Assembly: GCA_049801375.1 (NCBI GenBank)
Contig: JBARKJ010000046.1
Coordinates: 3,204-67,203 of the forward strand
Direction of reading: 5' to 3'
From: Nitrospirota bacterium
GTDB lineage: Bacteria; Nitrospirota; JACRHJ01
Length of the DNA: 64,000 nucleotides
Position numbers and translations under genes: made by a program
Shown: positions 1 through 64,000 of the stretch, one piece after another
How positions within the stretch are numbered: the first letter of the stretch is position 1
How the letters are laid out: each line of letters begins with the position of its first letter
Notes under the pieces: model-generated
Databases searched by the model: none
Seen by the model: only the letters and a program-made list of their open reading frames with translations
What the model was told of the DNA's origin: nothing

Positions 1-817
1 CCGGCAACTGCTCGATATCCGCCTTTTTGCCGAGGCTTTTCTCTATAAGTTCTATCAGTCTTCTCAGTTCCGTGGTTTGTGATTCGCCAATATTAAATAT
101 TTCAAATTTCGAATTATAATCTATCGCCTTGAGCACGCCGTCGGCGATATCGTCCACATATGTGTAGTCCCTGCGGGAAGAGCCGTCTCCGAACATGGGG
201 ACGGGTTTCCCCTGGTCTATCAGACGGGTGAATTTGTGTATCGCCATCTCCGGCCTCTGCCGCGGCCCATAGACGGTGAAGAACCTAAGGCATGAAATAT
301 TAAGATTATAGAGATGATGGTATGTGTGGCATATAAGCTCGCAGGCTTTTTTTGTAGCCGCGTAAGGAGACACCGGGTTATCCACGTTGTCGGTTTCGGA
401 AAAAGGAACCTTTTTATTGTTTCCGTATACGGACGAAGACGAGGCAAAGATAAAGCCCGGCAGGTTATTTTCCTTTGCCGCCTCCAGGAGGTTCATAGTC
501 CCCCGGAAATTTACCTCCTCATACAGGAGCGGGTCTATAATCGATGGCCGTACTCCTGCCCGCGCCGCAAGATGGAATACCCGGTCAAATTTTTCCCTTT
601 TAAAGAGCGTCTTCAGCAGTTCCAGGTCCCGGATATCGCCCTCGACCAGTTTATACGACTGATTTTTGAGGGCCTTTTGAATGTTGTTCCTCTTTATGCG
701 GGGGTCGTAGAACTCGTCGAAACAGTCGATGACTACTACCTCGTCGCCGCGCGCAAGGAGCTTTTCCGAGACGGTAGACCCAATGAAGCCCGCGCCGCCC
801 GTAACAAGTATCTTCAT
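1..817 (-). CDS. NAD-dependent epimerase/dehydratase (extended SDR; GalE / UDP-glucuronate 4-epimerase-like). The N-terminal ~272 codons are present; the C-terminus lies beyond the window start.
   Basis: Minus-strand ATG at 815-817 overlaps (ATGA) the stop of the downstream kinase gene. Translation gives MKILVTGGAGFIGS... with a Rossmann GxxGxxG motif and a later PYAATK catalytic motif. Absent from the ORF track because it is truncated by the window edge. Confidence 0.8.
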   Translation of the reverse strand, partial: MKILVTGGAGFIGSTVSEKLLARGDEVVVIDCFDEFYDPRIKRNNIQKALKNQSYKLVEGDIRDLELLKTLFKREKFDRVFHLAARAGVRPSIIDPLLYEEVNFRGTMNLLEAAKENNLPGFIFASSSSVYGNNKKVPFSETDNVDNPVSPYAATKKACELICHTYHHLYNLNISCLRFFTVYGPRQRPEMAIHKFTRLIDQGKPVPMFGDGSSRRDYTYVDDIADGVLKAIDYNSKFEIFNIGESQTTELRRLIELIEKSLGKKADIEQLP

Positions 818-1800
818 ATCAGCGCCTGCTTTATCGTCTTTTTCAATTGTTCCATTTTCACTGTAGCCGTCCCCACTTCGCCGACTACTATACCCGCCGC
901 ATGGTTTGCTATCACTGCCGCCTCGTGCATGTCCGCCCCCGTGGAAAGGGCCAGCATCAACACCGCTATGACGGTATCCCCGGCGCCTGTAACGTCATAT
1001 ACTTCCTTGGCCACGGTCGGTATGTGCACCGCTTTTCCGCCGTGTTGGAAGAGGCTCATCCCATGCTCTCCGCGGGTGATCAGCACCGCCTCGCTCTTTA
1101 GCTTCTCGATGAGCTTTTTACCCGCGGCGGCAAGAGATATTTCATCGGTTATCTCAAACCCCGCCGCCTGCGAGGCCTCTAAATTATTCGGCGTCACCAC
1201 CGTCACGTTCTTATAGTAATCGAAATGTCCCACCTTAGGGTCTACCGCGACGGGTATCTTTCTCTCTTTGGCTATCTTCACGATACCCGCGACCAGCTTT
1301 TTCGTAACTACCCCCTTGGCATAATCGGATATGATGATCCCGGAGAAGGAATGATTGTTGGTTTTCACGTAGTCCAGGATTATATTTTCCGAGGCGCAGG
1401 CAATGTCGCCCTTGCTCTCGCGGTCAAACCGGACTACCTGCTGGCTGTGCGCTATTACCCGCGTTTTTACGGTAGTCGGACGGCAGTTATCCACGATTAC
1501 TCCATCGGTATCTATCTTTTTAAGCCGCAGCTCATGAATTACTTTCCGGCCCATCTCGTCGCTACCGACGGCGCCGCAGATTCTGGCATTGCCGCCAAGA
1601 GATACTATGTTGCTAAGAACGTTGGCCGCGCCGCCCAGCATGATGGATTCATGGTTTATTTCCACGACCGGGACAGGGGCTTCGGGCGAGATTCTGGAAA
1701 CTTTGCCCCATACGAACTGGTCGAGTATGATATCGCCGACGACGAGGATATCGGCCGATTTAAACCGCTCCAGGTGTCCAAGAAGGCTTTTTTTATCCAA
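814..1800 (-). CDS. hldA: D-glycero-beta-D-manno-heptose 7-phosphate kinase (RfaE domain I / HldA-type PfkB-family sugar kinase)
   Basis: 328 aa. N-terminal ADILVVGDIILDQFVWGKVSRISPEAPVPVV and C-terminal VTGAGDTVIA (PfkB GAGD motif) are typical of the heptose kinase domain of HldE. No adenylyltransferase domain is present. Confidence 0.75.
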   Translation of the reverse strand: MDKKSLLGHLERFKSADILVVGDIILDQFVWGKVSRISPEAPVPVVEINHESIMLGGAANVLSNIVSLGGNARICGAVGSDEMGRKVIHELRLKKIDTDGVIVDNCRPTTVKTRVIAHSQQVVRFDRESKGDIACASENIILDYVKTNNHSFSGIIISDYAKGVVTKKLVAGIVKIAKERKIPVAVDPKVGHFDYYKNVTVVTPNNLEASQAAGFEITDEISLAAAGKKLIEKLKSEAVLITRGEHGMSLFQHGGKAVHIPTVAKEVYDVTGAGDTVIAVLMLALSTGADMHEAAVIANHAAGIVVGEVGTATVKMEQLKKTIKQALI

Positions 1801-1841
1801 AACGTTCTCTCCCGCGGTTATTATGATAAAAAAATGTTATT

Positions 1842-2960
1842 TTATATTACTTTCTCGTAAACCTCAAGCGTCTTGTGGAGAGTTTTTTCCCAGGTGAAGT
1901 TTTCTGCCTTATCTCTGGCCCTTTTGCCCGTTTCATTCCGCGCCTTTTCGCATGAAAGGTACTGAAGCGTAGCCGCAAGCCCCGCTGCGTCCTCAGGGTC
2001 ATTCAGCACGAAGCCGTCTACACCGTCTTCCATAACCTCCGCCACGCCATTTTGAGAGGTGGTTATTACGGGCAGGCCGGATGCCATTGCCTCCAGGCAG
2101 GAGTTGGAAAACGGGTCGTACTTAGTCGGCAGGACATAAATATCCGACGCGCCGTAAATAGATTCAGGGTCCCGGACATGGCCTGTAAAAACCAGCCTGT
2201 CGGCTACTCCCAATTTTCTTGCCAGTTTGAGGAATGGCTTCGGGTCGTCTTTTCCCGCCACCAACAGTTTCAAATCGCTGATATTTCCCTCCATGTCCTT
2301 CGCGTACCACAGTGCCTTGATGGCCGTCTGAAGCCCTTTTCTTCTGAACCCTGCCCCCATGAAAAGCGCGACCGGCTCATCGTTAAAACCATATTTTTGC
2401 CGGGACTCATGCCTGTTCAGCTTGATGTTGACCGGATTAAATTTCATAAGGTCAACTCCGTTGTAGGCCACGAAAACCTTCTCCGGCGGGATAGGATAGT
2501 GTTTGAGAAGACCTTCCTTGGAGAACTCGGAGTTGGTTATGACCGCCTTGCAACCTCCCGGCCGGTAACGGTCCCTTTCCATATTCAGGATAACCCGGTG
2601 CAGCGGGTTCAGAAAAGTAAAGCGCTTTCCCATCCTTTCCAGGTACTCGGCATGGCACCCGCCGCCTACAGTTACCACCCCGTCGGTGAACGGCCTTATC
2701 TGGTTATGCACCAGGTCTATATCCCTCCTGCCGGACAGCATCCGGCTGAGGTTGTTTTTAAAGCTTGATACCTTCAAAAAAGAAGGCCCCGCCGCGATCT
2801 TGACGATATTTACTTCCGCCTTGAAATCCGGCTCCTCAGATGTAGCCGCAAATATAGAGACATCGTGCCCGGCATCAACGAGTCCTCTGGCCAGATTCCA
2901 CGTGCGCCTCTCGCTCCCGCCTTTTCTGTCGAAGCGGATGGATGCTATAGCGATTCGCAT
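1842..2960 (-). CDS. Glycosyltransferase family 4 (GT-B; WaaG-like LPS glycosyltransferase)
   Basis: 372 aa. N-terminal MRIAIASIRFDRKGGSER and C-terminal EAMASGLPVITT, typical of GT1/GT4 retaining transferases. Sits within a heptose/LPS gene neighbourhood. Confidence 0.8.
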   Translation of the reverse strand: MRIAIASIRFDRKGGSERRTWNLARGLVDAGHDVSIFAATSEEPDFKAEVNIVKIAAGPSFLKVSSFKNNLSRMLSGRRDIDLVHNQIRPFTDGVVTVGGGCHAEYLERMGKRFTFLNPLHRVILNMERDRYRPGGCKAVITNSEFSKEGLLKHYPIPPEKVFVAYNGVDLMKFNPVNIKLNRHESRQKYGFNDEPVALFMGAGFRRKGLQTAIKALWYAKDMEGNISDLKLLVAGKDDPKPFLKLARKLGVADRLVFTGHVRDPESIYGASDIYVLPTKYDPFSNSCLEAMASGLPVITTSQNGVAEVMEDGVDGFVLNDPEDAAGLAATLQYLSCEKARNETGKRARDKAENFTWEKTLHKTLEVYEKVI

Positions 2961-3133
2961 ACCCGCGCCTTCCGGTATATTTCCCTGATAAGCTTTTCCT
3001 TGATAAAATTGCCGGCAGTCAAGATGTCGTTCAATGGGCCGTCGGTGAGTTTAGTAAACGTACTGGACACGGATTTCCCGTTCCTCCAGCCAATGATTGC
3101 TTCGGTAGGCTGCAGGCGGAAAAATTCACTCAT
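2945..3133 (-). CDS. Hypothetical small protein (62 aa) filling the gap between the methyltransferase and GT4 genes
   Basis: The ORF start ATG forms an ATGA overlap with the stop of the upstream methyltransferase gene, and its 3' end overlaps the GT4 start by 16 nt. No recognisable domain. Confidence 0.25.
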   Translation of the reverse strand: MSEFFRLQPTEAIIGWRNGKSVSSTFTKLTDGPLNDILTAGNFIKEKLIREIYRKARVCESL

Positions 3134-3963
3134 GGTTGTTTAAATACAATTCGCTTGATTGATTTTTTTACAGGTTGGATTAATTTTTTTCTTACATATC
3201 TCTCACATTTTTTTAGCAGCCCAGGATTGTGTTCATTCCTTAGTTTTTCGACCTGATTTTCAAGCGACTGCTTTTGAACATTATTTTTGCCCAAGAATTG
3301 GAAAAATTCATTTATGGTTTCCGACTCTTCCTGGCTGGCATTGAATAATGCATTCAATTCCATAGGAAATTCTTTCCCGACACCAATAATTCCCAATCCG
3401 GACCCAAACTTGAACTCAAAATTAGGATAAACGTTCTTCAACTCAGCCCACAAACGCCAAACGCCGAAATCTCTTTCATGCACAGCCGAGTCGTGAAACA
3501 TTATTATTCCACGACTGCTTAATTTGGGAAGCCATGTCTCGAAATCGTTTTTAACTGCTTCATAGCTGTGGAAACCGTCAATATGGAGCAGATCTATAGA
3601 GCCATTTTTGAAATCGTTGACTGCTTCATCGAAAGTCTTCCTTAATAAATGGGAAAATCGCCCGTATAAAGGATCGTGATGCGAACGCAGATCCTGCAGC
3701 ACAGTATCTTCATAACGGCCGCAATGCTCGTCGCCGCACCATGTATCAACTCCATAACAGGTAGTATCCAGACGCAATACATCTACAGCCTGACAGAAAG
3801 CGCAATAAGATTCCCCCGTATTGACGCCCAGCTCGACGAGTATTCGTGGCTTTATCATCTGAATAAGCGCTAAGGCAAAGGGTATATGCTCAGACCATGC
3901 CTTTATCTTAAGCCTGCGCGGCTGCATGAGGCATAACGGATAATTCAAGGGATTAAACGGCAT
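3130..3963 (-). CDS. Class I SAM-dependent methyltransferase (Methyltransf_24 / CmcI-like) with a C-terminal coiled-coil and basic tail
   Basis: 277 aa. ILVELGVNTGESY (SAM-binding G-rich motif) and LLHIDGFHSYEAVKNDFETWLPKLSSRGIIMFHD match the CmcI/TylF-like sugar O-methyltransferase pattern. C-terminal tail ...ERYVRKKLIQPVKKSIKRIVFKQP. Confidence 0.75.
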   Translation of the reverse strand: MPFNPLNYPLCLMQPRRLKIKAWSEHIPFALALIQMIKPRILVELGVNTGESYCAFCQAVDVLRLDTTCYGVDTWCGDEHCGRYEDTVLQDLRSHHDPLYGRFSHLLRKTFDEAVNDFKNGSIDLLHIDGFHSYEAVKNDFETWLPKLSSRGIIMFHDSAVHERDFGVWRLWAELKNVYPNFEFKFGSGLGIIGVGKEFPMELNALFNASQEESETINEFFQFLGKNNVQKQSLENQVEKLRNEHNPGLLKKCERYVRKKLIQPVKKSIKRIVFKQP

Positions 3964-4138
3964 GTTATTTCTTGCCTCTTTCTTTATGTGGGGTGTTTTC
4001 AGAATTGGCCTATTTGTTACTACTTTTCGCCTTAATTGTCAAGCCTTTATAAGCTAAATTATTATTCTGATTGTGAAAAATCCTTTGATATATCTAACAA
4101 TTATGATATTATTGCCCGCAATGGGAGGTTTTTTAAAG
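3964..4138. promoter_or_regulatory. AT-rich divergent intergenic region; contains a GGAGG Shine-Dalgarno ~10 nt upstream of the acetyltransferase ATG at 4139
   Basis: The only sizeable non-coding gap in the glycan locus, lying between divergently transcribed genes. TTGTCA / TATAAG-like hexamers are present, but promoters cannot be assigned confidently. Confidence 0.3.
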
Positions 4139-4750
4139 ATGTCTCTTTTCAAGAGGAACAGACAGCAAAAAGAAGAGACTAATAAAAAAAATTCAATTTA
4201 TACAAAAGATATTTTTGAGGGCTCGGAATCTGTCATAGCCGGTGATTTTTCATACGGTAGCCCAAAAGTTATGGAGTGGAAGGACGGGCATACACGGCTG
4301 GTAATCGGTAAATTCTGCTCTATTTCATCTGATGTCGTTATAATTCTGGGAGGCAACCACCGGACCGACTGGGTGACCACCTATCCGTTTCCCGCACTTG
4401 CCCAGGATTGGCCGGGCGCTTCAGAAATAAAAGGTCATCCAGCTACCAAGGGAGACATAATAATCGGCAACGATGTCTGGATATGTTACGGGGCGACGAT
4501 ATTATCAGGCGTAGTCATCGGTGACGGAGCAGTGATCGGAGCAAGGTCGGTGGTTTCGGACGCTGTAGCGCCATACTCGATCGTTGCAGGTAATCCGGCA
4601 AGAGAAATAAGGAAGCGCTTTGATGACGCCACTATAAAAATGCTTTTGGAACTTAAATGGTGGGACTGGCCGCTGGACAGGATAAAAAAGAATATGCATA
4701 TTTTGTGCGGATGCGATTTTGAGCATCTTTTTAAAACAAATGAAGGCTAA
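4139..4750 (+). CDS. Xenobiotic acetyltransferase family (CatB / Vat-type hexapeptide-repeat acetyltransferase)
   Basis: The track ORF spans 4073-4750; the start was chosen at Met23 (ATG 4139) because a GGAGG RBS precedes it and the length matches CatB. LVIGKFCSISSDVVIILGGNHRTDW, IIGNDVWICYGATILSGVVIGDGAVIG and a C-terminal LLELKWWDWPLDRIKKNMHILC are near-diagnostic of the CatB/Vat XAT family. Confidence 0.8.
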   Translation: MSLFKRNRQQKEETNKKNSIYTKDIFEGSESVIAGDFSYGSPKVMEWKDGHTRLVIGKFCSISSDVVIILGGNHRTDWVTTYPFPALAQDWPGASEIKGHPATKGDIIIGNDVWICYGATILSGVVIGDGAVIGARSVVSDAVAPYSIVAGNPAREIRKRFDDATIKMLLELKWWDWPLDRIKKNMHILCGCDFEHLFKTNEG

Positions 4751-4762
4751 GAAGGAATCTGA

Positions 4763-5614
4763 ATGATAATAATTACGGGAATAGGAAGGTCTGGAACCAG
4801 CTTTACCGCAAAGGTGCTGAGCGATGCTGGAGCTAATTTAAAGGGCGACTGGTTCGACGAGAAGATAAGGGCGGGAATGGAATACAAAAAGGTGGCCGAA
4901 ATAAACAACCTGCTTATACAGGGGTCGGCCTCTTCGCTGGATATGGCAATCTCAAGATTAGGCCAGTCCGAAATAAAATCCGAACTCTCAGGATCCGTTA
5001 TAATCAAAGACCCCAGGTTCGTGCTGACGCTGGATTTATGGTTGGCGGCAGGAACAGATGTAGAGCATATCGTATATTGCGCAAGGGATTATAAGGAGAT
5101 ATTCGACAGCTCTTTGAAGACTGGCGTCGGCGGCGTTGGGGACGTCAGCAACGGCGTCTTTATCCCAACCTTTAACGGCGCGAAAGTGTATTTTACTTAC
5201 CTGGAGAGGATGTTCTTCAAGTTGGCCAAAGACCATGGTATCCCCATTACCACAGTCAACTTCCCTCTGAGCGCGGAGAACTTCTCCGAGTTTGAAAAAC
5301 TGGCCTTCCTTGCCGACAAAGAAAGGCTCAGGAATTCCTGGGAGAAGCTGAGGAGGCCGAGAGAGATAGGCAGCCATGCCGCCCGCGTCAACGTGCCCGA
5401 CGACGATCAGAGATTACGCGACGCTTTCGTGCAGCTCAGCCAAAAAGAACAAGAATTGGCGGAACTGAAGGCGAAGCTTGCCGAATCGGCCAAAGTCCGG
5501 GACAGTCTTCCCCGAAAACTCGAAAGGACTTTTAGAAAAAAACTGGTCCATCCGGTCCGGAAAAGGATTTACTCCTGTTTAAAAAATATGGTTATTCGAT
5601 TTAATGGAAGATAA
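4763..5614 (+). CDS. Sulfotransferase-family protein (PAPS-binding 5'-PSB-like GIGRSGTS and 3'-PB-like KDPR motifs) with a C-terminal coiled-coil and basic tail
   Basis: 283 aa. N-terminal MIIITGIGRSGTSF P-loop-like motif and IIKDPRFVLTLD resemble Sulfotransfer_3 proteins. C-terminal QKEQELAELKAKLAES...ERTFRKKLVHPVRKRIYSCLKN. Confidence 0.55.
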   Translation: MIIITGIGRSGTSFTAKVLSDAGANLKGDWFDEKIRAGMEYKKVAEINNLLIQGSASSLDMAISRLGQSEIKSELSGSVIIKDPRFVLTLDLWLAAGTDVEHIVYCARDYKEIFDSSLKTGVGGVGDVSNGVFIPTFNGAKVYFTYLERMFFKLAKDHGIPITTVNFPLSAENFSEFEKLAFLADKERLRNSWEKLRRPREIGSHAARVNVPDDDQRLRDAFVQLSQKEQELAELKAKLAESAKVRDSLPRKLERTFRKKLVHPVRKRIYSCLKNMVIRFNGR

Positions 5615-6800
5615 AAAAACCGTCAGCATTATAACGGTCAACCTTAACGGCAAAATGCTCCTGGCCGATCTGCTGCAGTCTGTCCGCGAACTGGAATACC
5701 CGCGCGAGCTCCTGGAGGTAATCGTCGTGGACAACGGCTCCGATGACGGCTCGGTTGACTACCTTGAGGAAAATTACCCGGAGGTCAAGATCATAAGGAA
5801 CGAGCGGAACATGGGTTTCGCCTATCCTTGCAACCAGGGCGCACAGGCCGCGTCCGGCAGTTACCTTGCTTTTGTAAACAACGATATGAAGCTGGACGGA
5901 CGTTGGGTGGACGAAATGCTCCGGCATATCGGCGGGGACGGAAAGACAGTCTGCGTCGGTTCAAAAATACTGAATGCAGACGGGACGAAGATAGACTTCA
6001 TCGGGGGCATAGTCAATTACATTGGCATGGGGTATCAGAAAAACTTCCGCAAAGACGCCTCCCTTTACAACGAAACTGTTCCGAATGAGCTACTTTTCGC
6101 ATGCGGAGGCGCGATGCTCATAGACAGGAAGGTTTTCCTGGAGGTCGGCGCTTTCGATGACGATTATTTCGCATTCTTTGAGGACGTGGACCTTGGCTGG
6201 AGGCTTTGGGTGCTTGGTTATAAAGTTGTCTTTGCTCCTGGCGCCGCGGCTTACCACAAGCACCACCAGACCGCGAAATTGATCTCAAAACAGATGTTGA
6301 TGACGTTGTACGAAAGAAACAGTCTCTATACCATCTACAAGAACTACGGCGTGGAAAACCTGACTAAAGCTTTTACCGTAGTCTACCTCATGTCCTCGGT
6401 TCGCCTCGCGGATTCCCTCAGGCTGAACATCTCCAAATATGTAATAAACGACCCCCTCTTTGTGAACCGTTCGGTTGGGAGAAAGAGAAGCGCAATAAAG
6501 AAGGCTTACTGGAAGCTGGCGGGTTTCTTCCTCGACACCCTCGCCAGTCTTTTGTTGGATTTCAGGTTACGCTCCCGCATGTGCGCCCCTGCACGGCGCG
6601 AGCATTTCTCACCGGCGGTGGCCGCCGCCCATTTCGGTTTCAATCTCGAACGGATGGCGGAGAAAAGAGATCTTATACAGAGAAACCGTAAAAGAAGCGA
6701 TGGCGAGATACTGGAGCTTTTCAAGGATTCGTTTGGACTGGATACCGTCGAGGCAAATTACAACCGGCTCGCCATGCTCGCCAAAAAATTTCTAGATTAA
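5604..6800 (+). CDS. Glycosyltransferase family 2 (rhamnosyl/galactofuranosyl-transferase-like, GT-A fold)
   Basis: 398 aa. VSIITVNLNGKMLLADLLQSV...VIVVDNGSDDGS (DxD-type GT-A N-terminus), NMGFAYPCNQGA, and FFEDVDLGWRL, typical of WbbL-like GT2 enzymes. Confidence 0.8.
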   Translation: MEDKKTVSIITVNLNGKMLLADLLQSVRELEYPRELLEVIVVDNGSDDGSVDYLEENYPEVKIIRNERNMGFAYPCNQGAQAASGSYLAFVNNDMKLDGRWVDEMLRHIGGDGKTVCVGSKILNADGTKIDFIGGIVNYIGMGYQKNFRKDASLYNETVPNELLFACGGAMLIDRKVFLEVGAFDDDYFAFFEDVDLGWRLWVLGYKVVFAPGAAAYHKHHQTAKLISKQMLMTLYERNSLYTIYKNYGVENLTKAFTVVYLMSSVRLADSLRLNISKYVINDPLFVNRSVGRKRSAIKKAYWKLAGFFLDTLASLLLDFRLRSRMCAPARREHFSPAVAAAHFGFNLERMAEKRDLIQRNRKRSDGEILELFKDSFGLDTVEANYNRLAMLAKKFLD

Positions 6801-6809
6801 GCATCCCGG

Positions 6810-7997
6810 ATGGAAAAAAAACCAAAAATACTTTGCGTCACTCCGGAAGTGGACGCCCCGTTCATCATCAATATCCTCCAGCCGCTTGAGATATTGAAAG
6901 CCCGGGGCGAAGCCGTGTTTACCGTGAAAAAAGAAAAAGACGCGCTGATACATGACGCGATGCGCCATGACATCATACTTTTTTTCAGGAACTCATCTCC
7001 CGCCAGATTGAAGTTGCTGCATTTCTCGAAGCTTGCCGGAAAACTGGTCATCTATTCCGTGGACGATAATTTTTTCGAGTTGGCATCTTCCGAAAAAGGG
7101 CCGATGGACGCTCTCCTGCTGGATGCCCATTCACGTTATATGCAGAAGTCCGACATCGTCCTTGTATACTCGGATCCTATGGTGGAACAGGCCTCCCGGC
7201 TTAACCTGAACGTTATAAAGATGCTTCCGGGAGGCATAGATTTTTCCAGATTCGGCGGCATCGGGAGACGGCGGGATAAAAAAGACAAGATCCGCATAAT
7301 CTACGCCACGTCGCGTTTCGGAAACGACATACTCTCAAAGCAGTTCCTGCCCGCCCTGAAAAAAATATTAACCGAGTACAAAGGACGGGTGGAGATGGAC
7401 CTGTGGGGGTTCAGGCCCGTTGAGCTCGAAGGTATTCCGGGAGTGGGCTATGCCCAAAAGATGGATTATCTCACATACATCAAGCGTCTTTATGCTGAGG
7501 ATTTCGATATAGGACTGGCCCCATTGCAGGATGACCTGTTCCACCGGTCAAAGACGAACACAAAACTCAGGGATTACGGCGCGTGCGGCATCGCGGGAAT
7601 TTATTCAAATGTGGACGTTTATTCGGATTGCGTTTCGGATGGCAAGACGGGCCTGCTAGTGGACAATACCGACGACGCATGGTATCAGGCTATGAAGAAA
7701 TTAATAGATGATGAAACACTCAGAGAATCCATAAAAAAGAACGCGCACCAGTACGTCAGGACTAATTATGATATGAAAGCGACGGCGGACATGTTCTACG
7801 ATATATTCAGCAAAGCGGCAGACGATTTTAACCGAGAGGCGAAAAAGCTACCGACGAATATCAGATTAATTTCCGGTTTCCTGGATATCTCAATGATATT
7901 TCGGGTGCGCCTTAAAACAAACCTCAAGGCACTAGAGCATTCTTTCCGGAAATACGTCCGCGATCCGCTGAGAGATTTATTCAGGAAGAGGCTGTAA
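6810..7997 (+). CDS. Glycosyltransferase (GT4-like C-terminal domain) with a basic C-terminal tail
   Basis: 395 aa. C-terminal half GKTGLLVDNTDDAWYQAMKKLIDDETLRESIKKNAHQYVRTNYD resembles GT1/GT4 nucleotide-sugar binding domains. Tail ...HSFRKYVRDPLRDLFRKRL. The 3' end overlaps the convergent GT4 gene by 17 nt. Confidence 0.65.
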   Translation: MEKKPKILCVTPEVDAPFIINILQPLEILKARGEAVFTVKKEKDALIHDAMRHDIILFFRNSSPARLKLLHFSKLAGKLVIYSVDDNFFELASSEKGPMDALLLDAHSRYMQKSDIVLVYSDPMVEQASRLNLNVIKMLPGGIDFSRFGGIGRRRDKKDKIRIIYATSRFGNDILSKQFLPALKKILTEYKGRVEMDLWGFRPVELEGIPGVGYAQKMDYLTYIKRLYAEDFDIGLAPLQDDLFHRSKTNTKLRDYGACGIAGIYSNVDVYSDCVSDGKTGLLVDNTDDAWYQAMKKLIDDETLRESIKKNAHQYVRTNYDMKATADMFYDIFSKAADDFNREAKKLPTNIRLISGFLDISMIFRVRLKTNLKALEHSFRKYVRDPLRDLFRKRL

Positions 7998-8982
7998 CGA
8001 TCTCCTCAATCAGGGAAATATATTCTTTAAGGTAGCCTTCGCGGGAGTACCTTTCCGCAACCGTCTTCCGTCCTTCGGCCCCCATCTTTTTTCTAAGCGA
8101 GGCATCGGCTATTAGCTCCGCAAGGCGCGCTTCCCACTCGTCAGGATTGCCGGCGAGGAACCCGTTTACGCCGTCTTTGATAATTTCGCAGTTTATCCCT
8201 ACCGGCGACGCAACAGCCGGCACGCCCACCGAGAAATACTGGAGTATTTTGAACCCGCACTTGCCCCTACTCCATATATCGTCCGTAAGGGGCATAAGCC
8301 CGATGTCCATCTCGCGCAGGAATTCCAACTCATTTTCTGTGCTCCATATTCTTTTATTTATCTTGATCCCTTCAATGTCGGGGAAATCGCTGCATACTAC
8401 TGAAAGGGAGACGTAAGAAAATTTCCGGGCGAGGTTTTGAAATACCGGGGCCAGAGCTTTAAGATAAAAGAGGTTCCCCTCCATGCCGATCCAGCCGATT
8501 TTGACTTCCTCAGCTTTCTTATCGCCCGGACTATATTTTGCCGTATCCACAGGGGTAGAAAGTATTACAGGCTCCTTTCCAGCCTTCCTCGCCTCTTCGG
8601 CTAGAAAAGAATTTCCCGCCACGACGGCATCTGCTGATGCAACTACCTTCCTGAACTTCCTGAGGCTTTTATCTCCTGGTCTGCTGCATCTTTTTTCAGC
8701 ATACATCACTGCATCGTCAAAATCATACAAGATGTTTCGGCAAATTCGCGATAGGATAGCTATTTCAAAAGGCTTCAGAAGCTTTCTGTGCAGGATGACA
8801 ATATCTGAACCCGCAATTTTCAGATATAGCCGAAGCCTCCCAATTGCCCCACTTGGCACCGGCAAATACAGGCATTTATGGCCTCTCGCGCACATCTCCT
8901 GGTAAAGAGGCAATATCCGGTGCCTGCTGCTCGGATCACTCTCTTTGTGCACAACGAAAGCTATCTTCTTCGGTTCAGGCAT
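7981..8982 (-). CDS. Glycosyltransferase family 4
   Basis: 333 aa. GLMPLTDDIWSRGKCGFKILQYFSVGVPAVASPVGINCEIIKDGVNGFLAGNPDEW is the GT4 E-x7-E region. Confidence 0.8.
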   Translation of the reverse strand: MPEPKKIAFVVHKESDPSSRHRILPLYQEMCARGHKCLYLPVPSGAIGRLRLYLKIAGSDIVILHRKLLKPFEIAILSRICRNILYDFDDAVMYAEKRCSRPGDKSLRKFRKVVASADAVVAGNSFLAEEARKAGKEPVILSTPVDTAKYSPGDKKAEEVKIGWIGMEGNLFYLKALAPVFQNLARKFSYVSLSVVCSDFPDIEGIKINKRIWSTENELEFLREMDIGLMPLTDDIWSRGKCGFKILQYFSVGVPAVASPVGINCEIIKDGVNGFLAGNPDEWEARLAELIADASLRKKMGAEGRKTVAERYSREGYLKEYISLIEEIVTASS

Positions 8983-10810
8983 GGCTCTCCCAGATGCCCA
9001 TTACCAGCAAGGCCCAAAGCCTGTTTGCATGGTTCCTTTCTCCAGAGAAATGTTCCCGCATCAACTTCTCTATATATATCTGATTAAAGAACTCGCCTAT
9101 AATGCCCGAATTTTTCAGAACCCGCTCAGTCTTCTCGCGAAGAGGCCCTTTAAGCCATTCTCCGACCGGAATGCTGAAGCCTTTTTTACGCCTATCAATC
9201 AGGCTGTCGGGTATCTTCCCCCTCATTGCCTCTTTGAGAATATATTTTGTAACCCCACTTTTAACTTTAAATGAAGAAGGGAGCGACGCCGAAAATTCCA
9301 GCAGCTCATGGTCCAGGAACGGCGAACGCACCTCCAGCGAATTAGCCATGCTGGCGATATCCATCTTTACCAGCAGGTCACCCGGAAGGTAATGGTTGAA
9401 ATCCAACGCCAGCATTTTGTCCAGGGGTGAGAGATTCTCGATACCATCGGATAATCCCGAGGAGATCTCTTCCCATCTCGTACCCGATACCGCGCTTCTC
9501 ATCCTTTTATTATAAAGAAGCTCTTTCATGTACGGCAGAAAAAAATCTGAATAGTATAAAGATTGAGCCTGCGGCTGGAATGATTTCAGAATTTTATGCT
9601 TTAGTTTGCCGGCAGGATTTTTGCAATTAAATACATGCGCCATATTATTCGAAAGCAGCGCCGGCATCATTGTCTGCAGGAGCCGCAGTTTGTATTTGTC
9701 ATACCCTGCAAAGTTCTCGTCTCCGCCGTCTCCATTTAAAGCCACGGTGACAAACTTTCGGGCCATTTTAGAAACATAAAATGACGGCACCGCAGATTTA
9801 TCCGCAAACGGTTCTCCATAGACCTTCGGCAAGAAGTCCAATGTTGAGCCGATTTCCGGGTCAACTACCAGCTCGTGTATCTCTGAACTGCAATGCATTG
9901 CCGCTTCTCTGGCGAAGGGCAGTTCGTTGTGTTTCTCTTCTTCGAAACCGATAGAAAAGCTTTTTATCTTTCCTGACGCGGCCCTTGACATAAAATATAA
10001 AATCGCACTTGAGTCCAGACCTCCGGAGAGGAGCGCGCCAAGAGGGACATCACTTATCATCCGCAGACGCACAGCTTCTTCTAGCCGCCTCAGGATCTCC
10101 TCTTTGGCTTCTCTTTCACTGATATTTATTTTTTTTGAATAATCGAGTTTCCAGTACCTTTCTATGGAAACAGCGCCGTCCTTCACTACCATGTAATGGG
10201 CTGGTGGAAGTTTCCTAATGCCTCTATAAATCGAATAGGGGTGCGGGATGAACTGCCAGGAAAGGTAAAGGTCGAGTGATTCCAGGTCCAGGGTCCGGTC
10301 TACATCAGGGTCCTTCAGGAGCGAATTGATTTCGGAAGAAAAGCTTATCCAGTTCTTCCCCTGGGCATATACCAGCGGTTTTTTCCCGACCCTGTCGCGT
10401 GCCATGAACAGCTTACGTTCTTTTTCATCCCAAATGGCGAAAGCAAACATGCCTCGGAGGTATCGGAGACAATCGATTCCATATTCTTCATAAAGGTGTA
10501 CCAGCACCTCCGTATCAGTACGGCTTTTGAAATCATGCCCTTTCATTAAAAGCGAGTCCCGAAGCTGTGCAAAGTTATAAATCTCTCCGTTCAAAACAAC
10601 CCAGATGTCGCCCCGTTCATTTGAAATAGGCTGTTTGCCGCCCCGGACATCTATGATGGACAGCCGGCGCATGCCTAGGCCCGTGCCGCCTTTCAGATAA
10701 AATCCCCGGTCGTCAGGTCCGCGGTGTGTCATTGCATCAGTCATCGCGCCGATTAAAGCTGAATCGACGGGGGTGGCGTCAAAATTTATCTTGCCGCATA
10801 TCCCGCACAT
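8975..10810 (-). CDS. asnB: Asparagine synthetase B-type glutamine amidotransferase (AsnB/WbpS-like; likely sugar-acid amidotransferase in the glycan pathway)
   Basis: 611 aa. N-terminal MCGICG (Ntn-type catalytic Cys2) and SGGLDSS PP-loop ATP pyrophosphatase motif. Confidence 0.85.
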   Translation of the reverse strand: MCGICGKINFDATPVDSALIGAMTDAMTHRGPDDRGFYLKGGTGLGMRRLSIIDVRGGKQPISNERGDIWVVLNGEIYNFAQLRDSLLMKGHDFKSRTDTEVLVHLYEEYGIDCLRYLRGMFAFAIWDEKERKLFMARDRVGKKPLVYAQGKNWISFSSEINSLLKDPDVDRTLDLESLDLYLSWQFIPHPYSIYRGIRKLPPAHYMVVKDGAVSIERYWKLDYSKKINISEREAKEEILRRLEEAVRLRMISDVPLGALLSGGLDSSAILYFMSRAASGKIKSFSIGFEEEKHNELPFAREAAMHCSSEIHELVVDPEIGSTLDFLPKVYGEPFADKSAVPSFYVSKMARKFVTVALNGDGGDENFAGYDKYKLRLLQTMMPALLSNNMAHVFNCKNPAGKLKHKILKSFQPQAQSLYYSDFFLPYMKELLYNKRMRSAVSGTRWEEISSGLSDGIENLSPLDKMLALDFNHYLPGDLLVKMDIASMANSLEVRSPFLDHELLEFSASLPSSFKVKSGVTKYILKEAMRGKIPDSLIDRRKKGFSIPVGEWLKGPLREKTERVLKNSGIIGEFFNQIYIEKLMREHFSGERNHANRLWALLVMGIWESHA

Positions 10811-11922
10811 CAGCGATTTCTCCCGCAGAGAGACATATATAAACCTTCGTACTGGTCCACTATCCTGTCCCAGTCGTAAATTTTTACTTCCTGCAACGCT
10901 GCCGCCCCCATTGCCTTCCGCAGATTATCATCCCGCATTAATCTCAGCATCGCTTTCGCCAGGGCTTCTACACTTTCTTTCGTTACAAGAATGCCGTTTA
11001 CGCCGTCTTTAACCACTTCAAGATTTCCGCCGACTGCGGCGGCTATCAAAGGCTTACCAGATGCCATAAATTCCAGATTAGAATTTGAAAAGGGTTCTCT
11101 CCTTGAAGATGACACGCCAAAGAGGCAGCCGGAAAGGGCATCCAGTTTATCCTTTCCGGAGATGATTCCCGTGAATATAATTTTTCCCTTTAGCCCCAAT
11201 TTCTCCGCCAGCTTGCGGAGGCTTTCCTCCTCAGGGCCCATCCCGGCAATATAGAGCTTTAAATCAGGTACTTCTTTGGAAACGTCACAAAAGGCCTTGA
11301 TCAAGATATCGAAGCCTTTTTTCCAGGTGAGGCTTCCAAGCGCAAGGGCATACGGCTGATCAAATCTGTTATTAAAATGAAAATTTTTATATTGCGCTGC
11401 ATCCACGCCGTTGGGAATAATCTTTATATTTTGCTCTGCTACTCCCAAGCCGGTTATAATTTCATTAAGTTCCCGGCTCTGCGCCACCACCGCGTCCGCC
11501 CTCGTAAGCGCGGTTATAAGCCTTCCTTCCAGTCTTTTATTCTTTCTTATTCCTTCCCCCGGTAGTATATCGGAGCCGTGCGGGCGGATTACCAGGGGGA
11601 CGTGGAACAGACTCTTAAAACTAGCGCCAACGAATCCTGTTGGATAACCGCCGTGGCAGTGGAGGAGGTCGATTGTTGTTTTCAGCCTCTCCCTGAACAG
11701 GTAAAAAAGCGTTTGGCGGACGCCGAATCTTTTTGAAGATGGCTTTTGGTATCTGACAAGCCGGTATTTGCAGTCGACGTGGTTATCCTTATGCCGTACC
11801 TCAGGCGCAAGAACAATGATATTATGGCCGCGATCAGAAAGCGATGTTGCCAGGTTATGAAGCATTAGTTCAGCACCGCCAATGGTGGGCAGGAAAGTGG
11901 GCGTAAAAAAAAGTATATTCAT
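10810..11922 (-). CDS. Glycosyltransferase family 4
   Basis: The track ORF extends to 12033. The start was set at Met38 (MNILFFTPTFLPTIGGAE...) because this ATG forms an ATGA overlap with the stop of the upstream GT9 gene and the 37-aa extension is Arg-rich junk. C-terminal ...EFMASGKPLIAAAVGGNLEVVKDGVNGIL GT4 motif. Confidence 0.8.
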   Translation of the reverse strand: MNILFFTPTFLPTIGGAELMLHNLATSLSDRGHNIIVLAPEVRHKDNHVDCKYRLVRYQKPSSKRFGVRQTLFYLFRERLKTTIDLLHCHGGYPTGFVGASFKSLFHVPLVIRPHGSDILPGEGIRKNKRLEGRLITALTRADAVVAQSRELNEIITGLGVAEQNIKIIPNGVDAAQYKNFHFNNRFDQPYALALGSLTWKKGFDILIKAFCDVSKEVPDLKLYIAGMGPEEESLRKLAEKLGLKGKIIFTGIISGKDKLDALSGCLFGVSSSRREPFSNSNLEFMASGKPLIAAAVGGNLEVVKDGVNGILVTKESVEALAKAMLRLMRDDNLRKAMGAAALQEVKIYDWDRIVDQYEGLYMSLCGRNR

Positions 11923-12974
11923 TGCGTGCCCAGCAGCTCTTCTATCGCAGAGATGACCTCTTGTACCGTTATGGCTTCCAGACAGTCGCTTTTTTTGCTT
12001 CCGCCACAGCCGGCCTTCTGGCAGGGCAGGCATGGAAACATATCTTTCTTCATCACCACGCGGGCCTTATCCGTAAACGGCGCCCAGACCCTGTAGTCCG
12101 ACGGCCCGAACAGGGCTACTACCGGTGTCCCGACCGCCGCCGCTATGTGCATCGGCGCGGAATCCACTCCGAAAGATAGTCTGCTCATCTTAATGAGCGA
12201 AGCGAGCTGCCCAAGGGTCAAAAGGCCGGAGAGATTTATTGGGCGTGCCGTGGCAAGGTTTGCAATGTCGATTACCTTTCCCGCCTCTTCCTTGTCCGGA
12301 GCGGAAGTCATTATCACCCTTAGACCATTTGCCTGAAGGTAATCTATAACCTCGGCGATCGATTTATCGTTCCAACACTTGAACGGCCATCGGGAGGTCG
12401 GATGCACCGTGGCTATCGGCTCGTTTTCCTTGACCCCTCGATCCGCGAGCAGCCCCCGGACATATTCGTCGTCTTTTTTTGATGTATAAAGCTCCAGCTT
12501 CTGCCCTGCCGGCGAGATTCCAAGCGGCCTGACCATCTCCAGGTCCATCAGCGCACGGTGCTTGTCCCATATCTGCGGGACGATGCTTGTAAAAATCCGG
12601 TTCTTGCCCAGGAAGCCTTTTTTTGTCGGGTCCGCTCCAATCTTTATCCTCGCCCCGGAAACCAGGCACATTATGGCACCCCTGTCGCCTTCGGTCATAT
12701 TAATCGCAATGTCAAATTTTTTGTCTCGGAGCGATTTCAGGAGAATTAAATCCTTCATCAACCCGCTCCCCTTCCTGAACGTGAGGATTTCATCGATGGA
12801 AGGGTTGGACGCGAGTATGTCCTCCATCCCGAAAGGTACCACGGCGGTTATCTCCGCCTCCGGCATGGCGTCTTTCAACGCGCGGAGCGCAGGGGTCATC
12901 ATCAGGACGTCTCCGATATGCCTGAGCTTTATGACCAGGATCCTCTTTACGTTTTCCAGTTTGGCCTTGTCCAT
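11919..12974 (-). CDS. Glycosyltransferase family 9 (LPS heptosyltransferase; WaaQ/WaaC-like third heptosyltransferase)
   Basis: 351 aa. N-terminal KRILVIKLRHIGDVLMMTPALRALK (GT9 signature). C-terminal Cys motif PCLPCQKAGCGGSKKSDC. Confidence 0.75.
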   Translation of the reverse strand: MDKAKLENVKRILVIKLRHIGDVLMMTPALRALKDAMPEAEITAVVPFGMEDILASNPSIDEILTFRKGSGLMKDLILLKSLRDKKFDIAINMTEGDRGAIMCLVSGARIKIGADPTKKGFLGKNRIFTSIVPQIWDKHRALMDLEMVRPLGISPAGQKLELYTSKKDDEYVRGLLADRGVKENEPIATVHPTSRWPFKCWNDKSIAEVIDYLQANGLRVIMTSAPDKEEAGKVIDIANLATARPINLSGLLTLGQLASLIKMSRLSFGVDSAPMHIAAAVGTPVVALFGPSDYRVWAPFTDKARVVMKKDMFPCLPCQKAGCGGSKKSDCLEAITVQEVISAIEELLGTQ

Positions 12975-12977
12975 CGG

Positions 12978-13733
12978 CTACTTCTTATCTTTCAGCTCCA
13001 TTTCAAGGAGCTTCGCATATTTTGAAAAGACGTAAAAAGAATACAGCCCCGCCAGCAGAAACCCGTATATCCCGTCCAGGAAGCCCCTCTTCAGGAAGAA
13101 CATCTTCATAAAGGTTCCTTGCGGCCTGAAAATCATGTCGGCAATACTTGCCTTCCGGCCGTCCTTCCTCAACTCCTCCGCCGCGAGGGTCGAGTATTTA
13201 TCCATCCTCCGGAGGTAATCAGAAACGCCGTCGTAGGTGAAATGGAGCATGGGGTTTTTTAAATACCCCGCCTCCCCGTTCAGCTTCACGGCTTCATGTA
13301 CGGACCGCTCTTTAAACCGTCCCCGCCTCCTGTCAAAAAGGCGGACGGAATAGTCCGGATACCAGCCGCCGTGTCCGATCTCCCTGCCCATGAAGTGGTT
13401 CCTGCGCGGGCAGAAATATCCTGGTTTATCCGGCACGGCGTCCATCAGCCTCTTAATCTCTTTGGCAAGGCCGGGAGTTATCCTCTCGTCAGAGTCCAGG
13501 ACGAACACCCAGTCGTTTCCAGCCAGATCGACCACCCGCTGTTTCTGGCCGGAGAAGCCGCGCCACTCTTCCTGAAAGATTTTATCCGTGAACTCCCTGC
13601 AAATTTCAAGTGTCCCATCCGTGCTGAAGGAATCCAGCACAACCACCTCGTCCGCGAAAGACGCGCTTTCAAGCGCCTCCCTGATATTTTTTTCTTCGTT
13701 CAACGTAATGACGACGACTGAAAGGGCTGTCAT
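12978..13733 (-). CDS. GT2-family LPS core glycosyltransferase (WaaE/KdtX-like)
   Basis: 251 aa. LSVVVITLNEEKNIREALES...VVVLDSFSTDGT and a C-terminal hydrophobic tail, typical of small inner-core GT2 enzymes. Confidence 0.75.
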   Translation of the reverse strand: MTALSVVVITLNEEKNIREALESASFADEVVVLDSFSTDGTLEICREFTDKIFQEEWRGFSGQKQRVVDLAGNDWVFVLDSDERITPGLAKEIKRLMDAVPDKPGYFCPRRNHFMGREIGHGGWYPDYSVRLFDRRRGRFKERSVHEAVKLNGEAGYLKNPMLHFTYDGVSDYLRRMDKYSTLAAEELRKDGRKASIADMIFRPQGTFMKMFFLKRGFLDGIYGFLLAGLYSFYVFSKYAKLLEMELKDKK

Positions 13734-13901
13734 TTATGGAAGCTTCTCCGCCTCGTCGATGAGCATCACGGGTATGTCGTCTTTTACCGGATACTTCAGC
13801 TTGCACGCGTCGCAGACAAGGCCATCGCCGTTTTCAGTCAGCCGGATATCTCCCTTGCACTTCGGGCAGGCCAGAATTTCAAGGAGTTCCTTGCTTATCA
13901 T
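13734..13901 (-). CDS. ycaR: Trm112-like small protein (YcaR / UPF0434 family, DUF343)
   Basis: 55 aa, not in the ORF track because it is below 60 aa. MISKELLEILACPKCKGDIRLTENGDGLVCDACKLKYPVKDDIPVMLIDEAEKLP matches the L-x-I-L-ACP-x-CKG ... C-x2-C ... YP ... GIP-x-ML consensus of YcaR/Trm112. Its stop abuts the start of the GT2 gene. Confidence 0.7.
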   Translation of the reverse strand: MISKELLEILACPKCKGDIRLTENGDGLVCDACKLKYPVKDDIPVMLIDEAEKLP

Positions 13902-14937
13902 CTTTTCCCTCCAGCATCTCCTCCGCCGTACGGAGGACGTCTTCGACAGTAATCTCCTTCATGCACCGCATATTATGTTTTGTGTCCGGGCAGTTCTTCT
14001 TTAAACACGGAGCACAGGGAGCGCTGGAGGTGATTACCCTGTGGCCGCTTCCATAAGGGCCTGTGCGTTCCGGAATTGTCGGGCCGAATATCGCCAGCAC
14101 GTCCGTACCAACTGCCGCCGCAACGTGCATTGGACCTGAGTCGTTGGTTATCATAAGCTTTGCTTTGCCGAGTAACGCGGCAAGACCTTTCAGAGAGGTC
14201 TTTCCGAAAGCAAGGTTCTCATGGCCCGTCCGGTCTTCAAATGCGGACATCACGCCTGCTTCATCCGCGCTCCCTACAAAGATGTATTTCAGCCCTATGC
14301 TTTCCTTAAGCGCCTGGGCTAGGCGGACGAAATTCTCCGCGGGCCACCGCTTGGTGATCCATCTCGCCGAGGGCGCGAGGGCTATGAATTCATCGCCTTC
14401 GTTTATACCCGCATCTTTTAAAACCCGACCCGCCTCGATTAAGTCTTCCCGGCTAGCGGGAATATTGAATTCGGGCGCCTCGGGCGCCGGAATGCCGAAA
14501 GCTTTTAGAGTAAGAAGGTAGCGGTCCACGGCGTGCATTTCCGGGTCCGGCACGGAGATTTTTTTATTATAGAAAAAATGAGCGCCCTCCCGCGCGCTCC
14601 CCAGGCCGATTTTTTTCCCGGCCCTGCACGCATAGATCATAATCCCGCTCCGGAGGAGTCCCTGGAGGTCAATCGCCGCGTCGTACTCCTCGGCCCTCAG
14701 CGCCTTTATAAACCTCGACAGCTCGCCGCACCCGCTCTTCGATCTGTCGAAGGCGATGACGTTCGTTATCGCGGGATGGCCGCTGAGTACCGGCTCATAC
14801 GCCTTAAAGACCACCCAGTCCACCCGCAGCCCGGGTACCGCCTTTTTCAGCGCCGCCGCGACCGGCAGGGCATGGATTATATCCCCCAGCGAACTCGGCT
14901 TTATTATCAGGACTTTCTTGAGTCGCCGATTATCCAA
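13879..14937 (-). CDS. Glycosyltransferase family 9 (LPS heptosyltransferase, WaaC-like heptosyltransferase I candidate)
   Basis: 352 aa. KKVLIIKPSSLGDIIHALPVAAAL...VDWVV, typical of WaaC. C-terminal APCAPCLKKNCPDTKHNMRC Cys motif. Confidence 0.7.
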   Translation of the reverse strand: MDNRRLKKVLIIKPSSLGDIIHALPVAAALKKAVPGLRVDWVVFKAYEPVLSGHPAITNVIAFDRSKSGCGELSRFIKALRAEEYDAAIDLQGLLRSGIMIYACRAGKKIGLGSAREGAHFFYNKKISVPDPEMHAVDRYLLTLKAFGIPAPEAPEFNIPASREDLIEAGRVLKDAGINEGDEFIALAPSARWITKRWPAENFVRLAQALKESIGLKYIFVGSADEAGVMSAFEDRTGHENLAFGKTSLKGLAALLGKAKLMITNDSGPMHVAAAVGTDVLAIFGPTIPERTGPYGSGHRVITSSAPCAPCLKKNCPDTKHNMRCMKEITVEDVLRTAEEMLEGKDDKQGTP

Positions 14938-15476
14938 TCAGCCGCCTCCGGGAGGTTCGCCGAGATCATGTCCGGCTCTATCCCCTTCTCTTTAAGCAGG
15001 GCCTTTTCTTCGCCGCCGAAGCCCGTCAGGACGAGCACAGTCTTCCCCCCGGCGTTAATGCCAAGCTCTATGTCCGTGGCCTTGTCCCCCACGAAGTACG
15101 AGCGCGATAGGTCTATGCCGAATCTCTCCGAGGCACTCACGGCCATCCCGGTCTTCGGCTTCCTGCATTCGCATTCGAGCTTCTCGCCGTGGCGAGGGTG
15201 GTGCGGACAAAAATAATATGCGTCGACTGAAGCCCCTTTTTGCTCCAGAAGGTTTGAGAGCTTCAGGTTGACCTTATGCAGCTCTTCCTCCGAGAAAAGC
15301 CCCCTCGCCACCCCGGACTGGTTGCTGACCACTACCAGCATAAACCCGGCATTTTTCAGCCGGAGGAGCGCCTTCGCCGCGCCTGGTATCAGCGCGACCT
15401 GCTCAGGGTTGGACAGGTATCCTATCTCCTCGTTTATCGTCCCGTCTCTGTCAAGGAAGACCGCGCGCTCACGCAT
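14907..15476 (-). CDS. gmhB: D-glycero-beta-D-manno-heptose 1,7-bisphosphate 7-phosphatase (HAD superfamily)
   Basis: 189 aa. AVFLDRDGTIN (HAD motif I, DxDGT), VVSNQSG (motif II), and the Zn-binding C-x-H-x(n)-C-x-C loop (YFCPHHP...CECRKP) characteristic of GmhB. Confidence 0.85.
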   Translation of the reverse strand: MRERAVFLDRDGTINEEIGYLSNPEQVALIPGAAKALLRLKNAGFMLVVVSNQSGVARGLFSEEELHKVNLKLSNLLEQKGASVDAYYFCPHHPRHGEKLECECRKPKTGMAVSASERFGIDLSRSYFVGDKATDIELGINAGGKTVLVLTGFGGEEKALLKEKGIEPDMISANLPEAADWIIGDSRKS

Positions 15477-16497
15477 ATTTCGAAAGCATCTCTTCCGCCG
15501 TTTTCAGGACCTTTGCCGGGGTCACGCGCTCAAGGCAATTATAGTGCTGATGCGGGCATGTCCTCTTAAAACAGGGGCTGCATGTTACCGGCTCCCGGAC
15601 GACCGCCGATTTTTTATTAAACGGCCCGGTCGCCGCCGGGTCCGTCGAACCGAATATCGCAAGCGTCGGGACATCCAGCGCCGATGCTATATGCATCGGT
15701 CCGGTATCGTTCGTAATGAATAGCGAGCAGGCTTTTATCAGCGCCATCAGGCCCCGGAGGTCCGTCTTTCCGGCAAGGTTCACCGCCCCCTCGCGCATCG
15801 ATGCCTGGACCGCATTCGCGGTATTCATTTCCCCGGGCCCGCCGAAGATAATTATTTTAGCGCCATGCTTCGCCAATTTGTCGGCGACCTGCCCGAACCG
15901 CTCCGGGTGCCATTTTTTAGCGACACCATACTGCGCTCCGGGGTTTATACCGACTATGGTATCTCCTTTTTTAATATCGGCTGAGTTTAAAAGCTCCCGC
16001 GCCGAATTTATTTCATCCTTCGACAGGTAAAGTTTCGGGTGGTGCCCGGCTGTTTTCAGTCCCAGTTTTTCGAGCAGGTCAAGGTAATAAAAAACCTGGT
16101 GCTTTTTCTTCGTCTCATACGATACCTTTACGCTCTTCGTAAGCAGGATTCCCCTGCCATCCGTCGAGTAACCCATCCGCTCAGGTATATTGGCCAGAAA
16201 CGCGATAAGCGCCGCCTCGAATGCATTTTGAAGGAGGATAGCGGTCTTGAATTTTTGCTTCCTGATCTCTATAACGGCGCTGGCCAAACCGCGGGGGCCG
16301 GAGTGCTTCCCCTTGCGGTCAAGCCGTATGACGTGGTCAACCGCCGGGTTTCCTAAAAGCAGTAAATCCAGCGGAGGGCGCACGATGGCCGTAATCTCGG
16401 CCTCTGGATAGTTCTTTCGTATACCCGCCAGGGCCGGGGTAGCCATTATGAGGTCGCCCACCCAGTTCGTCGCTCGGACAAGGACCTTCTCACGCAT
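15469..16497 (-). CDS. waaF: ADP-heptose:LPS heptosyltransferase II (GT9)
   Basis: 342 aa. NAFEAALIAFLANIPERMGY and INPGAQYGVAKKWHPERFGQVADKL align with E. coli WaaF NSFKSALVPFFAGIPHRTGW / [25 protein letters not shown]. C-terminal CSPCFKRTCPHQHYNC motif. Confidence 0.75.
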   Translation of the reverse strand: MREKVLVRATNWVGDLIMATPALAGIRKNYPEAEITAIVRPPLDLLLLGNPAVDHVIRLDRKGKHSGPRGLASAVIEIRKQKFKTAILLQNAFEAALIAFLANIPERMGYSTDGRGILLTKSVKVSYETKKKHQVFYYLDLLEKLGLKTAGHHPKLYLSKDEINSARELLNSADIKKGDTIVGINPGAQYGVAKKWHPERFGQVADKLAKHGAKIIIFGGPGEMNTANAVQASMREGAVNLAGKTDLRGLMALIKACSLFITNDTGPMHIASALDVPTLAIFGSTDPAATGPFNKKSAVVREPVTCSPCFKRTCPHQHYNCLERVTPAKVLKTAEEMLSKYA

Positions 16498-17443
16498 TGT
16501 CAGGATACTCCGTCGGCGTCTCTAAAGGCCTGGTTTTCCACCGCCTGTGCACCCAGAACCATTGGTCCGGATATTGCCTTATGAAATCTTCGATGGCCTT
16601 CGTATATGCCTGCGTATTCGCCGTTAAGTCCGCCTCTTTGTCGCCGGTTTCTATAAGAGGTATCTCGTCTCCTATATGTATCTCGTGCAACCCGCTGTTA
16701 ACCCGCCTTATAAAAGCGGGAATTACCGGGGCCTTGGTCCGCGCCGCTATTAACGCCAGGCCTTTGTTCGTGCAGGCCGGCCTGCCGAAAAAGTCCACGA
16801 AAACGCCTTCCTTGCGGGCCACGTTCTGGTCTAGGAGTATCCCCACGGTCCCGCCCTCGGAAACCGTTTTCAGTATCTCCTTCATTCCCCATTTTTTTCC
16901 GATCATGAAGTTCCCGTAACGGGTGCGGATTTTTGTGACAAGTTCTTCCATGTACGGGTTGTCCATGGGACGAGCGACCACGCCGAACGGCGGTTTCCGT
17001 ACCGACTGCGCAAGGGCCAGAAACTCCCAACTTCCGCAGTGACCGGTCAGAAGCAGCAACCCCTTGCCCTTTGAGAGCGCCCGGTCGTAGGCTTCGATGT
17101 TGACTATCCTGAAGTTTTTCTCGATGCCGTCTTTGAAAAACCTCTCCGACCTTATGAACTCGATTGCGGATTTGGTGAAATTCTGAAAAACCGACCTTGC
17201 AATTTGGTGGATCTCTTCTTCGCCTTTATCCTTAAAGCTGTTTCTTAAATTATCAAGCGTAATCGATTGGTGTCGTTTATCAATTTTAAATGCGACCGAA
17301 CCGATAACCCCGCCCATCCAGTACATCAGCGGGTACGGAACAAGGCTTATCATCCCGCCCACTGCTACAGTTAACCAGTACTCAGCAAGCCACGCTAACT
17401 TATTGTTTCCTTTATTTTTTTTCTTACCCATCCTGCCCTTCAA
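16490..17443 (-). CDS. lpxL: Lipid A biosynthesis late acyltransferase (LpxL/LpxM/HtrB family; Kdo2-lipid IVA acyltransferase)
   Basis: 317 aa. N-terminal TM segment; HCGSWE (HX4D/E acyltransferase motif variant); C-terminal YPDQWFWVHRRWK typical of LpxL/HtrB. Confidence 0.8.
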   Translation of the reverse strand: MKGRMGKKKNKGNNKLAWLAEYWLTVAVGGMISLVPYPLMYWMGGVIGSVAFKIDKRHQSITLDNLRNSFKDKGEEEIHQIARSVFQNFTKSAIEFIRSERFFKDGIEKNFRIVNIEAYDRALSKGKGLLLLTGHCGSWEFLALAQSVRKPPFGVVARPMDNPYMEELVTKIRTRYGNFMIGKKWGMKEILKTVSEGGTVGILLDQNVARKEGVFVDFFGRPACTNKGLALIAARTKAPVIPAFIRRVNSGLHEIHIGDEIPLIETGDKEADLTANTQAYTKAIEDFIRQYPDQWFWVHRRWKTRPLETPTEYPDNA

Positions 17444-18533
17444 GCGCCCGGTTCAACGAAATATCCAGTAATTCCGAGCCGTTATAAATTTCCATGCCGG
17501 CCTTCAATGCGTAAATTCCCGTCCCCGCCGGGACTAGCCCTTCGAGCTTCACGGCGTCTTTCTCTGTAGTTACAAGCACTTCCGCGCCGGATTCTGCCGC
17601 TTTTCCCTCTAAAAAAGCCACGTCTTCCAGAGAATAGGAATGATGGTCCGGGAACTCTTCCGACCCGGTGATTTTAGCATTAAGTTTATGTAAAATCAAT
17701 GAAAAAGACCCCGGATTGGCGATCCCGCAGAATGCGAAAATCCTTTTGCCGGCAAAGAGTTCGGCGGGTATTTCTTCGCGAGATTTTTCGCGTGAGTTTA
17801 TGTTATAAAAGCTTACTGGGAAATATCCTGCATTAGCCATTGAAGTATCTGATAAGGCGAATGATTTAACCTTTTGTTCCTCTTCTGGACGTATAGTCGT
17901 AGCCCCTGTAAATATGATGAAATTTGCCCTTTTTACCCCCCTTTTTGGCTCGCGGAGGTACCCCATCGGGATTGTATGCCCGTTCCCGAACGGATGCGCC
18001 GCATCCATCAGGAGTATGTTCAGGTCCCGGTGCAGCCGGACATGCTGGAAGCCGTCGTCGAGTACCATCGCCCGGGGATGGAATCGCTCCCAGGCCGCCT
18101 TCCCCGCCTCGTACCTGTCGCTCCCCATCACCACCGGCACGCCCGGCAGGCTCCTTGCGATGAGCACCGGCTCGTCCCCCGCCTCACCGGGCGGCAGGAT
18201 GTTCCCCAGGCCATCCGATACGACACGCACCCTGCCCTCGGACATGCCCTTATATCCGCGCGTCAGGACCGCCGTTTTGATTCCTTTTTCCTCCAGCATC
18301 CGCACGATGTTTATGACCATCGGCGTCTTGCCCGTCCCCCCGGCGGTTATGTTGCCGACGCTTATGACCTTGCACGCCAGGCGCTTCGGCTTGATTATCC
18401 CGCTTGAATACAGCCACGCCTTCAGCCCCGCCGCAAAACCGTAAATAAGGCTGGCGGGGTATAGAAGGTATAGCCACGGAGGCATCGGCGCTTCGCCTTT
18501 CAGGGATGCGAGGAGTTTAGGAGAGAGGTTCAT
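17424..18533 (-). CDS. lpxK: Tetraacyldisaccharide 4'-kinase
   Basis: The track ORF extends to 18623. The start was set at Met31 (MNLSPKLL...PWLYLLYPASLIYGF, matching the E. coli LpxK N-terminal membrane helix). Walker A VISVGNITAGGTGKTP. Confidence 0.85.
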   Translation of the reverse strand: MNLSPKLLASLKGEAPMPPWLYLLYPASLIYGFAAGLKAWLYSSGIIKPKRLACKVISVGNITAGGTGKTPMVINIVRMLEEKGIKTAVLTRGYKGMSEGRVRVVSDGLGNILPPGEAGDEPVLIARSLPGVPVVMGSDRYEAGKAAWERFHPRAMVLDDGFQHVRLHRDLNILLMDAAHPFGNGHTIPMGYLREPKRGVKRANFIIFTGATTIRPEEEQKVKSFALSDTSMANAGYFPVSFYNINSREKSREEIPAELFAGKRIFAFCGIANPGSFSLILHKLNAKITGSEEFPDHHSYSLEDVAFLEGKAAESGAEVLVTTEKDAVKLEGLVPAGTGIYALKAGMEIYNGSELLDISLNRALEGQDG

Positions 18534-18572
18534 AATTTTATGGACACCATGCTTTTCATAACTCCCCCTCAA

Positions 18573-18608
18573 TCCCCCTCTTATCTTAAGCGGGGGATGA
18601 ATGAAGGG
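18573..18608. repeat. Left terminal inverted repeat / hairpin of the DUF559 cassette (TCCCCCTCTTATCTTAAGCGGGGGATGAATGAAGGG)
   Basis: A near-perfect inverted copy of the sequence at 18991-19031; the core CCCCCTCTTA-TCT-TAAGCGGGGG is itself a 10-bp-stem hairpin. Confidence 0.7.
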
Positions 18609-18996
18609 ATGTATCGGATACAATCTTCACCGTCAACTTCGCCAGAACGGTCTTAACATCCTCCAAAACTTCATTGTTCCGGAATCGCATAACATTTATA
18701 CCATTGGCATTCAGATATTCTGTCCGCACCGTATCGTATTTCCGGTTATCAGATTCGTCATGCTGTCCGCCGTCCAATTCTACCGCAAGCTTCGCGGCGG
18801 GAGAATAAAAATCCAAGATATATGGCCCGACGCTGTATTGGCGGAAAAATTTCAGGTCTTGAAATTCCCTGTCCCGCACATGTGACCAGAAAATTTCCTC
18901 GGCCTCCGTCTGGTTATGCCGTAATTCCCTCCTACGCGGTTTAAGTATCGGATGATTTTTGATTTTTATATTATCCAATTTTCTTTTCACCTTCAT
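18586..18996 (-). CDS. DUF559 domain protein (Vsr/restriction-endonuclease-like fold; small selfish endonuclease-type gene)
   Basis: 136 aa. ...NQTEAEEIFWSHVRDREFQDLKFFRQYSVGPYILDFYSPAAKLAVELDGGQHDES...RTEYLNANGINVMRFRNNEVLEDVKTVL matches the DUF559 consensus (xPTxAExxLWxxLR...FRRQxPIGxYIxDFYC...LxIELDGxxH...VLRFxNxEV). The start and stop codons lie inside the flanking inverted repeats. Confidence 0.7.
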   Translation of the reverse strand: MKVKRKLDNIKIKNHPILKPRRRELRHNQTEAEEIFWSHVRDREFQDLKFFRQYSVGPYILDFYSPAAKLAVELDGGQHDESDNRKYDTVRTEYLNANGINVMRFRNNEVLEDVKTVLAKLTVKIVSDTSLHSSPA

Positions 18997-19031
18997 CCCC
19001 CTCTTAAGATAAGAGGGGGACCGAGGGGGCG
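18991..19031. repeat. Right terminal inverted repeat / hairpin of the DUF559 cassette (CTTCATCCCCCTCTTAAGATAAGAGGGGGACCGAGGGGGCG)
   Basis: Reverse complement matches 18573-18608 (28/30 plus one indel). Core CCCCCTCTTA-AGA-TAAGAGGGGG is a perfect 10-bp-stem hairpin. It overlaps the waaA stop codon (19004-19006) and the DUF559 start codon (18994-18996). Confidence 0.7.
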
Positions 19032-20317
19032 TTATGAAGCATCTCCTCCACCGCCTTAAAATCTTTTGCCAGCGCGCCTTTATTTTTTTCTATCGCTTCA
19101 AGTGCCGCCTTGCCGAGAGCCGAATATCTGGCTGGGTCGCACAGGAGTTTCGCCGCTTCGGTTGCGAGTTCTTCGCCGTCGCGGACTTCTATGCCCGCGC
19201 CGCAGTCCTTCAGTATCCGGCTGATGTCGCGGAAATTGTGCATCACCGGGCCGAATAAGACGGGCTTGCCGAAGGAAGCGGGTTCCAGGATATTGTGCCC
19301 GCCGACCTCGGCCCAGCTTCCGCCGACGAAGTTTATATCGCCCACGGCATATGTCCCGGCCAGTTCGCCCATCGTGTCGAGGAGCAGGACGGAGCCGGAA
19401 GAGGGGCCGGGGGTGAGGGTACTTTTCCTCCTGCACGCAAATCCCGCCCGCTTGACCGACTCTTCCGCCGCCGCGAAACGCTCCGGGTGTCTGGGGGCCA
19501 GGACCATCACCATGTCCGGAAAAGCCATAAGCAGTTTTTTATATGCCTTGAGCGCCTCGTCCTCTTCGCCCTGGTGAGTGCTCCCGGCGATGAATACCTT
19601 CGCGCCCTCCGGGATGCCAAGTGCCGCCCGTGTCACGGCGGGTTTGCCCGCGACTATCGCCTGGTCGAACTTGATATTGCCGGCTACGGATACCCTATCC
19701 GGCGGCGCGCCAAGTTGGATTATCCGCTCGGCGTCCATCTCGCTCTGCATCAGGAAGCGGCTGACCAGCGGGAGCACGCGCCGGAAGAAGAATCTGAACC
19801 TGCTGTACCCCTTGAGCGAGCGGGGCGAGATGCGGCCGTTGACGATTAGCGACGGGATATTTTCATCGTGCAAGGTCTTCAGGAGGTTCGGCCATATCTC
19901 CGTCTCCACCACCACGAAGAGGTCCGGGGACATATGCCCGATTACGCGGCGGACGACGACGGCGAAATCGAAGGGAAAGAAAAAAAATTTCGCCTTATCA
20001 CCAAGCTTCTCATGCGCGATTTTATTGCCGGTCTCGGTGACGGTGGAGAAATAAATCTCCGTATCCGGGTGGGCTTCCTTAAGCTGGATGACGAGCGGGG
20101 CCGCCGCTACCGTCTCGCCGACGGACACCGCGTGGAACCAGACGCGCTTTCTTTTTTTCTGGTTAAAAAAACCCGTCTTGAAAAAGCCGAACCGCTGGCC
20201 TATCCCCGCCCTCTTTTTCCCCTTCGCCATGAGCGAGATCAGCATATAGGGGAAATAAAAAAGCGCGAAGACATAGAGCAGAATTCCGTAGAGGAAAAAT
20301 ATCACTTGGGCCCCCAC
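19004..20317 (-). CDS. waaA: 3-deoxy-D-manno-octulosonic acid (Kdo) transferase
   Basis: 437 aa. WFHAVSVGETVAAAPLVIQLKEAHPDTEIYFSTVTETG aligns with E. coli WaaA LHSVSVGETLAAIPLVRALRHRYPDLPITVTTMTPTG. The track start is GTG at 20317; an alternative GTG lies at 20305. The last six codons are encoded by the right inverted-repeat hairpin. Confidence 0.9.
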   Translation of the reverse strand: MGAQVIFFLYGILLYVFALFYFPYMLISLMAKGKKRAGIGQRFGFFKTGFFNQKKRKRVWFHAVSVGETVAAAPLVIQLKEAHPDTEIYFSTVTETGNKIAHEKLGDKAKFFFFPFDFAVVVRRVIGHMSPDLFVVVETEIWPNLLKTLHDENIPSLIVNGRISPRSLKGYSRFRFFFRRVLPLVSRFLMQSEMDAERIIQLGAPPDRVSVAGNIKFDQAIVAGKPAVTRAALGIPEGAKVFIAGSTHQGEEDEALKAYKKLLMAFPDMVMVLAPRHPERFAAAEESVKRAGFACRRKSTLTPGPSSGSVLLLDTMGELAGTYAVGDINFVGGSWAEVGGHNILEPASFGKPVLFGPVMHNFRDISRILKDCGAGIEVRDGEELATEAAKLLCDPARYSALGKAALEAIEKNKGALAKDFKAVEEMLHNAPSVPLLS

Positions 20318-20945
20318 CAGTTATCCGCCCTGTCCGTCAATTCGCGCATCCGCCTCTCCAGCTCGGCCCGGAGGGCTTCCGCCGTCTCTTTATCGGCGTC
20401 TCTCGGGACGAATAGCGGCTCTCCGTAGATCGCAACGGCCTGTGTGAAGGGGTAAGGGATGATGAAGCTATCCCAGGATTTTAAAGTTTTTTTTTGCGTG
20501 CGGAATATGTAAGGGGATATATCGGGAGGCCGGTCGCCTTCGCCGCCTGGATTACTCCCGGCTGGACGACGTACCTGGGGCCCTTGGGGCCGTCGGGAGT
20601 GAACGCGATGCTGAAGCCTTCGCGGGCGAGCTTTATCAGTTCTTTAAGCGCCGATATACCGCCGCGGGTCGTCGAGCCGCGCGAGGAGGCGATGCCGAAA
20701 TACTTTACCAGCCTGGCTATAAGCTCCCCGTCCTTGTGCCTGCTGACCATCACGGAGGACGGGCGGGAGAGCTTCATGAACGGCATCAGGAGTATCCTGC
20801 CGTGCCAGAACGAGAATATAAGCTGCGTGTCTTTCGGAGGACGGTTTATCACCTTAAGGCGCAGCGTGAGCCGTAAGAGCTTCAATAAGACCGCACCCAG
20901 AAACGGGCCGGCAAGTATCAGTAGTTTGTCAGAGCGTTTCGACAT
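20302..20945 (-). pseudogene. DUF374 (waaA-associated lysophospholipid-acyltransferase-superfamily) gene interrupted by a -1 frameshift in an A9 homopolymer (20487-20495)
   Basis: The track ORF 20481-20945 (154 aa, ...FWHGRILLMP...ITPDGPKGPR-like motifs) stops right after KKK encoded by AAAAAAAAA. Adding one A gives ...RKKKTLKSWDSFIIPYPFTQAVAIYGEPLFVPRDADKETAEALRAELERRMRELTDRADNWWGPK* ending at 20302, which is the expected DUF374 C-terminus (SWDxFxIPxPF...). Confidence 0.6.
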
Positions 20946-22683
20946 TCTCAGTCTTAAGCTTCCCGAACTGCATATCGTAGAGCCGCTTATAGATGCGGCT
21001 TTTTTCCAGGAGTTCGGAATGCTTTCCTATGTCGGTTACTTTGCCGCCGCTTATTACGACTATTTTGTCCGCGTTTATTATCGTGGAGAGCCTGTGGGCT
21101 ATTACCAGGGTCGTCCTGTTCTTCATAAGGTTCTCAAGGGCCTGCTGGACTATCCTCTCCGACTCGGTATCAAGGCTCGATGTGGCCTCGTCCAGGATGA
21201 GTATCTGGCTGTTCTTTAAGATGGCGCGCGCTATCGAAATCCTCTGCTTCTCGCCTCCGGATAGCCGGAAGCCCTTCTCGCCGATTATGGTATTGTATTT
21301 CTTCGGGAGCTTGTCTATGAATATGTCCGCGTGGGCGGCGCGCGCCGCCGCGGCGACCATCTCCTCTGTAAACTCTTCCTTGCCGTAGGCGATATTGTTG
21401 CGGATGGTGTCGTTGAACAATATCGTATCCTGAGTCACTACCGCGATGTTCTGACGGAGCGTCTTCAACTGAAAGCCCCTTGTGTCCTGGCCGTCAATCA
21501 ATATCGCGCCTTCCTGAAGCTCGTAGAAGCGCGGGAGAAGGTTTGCCAATGTTGTTTTTCCGCCGCCTGACGCCCCGACTACCGCGACTACTTCGCCTTT
21601 TTTTATGGTAAGGTCCACGTCCTTCAGGACGTAGTCCTCTTTTTCGTTGTACTTGAAGCTCACGCCGCGGTACTGAATATTGTCTTTTATCCCCTCAGGG
21701 CCGGAAATGCCCCTGGACATCGCCTCCTTCTCGTTCGCGGTATCGAATACCTTAAAAATCCTCTCGGTAGCGGATATACCCGACTGCAGACTGTTATGCA
21801 GGCCGCCGAGCGTTTTTACCGGGCCGTACAACATAAAAAGCGCCGCCGTAAAGGAAAAGAATCCGCCGGGCGTCATTGCATGAGTGGTAACCTTGTGGCC
21901 GCCGTAGAATATTATAATCGCCATGGTAAGCCCGCCCAGCAAATCAAGGGTTGGGGAGAGCAGGCTATTTATTTTGGCGTTCTTTATCTGGAGTTTTGTA
22001 AATCTCTCGTGCTCCTCCATGAACTTCTCGTCTTCCCGGTCCTCCATCGTAAACGCCTTCACAATCCTGCTGCCGGTGAAGCTCTCCTGGAGGGTGCTCA
22101 TGATGCCGGCGATGGACTCCTGGGATTTACGGCTGAGTTTGCGCGTCTTCTTGCCGTATTTGGAAATTAAAACTCCCATAAGCGGCATTATTATAATGGC
22201 TATGGTCGCGAGCTTCCAGTCCCTCATGAAGAGCACGACGACCAGACCCACGATGGAGAACGACTGCTGGAGGGTGTCCTTCACTAAATTTCCGGCCAGA
22301 CTGCTTAAGGCCCCAACGTCGTTTATGACATGGGAAATCAATCTCCCGGTATTGGTGGCCTGATATTCCTTGAGCGGGAGATAGACCATGTGGGTGTATA
22401 GGTCGTTACGGATATCTTTTATTATATTGAACGACGCGTACTGCGTCAGGTAGGACTGGAAATACGTGAACACGTTTTTTATCAAGTAGACGGCAAACAC
22501 CGCGAACGACAACGGGGCAAGTTTTGTGGTATCGGCCTTGACGAAAATATCGTCCAGGATGGGTTTTATCAGCCACGCGGTCGCACCGCTCGTGCCGGAC
22601 ACCACCAGCGTGCAGATTATCGCCAGGAAGGTTATCCTTAAATATTTTTTTACATAGGGCCAAAGCCTTGCAAGCAGTTCCAT
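20929..22683 (-). CDS. msbA: Lipid A export ATP-binding/permease protein (ABC exporter, type I)
   Basis: 584 aa. Six N-terminal TM helices, Walker A GASGGGKTT, signature LSGGEKQRISIARAIL, Walker B ILILDEATSSLD. Sits between lpxB and waaA. Confidence 0.85.
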   Translation of the reverse strand: MELLARLWPYVKKYLRITFLAIICTLVVSGTSGATAWLIKPILDDIFVKADTTKLAPLSFAVFAVYLIKNVFTYFQSYLTQYASFNIIKDIRNDLYTHMVYLPLKEYQATNTGRLISHVINDVGALSSLAGNLVKDTLQQSFSIVGLVVVLFMRDWKLATIAIIIMPLMGVLISKYGKKTRKLSRKSQESIAGIMSTLQESFTGSRIVKAFTMEDREDEKFMEEHERFTKLQIKNAKINSLLSPTLDLLGGLTMAIIIFYGGHKVTTHAMTPGGFFSFTAALFMLYGPVKTLGGLHNSLQSGISATERIFKVFDTANEKEAMSRGISGPEGIKDNIQYRGVSFKYNEKEDYVLKDVDLTIKKGEVVAVVGASGGGKTTLANLLPRFYELQEGAILIDGQDTRGFQLKTLRQNIAVVTQDTILFNDTIRNNIAYGKEEFTEEMVAAAARAAHADIFIDKLPKKYNTIIGEKGFRLSGGEKQRISIARAILKNSQILILDEATSSLDTESERIVQQALENLMKNRTTLVIAHRLSTIINADKIVVISGGKVTDIGKHSELLEKSRIYKRLYDMQFGKLKTENVETL

Positions 22684-22694
22684 CTATACTCCAG

Positions 22695-23834
22695 TTATAT
22701 CCCGGCCTCTTTAAGCACTTCCAGGGCCGCCCTCTCCGAGGCTCCCGGACCACCCAGCTTCTCGCTGACGAAGCCCAGGTTCCGGACAATGTCGCAGTTA
22801 TATGCTTTATCATAAAACATCTTTAAAATCAAGGAACTTATCCTCTCGGGGCTCGCCTCGTCCTGTATCAGCTCCGGCACGGCCTCATGTCCCGCGATGA
22901 GGTTCGGCATCCCGATGAACGGCACGTCTATAAGCATTTTCCCCAGCCAGTAAGTAATCGGGGATAATTTATAGATTATCACCATCGGTTTTCCCTTGAG
23001 GGCGGTCTGGAGAGTTGCCGTCCCGGAAGCTACCACCGCGGCGTCCATAACCGTCATCACCCCAGGCGCATCGTCGTTTATAAGCCGCACGTCTTCATAA
23101 CCAGCCAGGTATCCCCTGAAATCATCAAGGGAAAGGGTCGGCGCAAGCGGTATTACCGCCTGGACATCCGGCATTTTAGCCTTTATCCGGGAAAACGCCT
23201 TCAACATCACCGGCAGGTGGAAGTTAAGCTCTTTTTTCCTGCTGCCGGGCAGGATTCCGAGTATGGGCTTCTGCGGGTCCAGCCCGAATTTATCCGCCAG
23301 CTCTTCTTTCGAGCGGGTCTGTGTCTCTTCATCCAGAAGCGGGTGCCCCACGAAAGAGCATTTCACGCCCGCCTCCCGGTAAACCGCCTCCTCGAAAGGA
23401 AATACCACGAGCATCCTATCCACGACCTTTGCGATGTTTTTTATTCGACCCTTGCGCCACGCCCATACCTGCGGGCTGACATAATAAACGACCTTCACCC
23501 CGGCGGCTTTGGCCTTCTTGGCCATCCGCAGGTTGAAGTCCGGGTAGTCTATCAGCACGACGGCGTCGGGCCGCTCCCGGATTATCGTCTCCTCCATGAG
23601 GTTGAACGCGGCCCTTATGTCCTTAAGGTGGGTCAGCACCTCCCATATCCCCACGACCGCAAGGCGCGAGATATCCTGGAGGGTCTTTACCCCAGCTTCC
23701 CGCATCATCTTCCCGCCCATGCCGGAGATGCTGAGGTCCGGCCTGAGGGCCATGAGCGCCTTTGCGAGGTTGCCGCCGTGCAGGTCGCCGGAGGCCTCCC
23801 CGGCGATTATCAGGATCTTTTTTTCGCGGGACAC
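22695..23834 (-). CDS. lpxB: Lipid-A-disaccharide synthase
   Basis: 379 aa. N-terminal KILIIAGEASGDLHGGNLAKAL aligns with E. coli LpxB [22 protein letters not shown]. Confidence 0.9.
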   Translation of the reverse strand: MSREKKILIIAGEASGDLHGGNLAKALMALRPDLSISGMGGKMMREAGVKTLQDISRLAVVGIWEVLTHLKDIRAAFNLMEETIIRERPDAVVLIDYPDFNLRMAKKAKAAGVKVVYYVSPQVWAWRKGRIKNIAKVVDRMLVVFPFEEAVYREAGVKCSFVGHPLLDEETQTRSKEELADKFGLDPQKPILGILPGSRKKELNFHLPVMLKAFSRIKAKMPDVQAVIPLAPTLSLDDFRGYLAGYEDVRLINDDAPGVMTVMDAAVVASGTATLQTALKGKPMVIIYKLSPITYWLGKMLIDVPFIGMPNLIAGHEAVPELIQDEASPERISSLILKMFYDKAYNCDIVRNLGFVSEKLGGPGASERAALEVLKEAGI

Positions 23835-24934
23835 GAAAGAGTTGCCCTTATATTCTCTGAGATCAAATCGACATCCACCGGGTTAAGCTCCGGGTAAATC
23901 GGCAGGGACAGAACGCGCCTTGAGAGGTTTTCCGAGACCGGGAAGTCGCCTTCTTTATATCCCAGGCCCCTGTAGGATTTTTGCAGATGGAGCGGGACGG
24001 GGTAGTAGATAGCTGAAGCAATATCCTTTTCCGCTAGCGTGCGGAGTATCTCGTCTCTGCGCTCGGCGAGTATCGTGTACTGGTGATATACGTGGTAATA
24101 TCCGTTTTTCTCGACCGGGAGGTCAATCCCGTCCAGCGTCGCAAGCAGTTCGTTGTACTGCGCGGCCCGCTCGCGGCGGAGGCCGTTGTATCGGTCTATC
24201 TTTGGGAGCTTCACGCGGAGTATCGCGGCCTGTATCTCGTCCAGGCGGCTGTTGTATCCCACGGTATCGTGATAATACCGCGTCCTGCTCCCGTGGTTAC
24301 GCAGTGCCCGAAGCTCTTCGGCTGTATCGTCGCTGTCCGTGGTGACCATCCCTCCGTCGCCGTAGCAGCCGAGGTTCTTGCTGGGAAAAAATGAAAAACA
24401 ACCCGCGTCCCCGAAAGAGCCAGTCCTGACGAATTTGTATCCGGCACCGAAGCTCTGCGCGCAGTCCTCTATCACTTTCAGCCCGTGGGCGTTCGCGATA
24501 TCGAGGATGCTACTCATCTCCGCCGGGTGGCCGAACAGGTGCACGGGTATGACCGCCTTCGTCCGGGAGGTAATTTTTTTCTTTATTTCTTCCGGGTCTA
24601 TGTTCCAGGTATCGGGCGAGACGTCCGCGAATACCGGTTTCGCCCCTATGTAGGATATAGCCTCCGCCGTGGCGATGAACGTGAACGGGGTCGTGATTAC
24701 CTCGTCCCCGGCCTTTATCCCCGAGGCGAGGAGCGCCAGGTGCAGTGCGTCCGTGCCGGAGGCACAGGCTACGGCGTGCTTCGTCCCGATATATTCCGCG
24801 ACCTCTTTTTCCAGCGCCTGCACGTTCGGCCCCAGGATGAACTGCGTCGCAAGCAGGACCTCCTGCAGCTTTGCGTCCAGTTCGTCCTTAAGGTCGATAT
24901 ACTGGGCCTTCAAATCAACCATCGGTATTTTCAT
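23810..24934 (-). CDS. gnnB: DegT/DnrJ/EryC1/StrS-family PLP-dependent sugar aminotransferase; by position a UDP-3-keto-GlcNAc aminotransferase GnnB candidate
   Basis: 374 aa. ...AVACASGTDALHLAL..., SFFPSKNLGCYGDGG (PLP-Lys region), typical of the DegT family. Located between lpxB and a Gfo/Idh/MocA oxidoreductase inside the lpx cluster, as described for gnnA/gnnB in Acidithiobacillus and Leptospira. Confidence 0.65.
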   Translation of the reverse strand: MKIPMVDLKAQYIDLKDELDAKLQEVLLATQFILGPNVQALEKEVAEYIGTKHAVACASGTDALHLALLASGIKAGDEVITTPFTFIATAEAISYIGAKPVFADVSPDTWNIDPEEIKKKITSRTKAVIPVHLFGHPAEMSSILDIANAHGLKVIEDCAQSFGAGYKFVRTGSFGDAGCFSFFPSKNLGCYGDGGMVTTDSDDTAEELRALRNHGSRTRYYHDTVGYNSRLDEIQAAILRVKLPKIDRYNGLRRERAAQYNELLATLDGIDLPVEKNGYYHVYHQYTILAERRDEILRTLAEKDIASAIYYPVPLHLQKSYRGLGYKEGDFPVSENLSRRVLSLPIYPELNPVDVDLISENIRATLSCPAKKRS

Positions 24935-24937
24935 AGT

Positions 24938-25885
24938 CTAGACCGTATGGCTCCTTATCTCTTCCTGTACGAGCATGGCGACTTTCAGCGCCTCCCTGCC
25001 CTCAACTCCCGAAACCAGCGGTTTTTTACGCGATGCCACGCATTCGAGGAACGCGTCCAACTCCGCCTTCAGGGGCTCCTCTTTTTTTACCTTCACCTTG
25101 CCGCCGACAATATCAGGCTTCCCTTCCGGGTCTTTCTTGTTGGGGATGCGGTGGTAGGCGTATATCTCCTGGTCCTGATAGTTGAGCGATATGTAAGTAT
25201 CCGGCTGAAAGAGCCGGATTTTGCGCTCCTTCTTCAGCGATATCCTGCTGGAGGTAACGTTGGCGACGCAGCCGGACTCGAACTCCATCCTGGCGTTCGC
25301 TATATCGACATTCTTCGATATGACGGGTATGCCGACGGCGTGGATGTTCTTAACGGGCGAGCCAACCAACGAGAGTATGATGTCTATGTCGTGTATCATG
25401 AGGTCGAGCACCACGTCCACGTCAGTCGACCTGTCCGGGAACGGGGAGAGCCTGTTGCACTCGATGAACTTCGGAGTCGTGGTAAGCTCCACCATCTTGG
25501 TCACGGCTGAATTGAACCGCTCTAAATGCCCGACCTGAAGGATGCAGTTTTTCTCCTGAGCGAGATTTACCAGCTCGTCCGCCTCCTCCACCGTTACGGT
25601 CATGGGCTTCTCCAGGAGCACGTCCACCCCGGCGGAAAGAAAATCTTTCGCAATCCTGTAATGGTGGACGGTCGGCGCGGAGATAGATACCGCCTGCACC
25701 TTCCCTATCAGCTCCTCGTGGGAAGTAAACGCAACGGTCTTCGCGGATTTCGCAATCTCTTTTGCCTGGTCCGCGTTCACGTCGCAAACCCCGACCAGTT
25801 CGGCTCCCGGGAGTTCCGAATATATCCTCGCGTGGTGCCTGCCAAGGTATCCCACGCCTACTACGCCTACTTTTATTTTTTGCAC
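24938..25885 (-). CDS. gnnA: Gfo/Idh/MocA-family NAD-dependent oxidoreductase; by position a UDP-GlcNAc 3-dehydrogenase GnnA candidate
   Basis: 315 aa. N-terminal KVGVVGVGYLGRHHARIYSELPGAELVGVCD Rossmann fold; EKP motif (LLEKPMTVTVEEADEL). Confidence 0.6.
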   Translation of the reverse strand: MQKIKVGVVGVGYLGRHHARIYSELPGAELVGVCDVNADQAKEIAKSAKTVAFTSHEELIGKVQAVSISAPTVHHYRIAKDFLSAGVDVLLEKPMTVTVEEADELVNLAQEKNCILQVGHLERFNSAVTKMVELTTTPKFIECNRLSPFPDRSTDVDVVLDLMIHDIDIILSLVGSPVKNIHAVGIPVISKNVDIANARMEFESGCVANVTSSRISLKKERKIRLFQPDTYISLNYQDQEIYAYHRIPNKKDPEGKPDIVGGKVKVKKEEPLKAELDAFLECVASRKKPLVSGVEGREALKVAMLVQEEIRSHTV

Positions 25886-26703
25886 TATATTCCCATTATG
25901 CAGATGCCGGACTTATCCGCCCCGGCTAAAAGTCTTTCCTTCTCGAGCATCAGCGTCTTACCGGCCTCGATTGCCAGTACCCGCGCCTTGCTGTCCCGCA
26001 TCGCCTCAAGCGTACGCATCCCGACCACCGGGACGTCGAAGCGCATGTCGTGGTCCTTCTTGCTCACCTTCACTATGACTATGCCGTCTTTGCCCAGTTC
26101 GCCAGCGCGCCTGATGCAGTTGTCCGTCCCTTCCACGGCCTCGACCGCGACTACGGATAAGTCTTTCACCGCTACGCTCTGGCCTATGTCGTGCTGGGCT
26201 ACCACCTTTGCCATCCGAAGACCGAACTCAACGTCTGCGGCCTGGGCCTTTGTCGGCCTGGATTTCGTCATCACCCCCGGCTCCGCCAGGAATGGCTTCA
26301 TGTAAAGAGTGGAATCAAGGAGTTCTATACCGTTTTTTTCCAGTTCGTCGGCGACGGCGCGCAGGATGGATTCACCCTTCTTGTCCGGAAGCGACGCCCA
26401 GAGTCTTGCGGCGGTCAGGTCGAGCTTTAAGAGGTCCGACGTGTACATCCTGCGCTTTATGACCTGACCGGCCATGACGGCTTTGGTGACGCCCTCTTTC
26501 TGAAAAGTTTTTATCAGCTTCCCGAGCTGCGTTATCGAGAGCCAGTGCACGCTGTCCGCTAACTCTTCGATGAGCGGGTCAGCTTCCTCCGAGAGCGCGC
26601 ACGCGACGACATAAAGCCCTTCGGCCTTCGCGTTGCCGGCCAAAATTAAGGGGAACTTCCCGTTCCCCGCGATTATGCCCAGCTTCTCCATATCCGCCGT
26701 CAC
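25885..26703 (-). CDS. lpxI: UDP-2,3-diacylglucosamine pyrophosphatase LpxI (DUF1009)
   Basis: 272 aa. MEKLGIIAGNGKFPLILAGNAKAEG... N-terminus and the lpxA-lpxI-lpxB gene order match LpxI organisms that lack LpxH. Confidence 0.75.
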   Translation of the reverse strand: MTADMEKLGIIAGNGKFPLILAGNAKAEGLYVVACALSEEADPLIEELADSVHWLSITQLGKLIKTFQKEGVTKAVMAGQVIKRRMYTSDLLKLDLTAARLWASLPDKKGESILRAVADELEKNGIELLDSTLYMKPFLAEPGVMTKSRPTKAQAADVEFGLRMAKVVAQHDIGQSVAVKDLSVVAVEAVEGTDNCIRRAGELGKDGIVIVKVSKKDHDMRFDVPVVGMRTLEAMRDSKARVLAIEAGKTLMLEKERLLAGADKSGICIMGI

Positions 26704-27476
26704 CTGCAGACGCCCCGTTCGGAAGAGGCGACGAAGTCGAGGAGCTTTTTCACTTCCGGGAAATTACCGTAACCGGCGGAGGCTTTCTCCACGGCGTCCT
26801 TTACAGTAAGGCCGCTCCGAAACAGTATCTGATACGCCTTCTTCAGCGCGGATATCGTCTCTTTTGAAAACCCTCTTCGCGAAAGGCCTATGGCGTTCAG
26901 GCCGTGCAGAGTAGCCCTGTTGCCGGTCGCGTTGACAAACGGCGGCACGTCCTGCGAGACGGCGGAGCATGCGCCTACCATGCTGTGCGCGCCGATCCTC
27001 ACGAACTGATGGAGCCCGGTAAGCCCGCCTATGATGGCGTGTTCCTCTATATGGACATGCCCGCCTATCTGCACGGAGTTCGCGATTATGACGTGGTTTC
27101 CGACATGGCAGTCGTGCGGGATGTGGGCGTAGACCATTATAAAGCAGTCGTCGCCTATTACCGTCGCGCCGCCGCCGCCTTCGGTGCCCCGGTTAATGGT
27201 GGTAAACTCGCGTATCCGGTTCCTGTTCCCGATGATGAGCTTTGACTTCTCGCCGCCGAACTTCAAGTCCTGCGGGATTTCTCCGATGGAGGCGGACTGG
27301 TATATCTCGTTGTCCTCGCCCATCTCGACGTATTGCCTTATTACGGCATGGGGGCCGATTTTTGACCTTGCGCCTATCGTCACGTTGTCCTCTATGACGG
27401 CATAGGGTCCTACGACAACGTCCTGGGCCAGGACCGCCCCGGGATGTACTAACGCGGTCGGATGTATATTTTGCAT
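26700..27476 (-). CDS. lpxA: Acyl-ACP:UDP-N-acetylglucosamine (or UDP-GlcNAc3N) acyltransferase
   Basis: 258 aa. Left-handed beta-helix hexapeptide repeats throughout (IHPTALVHPGAVLAQDVVVGPYAVIEDNVTIG...). Confidence 0.9.
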   Translation of the reverse strand: MQNIHPTALVHPGAVLAQDVVVGPYAVIEDNVTIGARSKIGPHAVIRQYVEMGEDNEIYQSASIGEIPQDLKFGGEKSKLIIGNRNRIREFTTINRGTEGGGGATVIGDDCFIMVYAHIPHDCHVGNHVIIANSVQIGGHVHIEEHAIIGGLTGLHQFVRIGAHSMVGACSAVSQDVPPFVNATGNRATLHGLNAIGLSRRGFSKETISALKKAYQILFRSGLTVKDAVEKASAGYGNFPEVKKLLDFVASSERGVCR

Positions 27477-27485
27477 GAAGAGAGC

Positions 27486-27914
27486 CTATTCTTTCGTGGT
27501 CATGGCCATGAACTCGGCCTCGCAGACTACCTTGCCGTCGACCTTAGCCTCGCCTTTGAACTTATAGACCTTGCCCCTGACCTGGAGCGGCTCCACTTCG
27601 AGCACGAGCTGGTCGCCGGGGACAACCGGCTTTCTGAACTTCACCTTGTCTATGCTCATGAAGTAGACCATATTGTCATCGGACTCCACGGTCTTGTGGA
27701 CCAGTATACCCGACGCCTGCGCCAACGCCTCGACAATCAGTACGCCCGGCATTATCGGCTTTCCGGGGAAATGCCCCTGGAAGAAATGCTCGTCGAAGGA
27801 GACGTTTTTTATGGCGACCAGCCTCTTGCCCGGCTCGATCTCAAGCACCCTGTCCACGAATAGGAAGGGGTAGCGATGAGGCAGTATTTTCTGAATCTCG
27901 ATGATGTCCAGCAT
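27486..27914 (-). CDS. fabZ: 3-hydroxyacyl-ACP dehydratase
   Basis: The track ORF extends to 28016. The start was set at Met35 ([23 protein letters not shown]..., the canonical FabZ N-terminus). [19 protein letters not shown] hot-dog active site. Confidence 0.9.
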
Positions 27915-27928
27915 TAGCCCTCCGTCCG

Positions 27929-28942
27929 CTAATTTTTTTCCAGCTTCTTCTCCAGGTCCAATATCCGCTTCCGATACTCCGGCAGCTTCCTGAGCGCGGC
28001 CTGCATCTTGAGCCATTCGGCGTGCGGAGCCGCCGGCGAGCCGCTATAGACCTGCCCCGCCTCCACGTCGTTCATCACGCCCGACTTCGCGCCGATCTGC
28101 GCGCCGTCCCCAATCTTTATATGGCCCACCAAGCCAGTCTGTCCCCCGATCACCACCCGGCGCCCCACTTCCGTGCTGCCGGATACGCCGACCTGGGCGA
28201 CTAATATCGAGTCCTCGCCGATTAAGACATTGTGTCCGACCTGGACGAGGTTGTCTATCTTGGTCCCACGCCCGATGATGGTATCCCCCAGCGCGCCCCG
28301 GTCGATTGTAGAGTTCGCGCCGACCTCCACGTCGTCCTCGATGACCACGCCGCCGATCTGTGGGATTTTGAAGCGCTTTCCTGCGTCCGTCGCGTAGCCG
28401 AAGCCGTCAGCGCCAATGACCACCCCGCCGTGTATTATCACGCGGTCGCCTATCCTCACTTTTTCGCGGATGACCACGTTGGGATAGATTATGCAGTCCG
28501 CGCCTACCGACGAGCCTTTTCCGACATAGACCCCCGGATAAAGGACGGTCCGGTCGCCGATTTTCGCGCCCGCCTCTACGAACACATTGGAATAAATTGC
28601 CGCGTCCAGTCCAATCGATGCTTCCGAGTTGACTTTTGCGCCGTCCATGATGCCCTTTGGAACTTCAGTCTTCGGGGTGAACAGCGTCAGCAGTTTGGCG
28701 AAGGCAAGATAAGGGTTTTTCGTGCGGAGGCAGGGCCTGCCTCCGACGTCCACTCCCGGCGCGGCTATGACGGCCGAGGCGCGGGTGTCGGATAATTCCT
28801 TCGCATGCTTCATGCTGGTAATAAAGGTAATCTCGCCAGGGCCTGCCGCTTTTAAGCTGGCTAAGCCCTTTATCCGGACCTGGGAATCACCTTCCGCCTG
28901 CGCCCCGACGGCGTCGGCTAATTCTTGAAGTGTCCTGTCCAT
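27929..28942 (-). CDS. lpxD: UDP-3-O-acylglucosamine N-acyltransferase
   Basis: 337 aa. N-terminal uridine-binding domain followed by hexapeptide repeats; lpxD-fabZ-lpxA order. Confidence 0.9.
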
Positions 28943-29499
28943 TATTTTTTAGGTTTGCTTTCGCCGGTTTCTTTGGTGTCGTCGTAAGCCTTGATTATCT
29001 TGTCCGTAATATCAACCGCCTCCGGGGCGTACAGCACTACGGAACGGTCGAGGATGAGGGTATAGCCCTCTTCCTTGCCGAACTTATTTATGACGGCGGT
29101 GACTTCGTCAAACATCTTGTTCGCCATCTCTTCTTTCTTCTTGGACAGTTCATCTTCGGAATCGGACCCGAACCTCTGGTAGTCCTTGTACGCCCTCTGG
29201 AGTTTGTCCTGCCTGCGGCTCCTCTCGTCCGCGGAGATTACGGCGGACTGCTTATCAAGCTCTTCCTGCATCTTCTGTATCTCTTCCTTCCGCTGCTCTA
29301 TCTGGGCCTGCTTTTCTTTGACCAGGTTCTCCAGCGTCTTCAGCGCCTGCTTGCCCGCTTTTGAATCCGACTGCACCTTGCGGAGGTTTATATATCCCAG
29401 TTTAATCTCCGCAGCGGACGACACACTGCAGAACATTGCCGCAAGGACAAGCGCCGCGGTTGTTGCCACTATTATCTTCCTCATCCTCTTGACCTCCAT
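28942..29499 (-). CDS. skp: Periplasmic chaperone Skp (OmpH family)
   Basis: 185 aa. Signal peptide [24 protein letters not shown] followed by a Lys/Glu/Gln-rich coiled-coil (OmpH). Sits between bamA and lpxD. Confidence 0.8.
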
Positions 29500-29502
29500 T
29501 TT

Positions 29503-31827
29503 TTAGAACATCGACCCCATGGAAAATTCAAATTTTCCAGATCTATCACCCAGCTGCTTGTTAAGGACGTAACCATACTCGAGCCTGATAAGCCCCATTG
29601 GAGAAGTCCACCTTAAACCGGCGCCGGCGGTATATTTCAGCTTGCTTAAATCGAAACCCTCGCCGTCGTCGAAAGCCCGTCCGGCGTCCACGAAGGTCAC
29701 GCCCCTGAGTTTTACGGCGGGGAACAGCGGGAAAGTGTATTCTCCGTTGAATACTAATTCTTTATTGCCGCCCTTCGGGTCTCCGAGCGGCGATATCGAA
29801 ACGGACTTGGGGACTATGGGTTCCAGTTTCACAATCGGAAAACGCGGGCCTGCGGTGCCCCAGTCAAGGCCCCGCACGGTGTCGATGCCGCCGACAAAGA
29901 ACCTCTCGTTTAACGGGATCGGACGCCCCTGCAATCCCGCGGCATATCCGGCCCTGCCGTGAATGGAAAACGCGGTGTCGAAGTAGAACGGGAAGTACCA
30001 GGTGCTGTCGCCTACCATCTTATAAAATGCGTTATCGCCGCCGAGAAAGGTCGCGGCGTACTCAGCGTATATCGAGTTGTTGCTTCCCCGCCTGGGGTCC
30101 AGGTAGTTGTCTCTGCTGTCCCGGTAGAAATTGACCCCGAATTTGCCGGTGGTCTTAAACTCCTGGCTCTGCTGGAAGAGGGGGCTGGTCGCTATTGAGT
30201 TATCCACGTCGAAATAGTTCTCGGAGGACCAGGAATAGGAACCGGTTATGCCCCAGTAATCCAGGAAACGACGGCCAAGACTCAGGCTCGCGCCGGCGGA
30301 TTTGTCCGAATAGCCGGTATAAGTCCTTTGATCTTTAAAGAGGTCTATGCGGAGCGATACGGGCCTGTTCAGAAGCCACGGCTCCAGGAAGCTTACGTCG
30401 AAGTCCTGCGTGCGCGCGCCGAACTCTCCCTTGAACTTAAGCATTTCGCCGAGTCCCAGGAAGTTGTTCTGCGTGATCTCGCCTATTCCCACCAGCCTGT
30501 CTATCGTGCTGTACCCGCCGCCGATGCTGAAGGAGCCGGTGGATTTCTCCTTAACCTTGACGTTTAAGTCCACCGTGTCCTTCTGTTCCTTCCTGTCGGG
30601 GACGATCTGCACGTCCTCGAAGAAGTCCAGGTTCTTGAGCCTTTCGTAGCTCCGTTTCAGACTGGTGGTATCGTATATCTCGCCCTCGTCGAACTTAAGC
30701 TCGCGCCGTATTATCTTGTCCCGCGTCTTTACGTTCCCGGAGATGTTTATCCTGTTCACGAATATCTGGTCGCCCTCGCTTACCTCCAGCGTAACGTCCA
30801 CCAGCCTCTTCTCGGCGTTCGGCTTAATGACCGGGGAGATCGAGGCGAACGCATAGCCCTTTGAGCCGTACATGTCGGTAAGGGCGACTACGTCGTCTTT
30901 CATCAGGTCCCGGTTCATGATCTCGCCCGGCTTGCTCTTGACCTTGGCCATCAGTTCCTTGCCGGTAAAGACTTTGTTGCCGGAGACGTCAATCGTACCG
31001 TAGCGGAACTGTTCGCCCTCATGGATGGGTATGGTGATGGAGAGGCTTTTCTTGTCCGCGGACAGGTCCACCTTGGGCTCGCCGACGTTTACCTGGATGT
31101 AGCCGTTGTTGTAATAAAGGCCCTTTATCCTGTCGATGTCCTGGGAGAGGTCCACCACCTTGTACGTCCCGGTCTTCATAATCCAGGACCAGAGCGTAAT
31201 GTATTTTTTGGTGGACATGACCTTCTTTATTTTTTTGGCGCTGATCTTTTCGTTCCCGATGAAGGTAACTTTACTTATGCGTACCTTATCGCCCTCTTTT
31301 ATCTGGTATATTACCCGCACGTCCCTCTTCGTCTCTTTTAGTACCGGGAGGACCTGCGCGTTGTAATATCCCTCGTCCTGGTAGAAAAGCCGGAGCTTCT
31401 CCGCGTTCTCTTCCACCAGCGACGGATTATATATTGAATAAGCCGTGAGGTTTACCTTCTCCCGGAGTTTCGTGCTCTCAAGTTTTTTGTTCCCCTCGAA
31501 ATTGAACGACGCGAGAATCGGCCGCTCGACGACGGTGAACGTCAGCCTGAGTCCCCCCTGATAACCCTCCGCGTCCACCTTTATATCGCTGAAATATCCC
31601 ATCCGGTAGATGTTCGCCACGTCCTGGCGGACCTTGGACGGGACAAAAAGGTCCCCGACCTTAAGAGACATCTTCGAGCGGATGGTATCGGTCTCGACCT
31701 TCTTGTTACCCACTATCTGGATATCGGTTACCTTGGCCGCTTCATCGGCGAAAACCGGGAGAGCGAGAGCTAATAGGTAAATGGAGAAGGTTAAGAACAG
31801 AAATTTTCTAATGCGGGGAAAACCCAA
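29503..31827 (-). CDS. bamA: Outer membrane protein assembly factor BamA
   Basis: The track ORF extends to 31923. A TTG start at 31827 is preferred, because it is preceded by AAGGAGG at 6-nt spacing and yields a classic signal peptide MGFPRIRKFLFLTFSIYLLALALPVFA. POTRA repeats and a C-terminal beta-barrel ending ...FEFSMGSMF. Confidence 0.85.
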   Translation of the reverse strand: MGFPRIRKFLFLTFSIYLLALALPVFADEAAKVTDIQIVGNKKVETDTIRSKMSLKVGDLFVPSKVRQDVANIYRMGYFSDIKVDAEGYQGGLRLTFTVVERPILASFNFEGNKKLESTKLREKVNLTAYSIYNPSLVEENAEKLRLFYQDEGYYNAQVLPVLKETKRDVRVIYQIKEGDKVRISKVTFIGNEKISAKKIKKVMSTKKYITLWSWIMKTGTYKVVDLSQDIDRIKGLYYNNGYIQVNVGEPKVDLSADKKSLSITIPIHEGEQFRYGTIDVSGNKVFTGKELMAKVKSKPGEIMNRDLMKDDVVALTDMYGSKGYAFASISPVIKPNAEKRLVDVTLEVSEGDQIFVNRINISGNVKTRDKIIRRELKFDEGEIYDTTSLKRSYERLKNLDFFEDVQIVPDRKEQKDTVDLNVKVKEKSTGSFSIGGGYSTIDRLVGIGEITQNNFLGLGEMLKFKGEFGARTQDFDVSFLEPWLLNRPVSLRIDLFKDQRTYTGYSDKSAGASLSLGRRFLDYWGITGSYSWSSENYFDVDNSIATSPLFQQSQEFKTTGKFGVNFYRDSRDNYLDPRRGSNNSIYAEYAATFLGGDNAFYKMVGDSTWYFPFYFDTAFSIHGRAGYAAGLQGRPIPLNERFFVGGIDTVRGLDWGTAGPRFPIVKLEPIVPKSVSISPLGDPKGGNKELVFNGEYTFPLFPAVKLRGVTFVDAGRAFDDGEGFDLSKLKYTAGAGLRWTSPMGLIRLEYGYVLNKQLGDRSGKFEFSMGSMF

Positions 31828-31865
31828 AAATCGCCTCCTTGATACTCGCCCTTTTAAAGTGCCAT

Positions 31866-31895
31866 AATATAGCACTACGGCCATGACGCTGTAAA
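31866..31895 (-). promoter_or_regulatory. Putative sigma70-type promoter for bamA (-35 TTTACA, 18-nt spacer, -10 TATATT)
   Basis: Read on the minus strand, this lies in the 79-nt gap between the hemW stop and the bamA SD/TTG start. Confidence 0.3.
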
Positions 31896-31906
31896 CAAAA
31901 AAATTC

Positions 31907-33031
31907 TTAGAAAAACTCCGCAATTACCCGGTTTGAGGCTAGGACTCCGCGCATCGTCAGGAAGGCTTTGCCCTCGCTTATGACCATATATCCAGCATCC
32001 GCCATTTTCATGGCTATTGAACCATATTCATCCAGAAAATCCTTCCCGAATCTTGTTTCGTATTCTTCCAGCGAAAACCCGTCGCTCTTCCTTAAACCAA
32101 GCATCAGGAATTCCCGTTCCCGCTCCCCGGGTGTCAGGACCTCAGAGGACTCCGCCGGGCTTTCTCCCTTTTCCAGCCTTTCGATATACCGGGCGATATC
32201 CGGAACATTCCAGGCGGCATGGCCTTCAGCCCGCGAATGCGCGCCCGCGCCGAAACCGATAAAATCGCACGCGGACCAGTAGTTCAGGTTATGCGCGCAC
32301 TCATGGCCGGGGCGGGCGAAATTGGAAATCTCGTAACGCGCGTATCCGGCTTCCGAAAGCCGGCTGACCGCCTGGAGATACATCTCCACCTGCACCGTCT
32401 CCGGCGGAAGGGTCAGAAGTCCGGCCTTCTGCATCGCGTGAAACTCCGTCCCCTCCTCTATGGACAGGTCGTACAGGGAGATGTGTTCGGGTGAAAGGCT
32501 GATGGCTTCGTCGAGCGAATTCTGCCACCGCTTCATGTCCTGCCCGGGAAGCGAGTAGATGAGGTCGATGCTGATGTTATCTATCCCGGACGCCCGCAGT
32601 TCGTCCACGGCCCGCTTTATCTCACCCGGGCCGTGTATCCTCCCCAGCGTCCGAAGCTCCTCCGGGTCGAACGATTGCGCGCCCAGGCTTACCCTGTTCA
32701 CCCCGAGGGCCTGAAGCGCGGAAAAATCAATGTGTCCCAGTGCACCGGGGTTCGCTTCGACGGTTAACTCCGTGCCTGCCTCCGGGTTGAAATATTCTCC
32801 GATGCCCTCCAGCAGGAGGCGCAGGCTTTCCATCGGCAGGACCGTGGGCGTGCCGCCGCCGACGTAAATGCTTAAAGGGTCTATTCCGATGCCCCGCATC
32901 CGCATCTCTTTCAAGATGGCCAGGACATATTTCTTCGCTATTTCTTTATCGAACGGGATGGAATTGAAGGAGCAGTAACGGCACTTGCGGACGCAGAAAG
33001 GGATGTGGAAATAAAGCCCGGCCTTCTTCAA
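31907..33031 (-). CDS. hemW: Radical SAM heme chaperone HemW (coproporphyrinogen III oxidase-like, HemN paralog)
   Basis: The track ORF extends to 33106. A TTG start at 33031 (L26, TTGA overlap with the upstream GNAT stop) gives MKKAGLYFHIPFCVRKCRYCSF, matching HemW LYIHIPWCVQKCPYCDF (CxxxCxxC). Confidence 0.8.
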   Translation of the reverse strand: MKKAGLYFHIPFCVRKCRYCSFNSIPFDKEIAKKYVLAILKEMRMRGIGIDPLSIYVGGGTPTVLPMESLRLLLEGIGEYFNPEAGTELTVEANPGALGHIDFSALQALGVNRVSLGAQSFDPEELRTLGRIHGPGEIKRAVDELRASGIDNISIDLIYSLPGQDMKRWQNSLDEAISLSPEHISLYDLSIEEGTEFHAMQKAGLLTLPPETVQVEMYLQAVSRLSEAGYARYEISNFARPGHECAHNLNYWSACDFIGFGAGAHSRAEGHAAWNVPDIARYIERLEKGESPAESSEVLTPGEREREFLMLGLRKSDGFSLEEYETRFGKDFLDEYGSIAMKMADAGYMVISEGKAFLTMRGVLASNRVIAEFF

Positions 33032-33486
33032 TCGAGCTTCAGGGTCATCGCTGTCTCGTTGCACTCGTCGGGATACTTGACGCACTTGTTCCGGCACTCG
33101 GTCCATACCTTCTGCGGGAGGTCGTTTTTGCTGGCCTTACGGAAACCGATTTTATCGAAGAATTCCTGGACGTACGTCAGGACGAAGACTTCCTTAACCC
33201 CCATCTCGGCGGCCTCTTCCATGCAGGCCCGGACCAGTTTTTTTCCTATGCCCTTCCCGATATGCTCCGGCGCGACCGCAACCGACCTCAGCTCGCCAAG
33301 GCCTTCCCAGCCGACATGGAGCGCGGCCACGCCTATGACTTTTCCGTTTTTTTCATAGACGCTGAAATCGCGGATGGAGTCGTACAGCTCGCCAAGCGCC
33401 CTGGGGAGCATCTCTCCCTTTTCGGCGTAGCGGTTGACCAAGTCCTTTATGACTTTTACGTCCTGGATTCGCGCTTTTCGTATCAT
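33028..33486 (-). CDS. GNAT-family N-acetyltransferase (short ArgA-like amino-acid N-acetyltransferase)
   Basis: 152 aa. ...VAVAPEHIGKGIGKKLVRACMEEAAEMGVKEVFVLT (acetyl-CoA binding Q/RxxGxG/A motif). Confidence 0.7.
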   Translation of the reverse strand: MIRKARIQDVKVIKDLVNRYAEKGEMLPRALGELYDSIRDFSVYEKNGKVIGVAALHVGWEGLGELRSVAVAPEHIGKGIGKKLVRACMEEAAEMGVKEVFVLTYVQEFFDKIGFRKASKNDLPQKVWTECRNKCVKYPDECNETAMTLKLD

Positions 33487-34022
33487 CAGCCGACCTGAGA
33501 AAAGCCCTTTTCGAGCGCGGATATGTTCGCGGTAAGGAGATGCCTGTTCCTGGGTGGGAGCGATTCTTCGAGGGCCTTCATTACATGGCCGATGGAGGCC
33601 GCGCCGGAGACCTTCAAGTATGCGCCGAGCAGGACCATGTTGACCACGCGCGGGTTTCCTATTTCCTCCGCTATCTCGTTCGCGGCTACATTAAGTACCT
33701 TTCTGCCCGGCCTCTTGACGACCGTCTTGACGAGAGAGGAATTCAGGATTATGAACCCGCCGCGCCCGACCTTATCGGAGAACTTGACGGCGGAGGCCTC
33801 GTTCATGGCGATGAGCGCGCCGGGGCTGTCCACCACCGGAGAGCCGATCTCTTCATCGGATATTATTACGGTGCAGTTGGCGGTGCCGCCGCGCATCTCC
33901 GCGCCGTATGAAGGGAACCATGTCACATGCTTCCCGCCCAGCATCCCCGCCCACGCCAGGAGCTTGCCTGCCAGCAGGACTCCCTGGCCGCCGAAGCCCG
34001 CAATTAATACGTCGCTTTTCAC
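33486..34022 (-). CDS. 2-oxoacid:ferredoxin oxidoreductase gamma subunit
   Basis: The long track ORF (351 aa) is spurious upstream. A GTG start at 34022 (GTGA overlap with the beta-subunit stop) gives MKSDVLIAGFGGQGVLLAGKLLAWAGMLGGKHVTWFPSYGAEMRGG..., a typical gamma-subunit N-terminus. Confidence 0.75.
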   Translation of the reverse strand: MKSDVLIAGFGGQGVLLAGKLLAWAGMLGGKHVTWFPSYGAEMRGGTANCTVIISDEEIGSPVVDSPGALIAMNEASAVKFSDKVGRGGFIILNSSLVKTVVKRPGRKVLNVAANEIAEEIGNPRVVNMVLLGAYLKVSGAASIGHVMKALEESLPPRNRHLLTANISALEKGFSQVG

Positions 34023-34765
34023 AGACGTTTCCCGCCGTCTTTGAATACCTTCACCGGGAAAACATCCTGCATCGGCCCGGCCACCCATTCCATCGCCTTC
34101 AGGGGGTCCATCCCCCAGTTCGTCGGGCACAGCGAGAGGACCTCGACGAAAGTAAAACCCTTGCCCGCAAGCTGGTACTCGAAGGCCTTCCTTATGGCGT
34201 TCTTCGTCTTGACGACGTTTTTCTTGCTGTCTATCGCGGTGCGCTCCACGTAATACGGCGCCTCCAGCGTCGCTATCATCTCCGCCGCCCGCAGGGGATA
34301 TCCGTCCTCTTCGGGTTTTCTGCCCCTTGGAGTCGTGGTAGTTTTCTGGTTTATCAATGTCGTGGGGGCCATCTGGCCGCCGGTCATCCCGTATGTCGCG
34401 TTGTTCACGAATATGACCGTGAAGTTCTCGCCCCTGTTGGCGGCGTGTATAATCTCCGCGGTCCCGATGGCGGCAAGGTCCCCGTCGCCCTGGTAGCTGA
34501 ATATCAGCCTGTCCGGGAGGACCCGTTTCATCCCGGTGCATGCCGCCGGGGGCCGTCCGTGGGCGACTTCGAGCATATCGAAATTAAAATAGTCGTAAGC
34601 GAACACGGCGCATCCGACGGGCGCGATGCCGATGGTCTTTCCGCGCATCCCCAAATCGTCTATCGCCTGGGCGATCATCCTGTGCAGAGTGCCGTGGCTG
34701 CAACCCGGACAGAATCGAAACGGCGCGGGCTTCAAGGACTTCGGCCTTACGGAAATCTGCTTCAA
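34019..34765 (-). CDS. 2-oxoacid:ferredoxin oxidoreductase beta subunit (TPP-binding)
   Basis: 248 aa. FCPGCSHG (N-terminal Cys motif of the OFOR beta subunit), and the GDGD...NN TPP-binding motif (SYQGDGDLAAIG...IFVNNATYGMTGGQ). Confidence 0.8.
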   Translation of the reverse strand: MKQISVRPKSLKPAPFRFCPGCSHGTLHRMIAQAIDDLGMRGKTIGIAPVGCAVFAYDYFNFDMLEVAHGRPPAACTGMKRVLPDRLIFSYQGDGDLAAIGTAEIIHAANRGENFTVIFVNNATYGMTGGQMAPTTLINQKTTTTPRGRKPEEDGYPLRAAEMIATLEAPYYVERTAIDSKKNVVKTKNAIRKAFEYQLAGKGFTFVEVLSLCPTNWGMDPLKAMEWVAGPMQDVFPVKVFKDGGKRL

Positions 34766-34849
34766 TAATACCTCAAGTAAATGGTGCTCATGACGGGGAA
34801 CGAGTTGGAACAGCCTCTAAAGTGTCCCGTGTTCTGCTATAATTTTATC

Positions 34850-34879
34850 TTGACAAACCGTCGGACGCTCTGTTAATTT
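34850..34879 (+). promoter_or_regulatory. Putative sigma70 promoter for tRNA-Phe (-35 TTGACA, ~18-nt spacer, extended -10 TGtTAATTT)
   Basis: The -10 ends ~11 nt upstream of tRNA +1. Confidence 0.35.
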
Positions 34880-34890
34880 ATTGACCTCGT

Positions 34891-34966
34891 GCCGAGGTAG
34901 CTCAGATGGTAGAGCAGAGGCCTGAAAAGCCTCGTGTCCGCAGTTCGATTCTGCGCCTCGGCACCA
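34891..34966 (+). tRNA. tRNA-Phe (anticodon GAA), with encoded 3' CCA
   Basis: GCCGAGGTAGCTCAGATGGTAGAGCAGAGGCCTGAAAAGCCTCGTGTCCGCAGTTCGATTCTGCGCCTCGGCACCA. The 7-bp acceptor stem GCCGAGG/CCTCGGC, D-loop AGCTCAGATGGTAGAGC, anticodon loop CTGAAAA and T-loop GTTCGATTC are all canonical. Confidence 0.9.
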
Positions 34967-34973
34967 TTTTTTC

Positions 34974-36359
34974 CTACCGCTTCACTTCCGTGTACTCCGA
35001 CGCTTCCTTTTCCGCCTTCATTTTCTCCCATGCCTTATCCGCGATCCTGCAGTATTCCTCGGAGTATTTATCCAGATCCGGCGCCAGGTCGGTCAGAATC
35101 TTCTCCGCGCCTTCATGCGTGGGCCGCGCCCCGGAGGCCAGGACCGATTCGCGGACGAACTCCGGCTTGTCTATCATCATGCACGGGGTCAGCATGTTCG
35201 GGTTCGTCTTCTGCCGCGCGCGGATCATCTTGAAGAACGACGACATCAGCGCGTCTTTTATCGTCGTATTCCTGATGTTGTCCACGGCGAAATGGCAGAA
35301 TACGCAGGGTTCGATATCTCCGTGCGCGTTCACGTGCAGGTATTTCCTGCCGCCGGCTAAGCACCCGCCCACGACGTGCCCGTCGTTCCAGAAATCAGCT
35401 AACAGTATCGGCTTTGTCCGCCGGACGCGCCAGACCGTCTCCCGGAGCGTGCTTCTCTGCTGGGGCGTGGGCATAAGGTCGATGTTCGGCTCCCTGCCTA
35501 TGGGTATGTACGAGAAGAACCAGCCCACCGAGCAGCCCTTTTCAATCATAAGGTCATAGTACTCCTCCGAGGTAATGGTCTCGAAGTTCTTGCGGGTCGA
35601 GGTGCAGGAGAAGCCGAACAGTACCCCGGCCTCTTTCAAAAGGTCCATGGCGTGCATGACCTTCTGGAAATGTCCCTTGCCGCGCCGCAGGTCGGTCTCC
35701 TCCTCGAACCCTTCAAGGCTTATGCAGGGCAGGACGTTGCCAAGCTCGGCAACCTTCTTCACAAGCGTCTCGTCTAAAAGTCCGCCGTGGGTGAAAACGA
35801 GGAACGCGACATCGTGGTGCTTTTCGAAAATTTCCAGCAGGTCCTTACGGAAGAACGGCTCTCCGCCGGAGACGACGCAGAAGTAAACGCCCATCTCCTT
35901 CATCTGGTTTATGACGCCGTCGACTTCATCGAACGACAGTTCTTCGGTCTTTTTATAGCTGCCGGCGTAGCAGCCGAAGCAGTTCAAGTTGCAGCGCATC
36001 GAGGGCGATATGACATACAGGCCGGGTGGATAGAAACCGCCCCCTTCGTCCTGAAACGCCTTCCGCTTGTTCGTGCCTACCAGCAACTGGCCGACTATGA
36101 ACGTCTTCACCAGCCTCTTGCGGACGTTCGGGTGGGTCTCCCGGATTATCTTCTTCGCCACCTGCAGACTCGGGTGGCCGTCCATGAACATCTTCCGGAT
36201 CTCCCTTATCGCCTTGACGTACTTCTCTTTTTTGGCGAATTTTTCAGCCAGGTAGGTAAACCGGATTACATTTTCGTCTGAACTGTTGCCCAGAATCCCC
36301 AGCAGGGCGTCCGCCGCCTGCGTTATTGTATAATTTCGAAACTGCTCAAAATAACTCAT
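34974..36359 (-). CDS. Radical SAM protein with a C-terminal SPASM/twitch-like Cys-rich domain (terminal gene of the PKS-lipid cluster)
   Basis: The start was set at Met7 of the track ORF (MSYFEQF...). CNLNCFGCY (CxxxCxxC) preceded by a ~100-aa N-terminal domain; SGGEPF glycine-rich SAM motif; GGCLAGGRKYLHVNAHGDIEPCVFCH auxiliary-cluster motif. Confidence 0.75.
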   Translation of the reverse strand: MSYFEQFRNYTITQAADALLGILGNSSDENVIRFTYLAEKFAKKEKYVKAIREIRKMFMDGHPSLQVAKKIIRETHPNVRKRLVKTFIVGQLLVGTNKRKAFQDEGGGFYPPGLYVISPSMRCNLNCFGCYAGSYKKTEELSFDEVDGVINQMKEMGVYFCVVSGGEPFFRKDLLEIFEKHHDVAFLVFTHGGLLDETLVKKVAELGNVLPCISLEGFEEETDLRRGKGHFQKVMHAMDLLKEAGVLFGFSCTSTRKNFETITSEEYYDLMIEKGCSVGWFFSYIPIGREPNIDLMPTPQQRSTLRETVWRVRRTKPILLADFWNDGHVVGGCLAGGRKYLHVNAHGDIEPCVFCHFAVDNIRNTTIKDALMSSFFKMIRARQKTNPNMLTPCMMIDKPEFVRESVLASGARPTHEGAEKILTDLAPDLDKYSEEYCRIADKAWEKMKAEKEASEYTEVKR

Positions 36360-36429
36360 TACCGCTTCACCTCCCACTACGATTGCAGAGTATGTAATTT
36401 TTACAAAACAGGGGGCACTAAGTCAAGGA

Positions 36430-37329
36430 TTAATCCCAAAAATAATAAAAATTGAACCATTGTTCAGGGTGGCTGCGCACGTATTTTTCAAATACGGCGG
36501 CGATTTTCCTGATGTTTACCCGCAGGTCATGGTCAACGTCCCCGGTAGCCGTCATCTCTATCGGCGGCTCCGCGACAGGATGGTATTTGCCGTCCTCTCC
36601 CATTATTGTAAACGCGGGTATAAGCGGCACACCGGTTTTCATGGCCAAAAGCGCCGGCCCCCTTGGGAACGCCGCCGGCTTCCCGAAGAAATCCACCCTG
36701 ATGCCGGACCTGCTTAAGTCCCGGTCCCCCTGAATCGCCACCAGTTCATTTCTTTTCAGGGCGTTATACGCGCTCAGGGCAAACCCGGCGGGGTTGTCGG
36801 TGGATATTATTTTTATCCCCCTGATATCCTTGTTCCTGTCTAAAAGGCGGTTCTGCTCCTCCGAGTCGTAGAGGTGCTGGACGACGTTTACCTTGAACCC
36901 GAGGTATTTAAGCAGTATCCCGCCCAGTTCCCAATGGCCTATGTGCGCGGTCAAGATTATCGCGCCCTTCCCGCCCTCGACCGCTTTTTTAATATTGTCC
37001 AGGCCTAAAAATTCCGGCACGCGCGAGGCTATCTCGGCGTCGCTCATCCGCTCGAAACGGAAGAGGTCCAGCAGAAATCTCCCGTGGCTGCGCCAGAGCT
37101 TCCGCACCGTCATGAACTTTTCACGCTGCGGGACGTCCGGGCCCAGGACGTGGTCCAGGTTCCTTACCTGCTCGGGGACGATATTTTCGGATTTATAATA
37201 GAATAGCCAGTCGGCGATCCTGTCCCCTATCAAGTTGGCGAGAGGGGTCGGGATATATCTCGCCCCCCAGGAGATCCACCAGTAGATGGAGTGCTTGTCC
37301 AGCCTGTAGGAATGAGTCCCTTTAACCAT
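36430..37329 (-). CDS. Lysophospholipid/lipid A-type acyltransferase (LpxL/HtrB-family paralog inside the PKS cluster)
   Basis: 299 aa. AHIGHWELGG (HX4E acyltransferase motif); C-terminal HPEQWFNFYYFWD resembles the LpxL C-terminus. A second LPLAT copy, distinct from the lpxL at 16490-17443. Confidence 0.7.
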   Translation of the reverse strand: MVKGTHSYRLDKHSIYWWISWGARYIPTPLANLIGDRIADWLFYYKSENIVPEQVRNLDHVLGPDVPQREKFMTVRKLWRSHGRFLLDLFRFERMSDAEIASRVPEFLGLDNIKKAVEGGKGAIILTAHIGHWELGGILLKYLGFKVNVVQHLYDSEEQNRLLDRNKDIRGIKIISTDNPAGFALSAYNALKRNELVAIQGDRDLSRSGIRVDFFGKPAAFPRGPALLAMKTGVPLIPAFTIMGEDGKYHPVAEPPIEMTATGDVDHDLRVNIRKIAAVFEKYVRSHPEQWFNFYYFWD

Positions 37330-38884
37330 CAGCCAGCCCCAGTTTCCTCAAGGCTTCCCTCATCGGCCCCTGAAAAGGCCGGGGCGTCTCGGAGAGAAAC
37401 GCGTCCTTTACGTCGGAAGCTTTCACCGTACCGGATCTTACCGCCCCTTGCACCTTCTTCCGGATAGCCTTGCGCGCAATGGGCCGAAGTAGAGCCGGGA
37501 CTTCCAGCAGGACTTTCTCGAACACCTCCAGGGCGAAATCGTCCCACAGAGCTTCCTTCGGTTGTGAATCGGGACGTCTTCTCGAACTTGAATCCGAATA
37601 CATTCCCTGTAGAATAGCGTTGGCGGGATAGCAGACCCAGTCCGGATGGGTCTTGAAATATTCCCCGGCTATGGAATAAAGGCCGTCTCCCAACCTGTCC
37701 GAGACGTAAAACTTAGGCTCCATAAGCGTATCTTCGGGCGAAATTAATTTCTCATACACGGCGAGGCGGGCAAGGGGCGTGCCCGGATATATCCGCACCC
37801 CGGCGACGGCGAACACTTTATCGGGCTGCAGTTCCTCAAGGGCGTCGAAGGTCTCTTTAAGCGAATCCCCGTCTTCGCCCGGCCCGCCCAGGAGGAGGAA
37901 CACGAGGCTCATCAGCCCTGCCTCCTTCGCGGCCCGGACGGCGTTCACGGCCTCATTCTTTCCGAATTTTTTACCGAGCCTTGGGAGCATCCTGTCGGAC
38001 AGGGAATCCGCGCCCACCTCCACGCTCTCGCATCCCGCCCGCTTCATCTTGTCGAGGAGTCTTGCGTCCAGTCCGACGGGGCTTGCAAGGCATCCCCAGG
38101 AAGCTCTTATCCCGCGCTTAATTATTTCATCGCATACGGCAGCGGCATGGCCGGGCGGATTATTGAATATATTGTCCACGAAATAAAAAGGGGCCGTCAG
38201 TCCGGCGTCTATCGCGCTGCTCATCTCGCGCGCCACTTCCTCGGGGGGCCTCAGGCGCATTTCTCTTCCTTCCAGCCCCGGATAGGTGCAATAGACGCAC
38301 GAGAAGGAACAGCCGCGTTTAGACTGGATACCTACCATGTCGTAATCCTTGGCCGGGAAGAGGTCCCACGCTGGCAGGACGAGCGGAGAAAGGCTTAGCG
38401 GACTTGGCGGGTTCTGGAAATAGGAGCCGCCTTCAAACCGGCAAAGGCCGGGGACCTTGGAAAAAGGCGTCTTGCCGGTAAGCGCGTCCGCGAGCATCGG
38501 CACGGCCATCTCTCCCTCTCCGGCTATCCCGTAATCCGCTCCCAGGTATTCAAGTGCGGCCTCCGGCATGATGGAATATCCCGGCCCCCCCAAAACGACA
38601 GGGGCTTCCGTCTCTCGTTTTATCTGCCCGATGACTTCCCTGTAATCCGGCAGGAGAAAACGGCTGGAAGACTCGATATTCCTTATCGAGACGCCGACGA
38701 AATCCGGAGAGAGAGAACTGATTGCCCGCGTCAGTTCAGTTTCCGGGTCTTCCGCGAAAAGGAGGTCGAGCGCATGCACGTCGTGCCCCGCAAGGCGGAG
38801 CGCTTGAGCGACGAGCGCAAGGCCGAGCGGGGCCGCGGTGAACGGCTCGGTCTCCCTGTTCACGGATACCAACAAAACTTTCAA
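37322..38884 (-). CDS. B12-binding-domain radical SAM enzyme (class B rSAM) with a C-terminal PCP-reductase-like tail
   Basis: 520 aa. N-terminal cobalamin-binding Rossmann fold (MKVLLVSVNRETEPFTAAPLGLALVAQALRLAGHDV...), CSFSCVYC (CxxxCxxC). C-terminal ...PIARKAIRKKVQGAVRSGTVKASDVKDAF resembles the PF08369-type tail. Confidence 0.75.
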   Translation of the reverse strand: MKVLLVSVNRETEPFTAAPLGLALVAQALRLAGHDVHALDLLFAEDPETELTRAISSLSPDFVGVSIRNIESSSRFLLPDYREVIGQIKRETEAPVVLGGPGYSIMPEAALEYLGADYGIAGEGEMAVPMLADALTGKTPFSKVPGLCRFEGGSYFQNPPSPLSLSPLVLPAWDLFPAKDYDMVGIQSKRGCSFSCVYCTYPGLEGREMRLRPPEEVAREMSSAIDAGLTAPFYFVDNIFNNPPGHAAAVCDEIIKRGIRASWGCLASPVGLDARLLDKMKRAGCESVEVGADSLSDRMLPRLGKKFGKNEAVNAVRAAKEAGLMSLVFLLLGGPGEDGDSLKETFDALEELQPDKVFAVAGVRIYPGTPLARLAVYEKLISPEDTLMEPKFYVSDRLGDGLYSIAGEYFKTHPDWVCYPANAILQGMYSDSSSRRRPDSQPKEALWDDFALEVFEKVLLEVPALLRPIARKAIRKKVQGAVRSGTVKASDVKDAFLSETPRPFQGPMREALRKLGLADG

Positions 38885-38907
38885 TCTAGCTAATCCTCCG
38901 TGCGGCC

Positions 38908-39492
38908 CTATCTGCTCAGTTTCTCTACGAACTCCGATATCTTGTCGCCCGTGGCCTTAACCCTGTTTTCCACAAGCGCCCATTTGTCGCCGCCCTGTAG
39001 TCCGGAGGTGCTTTCGTGCTGGAATGTCGCGAGCTCCTTGCCGGTCTTGGCGTCTATGAGTTTGCCTTTCACTGTGATTCCCGCCTGGCCGGCACCCATT
39101 CCCCAGAACATCCTGCTGAATGTGCTCCCCATGTTAACCTGCGAGAACTCGCCCTCGATTATCATGTCCGCCTTGTCGGCGTTCTTGCCGTCCGGATCAA
39201 TGATAAAGGCGGTGACCCTGTCCCCGTTAAGCTCGTTCTTCATAGTCCGGGCTAGCATCTCCTGCCAGTCCTTCAGGTAGTTTTTGAGCTCTCTCTTCTC
39301 TTCGTCGTCCACGTTGTTGTACTCTACGTTATCAGTGGAGAATAGCTTGATCCCGATGGTCCTGTACTTCGAGAGGCTCTCGTCTGTCATTACGTCCTCT
39401 TTGTCGAGGACTCCCGGAGCCGACATCCTGGCTAAGCCATTAATGGGTATCAAAAGTGCGACAACGGCCATTATTAAAAGCATTTTTTTCAT
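38908..39492 (-). CDS. Secreted/lipoprotein-like protein of unknown function
   Basis: The start was set at Met15 (MKKMLLIMAVVALLIPINGLA signal peptide). No catalytic motifs. Gly-rich MFWGMGAGQAGITVKGK segment. Confidence 0.45.
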   Translation of the reverse strand: MKKMLLIMAVVALLIPINGLARMSAPGVLDKEDVMTDESLSKYRTIGIKLFSTDNVEYNNVDDEEKRELKNYLKDWQEMLARTMKNELNGDRVTAFIIDPDGKNADKADMIIEGEFSQVNMGSTFSRMFWGMGAGQAGITVKGKLIDAKTGKELATFQHESTSGLQGGDKWALVENRVKATGDKISEFVEKLSR

Positions 39493-39564
39493 TGTATTCC
39501 TCCTGTTCACAATCGGGTTAATAAATAAAAACACGGGTAACCCCCCTTGCCTCCTTTCGAGAAT

Positions 39565-40926
39565 TTAACTTCCGAAATTCTTTATTATCAGTCTCGCGGC
39601 GGCCCTGCCGGACAGCACCGACGACGCGGCACAGCCGCCGACCGGAAGCACCGTGGAACCTACGCAGTATAATCCCTTGACAGGCGTATTCGTGCCCATC
39701 TTCTCGTAATGCACGCTCTCGGCGACAGGCGAGACGGAACTGGCAAAACCGAAGTTAACCGCATAGTCCATCGGAGTGTAGAGCCTGCCTTCGACCACGC
39801 TCTCCCGGAAGCCCGGAATCAACGAATCCATTTTAGCCATTACTTTCCCGGCCTCGGCCTCGATTGCCTCTCTTGCGATAGCGCCCTTGGGCACGAGGAA
39901 TTTTATGGTACCGGCAAGATGCTCCCCGCCCGTGTCATGCGCCGCGCCGGGGACGGAGATGACGTACATATTATCTTCCGGAAACGAGCCGTCTTTCAGG
40001 GTCTTGAACATCCCGCCGACACTTTTCGGAAACATCGCGTAGAGGTGCACGCCCGGAGTAATCTTCGCGCTCCTCTTAAATACCGTGAACACGCTCGCCA
40101 TGCAAAAACCCTCTTTGTAGTAGCCCAGCGTGTTCAGGAACCCCTGCGGGAAATTCTCCTTGCCCGCGAGAGAGTGAACCGTCTGCAGAATGCCCGTCCC
40201 GCTTATGACACTCTCCGCCTCTATCTCCCTGCCGTCAAGCAGGACGCCCCTCGCCTTGCCGTCGCTTATCAATATTTTTTTCGGCTGCGCGTTATAGACT
40301 ATGCCGCCGCCGTTCTCGCGGATGACGTCGGCCAGAAGTTCGGGCAGTCTCCCCGAACCGGCTCTGGGTATGAATGGCTTATCGTATCCGTACGTCCTGC
40401 CGAAGACAAGGTTAAACCAATGAGACGGCATATTTTCAGGTTCGTTCCCGGAGAAAAACGCGCCGACATTCAATATCTCCCGTAAATTGTCGTTATCGGT
40501 AATCCGGTTTATCACTTCTTTGTAATTGGAGATTTTCCTGTAGCGGTTAAATAATATCTGACCGCCCATACTGAGGCCGAAGCGGCCGATATCCTTTGCC
40601 CCCATCCCCATGCCGCTAAGGTCCTTAGGCGTATGCAGGCCCGGCGGGATGGTCATGGAGGAATCTGAGCAATTCGCCAGCACCTTGAACCATACCGGCT
40701 CCAGCTCTTTTTTCTTCCCCAGCTCCGAGAATACGCCGAGTAATTTTTTGCCGAAATAGTCCGCGCCGATGTCGAAGCGGTGCCCCATAAGCTCCACCGT
40801 CCGGCATCGCCCGCCCGGCTCGGACATCTTCTCCAGCACCAGCACTTTTTTCCCGGCGCGCGAAAGATACGCTCCGGCGGAAAGCCCGCCAAGACCGGCG
40901 CCGATTATTACCGCGTCATATGACAT
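39565..40926 (-). CDS. FAD-dependent oxidoreductase, phytoene desaturase (CrtI) family
   Basis: The start was set at Met23 (MSYDAVIIGAGLGGLSAGAYLSRAGKKVLVLEKMSEPGGRC, the dinucleotide-binding GxGxxG...E motif followed by GG). ~450 aa CrtI-like length. Confidence 0.7.
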   Translation of the reverse strand: MSYDAVIIGAGLGGLSAGAYLSRAGKKVLVLEKMSEPGGRCRTVELMGHRFDIGADYFGKKLLGVFSELGKKKELEPVWFKVLANCSDSSMTIPPGLHTPKDLSGMGMGAKDIGRFGLSMGGQILFNRYRKISNYKEVINRITDNDNLREILNVGAFFSGNEPENMPSHWFNLVFGRTYGYDKPFIPRAGSGRLPELLADVIRENGGGIVYNAQPKKILISDGKARGVLLDGREIEAESVISGTGILQTVHSLAGKENFPQGFLNTLGYYKEGFCMASVFTVFKRSAKITPGVHLYAMFPKSVGGMFKTLKDGSFPEDNMYVISVPGAAHDTGGEHLAGTIKFLVPKGAIAREAIEAEAGKVMAKMDSLIPGFRESVVEGRLYTPMDYAVNFGFASSVSPVAESVHYEKMGTNTPVKGLYCVGSTVLPVGGCAASSVLSGRAAARLIIKNFGS

Positions 40927-40928
40927 TG

Positions 40929-42131
40929 TCAGGCAAACCCCTTTATCGCCTGCACCGTTTTTTTCGCGGTGTAAACGCATGACTCTATGCACGGGAGCCG
41001 GTAGAAATCTCCGGCCAGATATGCGCCCGGAACCTCGGTCTCGATTCCTCGCGTCCTGCTCCCCGGCGGGATGAGCGTAATCGCCGGAGACCAGCCCACC
41101 TTAGGCAGTTCCTTATATTTCCCGAACACGGCCTCGATGTCCGCGTCCGTCCTGTACATGAACATCCCGGCGATGGTCCTGCCGTCAGGCAGGTGTTTCA
41201 TCTCTCCGCCGTGGATGCCGTGGCGGTTTTTATATTTGGAAAAAAGCAGGACGTCGTATTTGCCGTACCGGGGGGTGCGGGACTCGAATATCACTCCGCG
41301 CGTCTTGGTGGATTTCACGTCCACGGTTATTTCCGGCATCACCTTGCCAAGGCTCTCCTGGCCGGTGGCGAACACCACGCAATCCGCCGTCTCCTTCAAA
41401 GGCTCCCCCTTCGGCCCTTTAAGACTTATATCAAAAGTCCCTGATGCATTTTTCTTTACCCTCTCGACCTTATATCCCGTCTTTACAACGCCCGGCATCC
41501 TCCGCACAAGCTCGGCCGCCACCTCCGCCATCCCCTTGTGCGGTACGCGCACGGGCGAATCGCCGTACGCAAACAGGAACAGCCCATGGTCCGCGGCGAT
41601 GTGAGGCGGGTCTATATACCCGAAGCTGGAGAACGGCTGGACGATGTAGTCCAGCATTTTTTGCGAATAACCCATCTCGCGCACGCAGAACTCTTCGAGT
41701 GAAATCGAATGAAGCTCCCGAAGCTTCGGGTCCCAGTTCTCCATCCGGAAGTCCAGGCCCTTTATAAACTTCTTCAGCCGCCCCCACTGCATGTACTCGG
41801 AAAAAGTAAAAAAGCCGCTTCTGAACATGGACCAGGAATCAAGGCCGGTGATTTTATCGCCTATCTGGAGGGCAAATTTTTTAAGCCTGATCAGCTCGTG
41901 CGACACGCCCAGTTCCGCGATCAGTTCCGTGAAGTGCGGGTTCAGGCGTGGCGCGAACATCATCGCGCCTTTATTTATATATACCCCTTCATATTCCAGC
42001 GTCGCGAACCGTCCGCCCGCATCCGGCCTCTTCTCATAGACGACCGGCTGGCAGCCCTCCTTCCGCAGGTAATAGGCCGTCGAAAGCCCGGCGATACCGG
42101 CACCGAAAATCAAGACCTTTTTATTTAACAT
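40929..42131 (-). CDS. FAD-dependent oxidoreductase (amine-oxidase / protoporphyrinogen-oxidase / HpnE-like)
   Basis: 400 aa. KKVLIFGAGIAGLSTAYYLRKEGCQPVVYEKRPDAGGR N-terminal FAD fold; C-terminal ...GAYLAGDFY typical of the amine-oxidase fold. Confidence 0.65.
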   Translation of the reverse strand: MLNKKVLIFGAGIAGLSTAYYLRKEGCQPVVYEKRPDAGGRFATLEYEGVYINKGAMMFAPRLNPHFTELIAELGVSHELIRLKKFALQIGDKITGLDSWSMFRSGFFTFSEYMQWGRLKKFIKGLDFRMENWDPKLRELHSISLEEFCVREMGYSQKMLDYIVQPFSSFGYIDPPHIAADHGLFLFAYGDSPVRVPHKGMAEVAAELVRRMPGVVKTGYKVERVKKNASGTFDISLKGPKGEPLKETADCVVFATGQESLGKVMPEITVDVKSTKTRGVIFESRTPRYGKYDVLLFSKYKNRHGIHGGEMKHLPDGRTIAGMFMYRTDADIEAVFGKYKELPKVGWSPAITLIPPGSRTRGIETEVPGAYLAGDFYRLPCIESCVYTAKKTVQAIKGFA

Positions 42132-42243
42132 TCAAAACCTTTCGTTACTTTCTTTTGGGTAAAAAGCAGCTAAGGCGCTGTGCATTTGTCCATCTTCGGA
42201 GCCTTCGCCTCCGTAAGGTAGAAGTAACCAAATAAAACCGGAA

Positions 42244-43155
42244 TTATAAACCAAGTACAGTTGCCAAATTACCGTACAAAATCTTTTGTTTGGAAGGAAG
42301 CGTTAAGGCTAGTGCGTTAACCGCGTCTATCGACGCCTTTATCTCCCGGTTCGCCGGGAAATCGCTCCCCCACAGCACCCTGTCCTCGCCGAATACATCG
42401 GCCGCAAGTTCCAGCATCTTTACGTCCGCCGTGCCGGAAGTGTCCACGTAAACTTTCTTCAACGTCTCCCCCGGTTCCTCACCCATGTCCTTCACTATCC
42501 CCCGGCCAAGGAGCATCTTGTACGTCCTTCCGTATCTGCCGGCAAGAAACGGCATCACGCCAGCAAAGCTCGCGAACACAAGCTTCAGCCGGGGGAACTT
42601 TTTCAGCAGGCCAGAGTCGATAACCCTGGCGAGGCAGAGCGTGGTATCGAACGCATACTGGAACACCGGAGTTATCAGCGGGTGGCGCAGCTTCTCGAAC
42701 CCGAACGGAGTAAGCGTAGTGGGATGAAAAAAGACCGGCGCTCCCCACCCTTCGGCCTTCTCGAAAAAAGGCAGGAACCTATCATCGTCCGGATAATTAC
42801 CGCCGTTGTTCGTCGGCACTGTAAATCCGGCCGCGCCCTGCGCCAATGCCTCTTCCCCCAGAGTGACCATATCGTCAGCCCCTGCCAATGGCACTGACCC
42901 AAGCCATAAAATACGCCCAGTCGACCTCTTTGCTATGTCCTTCACCGCCCCGTTATATACGCGCGCCGCATCCGTTTCCGCAAGGGCGGCCTTGATGTGA
43001 AAATCGGTAGTCGGGTATGATACCAGCGCGCGAGAAACGCCGGCTTCGTCCATTGCACGAAGATGGTTATCAATTCCGCCCCAGGACTCGTTGTAGAACG
43101 AGGCGTGTTTGATTACCTCGTCCGGCAATAGATGGAAATGCGAATCGAATATCAT
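42244..43155 (-). CDS. Amidohydrolase_2 family (ACMSD / hydroxybenzoate (de)carboxylase / 2-pyrone hydrolase-type TIM-barrel metalloenzyme)
   Basis: The start was set at Met17 (MIFDSHFHLL, the metal-binding HxH of the amidohydrolase fold). ...VLWGSDFP (C-terminal Asp ligand). 1-nt shared ATG/TAA overlap with the flavoprotein gene. Confidence 0.65.
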   Translation of the reverse strand: MIFDSHFHLLPDEVIKHASFYNESWGGIDNHLRAMDEAGVSRALVSYPTTDFHIKAALAETDAARVYNGAVKDIAKRSTGRILWLGSVPLAGADDMVTLGEEALAQGAAGFTVPTNNGGNYPDDDRFLPFFEKAEGWGAPVFFHPTTLTPFGFEKLRHPLITPVFQYAFDTTLCLARVIDSGLLKKFPRLKLVFASFAGVMPFLAGRYGRTYKMLLGRGIVKDMGEEPGETLKKVYVDTSGTADVKMLELAADVFGEDRVLWGSDFPANREIKASIDAVNALALTLPSKQKILYGNLATVLGL

Positions 43156-43880
43156 TAATATCTCAGCACTTCTTTTATCGTTTGAAACAGCTCCGAATTC
43201 CACACGTCGTATACTTGTTCGCCCACCGCGCGCGCCATCATTGTTGCTGGTTTATTCTCCTCATAGGACGGCATCGGCTTATCCAGCAGGGTTTTAAAAC
43301 CGGGATGCTCCATCGCGAAACGCTTTCCAACCATGCAGAGGTTCCTCATCTCCGCATCCATCAGGGCGATTCCAGCGCACGCGACCGACGTCGCCGTCAT
43401 TGCTTTCAGGTAATGGAACAGGTAATAGAGCGCGCCCTCCATGCCGAGCGCCGCGCCAACCGCGAGGTTACCCACCGGGGCGCCCTTGAAAGGGTTTTTC
43501 GGGTATGCGGTGATAGTCGTCCCCCATATCTCCGAACGCTCCTGTTCGTGCAGGGGGCGGGTCCTGTGCAAAAGGTTCATGACTATTGCGGGCTGTTGAT
43601 AGGCATAGACCGGGGACGAAAAAATAAACGCGTCCGATTCGGACATTTTATCAAAAATGAGCTTTCCGTCGTCGCCCTTGTCTTCAAGTAGAGGGCAGGT
43701 AAGGCCGCAGAGGCAGCGGTTGCATGCGAGGCATGGCTTCACGTTGTAATTTATCAGGCGGATAACTTCAGACTCGGCGCCTTTTTCCTCGGCGGCCTCA
43801 AGCGCCTTGCGCAGAAAATAATCGCTGGCGGATTTCTGCTTCCCCCTCTTGTGCGTCCCACAGATACCAAGTATCTTCAT
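43155..43880 (-). CDS. Iron-sulfur flavoprotein (Isf) / NADPH-dependent FMN reductase family
   Basis: The start was set at Met72 of the track ORF (MKILGICGTHKRG, the flavodoxin-like FMN phosphate loop). Compact Cys cluster CLACNRCLCGLTC, typical of Isf [4Fe-4S] binding. Confidence 0.7.
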   Translation of the reverse strand: MKILGICGTHKRGKQKSASDYFLRKALEAAEEKGAESEVIRLINYNVKPCLACNRCLCGLTCPLLEDKGDDGKLIFDKMSESDAFIFSSPVYAYQQPAIVMNLLHRTRPLHEQERSEIWGTTITAYPKNPFKGAPVGNLAVGAALGMEGALYYLFHYLKAMTATSVACAGIALMDAEMRNLCMVGKRFAMEHPGFKTLLDKPMPSYEENKPATMMARAVGEQVYDVWNSELFQTIKEVLRY

Positions 43881-44305
43881 ATTCCCTCGATTATTTCTTT
43901 TATCCTCTGCATGTTCTTCTTCGAGTGCTCGTTTATACGGGCTTCCGCCGTTTTGTCGTCCACCGGCGCTTTTTCGTCCATAGAGAAGTCCTGCTCCCAG
44001 GTCATCTCCACCCCGCCGTCTTTCTCTACGTATGTCCAGAGGAGGTCCATGTATTTGAACGGGAACATCGGCTCCTCGCGTTTCGCGGAGCATTTATGCC
44101 CGGGCTTGTCCAGGATGCGACTGGAGCGCCAGGACTTCCCATCTTTGTTGGTCAACTGGAAGGTTATTTTGTTTCCTTCGCGCGAAAGGATCTTCGCGTC
44201 CGAATACTCGTCAAAAAGCTCGGGCCAGCGCTCGATGTCGTTCGTAATGTCGAACACGCTCCCATAAGGCGCGTTTATGAAGATTGAATTCTTGGTGTGT
44301 GCCAT
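43877..44305 (-). CDS. Type II polyketide aromatase/cyclase (SRPBCC, TcmN / WhiE-ORFVI ARO/CYC N-terminal-domain type), stand-alone
   Basis: 142 aa. NSIFINAPYGSVFDITNDIERWPELFDEYSDAKIL...PMFPFKYMDLLWTYVEKDGGVEMTWEQDFSMDEKAPVDD...NMQRIKEIIE follows the TcmN pattern [29 protein letters not shown]...FAYMNLHWTY...[21 protein letters not shown]...NMERIKKIIE (recalled from memory). Confidence 0.7.
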   Translation of the reverse strand: MAHTKNSIFINAPYGSVFDITNDIERWPELFDEYSDAKILSREGNKITFQLTNKDGKSWRSSRILDKPGHKCSAKREEPMFPFKYMDLLWTYVEKDGGVEMTWEQDFSMDEKAPVDDKTAEARINEHSKKNMQRIKEIIEGI

Positions 44306-44314
44306 TATTTTCCT

Positions 44315-45085
44315 TTAGTCCTCGAGTATAGCCACGGCGCGTGCCCATGCCGCGCCCGCGTTTTTTATCTTTACAGGGAAACAGGCGAACTTAAATCCGT
44401 GCGCCCTCGGGAGCGCGCCGAGGTTTGCGAGCCGCTCTATATGACAGTATTCTTTTTTTCTTCCCAGCATGTGTACCGGCCAGAGTTTTGAGCTGTCCGC
44501 GGTCGTTTGATAATCTGCTACCATATTCATAAAAGGCCTGTCCAGGCCCGGCGCGTCGGTCCCGATAGTCCTGATTCCAAGACCGAATAAATATTCCGCC
44601 GCACGGGCATCCAAACCCGCGAATTTAAGAAAATATTCCTTGGTGCCAAAGTACCTGTCCGCCCCGGTCCTGATGAGCGCGATATCGCCCGGTTTCGGCT
44701 TGTAATTTATTTCTTCTAAGCCCCGCCGCACATCATCCGGTTTTATTTCTCCGCCGGGCGGCAGACTTCTCATGTCAATTACAAAACCGTCCCCATAGCA
44801 CCATTCAAGGGGGACCTCGTCTATCTTCTTCGCCGGCCGTCCTTCCGATTCCGGCCCGAAATGCCACGGCGCGTCCACGTGCGTCCCGCAGTGAACCGAC
44901 GCCTGGACGGTCTCATGTGACAGGAACATCCCGCCGGGAAAAGTATCGCCGCCAATTTTCTTCTCTCCCGGAAATTTTTCCCCTACCCTCTCCGCGCCCT
45001 CCTCATGGCCAATCCGGGTCACCTGTACCGGAAAAGGTTCAGGCGCCAAGTCGTCTATAGGGGTGCTTAGGTCGATTATTTTCAA
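44315..45085 (-). CDS. Cyclase-family protein (PF04199; kynurenine-formamidase-like metal-dependent hydrolase / putative polyketide cyclase)
   Basis: 256 aa. ...SVHCGTHVDAPWHF (His-rich metal site, HxGTHxDxPxH) is diagnostic of the cyclase family. Confidence 0.75.
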   Translation of the reverse strand: MKIIDLSTPIDDLAPEPFPVQVTRIGHEEGAERVGEKFPGEKKIGGDTFPGGMFLSHETVQASVHCGTHVDAPWHFGPESEGRPAKKIDEVPLEWCYGDGFVIDMRSLPPGGEIKPDDVRRGLEEINYKPKPGDIALIRTGADRYFGTKEYFLKFAGLDARAAEYLFGLGIRTIGTDAPGLDRPFMNMVADYQTTADSSKLWPVHMLGRKKEYCHIERLANLGALPRAHGFKFACFPVKIKNAGAAWARAVAILED

Positions 45086-45318
45086 GACCTGGCCGCCACG
45101 GTTAGAAAATAGTCGATTATCTCGCGGACCGTAATCACGCCGTTTATCACGCCGTCGGGGATTTTGGCCGAGAATTCTTTTTCCAGCGCAACCATCAGTT
45201 CCACCATCTCAGTCGAGTCAATCCCGAGACCGCTTTTCAAAGTCGCGTCAGGGCGAAGTTCATTTTTGCCTATGCCTATTTCCGCGAAAACTTTTTCTAC
45301 CCTCTCTTCTACCGGCAT
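45082..45318 (-). CDS. Acyl carrier protein (PKS ACP)
   Basis: 78 aa. GIDSTEMVEL (phosphopantetheine attachment Ser in the DSxE/xxE motif). ATGA overlap with the cyclase gene. Confidence 0.8.
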   Translation of the reverse strand: MPVEERVEKVFAEIGIGKNELRPDATLKSGLGIDSTEMVELMVALEKEFSAKIPDGVINGVITVREIIDYFLTVAARS

Positions 45319-45328
45319 CCTTTACCTC

Positions 45329-46537
45329 TTACCTAGGCTTTCCGATTAAAAGGCAGGCGTTTACCCCGCCCCGCCCGATGGAATTTATAATGATATCCTG
45401 CTGATCGAACTTCTTTGTTCCGCCGCCGTTAAAGAAATCAAATTCCGGATCAAGCACTTTGAGGGTCGGCGTCTCACCTCTACCAAGCGCCATGCAGGCA
45501 AGTGCCGTGTCGAGCGCGCCGGACGCCCCTAATAAATTCCCAGTCTGCGGCTTCGGCGAATAAACCGGCAGTTCACTTGCCCTGTTTCCGAATATTTTTA
45601 AAAGGGCCCTTCCCTCGGATAAATCTGCTTCCTTCCCCGCATTCGCGGATGGGATAGCCATCCCGATTTCGGATGGAGAGATAGCGGCCTGCCGCATCGC
45701 GAATCCGATGGCGCGGGCCATGCCTTCGCCTGAGGGGTCCGGCATAGTCGGATGGACACCGTCGCTGGTAAACCCGAAACCTTTTACTTCCGCGTATATT
45801 CTGGCCCCCCTCGCGGCTGCCTTTTCCATATCTTCGATGACGAGTACGGCCGCCCCTTCGCCGATTATATATCCGTCCCGGCTCTTACTGAAGGGCCTGT
45901 AGCTCCCGGTCTGGCTGAGCTCCCCGGATGTATTGCAACACAGAAGCGCGTAAGGCGATACCGGGGCTTCGGTGCCGCCAGCTAACATCACGTCCGCCTT
46001 GTCCGTTTGAATGGCTCGCGCGGCGTAAGCGATAGCTAGATGCGAACTTGCTATGTCGGAAATTATGGTCTTGGAAAAACCTTTTATGCCGTAGAAGATG
46101 GATATCTGGCCCTGCGGCGCCGCCGGGAACCATGCGGTTGCCTGGTACGGGCTGACTTCCCGAAGGCCGTGCTTCCAGAGGTCCCGCAGTTCCTCCTCCG
46201 CAAAAGCCCAGCCGCCCAGGGCGTTGCCGAAGGCTATCCCGACACGGTCTTTGTCCTCGGCGTCAAGGTTAATCCCGCTGTCTTTAATCGCCCCGTCGGT
46301 GGCTGAGAGCGCCATGTGCGAGAACCTGTCCAGCTTCTTAAGTAGCCGCTTGGAAAATATCTCTTCTCCGCCAAGATTATTTACCAACCCCGCGTGACGG
46401 GACGGATAGCGCGAAGCGTCAAAGCGGCTGATCTCGCCCGTGAAGCCATCGCCCGAGGAGAGCCTGTCGAATAATTCTTCAGGCGAATTGCCAGCCGGGC
46501 TCACTACCCCGATGCCTGTTATGACCGCGCGTCTCAT
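45329..46537 (-). CDS. Ketosynthase beta / chain-length-factor-like KS homolog lacking the catalytic Cys and second His
   Basis: The start was set at Met38 (MRRAVITGIGVVSPAG, ATGA overlap with the KS-alpha stop). In the active-site region ...FSKTIISDIASSHLAIAYAARAIQTDKADVMLAGGTE the Cys of T-A-C-x-(T/S) is replaced (Ile or Asp). One His is retained (VHPTMPD) and the second His region is divergent (MAIPSANAGKE). Confidence 0.8.
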   Translation of the reverse strand: MRRAVITGIGVVSPAGNSPEELFDRLSSGDGFTGEISRFDASRYPSRHAGLVNNLGGEEIFSKRLLKKLDRFSHMALSATDGAIKDSGINLDAEDKDRVGIAFGNALGGWAFAEEELRDLWKHGLREVSPYQATAWFPAAPQGQISIFYGIKGFSKTIISDIASSHLAIAYAARAIQTDKADVMLAGGTEAPVSPYALLCCNTSGELSQTGSYRPFSKSRDGYIIGEGAAVLVIEDMEKAAARGARIYAEVKGFGFTSDGVHPTMPDPSGEGMARAIGFAMRQAAISPSEIGMAIPSANAGKEADLSEGRALLKIFGNRASELPVYSPKPQTGNLLGASGALDTALACMALGRGETPTLKVLDPEFDFFNGGGTKKFDQQDIIINSIGRGGVNACLLIGKPR

Positions 46538-47790
46538 GCCCGCCTCAAGACCATTGACGAATGGATCCCGGAGAACCCGCTGCTCGTTTTTATCACCACG
46601 TCCACCTTTTTCTCCCGCGCCCAGTTCGGCACATAATCTAAGTCGCATGCAGGGTCGGGCTCACGGTAATTCACCGTCGGCGGGATAATGCCCCGCTCCA
46701 TCACCATCGCCGAAAGCGCTAGCTCGATGGCGTTCGCCGCGGAAAGCGGATGTCCTATCATGGACTTGATGGAACTGACGGGCACCCGAAAGGCATGTTC
46801 CTTAAGCGCGGTCTTTATCGCGTTCGTCTCGAAGACATCGTTCTGTTCCGTGGAGCTTCCATGAGAGCTTATGTAATCAACGTCATCGGCGTTGACCCGC
46901 GCCTCGTCCATAGCCATTTTTATAGACCGGGCAAGGGCCTCGCCGTCCGGCGGTAAATCCGTCATGTGATACGCATTGGATGTGGAGCCGAAACCTGCTA
47001 TCTCCGCATATATCTTCGCACCGCGCTTCGCCGCGTGCCCGTATTCCTCCAGTACCAGTATCCCCGCGCCCTCGGCCAGGACAAACCCGTTCCTCGTCCT
47101 GTCGAAAGGACGAGACGCCGCCCCGGGGTCGTCATTATGCTTCGAGAGCGCCTTTATTACATCGAATGCGGCAAGGGCTATCGGCGTAATCGGGGCCTCG
47201 GACGCGCCGGTTATCATCATGTCGCATAAGCCGAGTTGGATATTTTCATACGCATAGGCCACCGAATCCGTCCCGGCCGTGCAGCCGGTGGATATGACGC
47301 ACGCACCGCCTTTTAAGCCATAGCGCGCGGCTATGAAGTTGGCGGGAGAATTGAATATGGACGCATCATACAGATACGGCGACGCGAGGCCCGGGTCAAT
47401 CGGCTCATGCCCGTTCCGGGTCACGCGCAGGAACTCCTCCTCCATCCATTTCGTCCCGCATATGGCGTTAGCCAGCGCCACTCCGCACCGCTCACGATCC
47501 AGGCCGCCGAATTCCAGCCCGGCGTCCTCCACTGCCAGCTTCGCCCCGGCCAGGGCGAACTGCAGATAGCGGTCCATCCCCGAGGCCTCTTCAGACGAGA
47601 TGCCGAAGACGGCGGGGTTGAACCCCTTCACTTCCGCCGCGACCTTCGAAAGGAACTCGGAGGTATCGAATGCGGTAATAAGCCCGGTCTGCGTCCGCGC
47701 GTTTATCATGGAATCCCAGAAGGCGTCTTTACCGATGCCTCCCGGCGCGATAACGCCCAGGCCTGTTATGACGACCCTGCGGAGATTCAA
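46534..47790 (-). CDS. Ketosynthase alpha (FabF/KAS II-like, catalytically competent)
   Basis: 418 aa. ISTGCTAGTDSVAYA (active-site Cys), AYHMTDLP (His1), YISSHGSST (His2), C-terminal NSFGFSGIHSSMVL-like end. Confidence 0.85.
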   Translation of the reverse strand: MNLRRVVITGLGVIAPGGIGKDAFWDSMINARTQTGLITAFDTSEFLSKVAAEVKGFNPAVFGISSEEASGMDRYLQFALAGAKLAVEDAGLEFGGLDRERCGVALANAICGTKWMEEEFLRVTRNGHEPIDPGLASPYLYDASIFNSPANFIAARYGLKGGACVISTGCTAGTDSVAYAYENIQLGLCDMMITGASEAPITPIALAAFDVIKALSKHNDDPGAASRPFDRTRNGFVLAEGAGILVLEEYGHAAKRGAKIYAEIAGFGSTSNAYHMTDLPPDGEALARSIKMAMDEARVNADDVDYISSHGSSTEQNDVFETNAIKTALKEHAFRVPVSSIKSMIGHPLSAANAIELALSAMVMERGIIPPTVNYREPDPACDLDYVPNWAREKKVDVVIKTSSGFSGIHSSMVLRRA

Positions 47791-48056
47791 CCCTCCACCC
47801 TCCTGACCTTGAACCGCACATACCCGCCGTCCGGGCAGGTTACGGTGTTGATGGAATTCGGGTCTTCCATGAAGGGGTACTTCGCACCGAAGTTCAGGGC
47901 GAAGAGCACCGGGAACAGCGTATGGTATGCCGCGCCGCAGAAACCTTCCGGCGTCCGAAGTCCCAGGACCTCCACCTCCTGGCCCCGCTCGTATTTATAA
48001 AAACACGGCCCGGAAACTTCCTCGACCGATATAACCATTTTTTTGGGATTTGCCAT
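47787..48056 (-). CDS. Small Cys-containing protein, paralog B (~89 aa; resembles TIGR04076-type proteins)
   Basis: The start was set at Met21 (MANPKKMVISVEEVSGPCFYKYERGQEVEV...PEGFCGAAYHTLFP...FGAKYPF...VTCPDGGYVRFKVRR). ATGA overlap with the KS-alpha gene. Confidence 0.5.
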   Translation of the reverse strand: MANPKKMVISVEEVSGPCFYKYERGQEVEVLGLRTPEGFCGAAYHTLFPVLFALNFGAKYPFMEDPNSINTVTCPDGGYVRFKVRRVEG

Positions 48057-48319
48057 TATAATTTCCTCACCTTGAACGTCAGTTTCCCACCGTCCGGGCA
48101 TGTCGTCCTGACGCAACCTTCCCCATCCTTGAAAGGGAATTCCGCGCCGAATGTCCAGGCATAAATAATCGGGAATAGCGAATGATACGCCCCGGCGCAG
48201 AAGCCGTCGGGCGGCGTCACGAAGTCCTTTACCTCAAAAGAATCACCCGCTTTATATCCCTTGAAACATTCTTTTTGAAGACTGTCCACCGTCAGCAGAA
48301 AACCCGGAAACTCCATCAT
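48056..48319 (-). CDS. Small Cys-containing protein, paralog A (87 aa; resembles TIGR04076-type proteins)
   Basis: ...KECFKGYKAGDSFEV...PDGFCAGAYHSLFP...FGAEFPF...TTCPDGGKLTFKVRK. The same architecture as paralog B (~45% identity by eye). TAATG stop/start overlap. Confidence 0.5.
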   Translation of the reverse strand: MMEFPGFLLTVDSLQKECFKGYKAGDSFEVKDFVTPPDGFCAGAYHSLFPIIYAWTFGAEFPFKDGEGCVRTTCPDGGKLTFKVRKL

Positions 48320-49314
48320 AAGCCTAACCTCGTTAGCATCTCTTCCGTTGATAGAAATTGATTTGTTTTTTCGATTTCCCTGACCAGCTCCGCCGCTTTT
48401 GAATTCAACTTTGCCTCCCGCCCCATCTCAAGCGCCACCCTCGCGACTTCGCCGTTTAAATAATCCACCTCCGACGAGCGGCCCCGCATGACGCTCTGCA
48501 GGACGGAGCCTGGAAGGGGGAGGTGGGAAAGGCCCCGCATGATATTGCCATATATCTGCGCCCCCACTTCCTCCGGGGCGTATAGCAGCGATTTCAACTT
48601 CTCCAGAGGCAGGTTCGGGAGGTCGGCCATCTCCATCCCTCCCGCTTCAAAAACCTCCCATGCTTCGCGCATCATCGACAGCCCCAATATGCATATCCTT
48701 TTATCCGAAAACGTCTCCTGCAGGTTCTTCCCCAGTACGCAGGCAAGCGCGTTATTCAGGTTCAGTACGAGCTTCGCGCGGTGCATGGCCTGGATGTTGC
48801 CGGCTACGCGCACTTCTAAAGACCCGGCCATGATACTCTTCGCCTTATCGACAATGCCGCCGCCGTCCGGGCCGAACGCCTTGCCTATAACCAGGCCGCC
48901 GGGAAAGTTATACGTTACATGCCCCGGCTCTTTATATGTCGCCCCGAACATAACGACCGAAGAAATGATTCGCTCGCTGCCAAGGATGCTTCCGGCTATC
49001 TCGTCGGCCATCAGGCCGTTCTGCATCGTCAGCGCCGGAAAATCACCCATGCCTGCAATCTGAGTACACGCCGTTTCCAGGTCCTGCGTCTTTACCGCGA
49101 GGAGGGCCAGGTCGGGAATGAACTCCAGCGACCTTGCGGCATATATGACAAAGTTATTCCTTGCCGAAATGCCGTCAAGCGACAGGCCTTCGCGGTTAAT
49201 CGCCCGGACCTGGCGCGGGTCGCGGCTGACAAGGGTAACAGCGTGTCCCTTCTCATGGAGCAGCGCCCCCGCAACACACCCGATAGCCCCCGCGCCGATT
49301 ACCGCTATTTTCAT
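48316..49314 (-). CDS. Ketopantoate-reductase-family NAD(P)H oxidoreductase (ApbA/PanE); candidate polyketide ketoreductase
   Basis: 332 aa. MKIAVIGAGAIGCVAGALL Rossmann N-terminus; C-terminal ApbA_C-like domain. Confidence 0.75.
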   Translation of the reverse strand: MKIAVIGAGAIGCVAGALLHEKGHAVTLVSRDPRQVRAINREGLSLDGISARNNFVIYAARSLEFIPDLALLAVKTQDLETACTQIAGMGDFPALTMQNGLMADEIAGSILGSERIISSVVMFGATYKEPGHVTYNFPGGLVIGKAFGPDGGGIVDKAKSIMAGSLEVRVAGNIQAMHRAKLVLNLNNALACVLGKNLQETFSDKRICILGLSMMREAWEVFEAGGMEMADLPNLPLEKLKSLLYAPEEVGAQIYGNIMRGLSHLPLPGSVLQSVMRGRSSEVDYLNGEVARVALEMGREAKLNSKAAELVREIEKTNQFLSTEEMLTRLGL

Positions 49315-49387
49315 AGTTTTCCTGAATCCGGATTTATAACATTAAGTCTTAAAAGTATTTTCAGATTCCGCCCAACCGGGATAACTG

Positions 49388-51253
49388 TTAATGAGGTTTT
49401 CCTGTTTTAACGTCCCAGCCGTGGCAGGCGTAATATTCGTCCAGCATCCCGTCGTACAAATCCCGGTCGAGCTTCATCGTTCGAGATTCGTCGTCCAGCC
49501 CGTCCTGCCATATGAGCGGCTCGAAATACCTCATGGGCGGGTAATCGTCTTTCCGCCCCACGCCCTCGTGGCAAATGAACCTGCGCTCCACATCCGTTAT
49601 AGCGTGTCCCGCCGCGAATACCTCTTCCGGCGCCATCTCCATTCCGCTGCCCTTCCTGATGAGGTCGCTGAATACATTGAAGCCGAATACGCCCGGCTCC
49701 GGCAAGGTGTGGAAGGCCAGGAGCTTGCACAGCCCCAGCGCGTCGAAGAGCGCTAGATAACTTTCCCACCACCAGACCACCCGGCCCTTGCCGCCATATT
49801 TCAGCGGGTCCGGCTCCACCGGCCCGCCATAAATTCCCGCCAGAAATTCCTTATCGAATTCGAACGCCTCCCAGGGACAGCGGCTTCGGAGGTGGTCTGC
49901 ACCGCGGGTTGCGGTGGAGACTCCAAGGGCGAACGCCTTGATGAACCGGAGGTCTACCGGGTCCGACTGCGGGAGGCCCTTCACCCAGATCATGCGTCCG
50001 GCCGAGTCCTTTCCGAATTGAGCCGACGCCGCCGATGCGCCGTTAGCAAGGACGTCTCCAAACCCTCTGCGGTATGCAATATCCTCCAGAAGCAGGGCGA
50101 CCGTCTCCGGGTCGTTCCAGTCCAGCTTCATCCCGCCGGTCTCGGCGTCTCCGATAAAACCTTCTTTATACAATTCTATTGCCCACGCTATTATGTTGCC
50201 GGCGGAGCTTGCGTCTATGCCGAGGCGGTTAAGCCTGTCGTTCAACATGAGTACCGCTTCGGAGGAATTTATCCCAAGCACCGGCCCCATATGTCCCATG
50301 ATGCCGTATTCCGGACCTTCGCCTGTCAGCCCGGCATGTTTTCCTTCAGTTATTTTATATGAATGCCTGCACGCCACCGCGCAGTGCCTGCATCCGCGTT
50401 TGCCCGAATAATATCGTGCTTCCAGCGTCTCCGGGCCAAGGTCCCCGGGCTCTTTCATTTTCGTCGAGAGGCCGTTATATGCCCGGCCCATCTCGATGTT
50501 CGTATTTATTACGTTATATAGATGCGCCGTCCCGAAACGCGCAAGGTCCTGCGTAAGGAATTCCGTCCGAAGCTTCGAATTTATTTCGTGGGTAAGGGCA
50601 GCAAAACCGTCCGGGTCGTGCGGCTGGACCTTCCCGCCGTCGAGCGCCACAACCGCCTTCAAATTTTTTGCCCCCATCAGGCAGCCCATCCCGGTGCGGC
50701 CCGCGGCATTCTTTCTGCCGTGCATAACGCATGCGAAGCGGACGAGGTTCTCACCGGCCGGGCCTATGCACGCGATATGGGCCTTCACGCCATGCTCCTC
50801 TTTTATGACCTTTTGCGCTTCGACTGTGTCCATGCCCCAGACGTGCGAGGCTTCTTTTATTTCCGCAGCCGTCCCGTCGCCAATTTTTTTTATAAGAAGA
50901 TAAACGGGTCTATCCGACTTACCTGTGATGACCAGATGCCTGACGCCCGTGGAGGCTAAAGCGCACCCGAAATCCCCTCCGATATTCGCGTCTCCTAAAA
51001 GACCGCTCTCCGGGCTCTTGCCGGTGATGGTCAGTCTGGCGGATGACGGCCCCGGCATCCCGGTTAGCAGGCCCGCGCCGAATATCAACGGGTTCTCCGG
51101 GCTTAGAGGGTCCAGGCCTTTCTTTGTATTTTCAAAGAGCAGCGCGCTGTTTATCCCCCGCCCGCCGATGTAATTGCGAAGGAGGCTTTCCGGAAGGTCC
51201 TTTACTTCGGAGGCCCCGCCGCTTAGATCTATATATAAGATTTTATGGTTCAT
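49388..51253 (-). CDS. Aldehyde:ferredoxin oxidoreductase (tungsten/molybdopterin AOR family)
   Basis: 621 aa. N-terminal KILYIDLSGGASEVKDLPESLLRNYIGGRGINS (AOR_N); internal CRHC-type [4Fe-4S] Cys ligands (GCRHCAVACRH). Confidence 0.85.
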   Translation of the reverse strand: MNHKILYIDLSGGASEVKDLPESLLRNYIGGRGINSALLFENTKKGLDPLSPENPLIFGAGLLTGMPGPSSARLTITGKSPESGLLGDANIGGDFGCALASTGVRHLVITGKSDRPVYLLIKKIGDGTAAEIKEASHVWGMDTVEAQKVIKEEHGVKAHIACIGPAGENLVRFACVMHGRKNAAGRTGMGCLMGAKNLKAVVALDGGKVQPHDPDGFAALTHEINSKLRTEFLTQDLARFGTAHLYNVINTNIEMGRAYNGLSTKMKEPGDLGPETLEARYYSGKRGCRHCAVACRHSYKITEGKHAGLTGEGPEYGIMGHMGPVLGINSSEAVLMLNDRLNRLGIDASSAGNIIAWAIELYKEGFIGDAETGGMKLDWNDPETVALLLEDIAYRRGFGDVLANGASAASAQFGKDSAGRMIWVKGLPQSDPVDLRFIKAFALGVSTATRGADHLRSRCPWEAFEFDKEFLAGIYGGPVEPDPLKYGGKGRVVWWWESYLALFDALGLCKLLAFHTLPEPGVFGFNVFSDLIRKGSGMEMAPEEVFAAGHAITDVERRFICHEGVGRKDDYPPMRYFEPLIWQDGLDDESRTMKLDRDLYDGMLDEYYACHGWDVKTGKPH

Positions 51254-51365
51254 GTTTTATACTTGTCACACCCGTGAAAACGGGTATCCGGGTGCCCCGG
51301 CGGGAATGACGGTCAGTCCCTTCTTAACCCCCTTTCTTAACATTAAGAAGGGGGGAAGAGGAGAG
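51254..51365 (-). other. Structured 5' leader of the AOR gene (two to three GC-rich hairpins)
   Basis: Minus-strand hairpins CTTCCCCCCTTCTTAA-TG-TTAAGAAAGGGGG and ACCCGTTTTCACGGGT lie immediately upstream of the AOR ATG. Not followed by a U-tract. Confidence 0.3.
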
Positions 51366-51611
51366 TTATGCCGGCATATCGAATCCCGCGCTCCTGGCCG
51401 TGTCCCGCATACTATTCTGAAACGGCGCCGGGGTCTCTGCAATCAACGCAGCTACTATATGGTCCTCTTCGACCTGCGCCGCGCCGCGTTCCTGCGCGTA
51501 TTCTTCCGCCTTCTTCCCCGCCAGTCTCTCCGCCATCTTCCGCTGAAAAAATGGGATCATAGATATCATTTTTTCAAATTTCGTCCGCGCCCCAGTCTCC
51601 CAGTCCATCAA
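51366..51611 (-). CDS. Small PCP-reductase-family-like protein (PF08369-like, 81 aa)
   Basis: MMDWETGARTKFEKMISMIPFFQRKMAERLAGKKAEEYAQERGAAQVEEDHIVAAL resembles the stand-alone PCP_red domain (W...A...L..IP.FxR). Confidence 0.45.
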   Translation of the reverse strand: MMDWETGARTKFEKMISMIPFFQRKMAERLAGKKAEEYAQERGAAQVEEDHIVAALIAETPAPFQNSMRDTARSAGFDMPA

Positions 51612-52129
51612 TGTCTCCTTATTAATGATTTGAAGAAACGTCTCCTGTCCTGCTCTTCAGGAGAAAGCCGATCCTCCTCTTGCTTCGAGACTTCAACACC
51701 CTCAAGGCTCGCCTTCAGAGAACGCAGAATCAGTTTTATATTATCGTCATGCATCCGCCGGTAAATGCGCGCCCACAAGATGCGGTTAAGATTCCCGACT
51801 ATTTCGTAGTCCATCAGGAAATGGACCTCGTTGAACCCCCGGTTGGGAATTATATATACCTTGTCCGTGCCCTTGAACATCCCGTTGATGAATTTCCTTG
51901 AGACCTCGCGTCCGGGCGTGATTGAAGTCACCTCGACGTCCCATTCCGGCGCGAACGGCCTGTGCACTTTCTGATGGAATATCGTGCCGACCTTTATCTC
52001 TCCCTTTTCTTCGCGGCTGTACTTCATGGGCGATTCATCAGGCCACCAGGAACTCTCGCCCCAGAGGATAACTTGTTCGAATATCTTTTCATGCGGCGCC
52101 TGTATCTCCACGAAGTGGTGGTTCAGCAA
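51608..52129 (-). CDS. SRPBCC-superfamily protein (Polyketide_cyc2-like) with a charged C-terminal tail
   Basis: 173 aa. HHFVEIQAPHEKIFEQVILWGESSWWP ... TRVT-like strand pattern. Weak family-level call. Confidence 0.4.
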   Translation of the reverse strand: MLNHHFVEIQAPHEKIFEQVILWGESSWWPDESPMKYSREEKGEIKVGTIFHQKVHRPFAPEWDVEVTSITPGREVSRKFINGMFKGTDKVYIIPNRGFNEVHFLMDYEIVGNLNRILWARIYRRMHDDNIKLILRSLKASLEGVEVSKQEEDRLSPEEQDRRRFFKSLIRRH

Positions 52130-53529
52130 TTCTTAAGCTCCGCGATCTTGTCCTCTACCAGCTTCTTGAACGGGGCGGGGGTAACCCTCTGCCATGCGGC
52201 GTAAATATCGTCCAGGCTCACTTTCCCGCCGTTTACATTTACCTCCGCGGACACTTTTTTCCCGGCGGTCGAACGGAAAATCGCGGGTACGAAATCAATG
52301 AGTTTTTTATGAGCCGTCTGCGCTTCGGAGTCCCATTCGCCCGCCGTCGGCTCCGGCTCTTCCCGGTAAATCTCGCCGGAAACGAGCGACTCCAAAAGCG
52401 CCTCGTACCTCCCTGCAACCTCCCCCGTCAGCGCCTTGTCCACCGTAAGCGCCCTCTTGGCGATCAGGGCGCAGTACCCGCACTCTTCGCAGTCACTCGT
52501 CGCGCAGTCCTTGGTCTTGAAGAAGCTTAAGAAGTTTGACGGGACCTTCGAGTTATCCAGGACCAGGCCTTCCGTCACCGGGTAATCCGTGATATCCGCG
52601 AACTCCATCAATTTAGACGTATTTATATATTCATCCCTCAGGAGATACTTTACATTCGCGGGCAGGAACGCCTTCTTGCGGGGAAGGTTCAGAAGCTCCA
52701 CGAGGTTCCCGTCAAACCGCCTGTCGGTATATGCCTTCAGGTACGACAGCAGCGTCTCGGTGGTCTTGTAACGGTCTATGATCTTAAGGCAATCAATGCC
52801 TATCATCTCGTAATCTTCCACGTCCTCGGGGCGTATCCAGCGTATCTTTATCAACTCCGCCGGGTTTTTTATCTTGTCCTTCGTGCAGGAGAAATAGCAG
52901 TGGTCAACAAGGAAGCCTTCGGAGGAATGATTACCCTGGGAGCCGTGTGTCATGACGTTCGCGTGGTAGAAAGAGCGCGGACATCCGTACAGGCAGCCGG
53001 GGTTGGCGATAAGGATAAGCTTGCACTTTACCGCTTTCCGGATGGCCTCCAGGGTTTTAAAATCACGGTTTATCTCCTCGGACAGCACGATAGCGTCCGC
53101 GCCCATCTCCTCCCAGTACTGGGCCTTCCGTACGCTCTCCACCCGCGCCCAGGAAGATACTACGGCTTTCAGGGCCGGATAATGTTTTTTGATTATCTGG
53201 AAGAGGTAGGGTATTGTGACCGTCACCCAGTCCGCGGAGGTCGCCTGCACCCATTCGACATGACGGAGTATCTTTTCGAACTCGTCTTTTCTGTACTCCC
53301 TGTTATCGAGACAGGAGGCATTCAGCAGGAAGTTGAAAGAATGCCCTGCTTCGCGTGCGGCTGCGATATATTTTTCGGCGTCGGCTTCCGTCACTTCCGG
53401 GGCGACGAAAGACGCCCTGCCCCCCGCGATAAGGCTTCCGGGGATGCCGCCGAACAGCTCCACCTTCGGGGAGCCTTCCAGCCCTTCAAGGAGCGCGGGA
53501 TCCCAATTACATGCCAGTTCGAATTTCAT
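52123..53529 (-). CDS. Cys-rich protein of unknown function (468 aa), putative Fe-S or metal enzyme
   Basis: Motifs GCLYGC, HCYFSC and DCATSDCEECGYC; GADAIVLSEE TIM-barrel-like stretch. No confident family assignment from sequence alone. Confidence 0.35.
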   Translation of the reverse strand: MKFELACNWDPALLEGLEGSPKVELFGGIPGSLIAGGRASFVAPEVTEADAEKYIAAAREAGHSFNFLLNASCLDNREYRKDEFEKILRHVEWVQATSADWVTVTIPYLFQIIKKHYPALKAVVSSWARVESVRKAQYWEEMGADAIVLSEEINRDFKTLEAIRKAVKCKLILIANPGCLYGCPRSFYHANVMTHGSQGNHSSEGFLVDHCYFSCTKDKIKNPAELIKIRWIRPEDVEDYEMIGIDCLKIIDRYKTTETLLSYLKAYTDRRFDGNLVELLNLPRKKAFLPANVKYLLRDEYINTSKLMEFADITDYPVTEGLVLDNSKVPSNFLSFFKTKDCATSDCEECGYCALIAKRALTVDKALTGEVAGRYEALLESLVSGEIYREEPEPTAGEWDSEAQTAHKKLIDFVPAIFRSTAGKKVSAEVNVNGGKVSLDDIYAAWQRVTPAPFKKLVEDKIAELKNC

Positions 53530-54086
53530 GCGGCCCCTTCCCTTCCAGCCTCAAGTCTGCCGATTATCCCTTCCAGAAACTTTATCTCCGCCTCCGAGTG
53601 CGCGAGGTAATGCGCGGGTATGAAAAGCATATGCTCCGGCGCGCCCTTCGATGCCAGTTCGTCTTTAAACCGCTCCGCTTCGGCGTGATACTCCTTAAGC
53701 CGCACCCGGAGTTCCCGGAGTTGAACAAGGAACTGCCCCGCATCCGATTCCCGGAGAAAATAGAAGGATATATCAAGCGCCAGGTGCGGACGCTCGAAGT
53801 TCGTTATGTTCTCCTGAAGGAGGCTGTCGAAGGTGCGGACGCCCTCGTCCGTGATATGGTAAATCTGCTTTTCGGGGTGCGCGGTGTCCTTGAGGACGCT
53901 CTTGGTCACAAGGCCGCGTTTTTCCAGGATTTTGAGGTTATGGTAGAGCGAGCCGGAGGTGATGGGCGCGACATGGACGAGTTCCTCGTCCACAAGCTGC
54001 TTTATCTCGTAGCCGTACATCGGCTTCCTCTTCAGAAGTCCAAGAAGAAGCACCTCTTTCGACATCGTGGTATTAAAGCCTGCCAC
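53526..54086 (-). CDS. PadR-family transcriptional regulator (head of the co-directional cluster)
   Basis: LLLGLLKRKPMYGYEIKQLVDEELVHVAPITSGSLYHNLKILEKRGLV is the PadR winged-HTH. An alternative start is Met8 at 54065. ATGA overlap with the next gene. Confidence 0.8.
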   Translation of the reverse strand: MAGFNTTMSKEVLLLGLLKRKPMYGYEIKQLVDEELVHVAPITSGSLYHNLKILEKRGLVTKSVLKDTAHPEKQIYHITDEGVRTFDSLLQENITNFERPHLALDISFYFLRESDAGQFLVQLRELRVRLKEYHAEAERFKDELASKGAPEHMLFIPAHYLAHSEAEIKFLEGIIGRLEAGREGAA

Positions 54087-54123
54087 GCCATCCCCCTTTT
54101 CGCGCTATTACGGCTTAAAATAG

Positions 54124-54133
54124 TTTACGTAAA
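54124..54133. promoter_or_regulatory. Perfect 10-bp palindrome TTTACGTAAA between the -10 element and the PadR start; candidate PadR operator
   Basis: Self-complementary. Positioned ~12 nt downstream of the predicted -10, where a repressor would occlude RNA polymerase. Confidence 0.35.
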
Positions 54134-54144
54134 ATAGCTTGCGT

Positions 54145-54174
54145 ATAATAGCAGGAGAAAACCTGGAATGTCAA
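54145..54174 (-). promoter_or_regulatory. Putative sigma70 promoter of the PadR-headed operon (-35 TTGACA at 54174-54169, 18-nt spacer, -10 TATTAT at 54150-54145)
   Basis: Consensus-like hexamers read on the minus strand, in the 104-nt gap between the S2P stop and the PadR start. Confidence 0.4.
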
Positions 54175-54190
54175 GAGAAAGAGAGAAAAA

Positions 54191-55042
54191 TCAAGGCGTG
54201 ATGACGATAGGCACGGGCGTGAACGTGACTATGAAAATCAGGAGGGAAAAAATTCCAACAGCTCTCCTTTTCCAGTCCAGCGGCTCATAAGGGTTCTCGA
54301 CCGGCGGATGCTTCGTGCCCAGGAACAGGAGCAGGACGCCCCAGATAAACCAGCCGGGAAATCCAAGACCCATTACAATGAGGGCGCCGACGAAGATGTT
54401 GGATATGATCCTGTGCCGCTTGGTGAAGAAGGCGTAGGAGACATGGCCGCCGTCCAACTGGCCGACGGGCATCAGGTTTATAGACGTTACAAAAAGCCCC
54501 ACCCATCCCGCCACCGCTACCGGGTTCAGGTCCACCGCATGGTTGTGAATATCGCCCTTGAGGAATATGCTCATCAGAAATCTATAGATCAAAGAGCCGC
54601 CAAGGACCGTCTGGCCAGAAGCCGGAGGATGCGCCGGGACAATATGGGACATGGAAAGTCCAATAGAGCAGACGATTACCGACAGGATGAAACCGACGAT
54701 GGGGCCGGATGCCCCAATGTCTATGAGAGCGGACTTGTCCCGTATACGCGATTTCATCTTTATTACTGCGCCAAGCGTCCCGAAGAGGTTCGGGAATGGG
54801 ATGAAATACGGGAGCGTCGCAATGACTTTGTGCCGGCGAGAGTTCACGTAGTGCGCCATCTCGTGCCCGCCGAGTATAAGCATCAGCGGCATGGCGAACG
54901 GGACTCCTACCGCCAGCCCGTGGAGCAGGTGTTTCGGGAATTCGCTTAAGAGGTTGTATTCAGAGATGAAATACGAGCCTGCGATCAGCGTCGAGAAGAC
55001 CGTCATGACAAAAAGGAGCAGGTGTATTTTAATATCGCGCAT
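54191..55042 (-). CDS. Site-2 protease family zinc metalloprotease (peptidase M50)
   Basis: 283 aa. Multiple TM helices; HEMAHY (HExxH) and a later LDGG motif. Confidence 0.8.
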   Translation of the reverse strand: MRDIKIHLLLFVMTVFSTLIAGSYFISEYNLLSEFPKHLLHGLAVGVPFAMPLMLILGGHEMAHYVNSRRHKVIATLPYFIPFPNLFGTLGAVIKMKSRIRDKSALIDIGASGPIVGFILSVIVCSIGLSMSHIVPAHPPASGQTVLGGSLIYRFLMSIFLKGDIHNHAVDLNPVAVAGWVGLFVTSINLMPVGQLDGGHVSYAFFTKRHRIISNIFVGALIVMGLGFPGWFIWGVLLLFLGTKHPPVENPYEPLDWKRRAVGIFSLLIFIVTFTPVPIVITP

Positions 55043-55060
55043 AAAATGTTATACTATCCC

Positions 55061-55516
55061 ATGCCTCTTCACATCGTACTATATCAGCCCGAAATCGCAG
55101 GAAATACCGGGAACATCGCCAGGCTATCCGCCGCCGCGGACTGCTATCTCCACTTGGTCGGGCCGCTTGGGTTCTCTCTCTCGGACCGCTACTTAAAACG
55201 CGCCGGGCTGGACTACTGGCCGCACGTGAAGCTCACCGTGCACGACTCGCTTGACGACGTTTACCAGGGGCTTCCCGACTCCCGCTTCTTCTATTTAAGC
55301 ACCAAGGTAACGATGCCTTATACGCAAGCGAAATATAAAGACGGCGATGCTTTGGTTTTCGGCCCGGAGACCAGGGGTCTGCCGGAAGAACTGCTAAAAA
55401 CACATGCCGAGTCCTCACTGACCATCCCTATGTTCGGGGAAGTCAGGAGCCTGAACCTCTCCACGTGCGTGGGGATAGTGGTCTATGAGGCGCTCAGGCA
55501 GGTAAAGAAATTCTAA
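55061..55516 (+). CDS. trmL: tRNA (cytidine/uridine-34 2'-O)-methyltransferase (SpoU/TrmH family)
   Basis: The track ORF starts at 55022 (GTG). Met14 (MPLHIVLYQPEIAGNTGNIARLSAA) matches the TrmL N-terminus [22 protein letters not shown]. SPOUT knot motifs follow. Confidence 0.8.
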   Translation: MPLHIVLYQPEIAGNTGNIARLSAAADCYLHLVGPLGFSLSDRYLKRAGLDYWPHVKLTVHDSLDDVYQGLPDSRFFYLSTKVTMPYTQAKYKDGDALVFGPETRGLPEELLKTHAESSLTIPMFGEVRSLNLSTCVGIVVYEALRQVKKF

Positions 55517-56051
55517 ACCGGCGCGATTCTTCACTACGCTCAGGATGACAAGCCGGGAGCACCCCTTCCAGTTGAAGAAGCCTTTTCTTAAGCTCTATCC
55601 CGCCGCCGAACCCGCCTATGCCGCCCGAGGACTCGATAATCCGATGACAGGGTACGATTACGGGGATTTTATTGCCATTCAGCGCATTTCCGACGGCTCT
55701 CGCGGCGTTCGGGTTCCCGGCCTGAGCTGCGAGCCACTTATACGAGCGGACGTTCCCGTAGGGGATTTTCAGGAGTTCCCGCCAGACGGTCTTTTGAAAA
55801 TCCGTCCCGCGCAGGTCCAGTTTCTGGGTGAAGGATACCGGCTCGCCCGCAAAATATGATTTCAACTCACGCGAGAGCGTCTGGAACAGCCTCCCGTCTT
55901 CGACAGGCTTCATGCCGAAATACGCCTCCATCTCCTCAATGAACTCGCCGAAGGACGGCGGATTCAAGTCCAGTTTACAAAGACCGTCCTTGGTGGCCGC
56001 CGCGAAAGCGGGGCCGGTGGGAAGGTCTATCGAGACGTAATACAGGTTCAT
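55494..56051 (-). CDS. ogt: Methylated-DNA-protein-cysteine methyltransferase
   Basis: 185 aa. PCHRII active site (PCHR[VI]), preceded by the N-terminal domain. Confidence 0.8.
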   Translation of the reverse strand: MNLYYVSIDLPTGPAFAAATKDGLCKLDLNPPSFGEFIEEMEAYFGMKPVEDGRLFQTLSRELKSYFAGEPVSFTQKLDLRGTDFQKTVWRELLKIPYGNVRSYKWLAAQAGNPNAARAVGNALNGNKIPVIVPCHRIIESSGGIGGFGGGIELKKRLLQLEGVLPACHPERSEESRRFRISLPA

Positions 56052-56680
56052 GCGGCCCTCTTGAATACGTGCGTCTTCCCCTTATACAGTTTTTTGAATT
56101 TCTCCGCATCGTCCTCGGTGCCTACAATCGACGCATAATGCATCGGCACCGCGACCTCCGGATTTATGTCCTCCGCGGCCTTTGCGGCCTCCTCCGCCGT
56201 CATTACATATGTCCCGGATACCGGCAGAAGCGCGATGTCGCACCGGAAGTTTTTCATCTCCGGGATGCGGTCGGTATCGCCCGCCAGATATATCCTCTTC
56301 CCTTCCACGGTGAATATATACCCGACCCAACTTTGGAACTTGGGATGGAACTGTTTGTTGGTGTTGTACGAAGGCACGGCCTCTATATCCACGCCCATCT
56401 CCGTCAGCCTATCGCCCGGTTTGACAGTCCGGACGTTTCCCGTAAGTTTTCCTTCGCAGTCCCCCGGCGCGACGATTATCGTGCCGTCCTTCGCTATCTT
56501 CTTGACGTCGTCCGGCGAGCAGTGGTCGTAGTGTTCATGCGTAATGAGGATAAGGTCCGCCTTCGGCAGTCCCTCCTTGAGTTGGAACGGGTCCGTATAT
56601 ATAACCTTGCCGCCCGACTCTATCTTGAAAGTGTCGTGGCCCAGCCATTTCATCCGGTCAAGCATCTTAACCTCCAGCAA
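56048..56680 (-). CDS. MBL-fold metallo-hydrolase
   Basis: 210 aa. LILITHEHYDHCSPDD (HxHxDH motif). Confidence 0.75.
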   Translation of the reverse strand: MLEVKMLDRMKWLGHDTFKIESGGKVIYTDPFQLKEGLPKADLILITHEHYDHCSPDDVKKIAKDGTIIVAPGDCEGKLTGNVRTVKPGDRLTEMGVDIEAVPSYNTNKQFHPKFQSWVGYIFTVEGKRIYLAGDTDRIPEMKNFRCDIALLPVSGTYVMTAEEAAKAAEDINPEVAVPMHYASIVGTEDDAEKFKKLYKGKTHVFKRAA

Positions 56681-56801
56681 CGCCTTCTATGCCCTCTTCT
56701 TAAGGTTAATAGAGTGATTAGCGTTATGAAATCATTATATCCCGGCGCAATAAATTACGCCCTAAATTAAAATGTACCACCCTGTAATTGCCGTGTCAAA
56801 A

Positions 56802-57041
56802 TCACCTTCCGCCGCCGCGTTTATGGCACGTAAAACACATTTCCTTAGGCGGGTGGTCATGCTTTAACGGGCTGACCTTACCCGGCGCGTGACAGTCCAG
56901 GCAGGCGCGCTGGTCGGTAATTTTTACATGCGCCGCGTCCTGCGGTATCGCCGGAGCCTTTCTGCCTATTGTGCTTAAGTAAACCAGAAAAAGGACTATA
57001 GCTATTACGACGGCGGGAAAAAATATGTCCCTCGGCTTCAT
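56802..57041 (-). CDS. Small membrane-anchored di-heme c-type cytochrome (~79 aa)
   Basis: The start was set at Met27 (MKPRDIFFPAVVIAIVLFLVYL TM anchor). Two CxxCH motifs (CLDCH, CFTCH). Confidence 0.45.
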   Translation of the reverse strand: MKPRDIFFPAVVIAIVLFLVYLSTIGRKAPAIPQDAAHVKITDQRACLDCHAPGKVSPLKHDHPPKEMCFTCHKRGGGR

Positions 57042-57054
57042 AAGACTCCCTTCA

Positions 57055-57837
57055 TTACTTGATAAGCCTTCTCCGTATGAATTTAATCGCGGTCCAGGAG
57101 CAGATGAAAGTGAAGACAATCATCCAGAGGATGTCCCAGACCAGACCAATGTACAGATGCCCGGTTGAAAGCGCGCGCGATACGTTCACCGCGTGTATCA
57201 GCGGGGTAAACCATGCGATTTTCAGGACCCACGGCGGCAAGGTCGAGAGCGGGAAGAATATGCCGGAGAAGAAGAACATCGGCGATATTACGAGGCTGAA
57301 GTAATACGCGTAATAATCATATGACGGGACGAACGCGGTAACGATAAGCGCCATAGATGCGAACATCAGGCTCATGAGGATATAGAGCACGGGCGATAGG
57401 ATAAGCCAGGGAGAGCTCATCAGGCCGAAGGCCATAAGTACCGGGAGCATCACGGCCGCGGAGATAAAACCCTTCGTCGCGCCCCAGAGTATGTCGCCCG
57501 CCGCGACTTCGTCGATGTTTACCGGGGTCACTATGATGGCGTCATAGGATTTTTGCGTGCTCATCCTCGTGAAGGAGCCGAAGGTACATTCGAAAGACGC
57601 CGCGTTCATCGCCGCCGCAATTACAAGACCAGGCGCTATGAACTGTATATACGGGACGCCCTCGACGTTCCTGATGAACTTGCCCAGCCCCAGGCCAAAA
57701 GCGACCAGGAATAAAATCGGTTCCGCGAGGTTGCCGACCATGCTGGCCTTGTAGAACTTGAGCCAGGCGTCCTTATTCCTTTGCCAGACCTTGAACGCGC
57801 GGCGTCCGACCTGAGGGGGCGATAAAAAATCAATCAT
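57055..57837 (-). CDS. ABC-2 family transporter permease
   Basis: 260 aa, six TM helices, NodJ/ABC-2-like. Confidence 0.75.
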   Translation of the reverse strand: MIDFLSPPQVGRRAFKVWQRNKDAWLKFYKASMVGNLAEPILFLVAFGLGLGKFIRNVEGVPYIQFIAPGLVIAAAMNAASFECTFGSFTRMSTQKSYDAIIVTPVNIDEVAAGDILWGATKGFISAAVMLPVLMAFGLMSSPWLILSPVLYILMSLMFASMALIVTAFVPSYDYYAYYFSLVISPMFFFSGIFFPLSTLPPWVLKIAWFTPLIHAVNVSRALSTGHLYIGLVWDILWMIVFTFICSWTAIKFIRRRLIK

Positions 57838-58754
57838 TCCCGGAGCTCCCTCCCGGTAAGCTTTAGAAAAACGTCCTCAAGCGTTGCCTGCCTGTGCACG
57901 AACCCGCCTTTAACAAACTTTGTAAGCCTGGCAAGGACCTCATCACTTTTCGCGCTTTTGATAAAGAGGGTGTCTCCCGATATTTCATATTCGTAATCCG
58001 CGCCTGACAGGGCTTTCAACACCTCTTCCGCGCCACTACTCGGTATTGGCAACTCGACCACGCTTCCCTTCGCGTATGTATCTATCAGCTCCGCGGGCGT
58101 TCCGAGCGCGAGGATTTTCCCCTGGTCCATCACCACAATCCTGTCGCACAGATGCGCCGCCTCTTCCATATAGTGAGTCGTCAGGACCATCGTCCGCCCC
58201 TCGCGCTTCAATGCCCGTAGCTTCTGCCATATCAAGTGCCTCGCCTGCGGGTCAAGCCCGGTTGTCGGCTCATCCAGCATTATAAGGTCCGATTCGTTTA
58301 TCAAAGCGCGCGCGACCATCAGCCGTCTTTTCATCCCGCCGGAGAGCTTAGTTATTTTCTCGTCCTTTTTATCCGAAAGCGACATCATCTCAAGCAGGGA
58401 CTCCGCTCGCCTCTGGGCCTCCGCCTTCGGGATGTCGAAGTACCTCGCATAGACCCGAAGGTTCTCTATGACCGAGAGGTCGGGGTCCAGGTTATTCTCC
58501 TGCGGGACAACCCCAAGCCGGGCCTTTATCTTCCTCTCGTTCCCCCGGACGTCCATTCCGAAAATCCTGAGCGTGCCGCCGGTGATGGTCACGTAGCCCT
58601 GGACCATGTTCATGGTGGTAGTCTTGCCCGCGCCGTTCGGCCCCAGGAAACCGAAACACTCGGCCCGCTCCACGGTGAAGTCTATGTGCTTTACGGCGGG
58701 GTATCCGGAGTATTCCTTGTACAGTCCCCGCGCTTCTATTATGTTTTCAGGCAT
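57834..58754 (-). CDS. ABC transporter ATP-binding protein (NodI/DrrA-like)
   Basis: Walker A GPNGAGKTT, signature LSGGMKRRL, Walker B IMLDEPTTGLD. Confidence 0.85.
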   Translation of the reverse strand: MPENIIEARGLYKEYSGYPAVKHIDFTVERAECFGFLGPNGAGKTTTMNMVQGYVTITGGTLRIFGMDVRGNERKIKARLGVVPQENNLDPDLSVIENLRVYARYFDIPKAEAQRRAESLLEMMSLSDKKDEKITKLSGGMKRRLMVARALINESDLIMLDEPTTGLDPQARHLIWQKLRALKREGRTMVLTTHYMEEAAHLCDRIVVMDQGKILALGTPAELIDTYAKGSVVELPIPSSGAEEVLKALSGADYEYEISGDTLFIKSAKSDEVLARLTKFVKGGFVHRQATLEDVFLKLTGRELRE

Positions 58755-58761
58755 AAATTTG

Positions 58762-60021
58762 CTAAAATCCCCTCAGCCTCACAGCCTTCGAAACTTTCTC
58801 AATAGCTATGGCATATGCCGCCGTCCGCATAGTGACTTTATTCTGCTCGGATACTTTTTTTACCAGCTCATATGCGTCCAGCATCATCTTCGAGAGCTTC
58901 CTGTTCACCCGTTCTTCTTCCCAGAATGCGGACTGGAGGTCCTGCGCCCACTCGAAATAGGATACCAGCACTCCGCCCGCGTTAGCAAGGATGTCCGGCA
59001 CCACATACACGCCTTTCCCATCGAGGATATTATCGGCCTCGGGAGAGGTAGGTATGTTCGCGGCCTCAATAAGCATGGAGCATTTAAGCCTGTCCGCGTT
59101 GTGCTCCATTATCACGCACTCCAGCGCCGCGGGTATCAGCGCTTCGCAGGGAAGTTCCAGAAGCTCTTCATTCGTGATATAGTCCGCGCCGACGTAACCC
59201 TTAAGAGAGCCGGTCTCCTCTTTGTGCATCGTGACGCGGGAGATGTTAAGACCCCCTTCGTTGTAAAGGCCTCCCCTGCTGTCCGATATCGCGATGACCT
59301 TGCATCCTTCGTCCGCAAGTAATTTTGCGGATGTTCCGCCGACGTTGCCCATCCCCTGCACGACAACTCTCGCGCCCTGGATTTCGATTTTTTTGTCCTT
59401 GAACGCCCGCTTCGTCAGGTACATCACGCCCCTGCCCGTGGCCTCCATGCGTCCTTCCGAGCCGCCAAGCTCCACCGGCTTGCCCGTCACCGCCGCCGGA
59501 GAATAACCGTGCCTTTTTGAATATTCGTCCATTATCCAGGCCATCACCTGGGGGTTGGTGTTCACGTCGGGCGCGGGGATATCGACGTTCGGGCCGATGC
59601 TGTCGCTTATCCTGGTGACGAAGAACCGTGTAAGCCTCTCCAACTCTCCCGGGGACAACACCTTGGGGTTGCACGTCACGCCTCCCTTCGCGCCGCCGAA
59701 CGGGATACCTATAAGCGCGGTCTTCCAAGTCATCGCCGCCGCCAGCGCCCTTATCTCCCCGAGGTTCACCTGCGGGTGATATCTTATGCCGCCCTTCATC
59801 GGGCCGCGCGTCTGGTTGTGCTGGACCCGGTATCCCACGAATATCTCCACCCGCCCGTCGTCCATCTTCAGCGGTATCTGGACCTTTATCTCGCGGAACG
59901 GGACTTTAAGAAAGGTCCTCATCTCGTTGTCCAGGTTTATCTTCTGTGCCGCGATATCGACGTTGTGGTTCAGGATCCTCTCGGTCTCGGACCGTTCCCA
60001 CGCCTCTTCGACAATCCCCAT
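58762..60021 (-). CDS. gdhA: Glutamate dehydrogenase (Glu/Leu/Phe/Val dehydrogenase family)
   Basis: 419 aa. GGAKGGVTCNP (catalytic Lys region), GMGNVGG dinucleotide fold. Confidence 0.9.
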   Translation of the reverse strand: MGIVEEAWERSETERILNHNVDIAAQKINLDNEMRTFLKVPFREIKVQIPLKMDDGRVEIFVGYRVQHNQTRGPMKGGIRYHPQVNLGEIRALAAAMTWKTALIGIPFGGAKGGVTCNPKVLSPGELERLTRFFVTRISDSIGPNVDIPAPDVNTNPQVMAWIMDEYSKRHGYSPAAVTGKPVELGGSEGRMEATGRGVMYLTKRAFKDKKIEIQGARVVVQGMGNVGGTSAKLLADEGCKVIAISDSRGGLYNEGGLNISRVTMHKEETGSLKGYVGADYITNEELLELPCEALIPAALECVIMEHNADRLKCSMLIEAANIPTSPEADNILDGKGVYVVPDILANAGGVLVSYFEWAQDLQSAFWEEERVNRKLSKMMLDAYELVKKVSEQNKVTMRTAAYAIAIEKVSKAVRLRGF

Positions 60022-60039
60022 GTCTCCTCCGGCTGACTT

Positions 60040-61428
60040 TTAAGGAAAAATTTTTCCGGGATTCAGTATCCCTTGAGGGTCGAAAACCGATTTTATTTTT
60101 TTCAGCAGGTTCAGTTCGCCATCGCTCAGCTCCATTCCGATATACGGAAGCTTTGTAAGCCCGATTCCGTGCTCCCCGGAAATCGTCCCGCCAAGAGCGA
60201 GCACCAGCCTGAATACTTCCTCTATCGCTTCTTCCGCTTTCCGTAGCCTCTCCGGGTCCGACTTATCTGTCATCACGTTCACATGGATGTTCCCGTCCCC
60301 CGCATGGCCGAAACATATTATCTTCTGGCCGGACCTGGATGCTATCTCCCTGAAGCCTTCCAGGGCTTCCGGGACTTTGGCTATCGGCACCACGGTGTCT
60401 TCATTTATCTTGTGCGGGGCAATCGAAAAGAGCGCCTGAGACGTGCTCCGGCGCAGTTTCCATAACTCCACCGCGAAAGCTTTATCCTGTGTAATTTTTA
60501 TTTCCAGCGCCTTGTCTTTCATAAGCCCGCGGATGCCGTCCATCTGCCGGGCCGCCTCCTCGCGGTTTCCGTCCGTCTCGACCAGCAGAAATGCGCCCGC
60601 GCCTTCTGGCAACGCATAACCGATTTTTTTCGCCCCGGCGTTAAGCGCCTCGCCGTCCAGGAATTCCAGGCAACGAGGCGTATAGGGAGACGCCATGATA
60701 GCCGCGACGGCCTCGCCCGCAAGCCTGGTACCGGCAAAGAATGCGGTCATCGTGATTACTCTCTCCGGCAGCGGGATAAGCCTGAGCGTTATCTCCGTCA
60801 CTACCGCGAGCGTCCCTTCCGAGCCGACCAGCAGGCGCGCGAGGTCGTAACCCACGACCCCCTTGGCCGTCTTTACCCCTGCGCGTATGACTTCGCCGGA
60901 CGGCAGGACGGCCCGAAGCCCGGTAACGTAATCGCGCGTGACGCCGTATTTCACCGCCCGCATCCCACCCGCGTTCTCGGCTACGTTCCCGCCGATTGTG
61001 CAGAACGCGAGGCTGCCTGGATCAGGCGGATAAAAAAGCCCTTTCTCCTCTACAGCCCTCTGGAGGTCCCCCGTCACCACGCCGGGCTGAACGGTCGCGA
61101 TTCGGTTCCCCACGTCGATTGCAAGTATGCGGCTCATCCTCTCGAACGAGAGGATTATCCCCCCCCTGCTTGCCACCGCGCCGCCGGACAGGCCGCTCCC
61201 CGCCCCGCGAGGAATTACAGGGATACCATGCTCGCTTGAGAGGATCAGGATTTTGGAAACCTCTTCCTCGGTCCCCGGCCTGACAACCGCCTGCGGCGTC
61301 CCCTTCAGGCGTGTCGCGTCATAGGCGTAAGCCAACAGCCCCGCCTCGTCCGAGACGACGTTCTCCGGGCCGGCAATGGCCTTCAATCTATCTATTATAT
61401 CCTTTGATATTATTTCAGCAGCTGCCAT
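60040..61428 (-). CDS. FAD-linked oxidase (GlcD / D-lactate dehydrogenase-like)
   Basis: 462 aa. FAD_binding_4 domain (RGAGSGLSGGAV), C-terminal FAD-oxidase_C. Confidence 0.8.
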   Translation of the reverse strand: MAAAEIISKDIIDRLKAIAGPENVVSDEAGLLAYAYDATRLKGTPQAVVRPGTEEEVSKILILSSEHGIPVIPRGAGSGLSGGAVASRGGIILSFERMSRILAIDVGNRIATVQPGVVTGDLQRAVEEKGLFYPPDPGSLAFCTIGGNVAENAGGMRAVKYGVTRDYVTGLRAVLPSGEVIRAGVKTAKGVVGYDLARLLVGSEGTLAVVTEITLRLIPLPERVITMTAFFAGTRLAGEAVAAIMASPYTPRCLEFLDGEALNAGAKKIGYALPEGAGAFLLVETDGNREEAARQMDGIRGLMKDKALEIKITQDKAFAVELWKLRRSTSQALFSIAPHKINEDTVVPIAKVPEALEGFREIASRSGQKIICFGHAGDGNIHVNVMTDKSDPERLRKAEEAIEEVFRLVLALGGTISGEHGIGLTKLPYIGMELSDGELNLLKKIKSVFDPQGILNPGKIFP

Positions 61429-61460
61429 TTAATAAAGATAACACAGAGGCCCTTGTTTTT

Positions 61461-61489
61461 AAATAAAAAATCCGCCGATGAACGGCGGA
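61461..61489 (-). terminator. Rho-independent terminator downstream of smc (stem ATCCGCCG / CGGCGGAT, loop TTCAT, then TTTTTTATTT on the minus strand)
   Basis: The hairpin plus T-run reads correctly on the minus strand, 35 nt after the smc stop. Confidence 0.5.
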
Positions 61490-61523
61490 TAAAATAATTT
61501 AGGATTTTTAGTTCAATAAAATT

Positions 61524-64000
61524 TTACACTCCTGCCAGTTCCGCCGCTTCAGTTAAGCGGACAGACACAAGCCGCGAGACGCCCGGCTCGTCCATCGTGA
61601 CGCCGTAAAGCGCGTCCGCAAGCTCCATCGTGGGGCGGCTGTGCGTAATGACGATGAACTGGGTCTTGTCCGCGAACTCTTTCAGCAGGTTCCCGAAACG
61701 CTGTACGTTGCCTTCGTCGAGCGGCGCGTCCACCTCGTCCAGGACGCAGAAGGGCGAGGGCTTCACGAGGAAACATGCGAACGTCAGCGCGGCGGCTATA
61801 AGCGCCTTCTCACCACCGGAGAACAGGAGCAGGCTCTGGAGCTTCTTTCCAGGCGGCTGTGCGACAATCTCAAGGCCCGAATCCAGCACGTCGTTTCCCT
61901 CCTCAGGCGGCACGAGTACGAGCTCAGCGCGTCCTCCGCCGAATAGTGAGAGGAATACCGTTTTAAAAGTCTCGTTGATGGCGTTGAACGCCTCCGTGAA
62001 AAGCTCTTCGGAAGTTTTATTTATCTTGCCGATGGCCTCCCGAAGCCGCGAGACCGACGACTCCAGGTCCTGCTTCTGTGAACTCAGGAAGTCGAAGCGC
62101 TCCATCAGTTCGTTATATTCCTCTATCGCGCCGACATTAACCGGCCCGAGTTTTTCAAGCTTTATCTTAAGCTCCGCCGCATCCATCTCCGCCTGCTCGC
62201 GCTCTATCTGAAGATTCTTGAACTGTTCCTCTATTTCAGGTATCTGGATATGGTAGTTGTGTTCCACGGTCTCAAGCAGGTGCTCGGCTTTAAGCCTAAG
62301 TTCCGCGCGCTTAAGCTCAATCTCGCCCAGCGCGTCCCGCGCCGCTTCGGCTTCCCGGCGAGTCGATTTCAACGACTCTTCCAAACCTTCTATGGCGTCG
62401 TATGCGATCTGATACGCGTCCTGGAGCGCGGGCGCCTGCTCCTTCATCGCCATCGCCTCACTCAAAAACGAATTGATACTGCCTTCCGCTTCCGCGCGGC
62501 CTTTAGACAGCTCATCCTTCTTCTCTGATATCTCGCGTCCTTCTTCCTCAAGGCGTGTCCGTCTTCGTTCCAGCTCTTCTTTTTTGAGGTCCGCCCGTTT
62601 CAAATCACGCGCCCACGACTCGTGCTTCTGAATAAGCGCCGAGAGGTCCATCTTCTTCGCCGTCAGCGCCTCCCGGTCTCTCTCAAGTTGTGATTTAGCG
62701 GCCTTGAGATTTTCCTGCACGGCAAAAAGCAAGGATTCCGCTTTATTTTTCCCCTCGCCCAGTTCTTCGAGGGCCGCGCGTGTCTTTACTAGGGATTCTC
62801 TTATTTCATCTTCTTCCTGGGAGCGCTGGGACGCTTCAATGTCCAGCACTTCCAGCTTCTTAGTTATCCGTTCCATTTCGGCGGCCAGAGATGCCGCGTC
62901 CTTTTCAAGCCCTACCAAGGTAACGCGCTTTTCATTTATAATCTCATGAAGCCCCTTCAGCTTACCTTCCAGTTCTTCCATCAGGGCCTTCGACTCGGAA
63001 AGCCTGTCCTGGGCCGCCTGGTTGCTCCGGGAAAGACTCTTCACTTCTTCGGTCAGCTCGCGTATCTCGCGCTTCTTGGAAAGTATCCCGCCCGAGCCGC
63101 CCGCCCCGCCGGTAACCGCGCCCGAAGGTTCCACCACTTCTCCGTCCAGAGTAACCAGCGTCCAGTCCGCACCCTGCTCCCAGATTGAGAACGCGGCGTC
63201 CAGGTCCCGGACGACCAGCACTTGCCCCAGGAGGCTCTTTAGAATATCTTCGTATCCGTCATTCACGTTCGAGAGCGAAAGCGCCGCGCCAACTATCCCC
63301 TCTCCCGCCGGAGCTTCCGAACAGGAAAAAACCTTCGGCAACGCGGGTAGAAAGCTTCCCCTGCCCGCGCCGCGCGCTTTTAGGAATTCAATCGCGGCTT
63401 TCGCGTCGTCGTGGCCGCCGACGATTATATTCTGGAGCCTCTCGCCCAGTACCGCCTCGATCGCGCGTTCATGCTCCGGGCTTGCGGAAAGAATGTCCGC
63501 GACCAGCCCCCTTATGCCGGGAAGCGCGCCGCGCTTGTTCTCGGATACCAGGGCTTTCACGCCCGCGGCAAACCCTTCCAGCCCCTCTTCCAGCTCTTTC
63601 AGGGATTTCAGCCGGTTCGACTTCTGGGAGAGCCGTTCCCTGCCAATGGCCAACTCGTCCGAAAGCCCTTTTAACGAGGTGCGCGTCTCATCCACTTTAG
63701 CGGACAGACTGCCCCGTTCGGCTTCGAGTTCGTTATTTGAAGACCGGGCCGCCTCCAACTCCATCCTCTTCTTCTCTACCGCAAGCTTCGCGGCAGACAA
63801 GATTTCCTCCGTCTCCCGCCTCTCTTCTGACGCCCTAGCAGACCGGGTTTCCAGCGCGGCCCTTCGCTCTTCCAGTCTCGCGAGGACGTTCTGGTTGCTC
63901 GAAAGGCCCGCCTGCATATCGAAAAGCCGGACCCGCCCATGCTCTATCTCCTGCTCGAGCGCGTGCGCATCGTCGGTTTTTTCCTGGTACTCGGACTCAA
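61524..64000 (-). CDS. smc: Chromosome partition protein Smc, C-terminal ~825 codons (the N-terminus lies beyond the window end)
   Basis: Long coiled-coil, hinge, and C-terminal ABC signature LSGGEKALIAAALTFACFL with the Walker B/D-loop CVLDEVDAPLD. Confidence 0.9.
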   Translation of the reverse strand, partial: ESEYQEKTDDAHALEQEIEHGRVRLFDMQAGLSSNQNVLARLEERRAALETRSARASEERRETEEILSAAKLAVEKKRMELEAARSSNNELEAERGSLSAKVDETRTSLKGLSDELAIGRERLSQKSNRLKSLKELEEGLEGFAAGVKALVSENKRGALPGIRGLVADILSASPEHERAIEAVLGERLQNIIVGGHDDAKAAIEFLKARGAGRGSFLPALPKVFSCSEAPAGEGIVGAALSLSNVNDGYEDILKSLLGQVLVVRDLDAAFSIWEQGADWTLVTLDGEVVEPSGAVTGGAGGSGGILSKKREIRELTEEVKSLSRSNQAAQDRLSESKALMEELEGKLKGLHEIINEKRVTLVGLEKDAASLAAEMERITKKLEVLDIEASQRSQEEDEIRESLVKTRAALEELGEGKNKAESLLFAVQENLKAAKSQLERDREALTAKKMDLSALIQKHESWARDLKRADLKKEELERRRTRLEEEGREISEKKDELSKGRAEAEGSINSFLSEAMAMKEQAPALQDAYQIAYDAIEGLEESLKSTRREAEAARDALGEIELKRAELRLKAEHLLETVEHNYHIQIPEIEEQFKNLQIEREQAEMDAAELKIKLEKLGPVNVGAIEEYNELMERFDFLSSQKQDLESSVSRLREAIGKINKTSEELFTEAFNAINETFKTVFLSLFGGGRAELVLVPPEEGNDVLDSGLEIVAQPPGKKLQSLLLFSGGEKALIAAALTFACFLVKPSPFCVLDEVDAPLDEGNVQRFGNLLKEFADKTQFIVITHSRPTMELADALYGVTMDEPGVSRLVSVRLTEAAELAGV

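Follow-up and report, generated by a model that had tools for sequence, protein, structure and literature searches.

The locus described here raises the question of how an aromatic type II polyketide synthase (PKS) is primed, and what its chain length factor (CLF) does, when the CLF carries no Gln at its former catalytic position. This Gln is the textbook source of the acetate starter in aromatic PKSs, and how much it truly matters has been debated for many years. Two adjacent ketosynthase (KS) genes were analysed within a 64 kb window, meaning the whole stretch of DNA under study, from an uncultured Nitrospirota bacterium. An earlier note on this DNA had proposed a translationally coupled pair in which the upstream KS is intact and its partner has Ile or Asp in place of Gln, and had offered two readings of that partner: a sign of a non-acetate starter, or a purely structural subunit.

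46534 to 47790, minus strand: KSalpha, active ketosynthase, 418 amino acids, TTG start (PF00109 and PF02801)
45329 to 46537, minus strand: KSbeta/CLF, 402 amino acids (PF00109 and PF02801), ATGA-coupled to KSalpha

Both Pfam domains were recovered in KSbeta (E-values of 2.7e-41 for PF00109 and 9.9e-20 for PF02801), and its PF02801 domain is complete. The KSalpha/KSbeta junction reads ...GCGGGCATGAGACGC, an ATGA overlap in which the start ATG of KSbeta lies on the stop TGA of KSalpha, with GAGG 5 nt upstream; the N-terminus of KSbeta, MRRAVITG, agrees with homologues. The best solved relatives of KSalpha are the actinorhodin (act) KS (1TQY_A, 401 bits) and AntD (6SMO_B, 389 bits), with lower scores for FabF (349 bits) and the polyene KS Iga11 (211 bits). 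The KS heterodimer in PDB entries 9S5H/9S5I scores below 1TQY, and a literature trace for it was not found. The catalytic set of KSalpha is intact (Cys170, His310, Lys342, His347, and Phe406), its GCHKHF pattern is retained in 72 of 73 KSalpha proteins from related loci, and KSbeta is encoded directly downstream of KSalpha in 74 of 81 such loci. Domains, junction, and adjacency therefore bear out the coupled pair that had been proposed, and the upstream KS does keep its Cys-His-His (C170/H310/H347).

The former active site of KSbeta was assigned by four placements, and the codons concerned, together with those of the tunnel helix discussed below, are as follows.

46043 to 46060, minus strand: codons for S160-D161-I162-A163-S164-S165, which translate to SDIASS, remnant of the nucleophilic elbow
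45644 to 45649, minus strand: codons for Ser297-Ala298, position of the first catalytic His, which is lost (MAFFT, hhalign, HMMER)
45536 to 45553, minus strand: codons for K329-P-Q-T-G-N334; the Lys335 equivalent is kept and the second catalytic His is replaced by Asn
45371 to 45373, minus strand: codon for Arg389 at the gating-Phe position (FabF F400), giving GRGG instead of GFGG
46187 to 46228, minus strand: codons for G104-L117 (GNALGGWAFAEEEL), dimer-interface/tunnel helix by homology to the act CLF gatekeepers

The peptide IISDIASSHLAIAYA quoted in the earlier note corresponds to KSbeta residues 158-172. HMMER pairwise alignment of KSbeta with five FabF structures, a MAFFT L-INS-i alignment of approximately 160 KS sequences that included E. 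coli and B. subtilis FabF, act KS, and act CLF, and hhalign of the KSbeta family profile against act CLF were compared with the AF2 model. The hhalign alignment is ungapped over residues 83-162 and places D161 on E160 and I162 on Q161 of act CLF (reference sequence verified as identical to 1TQY_B over residues 10-415), and the model predicts S160-A163 to lie at the strand-loop-helix elbow. All four methods put Ile162 at the position of the catalytic Cys or CLF Gln and Asp161 at the residue before it (-1). Neither Cys nor Gln occurs anywhere in KSbeta residues 145-176, so that a shift in alignment cannot restore one. The Ile/Asp assignment is thus upheld, with Ile on the position itself and Asp at -1, and a profile alignment with Cys or Gln at this site, the outcome that had been named as decisive against it, is excluded. 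The second catalytic His is indeed lost, being Asn334, but it is not the sole loss, because the first is also gone; that position is Ser297 by MAFFT and hhalign and Ala298 in the HMMER register. Lys329 is retained, and the gating Phe is Arg389.

These residues separate KSbeta from several known classes. A decarboxylating KS(Q) carries Gln, both His residues, and the gating Phe, where KSbeta has I162, S297, N334, and R389. KSbeta likewise has no FabF/KAS II triad, and its score against TIGR03150 is 321.8 bits versus a cut-off of 493.75. The catalytic Cys is absent, as in a CLF, and the conserved Gln of CLFs is missing (Ile162). The fold is nevertheless that of a KAS protein: the AF2 model of KSbeta (pLDDT 84.6, pTM 0.90) has the full KASII fold, with a TM score of 0.89 to the E. 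coli and B. subtilis FabF enzymes, which give the top pairwise score (242 bits, 35% identity). FabF, however, is a homodimer with Cys-His-His-Lys-Phe, whereas KSbeta is without the Cys, both His residues, and the Phe, and is paired with an intact KSalpha. In a neighbour-joining/BLOSUM62 tree of 28 taxa and 410 columns, which included one characterised CLF and is susceptible to long-branch effects, KSbeta grouped with act CLF in 100 of 100 bootstraps, as did KSalpha with act KS. By its KAS fold, its placement after an intact KSalpha, and its grouping with the one characterised CLF included, KSbeta is classed as a true chain length factor.

One of the nearest known systems is the actinorhodin KS-CLF (ActI-ORF1/ORF2, 1TQY), which has the same KSalpha-KSbeta-ACP (acyl carrier protein) order and translational coupling. 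Act CLF and KSbeta align end to end in hhalign with a probability of 100% and 31% identity, and KSbeta has diverged less from FabF than act CLF has. Their common derived characters include an acidic residue at -1 (Glu160 and Asp161) and Arg in place of Phe400; in both proteins, the first His is gone and the Lys retained. Act CLF has Gln161 where KSbeta has Ile162, Asp at the first-His position, Arg at the second-His position, where KSbeta has Asn, and Arg at the gating Phe (GRWG). Since act CLF shows the same lost His pair and Phe-to-Arg change, the missing Gln alone is unusual in KSbeta. In the tunnel, W110, A113, and L117 of KSbeta align with the act CLF gatekeepers F109, T112, and F116, and W110 aligns with W107 of AntE. 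All three residues are invariant across 81 loci, as is Y196, also at a gatekeeper column. AntE W107' has been named as the chain-length determinant (PMC9006962), and the match of W110 to it probably points to a polyketide of roughly octaketide size or smaller. The interface segment of KSbeta, residues 108-138, is modelled with low pLDDT in the monomer, which would fit a segment that becomes ordered only on dimerisation. The gatekeeper residues and the low pLDDT are indirect indications of a predicted KSalpha-KSbeta heterodimer in which chain length would be set by the tunnel residues.

To place Ile162 in context, 194 distinct KSbeta relatives from Nitrospirota, Omnitrophota, Planctomycetia, Thermodesulfobacteriota, and Ktedonobacteria were compared. 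An exact-sequence look-up of KSbeta matched no record, and Nitrospirota metagenome-assembled genomes hold loci that are 92-93% identical. None of the 194 has Gln at the Cys position, which is occupied by R (90), K (52), I (21), S (16), L (4), T (4), V (3), N (2), M (1), or C (1). Asp161 is present in all 194, K329 in 192, and R389 in 187; position 334 is N in 166 and H in 27, and Asp305 and Glu308 are invariant or nearly so. With ten amino acids at the Cys position, the residue there is, as far as these sequences tell, not under selection. The top mutual-information partner of position 162, by a statistic that ignores kinship, is position 297. The covarying pairs are chemically complementary: Lys or Arg at 162 goes with Asp at 297, Ser goes with Asn, and an aliphatic residue goes with Ser/Ala/Gly, the last being the pair in this KSbeta. 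By homology to the Cys163/His303/Phe400 cluster of FabF, residue 162 would contact residue 297, and residue 161 would contact residue 389. A wider survey took the best 150 of 1.84 billion 50%-identity representatives, of which 32 were single-domain proteins. Asp or Glu occupied -1 in 22 of these 32 and Gly in two; in these 24 Cys-less proteins, the Cys position is R, K, T, M, or A and never Q. The remaining eight keep Cys (seven of the FabF type, ACHKHF, and one GCYKHI). The KSbeta lineage is old and mostly non-actinobacterial. KS-CLF pairs of such phyla were catalogued in 2023, and tools often label non-actinobacterial CLFs "type II FAS" (PMC10132072); a 2026 preprint on KS/CLF evolution mentions neither the Gln nor these phyla.

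The KS pair lies within a larger set of genes on the same strand.

49388 to 54086, minus strand: upstream operon genes, syntenic in loci L001, L002, L005, L007, L008, and L010, comprising an aldehyde:ferredoxin oxidoreductase (49388 to 51253), a U32-family protein (52123 to 53529), a PadR regulator (53526 to 54086), an 81-amino-acid protein, and a 173-amino-acid protein
48316 to 49314, minus strand: ApbA/ketopantoate-reductase-family oxidoreductase, candidate polyketide ketoreductase, ATGA-coupled to the first TIGR04076 gene
48056 to 48319 and 47787 to 48056, minus strand: two paralogous small TIGR04076 proteins, coupled to each other and to KSalpha
45082 to 45318, minus strand: acyl carrier protein, 78 amino acids, GIDS Ser35 (PF00550), the sole ACP in the window (phmmer, all window ORFs)
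44315 to 45085, minus strand: PF04199 cyclase, TTGA-coupled to the ACP gene, beside the PKS in nearly all related loci
43877 to 44305, minus strand: TcmN-type SRPBCC aromatase/cyclase (PF03364/PF10604)
43155 to 43880, minus strand: FMN reductase-like flavoprotein, ATGA-coupled to the SRPBCC gene, conserved in Nitrospirota loci
42244 to 43203, minus strand: Amidohydrolase_2 protein (PF04909), candidate non-oxidative aromatic-acid decarboxylase by family, conserved across phyla
34974 to 42131, minus strand: downstream genes syntenic in close Nitrospirota relatives and putative pathway members, including two amine-oxidase/phytoene-desaturase-like flavoproteins, a DUF4410 protein, a B12-radical SAM enzyme, an LpxL-like acyltransferase, and a radical SAM-SPASM enzyme

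The SRPBCC protein matched the TcmN ARO/CYC structures 2REZ/2RER (E 1.6e-33) and also the WhiE cyclase 3TVR, and PF04199 is presumably the family that holds the OxyN/DpsY-type cyclases. KSalpha, KSbeta, ACP, and cyclases are thus found in one tightly coupled operon, as in an aromatic type II PKS cluster, and Pfam scans recovered no dehydratase or enoyl reductase in it. The gene pair is a genuine KS and chain length factor of an aromatic polyketide pathway. The ApbA-family oxidoreductase is conserved in most related loci, and the TIGR04076 pair travels with the KS pair across phyla. Searches with the TIGR04076 proteins gave no informative literature, PDB sequence match, or significant Foldseek match (with a model of pLDDT 85).

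These findings bear on a reading of the pair as a fatty-acid-type or polyene-type (highly reducing) synthase in which KSbeta is a decayed FabF paralogue. KSbeta scores 242 bits against FabF and 182 against act CLF, its best NCBIfam model is fabF, although under the cut-off, "type II FAS" is a frequent name for such non-actinobacterial CLFs (PMC10132072), and the neighbourhood includes an LpxL-like acyltransferase and lipid A genes. The KSalpha scores (401 and 389 bits for act KS and AntD versus 349 for FabF and 211 for Iga11), the grouping of KSbeta with act CLF in every bootstrap, and an operon with TcmN-type and PF04199 cyclases and without dehydratase or enoyl reductase led to its rejection as highly improbable.

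Two other systems without the CLF Gln were compared. AntD-AntE of Photorhabdus luminescens (6SMO/6SMP) is likewise a non-actinobacterial aromatic type II PKS, and its cluster likewise combines a minimal PKS with TcmN-type and OxyN-type cyclases (PMC7693217); the ant cluster also has a CoA ligase and a PPTase (PMC6638757), neither of which was found in the window. The AntE sequence (6SMO_C) was read through a chimera query made of KSbeta and four AntE tryptic peptides (PMC6638757), the scores of which were not used. The AntE motifs GN..GGW and Y.ATAWFPAA.QGQ are also present in the N-terminal half of KSbeta. A HMMER register that set "SDVA" of AntE on "SDIA" of KSbeta was rejected, as it needed a one-residue insertion and a deletion five positions apart. 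KSbeta, AntE, FabF, act KS, and act CLF share a spacing of 10 residues from SKT to AI.YAA, and the MAFFT alignment is ungapped here; because the spacing is equal and an indel is unlikely inside the strand-elbow-helix, Asp159 of AntE falls on Ile162 and not on Asp161. In this ungapped register, the residues at -1 and the Cys position are Ser-Asp in AntE versus Asp-Ile in KSbeta. KSbeta also differs from the AntE type, in which the Cys position is Asp and the C-terminal third is short and divergent, in that its PF02801 domain is complete. The KSbeta of Ktedonobacter racemifer (locus L065) belongs to the same lineage as the KSbeta described here (42% identity), has the same KSalpha-KSbeta-ACP-cyclase-SRPBCC order, and, like the rest of the lineage, is without Gln, its -1 residue being Asp and its Cys position Arg. 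Unlike the KSbeta described here, it retains both His, the Lys, and the gating Phe/Leu (DRHKHF/L), and its locus is without TIGR04076, ApbA, and amidohydrolase neighbours. A K. racemifer KS-CLF, possibly the one encoded at L065, had no detectable holo-ACP interaction in vitro (Klein et al. 2020, bioRxiv 10.1101/2020.05.18.102780), which weighs against the reading favoured below.

The suggestion that a missing Gln indicates a non-acetate starter is not supported. Several non-acetate-primed systems keep the CLF Gln too. Priming with other units in type II PKSs requires an initiation module of KSIII, acyltransferase, and second ACP (PMC340942), and this bimodular organisation was not found within the 64 kb window: Pfam scans of selected ORFs gave no KSIII, acyltransferase, CoA ligase, or second ACP, and phmmer of the window ORFs gave only one ACP and two KS ORFs. 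Moreover, AntE has Asp for Gln, and yet AntDE is described as making an acetyl-primed octaketide; Asp is also listed for the WhiE spore-pigment CLF (S2 Table of PMC6638757, the source for both), and the residue at this position is unselected in the 194 relatives. A starter supplied by an enzyme whose gene lies elsewhere, or by a cluster protein whose role goes unrecognised, with the missing Gln as a mark of lost decarboxylative priming, would suit the absence of Gln from the whole lineage (194 relatives and the single-domain representatives), the constant company that the TIGR04076 pair, the 81-amino-acid protein, and the ApbA-like reductase keep with the KS pair, and the operon aldehyde:ferredoxin oxidoreductase, which might act on unusual acyl or aldehyde units. 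The gene for a starter-loading enzyme could lie outside the window; however, with neither a KSIII nor an acyltransferase, acyl-CoA/ACP ligase, or second ACP recovered by the Pfam scans of selected ORFs and the phmmer search of the 64 kb, with the initiation module retained in known systems (PMC340942), and with the reportedly acetyl-primed AntDE (PMC6638757), we regard this source of the starter as unlikely.

KSbeta might instead still prime, with Asp161 together with Lys329, Asn334, and Arg389 forming an alternative site for malonyl-ACP decarboxylation in place of Gln. Asn in place of the second His is a feature of FabH-type Cys-His-Asn ketosynthases. Asn334 recalls these enzymes (triad named in PMC12664062), and the near-invariance of D161 (194/194), K329 (192/194), and R389 (187/194) and the acidic -1 of act CLF (E160) and of 22 of the 24 Cys-less single-domain representatives would fit such a site, as would the AntE Asp one residue later. 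The adjoining Cys and first-His positions drift freely, however, a malonyl pocket requires the gating Phe, which is Arg here, and access of ACP to the KSbeta site is hypothetical. Act CLF carries Glu160 and Gln161 together, which argues that the acidic -1 is no stand-in for Gln; priming by KSbeta itself is considered unlikely. The near-invariant Asp161, Lys329, Arg389, Asp305, and Glu308 could still mean that the old site retains a function beyond packing.

The reading favoured here is the other one offered in the earlier note, that KSbeta is a purely structural partner, and its missing Gln most likely goes with a role in tunnel shaping alone and is not a sign of an exotic starter. We give a probability of roughly 60% to a catalytically dead KSbeta that pairs with KSalpha and closes the tunnel, with KSalpha performing the chemistry and acetate as the primer. 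In this anaerobic Nitrospirota bacterium, KSalpha would carry out all chemistry of the synthase, and KSbeta, a full-length but dead KAS-fold partner, would close the tunnel through W110, A113, L117, and Y196. We infer that the old KSbeta active site is plugged rather than repurposed: the Cys and first-His positions change jointly, the gating Phe is Arg, and the -1 residue is invariably acidic, like Glu160 of act CLF. Priming would follow the default route, in which KSalpha decarboxylates malonyl-ACP to give the acetyl primer, as in AntDE. The TcmN-type and PF04199 cyclases would then fold the chain, and oxygen-independent enzymes would tailor it.

A conserved cassette of the TIGR04076 pair, KS pair, ACP, two cyclases, reductase, and amidohydrolase-type decarboxylase is found in Nitrospirota, Omnitrophota (including genomes of 1.3-1.8 Mb), Planctomycetia, and Thermodesulfobacteriota, and the Nitrospirota cassettes add a U32 protein, a B12-radical SAM enzyme, and an aldehyde:ferredoxin oxidoreductase. 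One Omnitrophota locus encodes an MFS exporter together with an SDR, a B12-radical SAM enzyme, and an amidohydrolase. The presence of the cassette in small genomes prompted the idea of a quinone-cofactor pathway, which is retained solely within the speculation that follows, as the Omnitrophota locus has no prenyltransferase or UbiE-type genes. More speculatively, and with little weight placed on it, [Asp/Glu]-x could be the ancestral hallmark of CLFs and Gln a late actinobacterial feature, with initiation or its control resting elsewhere and with a new aromatic polyketide, possibly a redox-active phenol or quinone, made by an oxygen-independent route; the invariant Asp161 or the KSalpha-coupled Cys3His TIGR04076 pair may then be candidates for initiation or control.

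Because such pairs are in the 2023 catalogue, which may lack these exact sequences, and because the Gln-less AntE works, the known picture is sharpened and not overturned. The lineage spans five or more phyla and is represented here by 194 distinct sequences as well as several 50%-identity clusters; in it, Gln never occurs, the -1 residue is invariant, and the tunnel is frozen. These proteins are clean natural variants for asking which subunit decarboxylates malonyl-ACP, and they suit the question of what role is played by the acidic -1 residue common to act CLF. They also draw attention to an aromatic polyketide pathway of anaerobe style, so far uncharacterised, that occurs widely among uncultured bacteria.

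Both of the adjacent minus-strand ORFs contain PF00109+PF02801-type domains (N- and C-terminal beta-ketoacyl synthase), and the domain content together with the reading of the junction bears out the earlier note's description of a KSalpha/KSbeta pair joined by an ATGA gene overlap. The features of the pair are as follows:

46534-47790, minus strand: ketosynthase KSalpha, 418 aa, TTG start, the upstream gene of the pair
45329-46537, minus strand: partner KSbeta, 402 aa
46052-46054, minus strand: KSbeta covarying codon, residue 162
45644-45649, minus strand: KSbeta covarying codons, residue 297 region

KSalpha best matched the actinorhodin (act) KS (1TQY_A, 401 bits) and AntD, the KS of the Photorhabdus luminescens anthraquinone KS-CLF (6SMO_B, 389 bits); its scores were lower against FabF (349 bits) and against Iga11, a polyene KS (211 bits). 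As had been described, its Cys-His-His is intact (Cys170, His310 and His347), and so are Lys342 and Phe406. KSbeta starts at the ATG of the ATGA overlap, with GAGG 5 nt upstream, and its N-terminus, MRRAVITG, agrees with those of its homologues.

In KSbeta, the catalytic Cys had been described as replaced by Ile or Asp, depending on an alignment shift. The Cys is indeed absent, and four approaches concur in placing Ile162 at the Cys position and Asp161 at the residue before it (-1). These included HMMER pairwise alignments with five FabF structures and a MAFFT L-INS-i alignment in which FabF of E. coli and B. subtilis, the act KS and the act CLF were among ~160 sequences. When the KSbeta family profile was compared with the act CLF by hhalign, D161 paired with E160 and I162 with Q161, and residues 83-162 were aligned without a gap; furthermore, the AF2 model of KSbeta (pLDDT 84.6, pTM 0.90) places a strand at 155-159, a loop at 160-163 and a helix at 164-177, which is the geometry of a nucleophilic elbow. 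SDIASS is read from codons 46043-46060, within the originally quoted peptide (KSbeta residues 158-172). A Cys or Gln at the catalytic position, named beforehand as the refuting outcome, was not obtained and is unobtainable, because residues 145-176 contain neither. The reported loss of the second catalytic His stands (Asn334), and the first His is gone as well, replaced by Ser297 (Ala298 in the HMMER register); Lys329 is retained, and the gating Phe is replaced by Arg389.

Across 194 distinct KSbeta sequences of the lineage, Asp161 is invariant, and the Cys position is occupied by R (90), K (52), I (21), S (16), L (4), T (4), V (3), N (2), M (1) or C (1), and by Gln in none. Arg389 occurs in 187 of the 194 and Lys329 in 192; at position 334, 166 sequences have Asn and 27 have His. 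The top mutual-information partner of position 162 in this set, with phylogeny uncorrected, is position 297, that of the first His, and the residues at the two positions match each other chemically: Arg/Lys with Asp/Glu (138), Arg with His (4, all Ktedonobacteria), Ser/Cys with Asn (17), and an aliphatic residue, Thr, Asn or Met with Ser, Ala or Gly (35), the last including the Ile-Ser of the window. Since the catalytic Cys and first His adjoin each other in the FabF active site, we infer that this pattern reflects compensatory packing in a dead site; it suggests that residues 162 and 297 are in direct contact and fill the former active site. One cluster of the Ser-Asn subgroup, the KSbeta homologue P0036, has a Cys back at the old catalytic position (ADCASG) with both His still absent, which appears to be a reversion by chance that restores no functional triad.

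When 1.84 billion representatives clustered at 50% identity were searched as well, 32 of the best 150 matches were single-domain relatives. In 22 of these the -1 residue is Asp or Glu and in 2 it is Gly, and their Cys position is taken by R, K, T, M or A; Cys is retained in the other 8 (7 of the FabF-type ACHKHF and 1 GCYKHI), and none of the 32 has Gln there. An acidic -1 residue, not Gln, is therefore the character common to this wide set and the act CLF. The same search returned many proteins of ~800-870 aa (P0134, P0136, P0145 and others) matched by KSbeta in two stretches, which are probably KS-KS didomain fusions and possibly KS-CLF fusions.

The classical hallmark Gln is the one criterion that KSbeta fails; by every other, it is a chain length factor. 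In a neighbour-joining tree of 28 taxa and 410 columns, with FabF as the outgroup and the act CLF as the single characterised CLF, the KSbeta sequences and the act CLF formed one clade in 100/100 bootstraps, as did the KSalpha sequences and the act KS. FabF was a better match for KSbeta (242 bits) than the act CLF was (182 bits), and the tree suggests that this is due to the long branch of the actinobacterial CLFs. The act CLF (E-Q-D-K-R-R) and KSbeta (D-I-S-K-N-R) alike have, as derived characters, an acidic -1 residue, a lost first His, a retained Lys, and Arg in place of Phe400; because the act CLF shares these characters, the loss of His is ordinary in a CLF and nothing special to KSbeta. 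AntE reads Ser-Asp where KSbeta reads Asp-Ile, and KSbeta, unlike AntE, has a complete C-terminal domain. In the Ktedonobacteria loci L065, L029, L070 and L081, KSbeta reads D-R-H-K-H-F/L, with Arg in place of the catalytic Cys, and, unlike the window KSbeta, keeps both catalytic His and the gating Phe/Leu, together with the Lys; judged from these residues, the Ktedonobacter-type site is far less decayed than elsewhere in the lineage.

By homology, gene order and context, the window system is a member of the KS-CLF family, and its mode of working is that of the act and ant minimal PKSs. Its operon genes are packed and coupled. In the 5' part, an ApbA-like reductase (ATGA), TIGR04076-A (TAATG), TIGR04076-B (TTGA) and KSalpha (ATGA) lead to KSbeta; a 10-nt gap follows before the ACP, which has the GIDS serine, and the ACP (TTGA) is joined to a PF04199 cyclase, which is separated by 9 nt from a TcmN-type SRPBCC protein (ATGA) and an FMN reductase-like protein. 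The SRPBCC protein matched TcmN ARO/CYC (E 1.6e-33) and also the WhiE cyclase. KS-CLF-ACP with OxyN-type and TcmN-type cyclases has been proposed as the ancestral type II PKS architecture (PMC7693217), and the window operon has that order. The surrounding features are:

Upstream genes: aldehyde:ferredoxin oxidoreductase, two small unknowns, U32-family protein, PadR regulator
Downstream genes: Amidohydrolase_2, two amine-oxidase-like flavoproteins, DUF4410 protein, B12-radical SAM, LpxL-like acyltransferase, radical SAM-SPASM
47787-48319, minus strand: two TIGR04076 paralogues of ~88 aa each, directly upstream of KSalpha and translationally coupled
49388-53529, minus strand: tungsten/molybdenum-type aldehyde:ferredoxin oxidoreductase and U32-family protein (oxygen-free chemistry)
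34974-38884, minus strand: B12-radical SAM and radical SAM-SPASM (oxygen-free chemistry)
36430-37329, minus strand: second LpxL-like lipid A acyltransferase, between the B12-radical SAM and SPASM genes
33486-34765, minus strand: two overlapping ORFs in different frames
12978-31923, minus strand: lipid A/outer-membrane locus just downstream, with BamA, Skp/OmpH, LpxD, LpxA, LpxI, GFO/MocA oxidoreductase with DegT aminotransferase, LpxB, MsbA-like ABC exporter, DUF374, KdtA, LpxK, LpxL and two heptosyltransferases
1-12 kb: further glycosyltransferases and asparagine synthase

Most of 81 related loci, drawn from different phyla, have the TIGR04076 pair together with the KS pair, and the second TIGR04076 copy (55-73% identity between phyla) is better conserved than KSbeta. 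C18, C40, H45 and C74 are nearly invariant in these proteins, which had no sequence match in the PDB and, as a pLDDT-85 model, no significant fold match. In an Omnitrophota locus (L037:8150-8746) the place of the pair is taken by one 198-aa ORF without a Pfam match, which may be the two proteins fused into one. TrhP and UbiU/UbiV, hydroxylases that work without O2, belong to the U32 family, and the gene content hints that the aromatic polyketide is tailored anaerobically. The acyltransferase at 36430-37329 is distinct from LpxL at 16490-17443, and its synteny with the PKS cluster is kept in close Nitrospirota relatives; its acceptor may be either the polyketide or lipid A. The ORF at 34019-34765 has a TPP-binding domain, and the gamma domain of a pyruvate:ferredoxin oxidoreductase is in the C-terminal half of 33486-34541 (351 aa, its 5' end probably over-extended), with no alpha subunit seen beside the two ORFs.

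The best genome matches were the Nitrospirota MAGs L002 and L008, with KSbeta at 92-93% and full synteny, and the 24-gene order is also present in a relative at 77%. A conserved core, consisting of an 81-aa protein, the ApbA-like reductase, the TIGR04076 pair, KSalpha, KSbeta, ACP, cyclase, SRPBCC and Amidohydrolase_2, was found in Thermodesulfobacteriota, Omnitrophota and Planctomycetia, including complete 1.3-1.8 Mb Omnitrophota chromosomes. KSbeta lies directly downstream of KSalpha in 74 of the 81 loci, the remainder being mostly short contigs or having KSbeta near a contig end. The Ktedonobacter locus has the order KSalpha-KSbeta-ACP-cyclase-SRPBCC, and one Omnitrophota locus has an extra MFS transporter, SDR and B12-radical SAM enzyme. 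KS-CLF pairs of Nitrospirae, Omnitrophica and Planctomycetes are already catalogued, in a 2023 study whose 'previously unexplored' CLF clade is mainly non-actinobacterial and which does not mention Gln (PMC10132072). We found no earlier description of the signature of Asp at -1 followed by a variable residue, of its covariation or of the accessory genes conserved with the pair.

The missing Gln had been taken to suggest a non-acetate starter, or else a purely structural partner. Known non-acetate type II systems require an initiation module (KSIII, acyltransferase and second ACP), and decarboxylative priming is the default without one (PMC340942). Pfam scans of selected ORFs across the 64 kb window revealed none of these components and no CoA ligase, and phmmer against all window ORFs of at least 50 aa returned one ACP and two KS only. 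The product of the AntDE minimal PKS is described as an acetyl-primed octaketide, even though AntE has Asp rather than Gln and 'lacks hallmark and gatekeeper residues'; in S2 Table of that study the WhiE CLF is likewise entered with Asp (PMC6638757). The catalytic machinery of KSalpha, moreover, is complete. Elongating ketosynthases are able to decarboxylate malonyl-ACP themselves, and the Gln of the act CLF was reportedly found not to be strictly required by Dreier and Khosla in 2000 (Khosla laboratory). With no initiation module found by these scans of the window, the Gln-less AntDE precedent and an intact KSalpha, the non-acetate reading is not supported, and the favoured reading is that KSalpha would prime with acetate by decarboxylating malonyl-ACP itself. 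It is also possible that Asp161 itself has a role in priming, that the TIGR04076 pair does, or that a starter enzyme is encoded elsewhere in the genome.

The reading of KSbeta as a structural partner is supported. The act CLF gatekeepers F109, T112, F116 and W194 correspond to W110, A113, L117 and Y196 in KSbeta, all invariant in the 81 loci from five phyla. W110 is aligned to AntE W107, and W107' is the residue ending the AntDE pocket according to a review (PMC9006962). Segment 104-118 is almost fully invariant and has low confidence in the monomer AF2 model, as might be expected of an interface element. The invariance of the gatekeepers and of this segment argues that the interface and tunnel are where selection acts on KSbeta, and the residue correspondences suggest that the chain would be of about octaketide length or shorter.

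Follow-up and report, generated by a model that had tools for sequence, protein, structure and literature searches.

The analysed stretch of DNA (64 kb, hereafter the window) carries at 49388-54174 a promoter and an operator-like site followed by the genes of a PadR-family regulator, a U32-family Fe-S protein, an SRPBCC-fold protein, a mini-protein and an AOR-family enzyme. All features of the segment lie on the minus strand, at the coordinates that a preliminary description of this DNA had given. It is best explained as the opening part of an operon, under its own regulation, at the start of an anaerobic type II polyketide cluster. Its features are as follows.

54169..54174, minus strand: -35 hexamer TTGACA
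54145..54153, minus strand: extended -10 element TGcTATTAT, 18 nt past the -35 (TG at 54153-54152, TATTAT at 54150-54145)
54120..54137, no strand assigned: operator-like 18-bp inverted repeat CTATTTTAC/GTAAACTAT, at about +1 to +18 from the predicted transcription start
54116..54143, no strand assigned: tandem 14-nt direct repeat (86% identical; family D1), which covers the transcription start region and overlaps the operator-like site
53526..54086, minus strand: two-domain PadR-family regulator, 186 aa (Pfam PadR 2.5e-17), GTG start, stop overlapping the U32 start by 4 nt
52123..53529, minus strand: U32-family Fe-S protein, 468 aa (PF01136), with a TIM-barrel core, two Cys motifs and a C-terminal helical domain
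51608..52129, minus strand: SRPBCC-fold protein, 173 aa, start overlapping the U32 stop by 7 nt, C-terminal tail with RRRFFK
51366..51611, minus strand: free-standing PCP_red/DUF2621-like mini-protein, 81 aa (80 aa from a probable ATG at 51608)
51254..51365, minus strand: structured intercistronic spacer of 112 nt between the mini-protein and AOR genes, with four hairpins and no U-tract
49388..51253, minus strand: AOR-family pterin/[4Fe-4S] oxidoreductase, 621 aa (AFOR_N 1.6e-70, AFOR_C 3.2e-87)

Promoter, operator-like site and PadR regulator

The promoter TTGACA-18-TATTAT, which the preliminary description had placed here, is present, scores 11/12 with the extended -10 TG, and is the sole match of at least 11/12 on both strands of the window, against a mean of 0.47 in Markov simulation. 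Across 14 related loci, whose PadR orthologues are 67-97% identical, conservation covers the -35, the TGnTATTAT element and the block CTATTTTACGTAAAcTAt, while the flanks diverge. The TG and most -10 positions are invariant, and TTGAC[AT] is kept in the related loci whose sequence covers it. The promoter marks the head of the cluster, as had been proposed: synteny ends exactly upstream of it in more distant relatives, and the M50 gene is missing in loci L004, L009 and L011.

The perfect 10-bp palindrome singled out earlier, TTTACGTAAA, is found at 54124-54133, but it is not unusual by itself, as perfect 10-bp palindromes number 58 in the window against about 78 simulated, which is chance frequency alone. 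Its significance derives from conservation rather than rarity, because it sits at the centre of a longer inverted repeat (18-20 bp; consensus CTATTTTAC/GTAAAATAG) kept in the 14 loci. Within this larger repeat four symmetric base pairs are invariant, and locus L091 carries a perfect 20-bp palindrome, ACTATTTTACGTAAAATAGT. A search for conserved RNA structure at the operator-like site found none. A weaker copy of the motif overlaps the -10.

The PadR gene has a ribosome-binding site GGGGG at 54092-54096, and its start-codon column across loci holds GTG, ATG or TTG. The protein matches the PadR structures 6jyi and 5x11, as well as 8jxk over residues 11-177. It resembles two-domain PadR repressors (B. 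subtilis PadR 5x11; 6jyi) in its N-terminal winged helix, C-terminal dimerisation domain and length of about 186 aa, in a gene position adjoining the presumed targets, and in a palindromic site that overlaps the promoter. It differs from them in that the candidate operator is a contiguous 18-20 bp palindrome and the regulator gene itself opens the operon that it is proposed to repress.

Because a symmetric, conserved site and a strong promoter stand upstream of PadR, and because the reading frames of PadR, U32, the 173-aa and the 81-aa protein overlap or abut, the natural reading of the sequence is that PadR autoregulates at least this PadR–U32–173-aa–81-aa sub-operon. The operator-like site occurs once per locus, always ahead of the PadR gene, so control of the whole cluster by PadR, which the preliminary description had suggested, would depend on read-through into the polyketide synthase genes; in this lineage the structured 112-nt spacer stands between the mini-protein and AOR genes. 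In the proposed scheme, a sigma-70 promoter with an extended -10 would drive the PadR-family repressor gene, and a PadR dimer would bind the inverted repeat at about +1 to +18 and so keep its own transcript repressed; an aromatic intermediate or product from the pathway, the presumed ligand, would release it.

The conserved block could instead be the site of another regulator, or a constrained promoter or initial-transcribed region, with PadR acting elsewhere. PadR operators of the B. subtilis type are reported to read ATGT-N8-ACAT, which the site here does not resemble; the candidate operator also overlaps the tandem direct repeat, and in locus L014 the module is kept although no PadR gene precedes it. 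We nevertheless consider this unlikely, since the symmetry of the site, with its four invariant pairs and the perfect L091 version, fits a dimeric winged-helix protein, and since the site strictly co-occurs with the PadR gene.

The U32-family protein and its polyketide cluster

The 468-aa protein had been described as a Cys-rich protein of unknown family with three Cys clusters. The clusters are real, with almost every Cys in them invariant, but the family is Peptidase_U32, PF01136 (8e-12; 45 bits against a cut-off of 22.4). The AF2 model (pLDDT 90.8) has the U32 protein 5d88 as its best Foldseek match (E 9e-12), and 297 homologues were found. The NCBIfam TrhP model gives 2.9e-5 (23 bits against an equivalog cut-off of 534), and the protein reaches no characterised NCBIfam equivalog. 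Its Cys positions are arranged as follows.

53311-53313, minus strand: extra invariant C73
52885..52995, minus strand: Cys motif 1, C179-x3-C183-x27-C211-x3-C215, a variant counterpart of the U32 CX6CX15CX3C [4Fe-4S] motif
52471..52506, minus strand: Cys motif 2, C342-x4-C347-x2-C350-x2-C353, four of four invariant

Across 62 homologues, eight Cys in two groups are invariant and one more is at least 90% conserved; specifically, C73, C179, C183 and C215 never vary, and C211 is the position at or above 90%. Motif 1 occupies the same place as the motif of E. coli TrhP; its spacing departs from the canonical U32 form, CX6CX15CX3C (PMC11574389). Motif 2 is kept in forms of about 390 aa that lack the C-terminal domain, and its four-Cys pattern probably forms a second metal or Fe-S site.

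The protein shares with UbiU/UbiV, which serve ubiquinone hydroxylation without O2 in E. coli, the U32 TIM-barrel and conserved Cys for Fe-S binding. A small hydrophobic-ligand-binding accessory protein is encoded adjacent, as UbiT accompanies UbiU/UbiV, and the presumed substrate would likewise be an aromatic ring, carried by a lipophilic metabolite whose synthesis needs no O2. In contrast to the UbiU-UbiV heterodimer, however, it is a single 468-aa protein of marginal sequence similarity (single UbiU and UbiV sequences match only weakly in profile comparison), with CX3C-X27-CX3C spacing, the extra C73, a CX4CX2CX2C second motif and a PCP_red-like domain; the accessory is SRPBCC rather than SCP2, and the pathway is type II polyketide rather than quinone biosynthesis. 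TrhP and RlhA are U32-family RNA hydroxylases that depend on prephenate. Among characterised proteins TrhP gives the best sequence match (profile E 1e-12, covering the barrel core), and with RlhA the protein has in common additional essential-looking C-terminal Cys (PMC5727448). Unlike TrhP and RlhA, the protein has no DUF3656, no RNA-related genomic context and another C-terminal architecture.

Downstream of the segment lie the following genes, all on the minus strand.

47787..49314, minus strand: ApbA/PanE-type reductase (48316-49314) and two small proteins of the TIGR04076 family, which in Nitrospirota are conserved together with the module
42244..47790, minus strand: minimal type II PKS and cyclases (KS-alpha, CLF, ACP, cyclases), comprising
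46534-47790, minus strand: KS-alpha, best PDB matches actinorhodin KS 1tqy (4.8e-119) and AntD 6smo
45335-46537, minus strand: CLF, without the active-site Cys
45085-45318, minus strand: ACP
44315-45085, minus strand: PF04199 cyclase
43880-44305, minus strand: Polyketide_cyc2
43158-43880, minus strand: FMN_red
42244-43203, minus strand: Amidohydro_2

What recurs from phylum to phylum in homologous type II PKS clusters is the U32 protein. Its subfamily lies inside such clusters in Lachnospiraceae, Clostridium botulinum, Gorillibacterium and a metagenome contig, which share with the window KS-alpha (41-47% identity), CLF, PF04199 cyclase, Polyketide_cyc2, a HemN-like protein, FMN_red and a B12-binding radical SAM protein (B12-rSAM). 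No classical O2-dependent oxygenase domain was seen among the genes of the homologous clusters; a cupin gene is present. The KS-CLF-ACP-cyclase core, with a KS-alpha nearest to the actinorhodin and AntD enzymes, is shared with type II clusters from Gram-negative and anaerobic bacteria, Photorhabdus ant and Dendrosporobacter den, the latter reported to be without oxidase/oxygenase or methyltransferase genes (PMC7693217). To this core the present family adds U32, HemN-like, B12-rSAM, FMN_red and Amidohydro_2, and the Nitrospirota versions further add PadR, SRPBCC, AOR, ApbA and TIGR04076.

U32 Fe-S proteins are tied to O2-independent, prephenate-dependent hydroxylation (PMC10990095; PMC11574389), direct hydroxylase activity in vitro having so far been demonstrated for no U32 protein (PMC10990095). 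The 468-aa protein is best read as an O2-independent, probably prephenate-dependent, hydroxylase of an aromatic polyketide. Translationally coupled to PadR, it would be the tailoring enzyme with which the cluster oxygenates its product independently of O2. As proposed from the examples of UbiU/UbiV, TrhP and RlhA, its Fe-S centres would take two electrons from an anthrone- or phenol-like aromatic ring of the polyketide, and the enzyme would then install a hydroxyl that is most probably prephenate-derived. Genes for a stand-alone chorismate mutase, an enzyme whose product is prephenate, and for a class I/II aminotransferase flank the subfamily in Thermodesulfobacteriota; this context is limited to one related clade, about 40% identical, and amounts to essentially one evolutionary observation. 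The 64-kb window holds no chorismate mutase.

The family name and a JGI automatic annotation, 'collagenase-like PrtC family protease', would make the protein a PrtC-like peptidase unconnected with the polyketide. This is barely credible against nine conserved Cys in two motifs, a start coupled translationally to PadR, a position inside biosynthetic clusters in several phyla, and the reassignment of Fe-S U32 proteins to hydroxylation (PMC10990095; PMC11574389; PMC5727448).

The module might also make or modify a starter unit, with U32 hydroxylating a simple aromatic acid and AOR plus ApbA setting its oxidation state before loading. Small aromatic or aliphatic acids and aldehydes are the typical AOR substrates, the module lies upstream of the minimal PKS, and in Dehalococcoidales the U32 gene adjoins an AMP-ligase with KS and ACP genes. 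We give this a low probability: the cluster in the window showed neither an acyl-CoA/ACP ligase nor a priming KSIII, and in Bacillota the U32 gene stands amid the late tailoring genes HemN-like, B12-rSAM and FMN_red.

Hydroxylation of the polyketide itself is the preferred role of U32. The overall picture of a PadR-gated operon with U32 oxygenation, helper proteins and an accessory AOR/ApbA redox pair carries slightly better than even confidence; if right, it suggests a route by which anaerobes might oxygenate aromatic polyketides.

SRPBCC protein and PCP_red/DUF2621-like domain

The 173-aa protein has no Pfam match and only 16 homologue clusters. Its AF2 model (pLDDT 84) gives 218 Foldseek matches below 1e-3, the best-ranked being PYR/PYL, Bet v 1-like, CoxG and Aha1 proteins (SRPBCC), so that the predicted fold agrees with the SRPBCC call of the preliminary description. 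The protein may hold or present a hydrophobic substrate to U32, as UbiT does for UbiU/V.

The 81-aa protein, previously called PCP_red-like, does match PCP_red at 7.5e-6, a value below the Pfam gathering score, and DUF2621 at 5.5e-4. A domain profile finds exactly three copies in the window, the free-standing one and two fused ones.

52126..52338, minus strand: PCP_red/DUF2621-like helical domain, U32 residues 398-468 (profile 6.7e-25; four helices by AF2)
37334..37546, minus strand: third copy, residues 447-517 of the B12-binding radical SAM protein (gene 37322-38884, 13 kb away)

The 81-aa protein is a paralogue of both fused domains. It shares 34% identity with the U32 C-terminal domain (E 6e-8). 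The B12-rSAM C-terminus is 30% identical to it (E 2e-9) and is recovered at 5e-16 by the profile, outside whose training set it lies. DUF2621 is matched by 12 of the 14 domain copies, and in locus L030 the PCP_red-like domain is fused N-terminally to radical SAM proteins of about 450 aa. Like the BchB/ChlB C-terminal domain (PCP_red; NMR structure 2kru) and DUF2621, the domain is helical and about 70 aa long, with weak but repeated profile matches. Unlike them, however, its matches fall below gathering scores, and it occurs on U32 and radical SAM enzymes or alone, without a nitrogenase-like partner. It could act as a shared docking or lid module that recruits tailoring enzymes to a common partner.

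The AOR-family enzyme

The AOR call made earlier is genuine, both AFOR domains being present, and the best PDB match is P. furiosus AOR, 1aor (2.5e-82). In common with 1aor and the bacterial AORs 8c0z and 9mqx, the enzyme keeps both domains, the CxxCxxxC + C [4Fe-4S] ligands, the pterin-region GxD motif and the His448 equivalent. It departs from them at PEYE, which reads PEYG here: Gly occupies the position of the P. furiosus catalytic Glu313, and the position is Gly or Ser in every cluster orthologue (Ser in L014). It also lacks AorA/AorC-type partners, is located in a polyketide cluster, and has no adjacent ferredoxin partner. This atypical enzyme of the tungsten/molybdenum type belongs to a small and divergent clade, its closest 50%-identity representative being 53% identical. 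The set of U32, SRPBCC, PCP_red, AOR and ApbA stays together in relatives as distant as L014, where U32 identity is 52%, and AOR is a Nitrospirota-specific accessory. Together with the adjacent ApbA-type reductase it would form an accessory redox pair, most likely acting on a carboxyl, aldehyde or carbonyl of the polyketide or starter, the least certain step of the scheme.

The preliminary description had suggested that the AOR might reduce a polyketide acid for chain release or tailoring. That idea stays weak and speculative because the AOR is a Nitrospirota-specific accessory; moreover, the Glu313 equivalent is absent. A fuller version would make low-potential reduction of a polyketide acid to the aldehyde by a tungsten AOR the key chemistry, in release or tailoring, with the Cys-rich protein as accessory electron carrier. 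The intact domains and Fe-S ligands, the bona fide AOR as best structural match, an ApbA-type reductase always following the AOR and able to perform the next reduction, and Desulfobacterium-type loci with tandem U32 genes after LuxC/LuxE, another acid-to-aldehyde system, all speak for it. It is still rather unlikely, given that the homologous Bacillota type II PKS clusters all have U32 but no AOR, that Glu313 is replaced throughout the cluster orthologues, that the Cys-rich protein is a TIM-barrel U32 enzyme and no ferredoxin, and that tungsten use is not readable from sequence.

The U32 reaction is predicted to leave phenylpyruvate as its by-product (PMC10990095), and the AOR and its neighbours could recycle it, from prephenate through phenylpyruvate and phenylacetaldehyde to phenylacetate, with AOR taking the last step. 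A gene with a POR-gamma domain lies at 33486-34541, and an aminotransferase and chorismate mutase stand near the subfamily elsewhere, showing that genes for co-substrate handling can be part of such clusters. Recycling is nonetheless highly unlikely, as a phenylpyruvate decarboxylase was not seen, neither the chorismate mutase contexts nor the Bacillota clusters have the AOR, and general metabolism can dispose of phenylpyruvate.

The spacer preceding the AOR gene (51254-51365) has a minimum free energy of -43.6 kcal/mol (z = -3.3), and the corresponding spacer in L009 and L011 is only 15-27 bp long.

The U32 protein and its C-terminal domain

The head of the cluster consists of five genes, and the features that the preliminary description had placed in this region all lie on the minus strand at those positions:

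53526-54086, minus strand, PadR regulator
52123-53529, minus strand, U32 protein (468 aa)
51608-52129, minus strand, SRPBCC protein (173 aa)
51366-51611, minus strand, PCP_red-like mini-protein (81 aa)
49388-51253, minus strand, aldehyde oxidoreductase-type enzyme (AOR)

The most interesting of these parts is the U32 protein, which had been left unnamed as a Cys-rich protein of unknown family. Its family is Peptidase_U32, as established by PF01136 (45.4 bits against a gathering cut-off of 22.4, residues 85-267) and by sequence and structure matches to PDB 5d88. PF01136 is carried by all full-length U32 homologues listed, and 5d88 is matched at 5.7e-11 by sequence. An AF2 model built with 62 homologues reaches a pLDDT of 90.8, and Foldseek returns the same U32 structure as its top match (E 9e-12, TM(target) 0.74).

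Two groups of cysteines stand out in the 62-sequence alignment. The first comprises the invariant residues C73, C179, C183 and C215 together with C211, whose conservation is at least 90%; the second is made up of C342, C347, C350 and C353, all of them invariant. The first motif reads C179-x3-C183-x27-C211-x3-C215 (CX3C-X27-CX3C). Characterised U32 proteins carry a CX6CX15CX3C motif that binds a [4Fe-4S] cluster (PMC11574389), and the register obtained from E. coli TrhP places C179-C215 at that motif. The alignment of the U32 family profile with TrhP ends seven residues before the first motif Cys of TrhP, and the last step of the register to the motif is an extrapolation. Relative to the canonical motif, the window protein would therefore present four cysteines at the equivalent place, but with CX3C-X27-CX3C spacing and an invariant C73. 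Alignment of the Cys ligands to UbiU and UbiV through hhalign was too weak for use, leaving TrhP as the sole source of a usable register.

The protein falls outside the characterised subfamilies UbiU, UbiV, TrhP and RlhA. Specifically, it reaches 23 bits for the NCBIfam TrhP equivalog, whose cut-off is 534, it matches none of the other NCBIfam equivalogs, and hhalign of its family with UbiU and UbiV gives a probability of at most 16%.

At the C-terminus, 70 residues make up a domain of four helices, which shares 34% identity with the 81-aa protein (E 6e-8). The earlier label of PCP_red-like mini-protein holds at the level of profile similarity to PCP_red and DUF2621, with both scores under the gathering thresholds (PF08369, 26.3 bits vs 32.5; PF11084, 20.4 vs 27.7), so that "PCP_red-like" is the proper term. 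At E <=0.01, 12 of 14 domain copies match DUF2621 and 5 of 14 match PCP_red; PDB 2kru is reached at E 0.36-0.46 only. Searched with a profile of the domain, the 64-kb window yields three copies and no more: the mini-protein, the C-terminus of the U32 protein and the C-terminus of a B12-radical-SAM enzyme (37322-38884), the last scoring E 5e-16 although it was outside the sequences of the profile. The domain also links the first genes of the cluster with genes lying 13 kb further downstream. Cysteine-free, helical and common to different tailoring enzymes, it looks like a docking or lid module. In a Pseudobacteroides MAG (L030:8519-19180), it is C-terminal on three U32 paralogues and N-terminal on two radical-SAM proteins of ~450 aa; by these fusions, it acts as a mobile unit shared by tailoring enzymes of the anaerobic kind.

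Type II polyketide clusters and the predicted role of the U32 subfamily

The polyketide synthase genes downstream (42244-47790) make up a type II (aromatic) cluster. The KS-alpha carries the active-site motif TGCTAG and finds 1tqy and 6smo as its best PDB matches, so that FabF is a more distant relative than the ketosynthases of actinorhodin and of Photorhabdus (AntD). The chain-length factor (CLF) has no Cys at the active-site position, and a discrete ACP, a PF04199 cyclase and a Polyketide_cyc2 protein are present after the KS/CLF pair. Among Nitrospirota the order PadR, U32, SRPBCC, PCP_red-like, AOR, ApbA, two TIGR04076 genes, KS, CLF, ACP, cyclases, FMN_red and Amidohydro_2 is maintained down to 72% U32 identity, the closest genome being a Nitrospirota MAG (L007) at 95%.

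The U32 subfamily also occurs inside type II clusters of four Bacillota sources, namely an uncultured Lachnospiraceae, a metagenome contig, Clostridium botulinum and Gorillibacterium sp. CAU 1737. Identities to the window are 41-47% for KS-alpha, 41-46% for the PF04199 cyclase, 39-48% for Polyketide_cyc2 and 33-34% for U32. Homologues of the CLF and of a HemN-like enzyme are common to both groups as well, and FMN_red and the B12-radical-SAM enzyme are shared with the window by two of the four Bacillota clusters.

The oxygens and quinone functions of aromatic polyketides are normally installed by O2-dependent oxygenases. Among the annotated genes of the Bacillota clusters no classical O2-dependent oxygenase domain was found (a cupin gene is present), and the U32 gene is fixed across the homologous clusters; it is thus a conserved candidate for oxygen insertion. 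To our knowledge, U32 is the sole enzyme family linked to hydroxylation with an organic oxygen donor, prephenate. Without O2, ubiquinone precursors, tRNA and rRNA are hydroxylated only if UbiU/UbiV, TrhP and RlhA are at hand (PMC10990095, PMC5727448), with prephenate as the oxygen donor in the ubiquinone case (PMC10990095). Ubiquinone and RNA are the only U32 substrates known so far, direct hydroxylase activity still awaits reconstitution in vitro, and few of the 12 subfamilies have been characterised (PMC10990095, PMC5727448). In an anaerobe, the dendrubin cluster is reported to be without oxidase/oxygenase and methyltransferase genes (PMC7693217), and a precedent for the radical-SAM part is a HemN-like enzyme of a type II PKS cluster that methylates an anthraquinone (PMC9714029). 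Within the library searched, no paper joins U32 proteins with polyketides, and none relevant to AOR with polyketides or to PCP_red was found.

The wider context of the subfamily was examined by clustering neighbours within 7 kb at 79 loci that carry it; coverage extended to the best 80 of 562+ relatives. The most frequent neighbour is a B12-binding radical SAM enzyme (42/79 loci), and ketosynthases lie nearby in 14/79. A Thermodesulfobacteriota/Syntrophia-type clade has the gene order aminotransferase, U32, B12-radical-SAM, chorismate mutase, and chorismate mutase and aminotransferase adjoin related U32 genes in 8-9 Thermodesulfobacteriota loci. Prephenate is the product of chorismate mutase, and this arrangement lends contextual support to prephenate chemistry in the subfamily, from one clade about 40% identical to the window protein. 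The aminotransferase beside U32 could serve in phenylpyruvate removal. The window gives no match to chorismate mutase or SOD-like genes and a single weak match to the U32-context aminotransferase, in a DegT-type gene (23810-24934).

As a separate observation, locus L058:10001-13563 (also L036, L040, L043 and L048) strings together, in a conserved order, a class I/II aminotransferase, an Fe/Mn-SOD-like protein, a short U32 member (about 390-420 aa in such loci), a B12-radical-SAM enzyme, a 131-aa protein and a stand-alone CM_2, which hints at a dedicated prephenate supply for some pathway. In 7-10 Thermodesulfobacteriota loci the neighbours include LuxC and LuxE, frequently beside a tandem pair of U32 genes. 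In the Desulfobacterium-type loci L006:4966-11170 and L028:6109-11176, an FAD oxidoreductase, LuxE and LuxC are directly followed by one or two tandem U32 genes. LuxE and LuxC, an acyl-protein synthetase and reductase, form an acid-to-aldehyde system, a second tie of the subfamily to aldehyde-forming chemistry.

In the scheme we propose, a PadR-gated operon would drive expression of the module, and the U32 protein would carry out O2-independent oxygenation of an aromatic polyketide, with the SRPBCC protein as a helper, the PCP_red-like domain as a shared docking domain, and AOR with ApbA as an accessory redox pair. Of its elements, family membership, folds, conservation and synteny are established, and DNA binding, the oxygen donor, the substrate and the AOR reaction are predictions. 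In its fullest form, the U32/PCP_red protein would supply the O2-independent oxygenase so far missing from aromatic (type II) polyketide biosynthesis of anaerobes, combined with a new docking module and a new polyketide-acting, Glu-less AOR; taken jointly, these claims are tentative and rather unlikely to hold all together. By analogy with ubiquinone, prephenate-derived oxygen would then enter an anthrone- or phenol-type intermediate, and the PCP_red/DUF2621-like domain would recruit U32, the B12-radical-SAM enzyme and the clostridial ~450-aa radical-SAM proteins to a common substrate carrier. As a fixed part of homologous type II PKS clusters from Nitrospirota and from several Bacillota, the subfamily is a specific candidate, open to experimental test, for oxygenating polyketides in anaerobes; if the proposal is true, polyketides would join ubiquinone and RNA as the third class of U32 substrates. 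Further handles are offered by the PCP_red-like domain and by the clade of Glu-less AORs.

Several other features of these clusters were recorded. U32-bearing Bacillota clusters contain an AlkD-like DNA_alkylation repair protein (L069:7365-9989, L103:13060-13770, L104:6674-7387), fused in L069 to a HemN-like radical SAM enzyme; it could confer self-resistance, which would mean a DNA-alkylating product. Between ApbA and KS-alpha, two small TIGR04076 proteins lie in tandem (47787-48319); they have conserved Cys and His, are 76-98% identical in Nitrospirota relatives and are absent from the Bacillota clusters. The PKS cluster runs directly into an outer-membrane/lipid A block with BamA, Skp, LpxD, FabZ, LpxA, LpxI, a GFO/IDH/MocA oxidoreductase, a DegT-type aminotransferase, LpxB, MsbA, KdtA, LpxK and LpxL. 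The cluster itself encodes an LpxL-like acyltransferase and a DUF4410 protein (block and cluster genes together at 14907-31923 and 36430-37329), L012 has an LpxL-like gene beside U32, and the polyketide product may be lipid-anchored. A scan of the first 14 kb of the window for cofactor and transport genes gave only LPS-type glycosyltransferases and an asparagine synthase.

Promoter, operator-like repeat and operon structure

A gap of 104 bp separates the M50 peptidase gene (54191-55042) from the PadR gene and contains the promoter and palindrome that had been described ahead of PadR, both in place on the minus strand:

54174-54169, minus strand, -35 element TTGACA (motif scan)
54153-54152, minus strand, extended -10 TG, after the -35 in the 18-nt spacer promoter
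54150-54145, minus strand, -10 element TATTAT, spacer of 18 nt to the -35
54120-54137, operator-like inverted repeat of 18-20 bp, CTATTTTAC/GTAAACTAT (conservation in 14 loci)
54124-54133, 10-bp palindrome TTTACGTAAA (sequence search)

This promoter is the only sigma-70 match of at least 11/12 on both strands of the whole window, with a simulated expectation of 0.47 on average (first-order Markov). The 10-bp palindrome is indeed perfect; by itself it is unremarkable, with 58 perfect 10-bp palindromes observed in the window against ~78 in simulations. What matters is the longer repeat of 18-20 bp around it, taken as real because it is conserved among related loci.

The upstream regions of 14 loci (8 in a first set) were aligned, from Nitrospirota MAGs and metagenome contigs with PadR orthologues 67-97% identical. 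TTGAC[AT], TGnTATTAT and the block CTATTTTACGTAAAcTAt are kept in all of them, and DNA 5' of the -35 is unalignable among the more distant loci. The symmetry axis of the block is its central CG, with four symmetric base pairs invariant. Locus L091 holds a perfect 20-bp palindrome, ACTATTTTACGTAAAATAGT, with which L095 agrees at 19/20 positions. The symmetric conserved block around the 10-mer therefore makes the latter the core of the 18-20 bp inverted repeat. With a transcription start 6-8 nt past the -10, predicted near 54138, the repeat would lie at about +1 to +18. Its consensus occurs once per locus, always ahead of PadR, and a search at up to 4 mismatches gave no further copies, either within the window or, for relatives, over the ~11 kb that follow. 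The inverted repeat is overlapped by a direct repeat of 14 nt in tandem, and a GTG/ATG/TTG start-codon column and a GGGGG ribosome-binding site are likewise conserved across the 14 loci. An RNA element as the explanation of the conserved leader found no support: RNAalifold predicts no consensus structure for the leader, and an Rfam search of the 5' UTR and the rest of the region returned nothing relevant.

The PadR protein (186 aa; PF03551, 63 bits) aligns with PDB 8jxk over residues 11-177 and also matches the PadR repressors 6jyi and 5x11. It has a winged-helix domain followed by a C-terminal dimerisation domain, and its length accords with the roughly 180 aa of subfamily 1. Binding of PadR to the site would directly imply that it autoregulates the first four genes; for the whole cluster, as the preliminary description proposed, we infer such control from gene orientation and the absence of further sites. 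The regulatory reading is reasonable and now rests on comparative evidence. The promoter and putative operator are ordinary biology, yet they provide a defined regulatory element for switching on the cluster in a heterologous host.

The genes behind this promoter are tightly packed. The PadR stop and U32 start overlap by 4 nt, the U32 and 173-aa genes overlap by 7 nt, the 173-aa gene abuts the 81-aa gene, and overlaps resume from ApbA on into the ketosynthase genes. No convincing intrinsic terminators were found between genes on the minus strand. The M50 gene 5' of the promoter is kept in the closest relatives only and is missing in L004, L009 and L011, and the PadR promoter is therefore the cluster boundary. 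One longer gap precedes the AOR gene:

51254-51365, minus strand, intercistronic spacer of 112 nt (folding)

It folds into four hairpins at -43.6 kcal/mol (z = -3.3) with no U-tract. The equivalent junction spans only 15-27 bp in L009 and L011, and the long spacer is specific to the window lineage. The structured spacer could be a processing/stability element or an attenuator.

The AOR and the SRPBCC protein

The earlier family assignment of the AOR is borne out by both of its domains (AFOR_N, 1.6e-70; AFOR_C, 3.2e-87) and by its best solved relative, P. furiosus 1aor (2.5e-82). A BamB-like dearomatising reductase was considered as its identity and rejected, since 4z3w is matched at 4e-44 against 2.5e-82 for 1aor. 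The [4Fe-4S] ligands CxxCxxxC (CRHCAVAC) and the distal Cys (LGLC) are kept in all AOR orthologues. Glu313 and His448 are active-site positions of P. furiosus AOR, with Glu313 a proposed catalytic residue of 1aor. The window enzyme retains the His448 equivalent (RGADHLRS) but lacks Glu313. The Glu313 position is Gly in the window and in L001, L002, L004, L007, L009, L010 and L011, Ser in L014, and Glu in the unrelated AOR of L039. In an alignment of 156 AORs, comprising the window protein, five locus orthologues and the 150 nearest 50%-identity representatives (P0137-P0286), only 51 have Glu there; others have Gly, Ala, Ser, Asn and more. With the Glu absent and the nearest of the 150 representatives 53% identical, the enzyme falls among the little-studied members of the family, and no substrate should be assumed for it. 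The uncharacterised portion of the family that lacks Glu313 is large.

Throughout Nitrospirota the AOR travels with U32, SRPBCC, PCP_red-like and ApbA, even in L014, whose module has no PadR ahead of it; the Bacillota clusters have no AOR. The AOR and the ApbA-type reductase (48316-49314) are therefore rated as a lineage-specific accessory redox step, with the AOR outside the core of the system. The Pfam scan of window genes turned up no tungstate/molybdate transporter. In L007:12285-14148, the match to the AOR is split into two stretches that overlap (query residues 1-146 and 111-621), which suggests a frameshift or assembly indel, and the L001 gene call is N-terminally shortened to 556 aa.

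The 173-aa protein has no Pfam match and only 16 homologue clusters. Its assignment to SRPBCC nevertheless stands through the helix-grip fold of its AF2 model (pLDDT 84), whose top Foldseek matches are all SRPBCC members (about E 3e-6). In addition, two homologues match PF10604, one of them named SRPBCC by NCBI. Profile search of the PDB returns only CalC, at E = 1. A close copy of the cluster's own Polyketide_cyc2 cyclase is not supported as its identity (hhalign probability <1%). UbiT is an SCP2 protein proposed to present hydrophobic substrate to UbiU/V, and by analogy the SRPBCC protein could present a hydrophobic substrate in the same manner. It could alternatively be a further cyclase; UbiT-like presentation is the favoured reading. 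Its conserved C-terminal tail (51608-51680) bears a twin-arginine-like motif, DRRRFFKSL (DRRRFLKG in the homologues P0129-P0133), with no hydrophobic stretch after it. Shorter orthologues (145-150 aa) are without the tail, which may act as a docking peptide.
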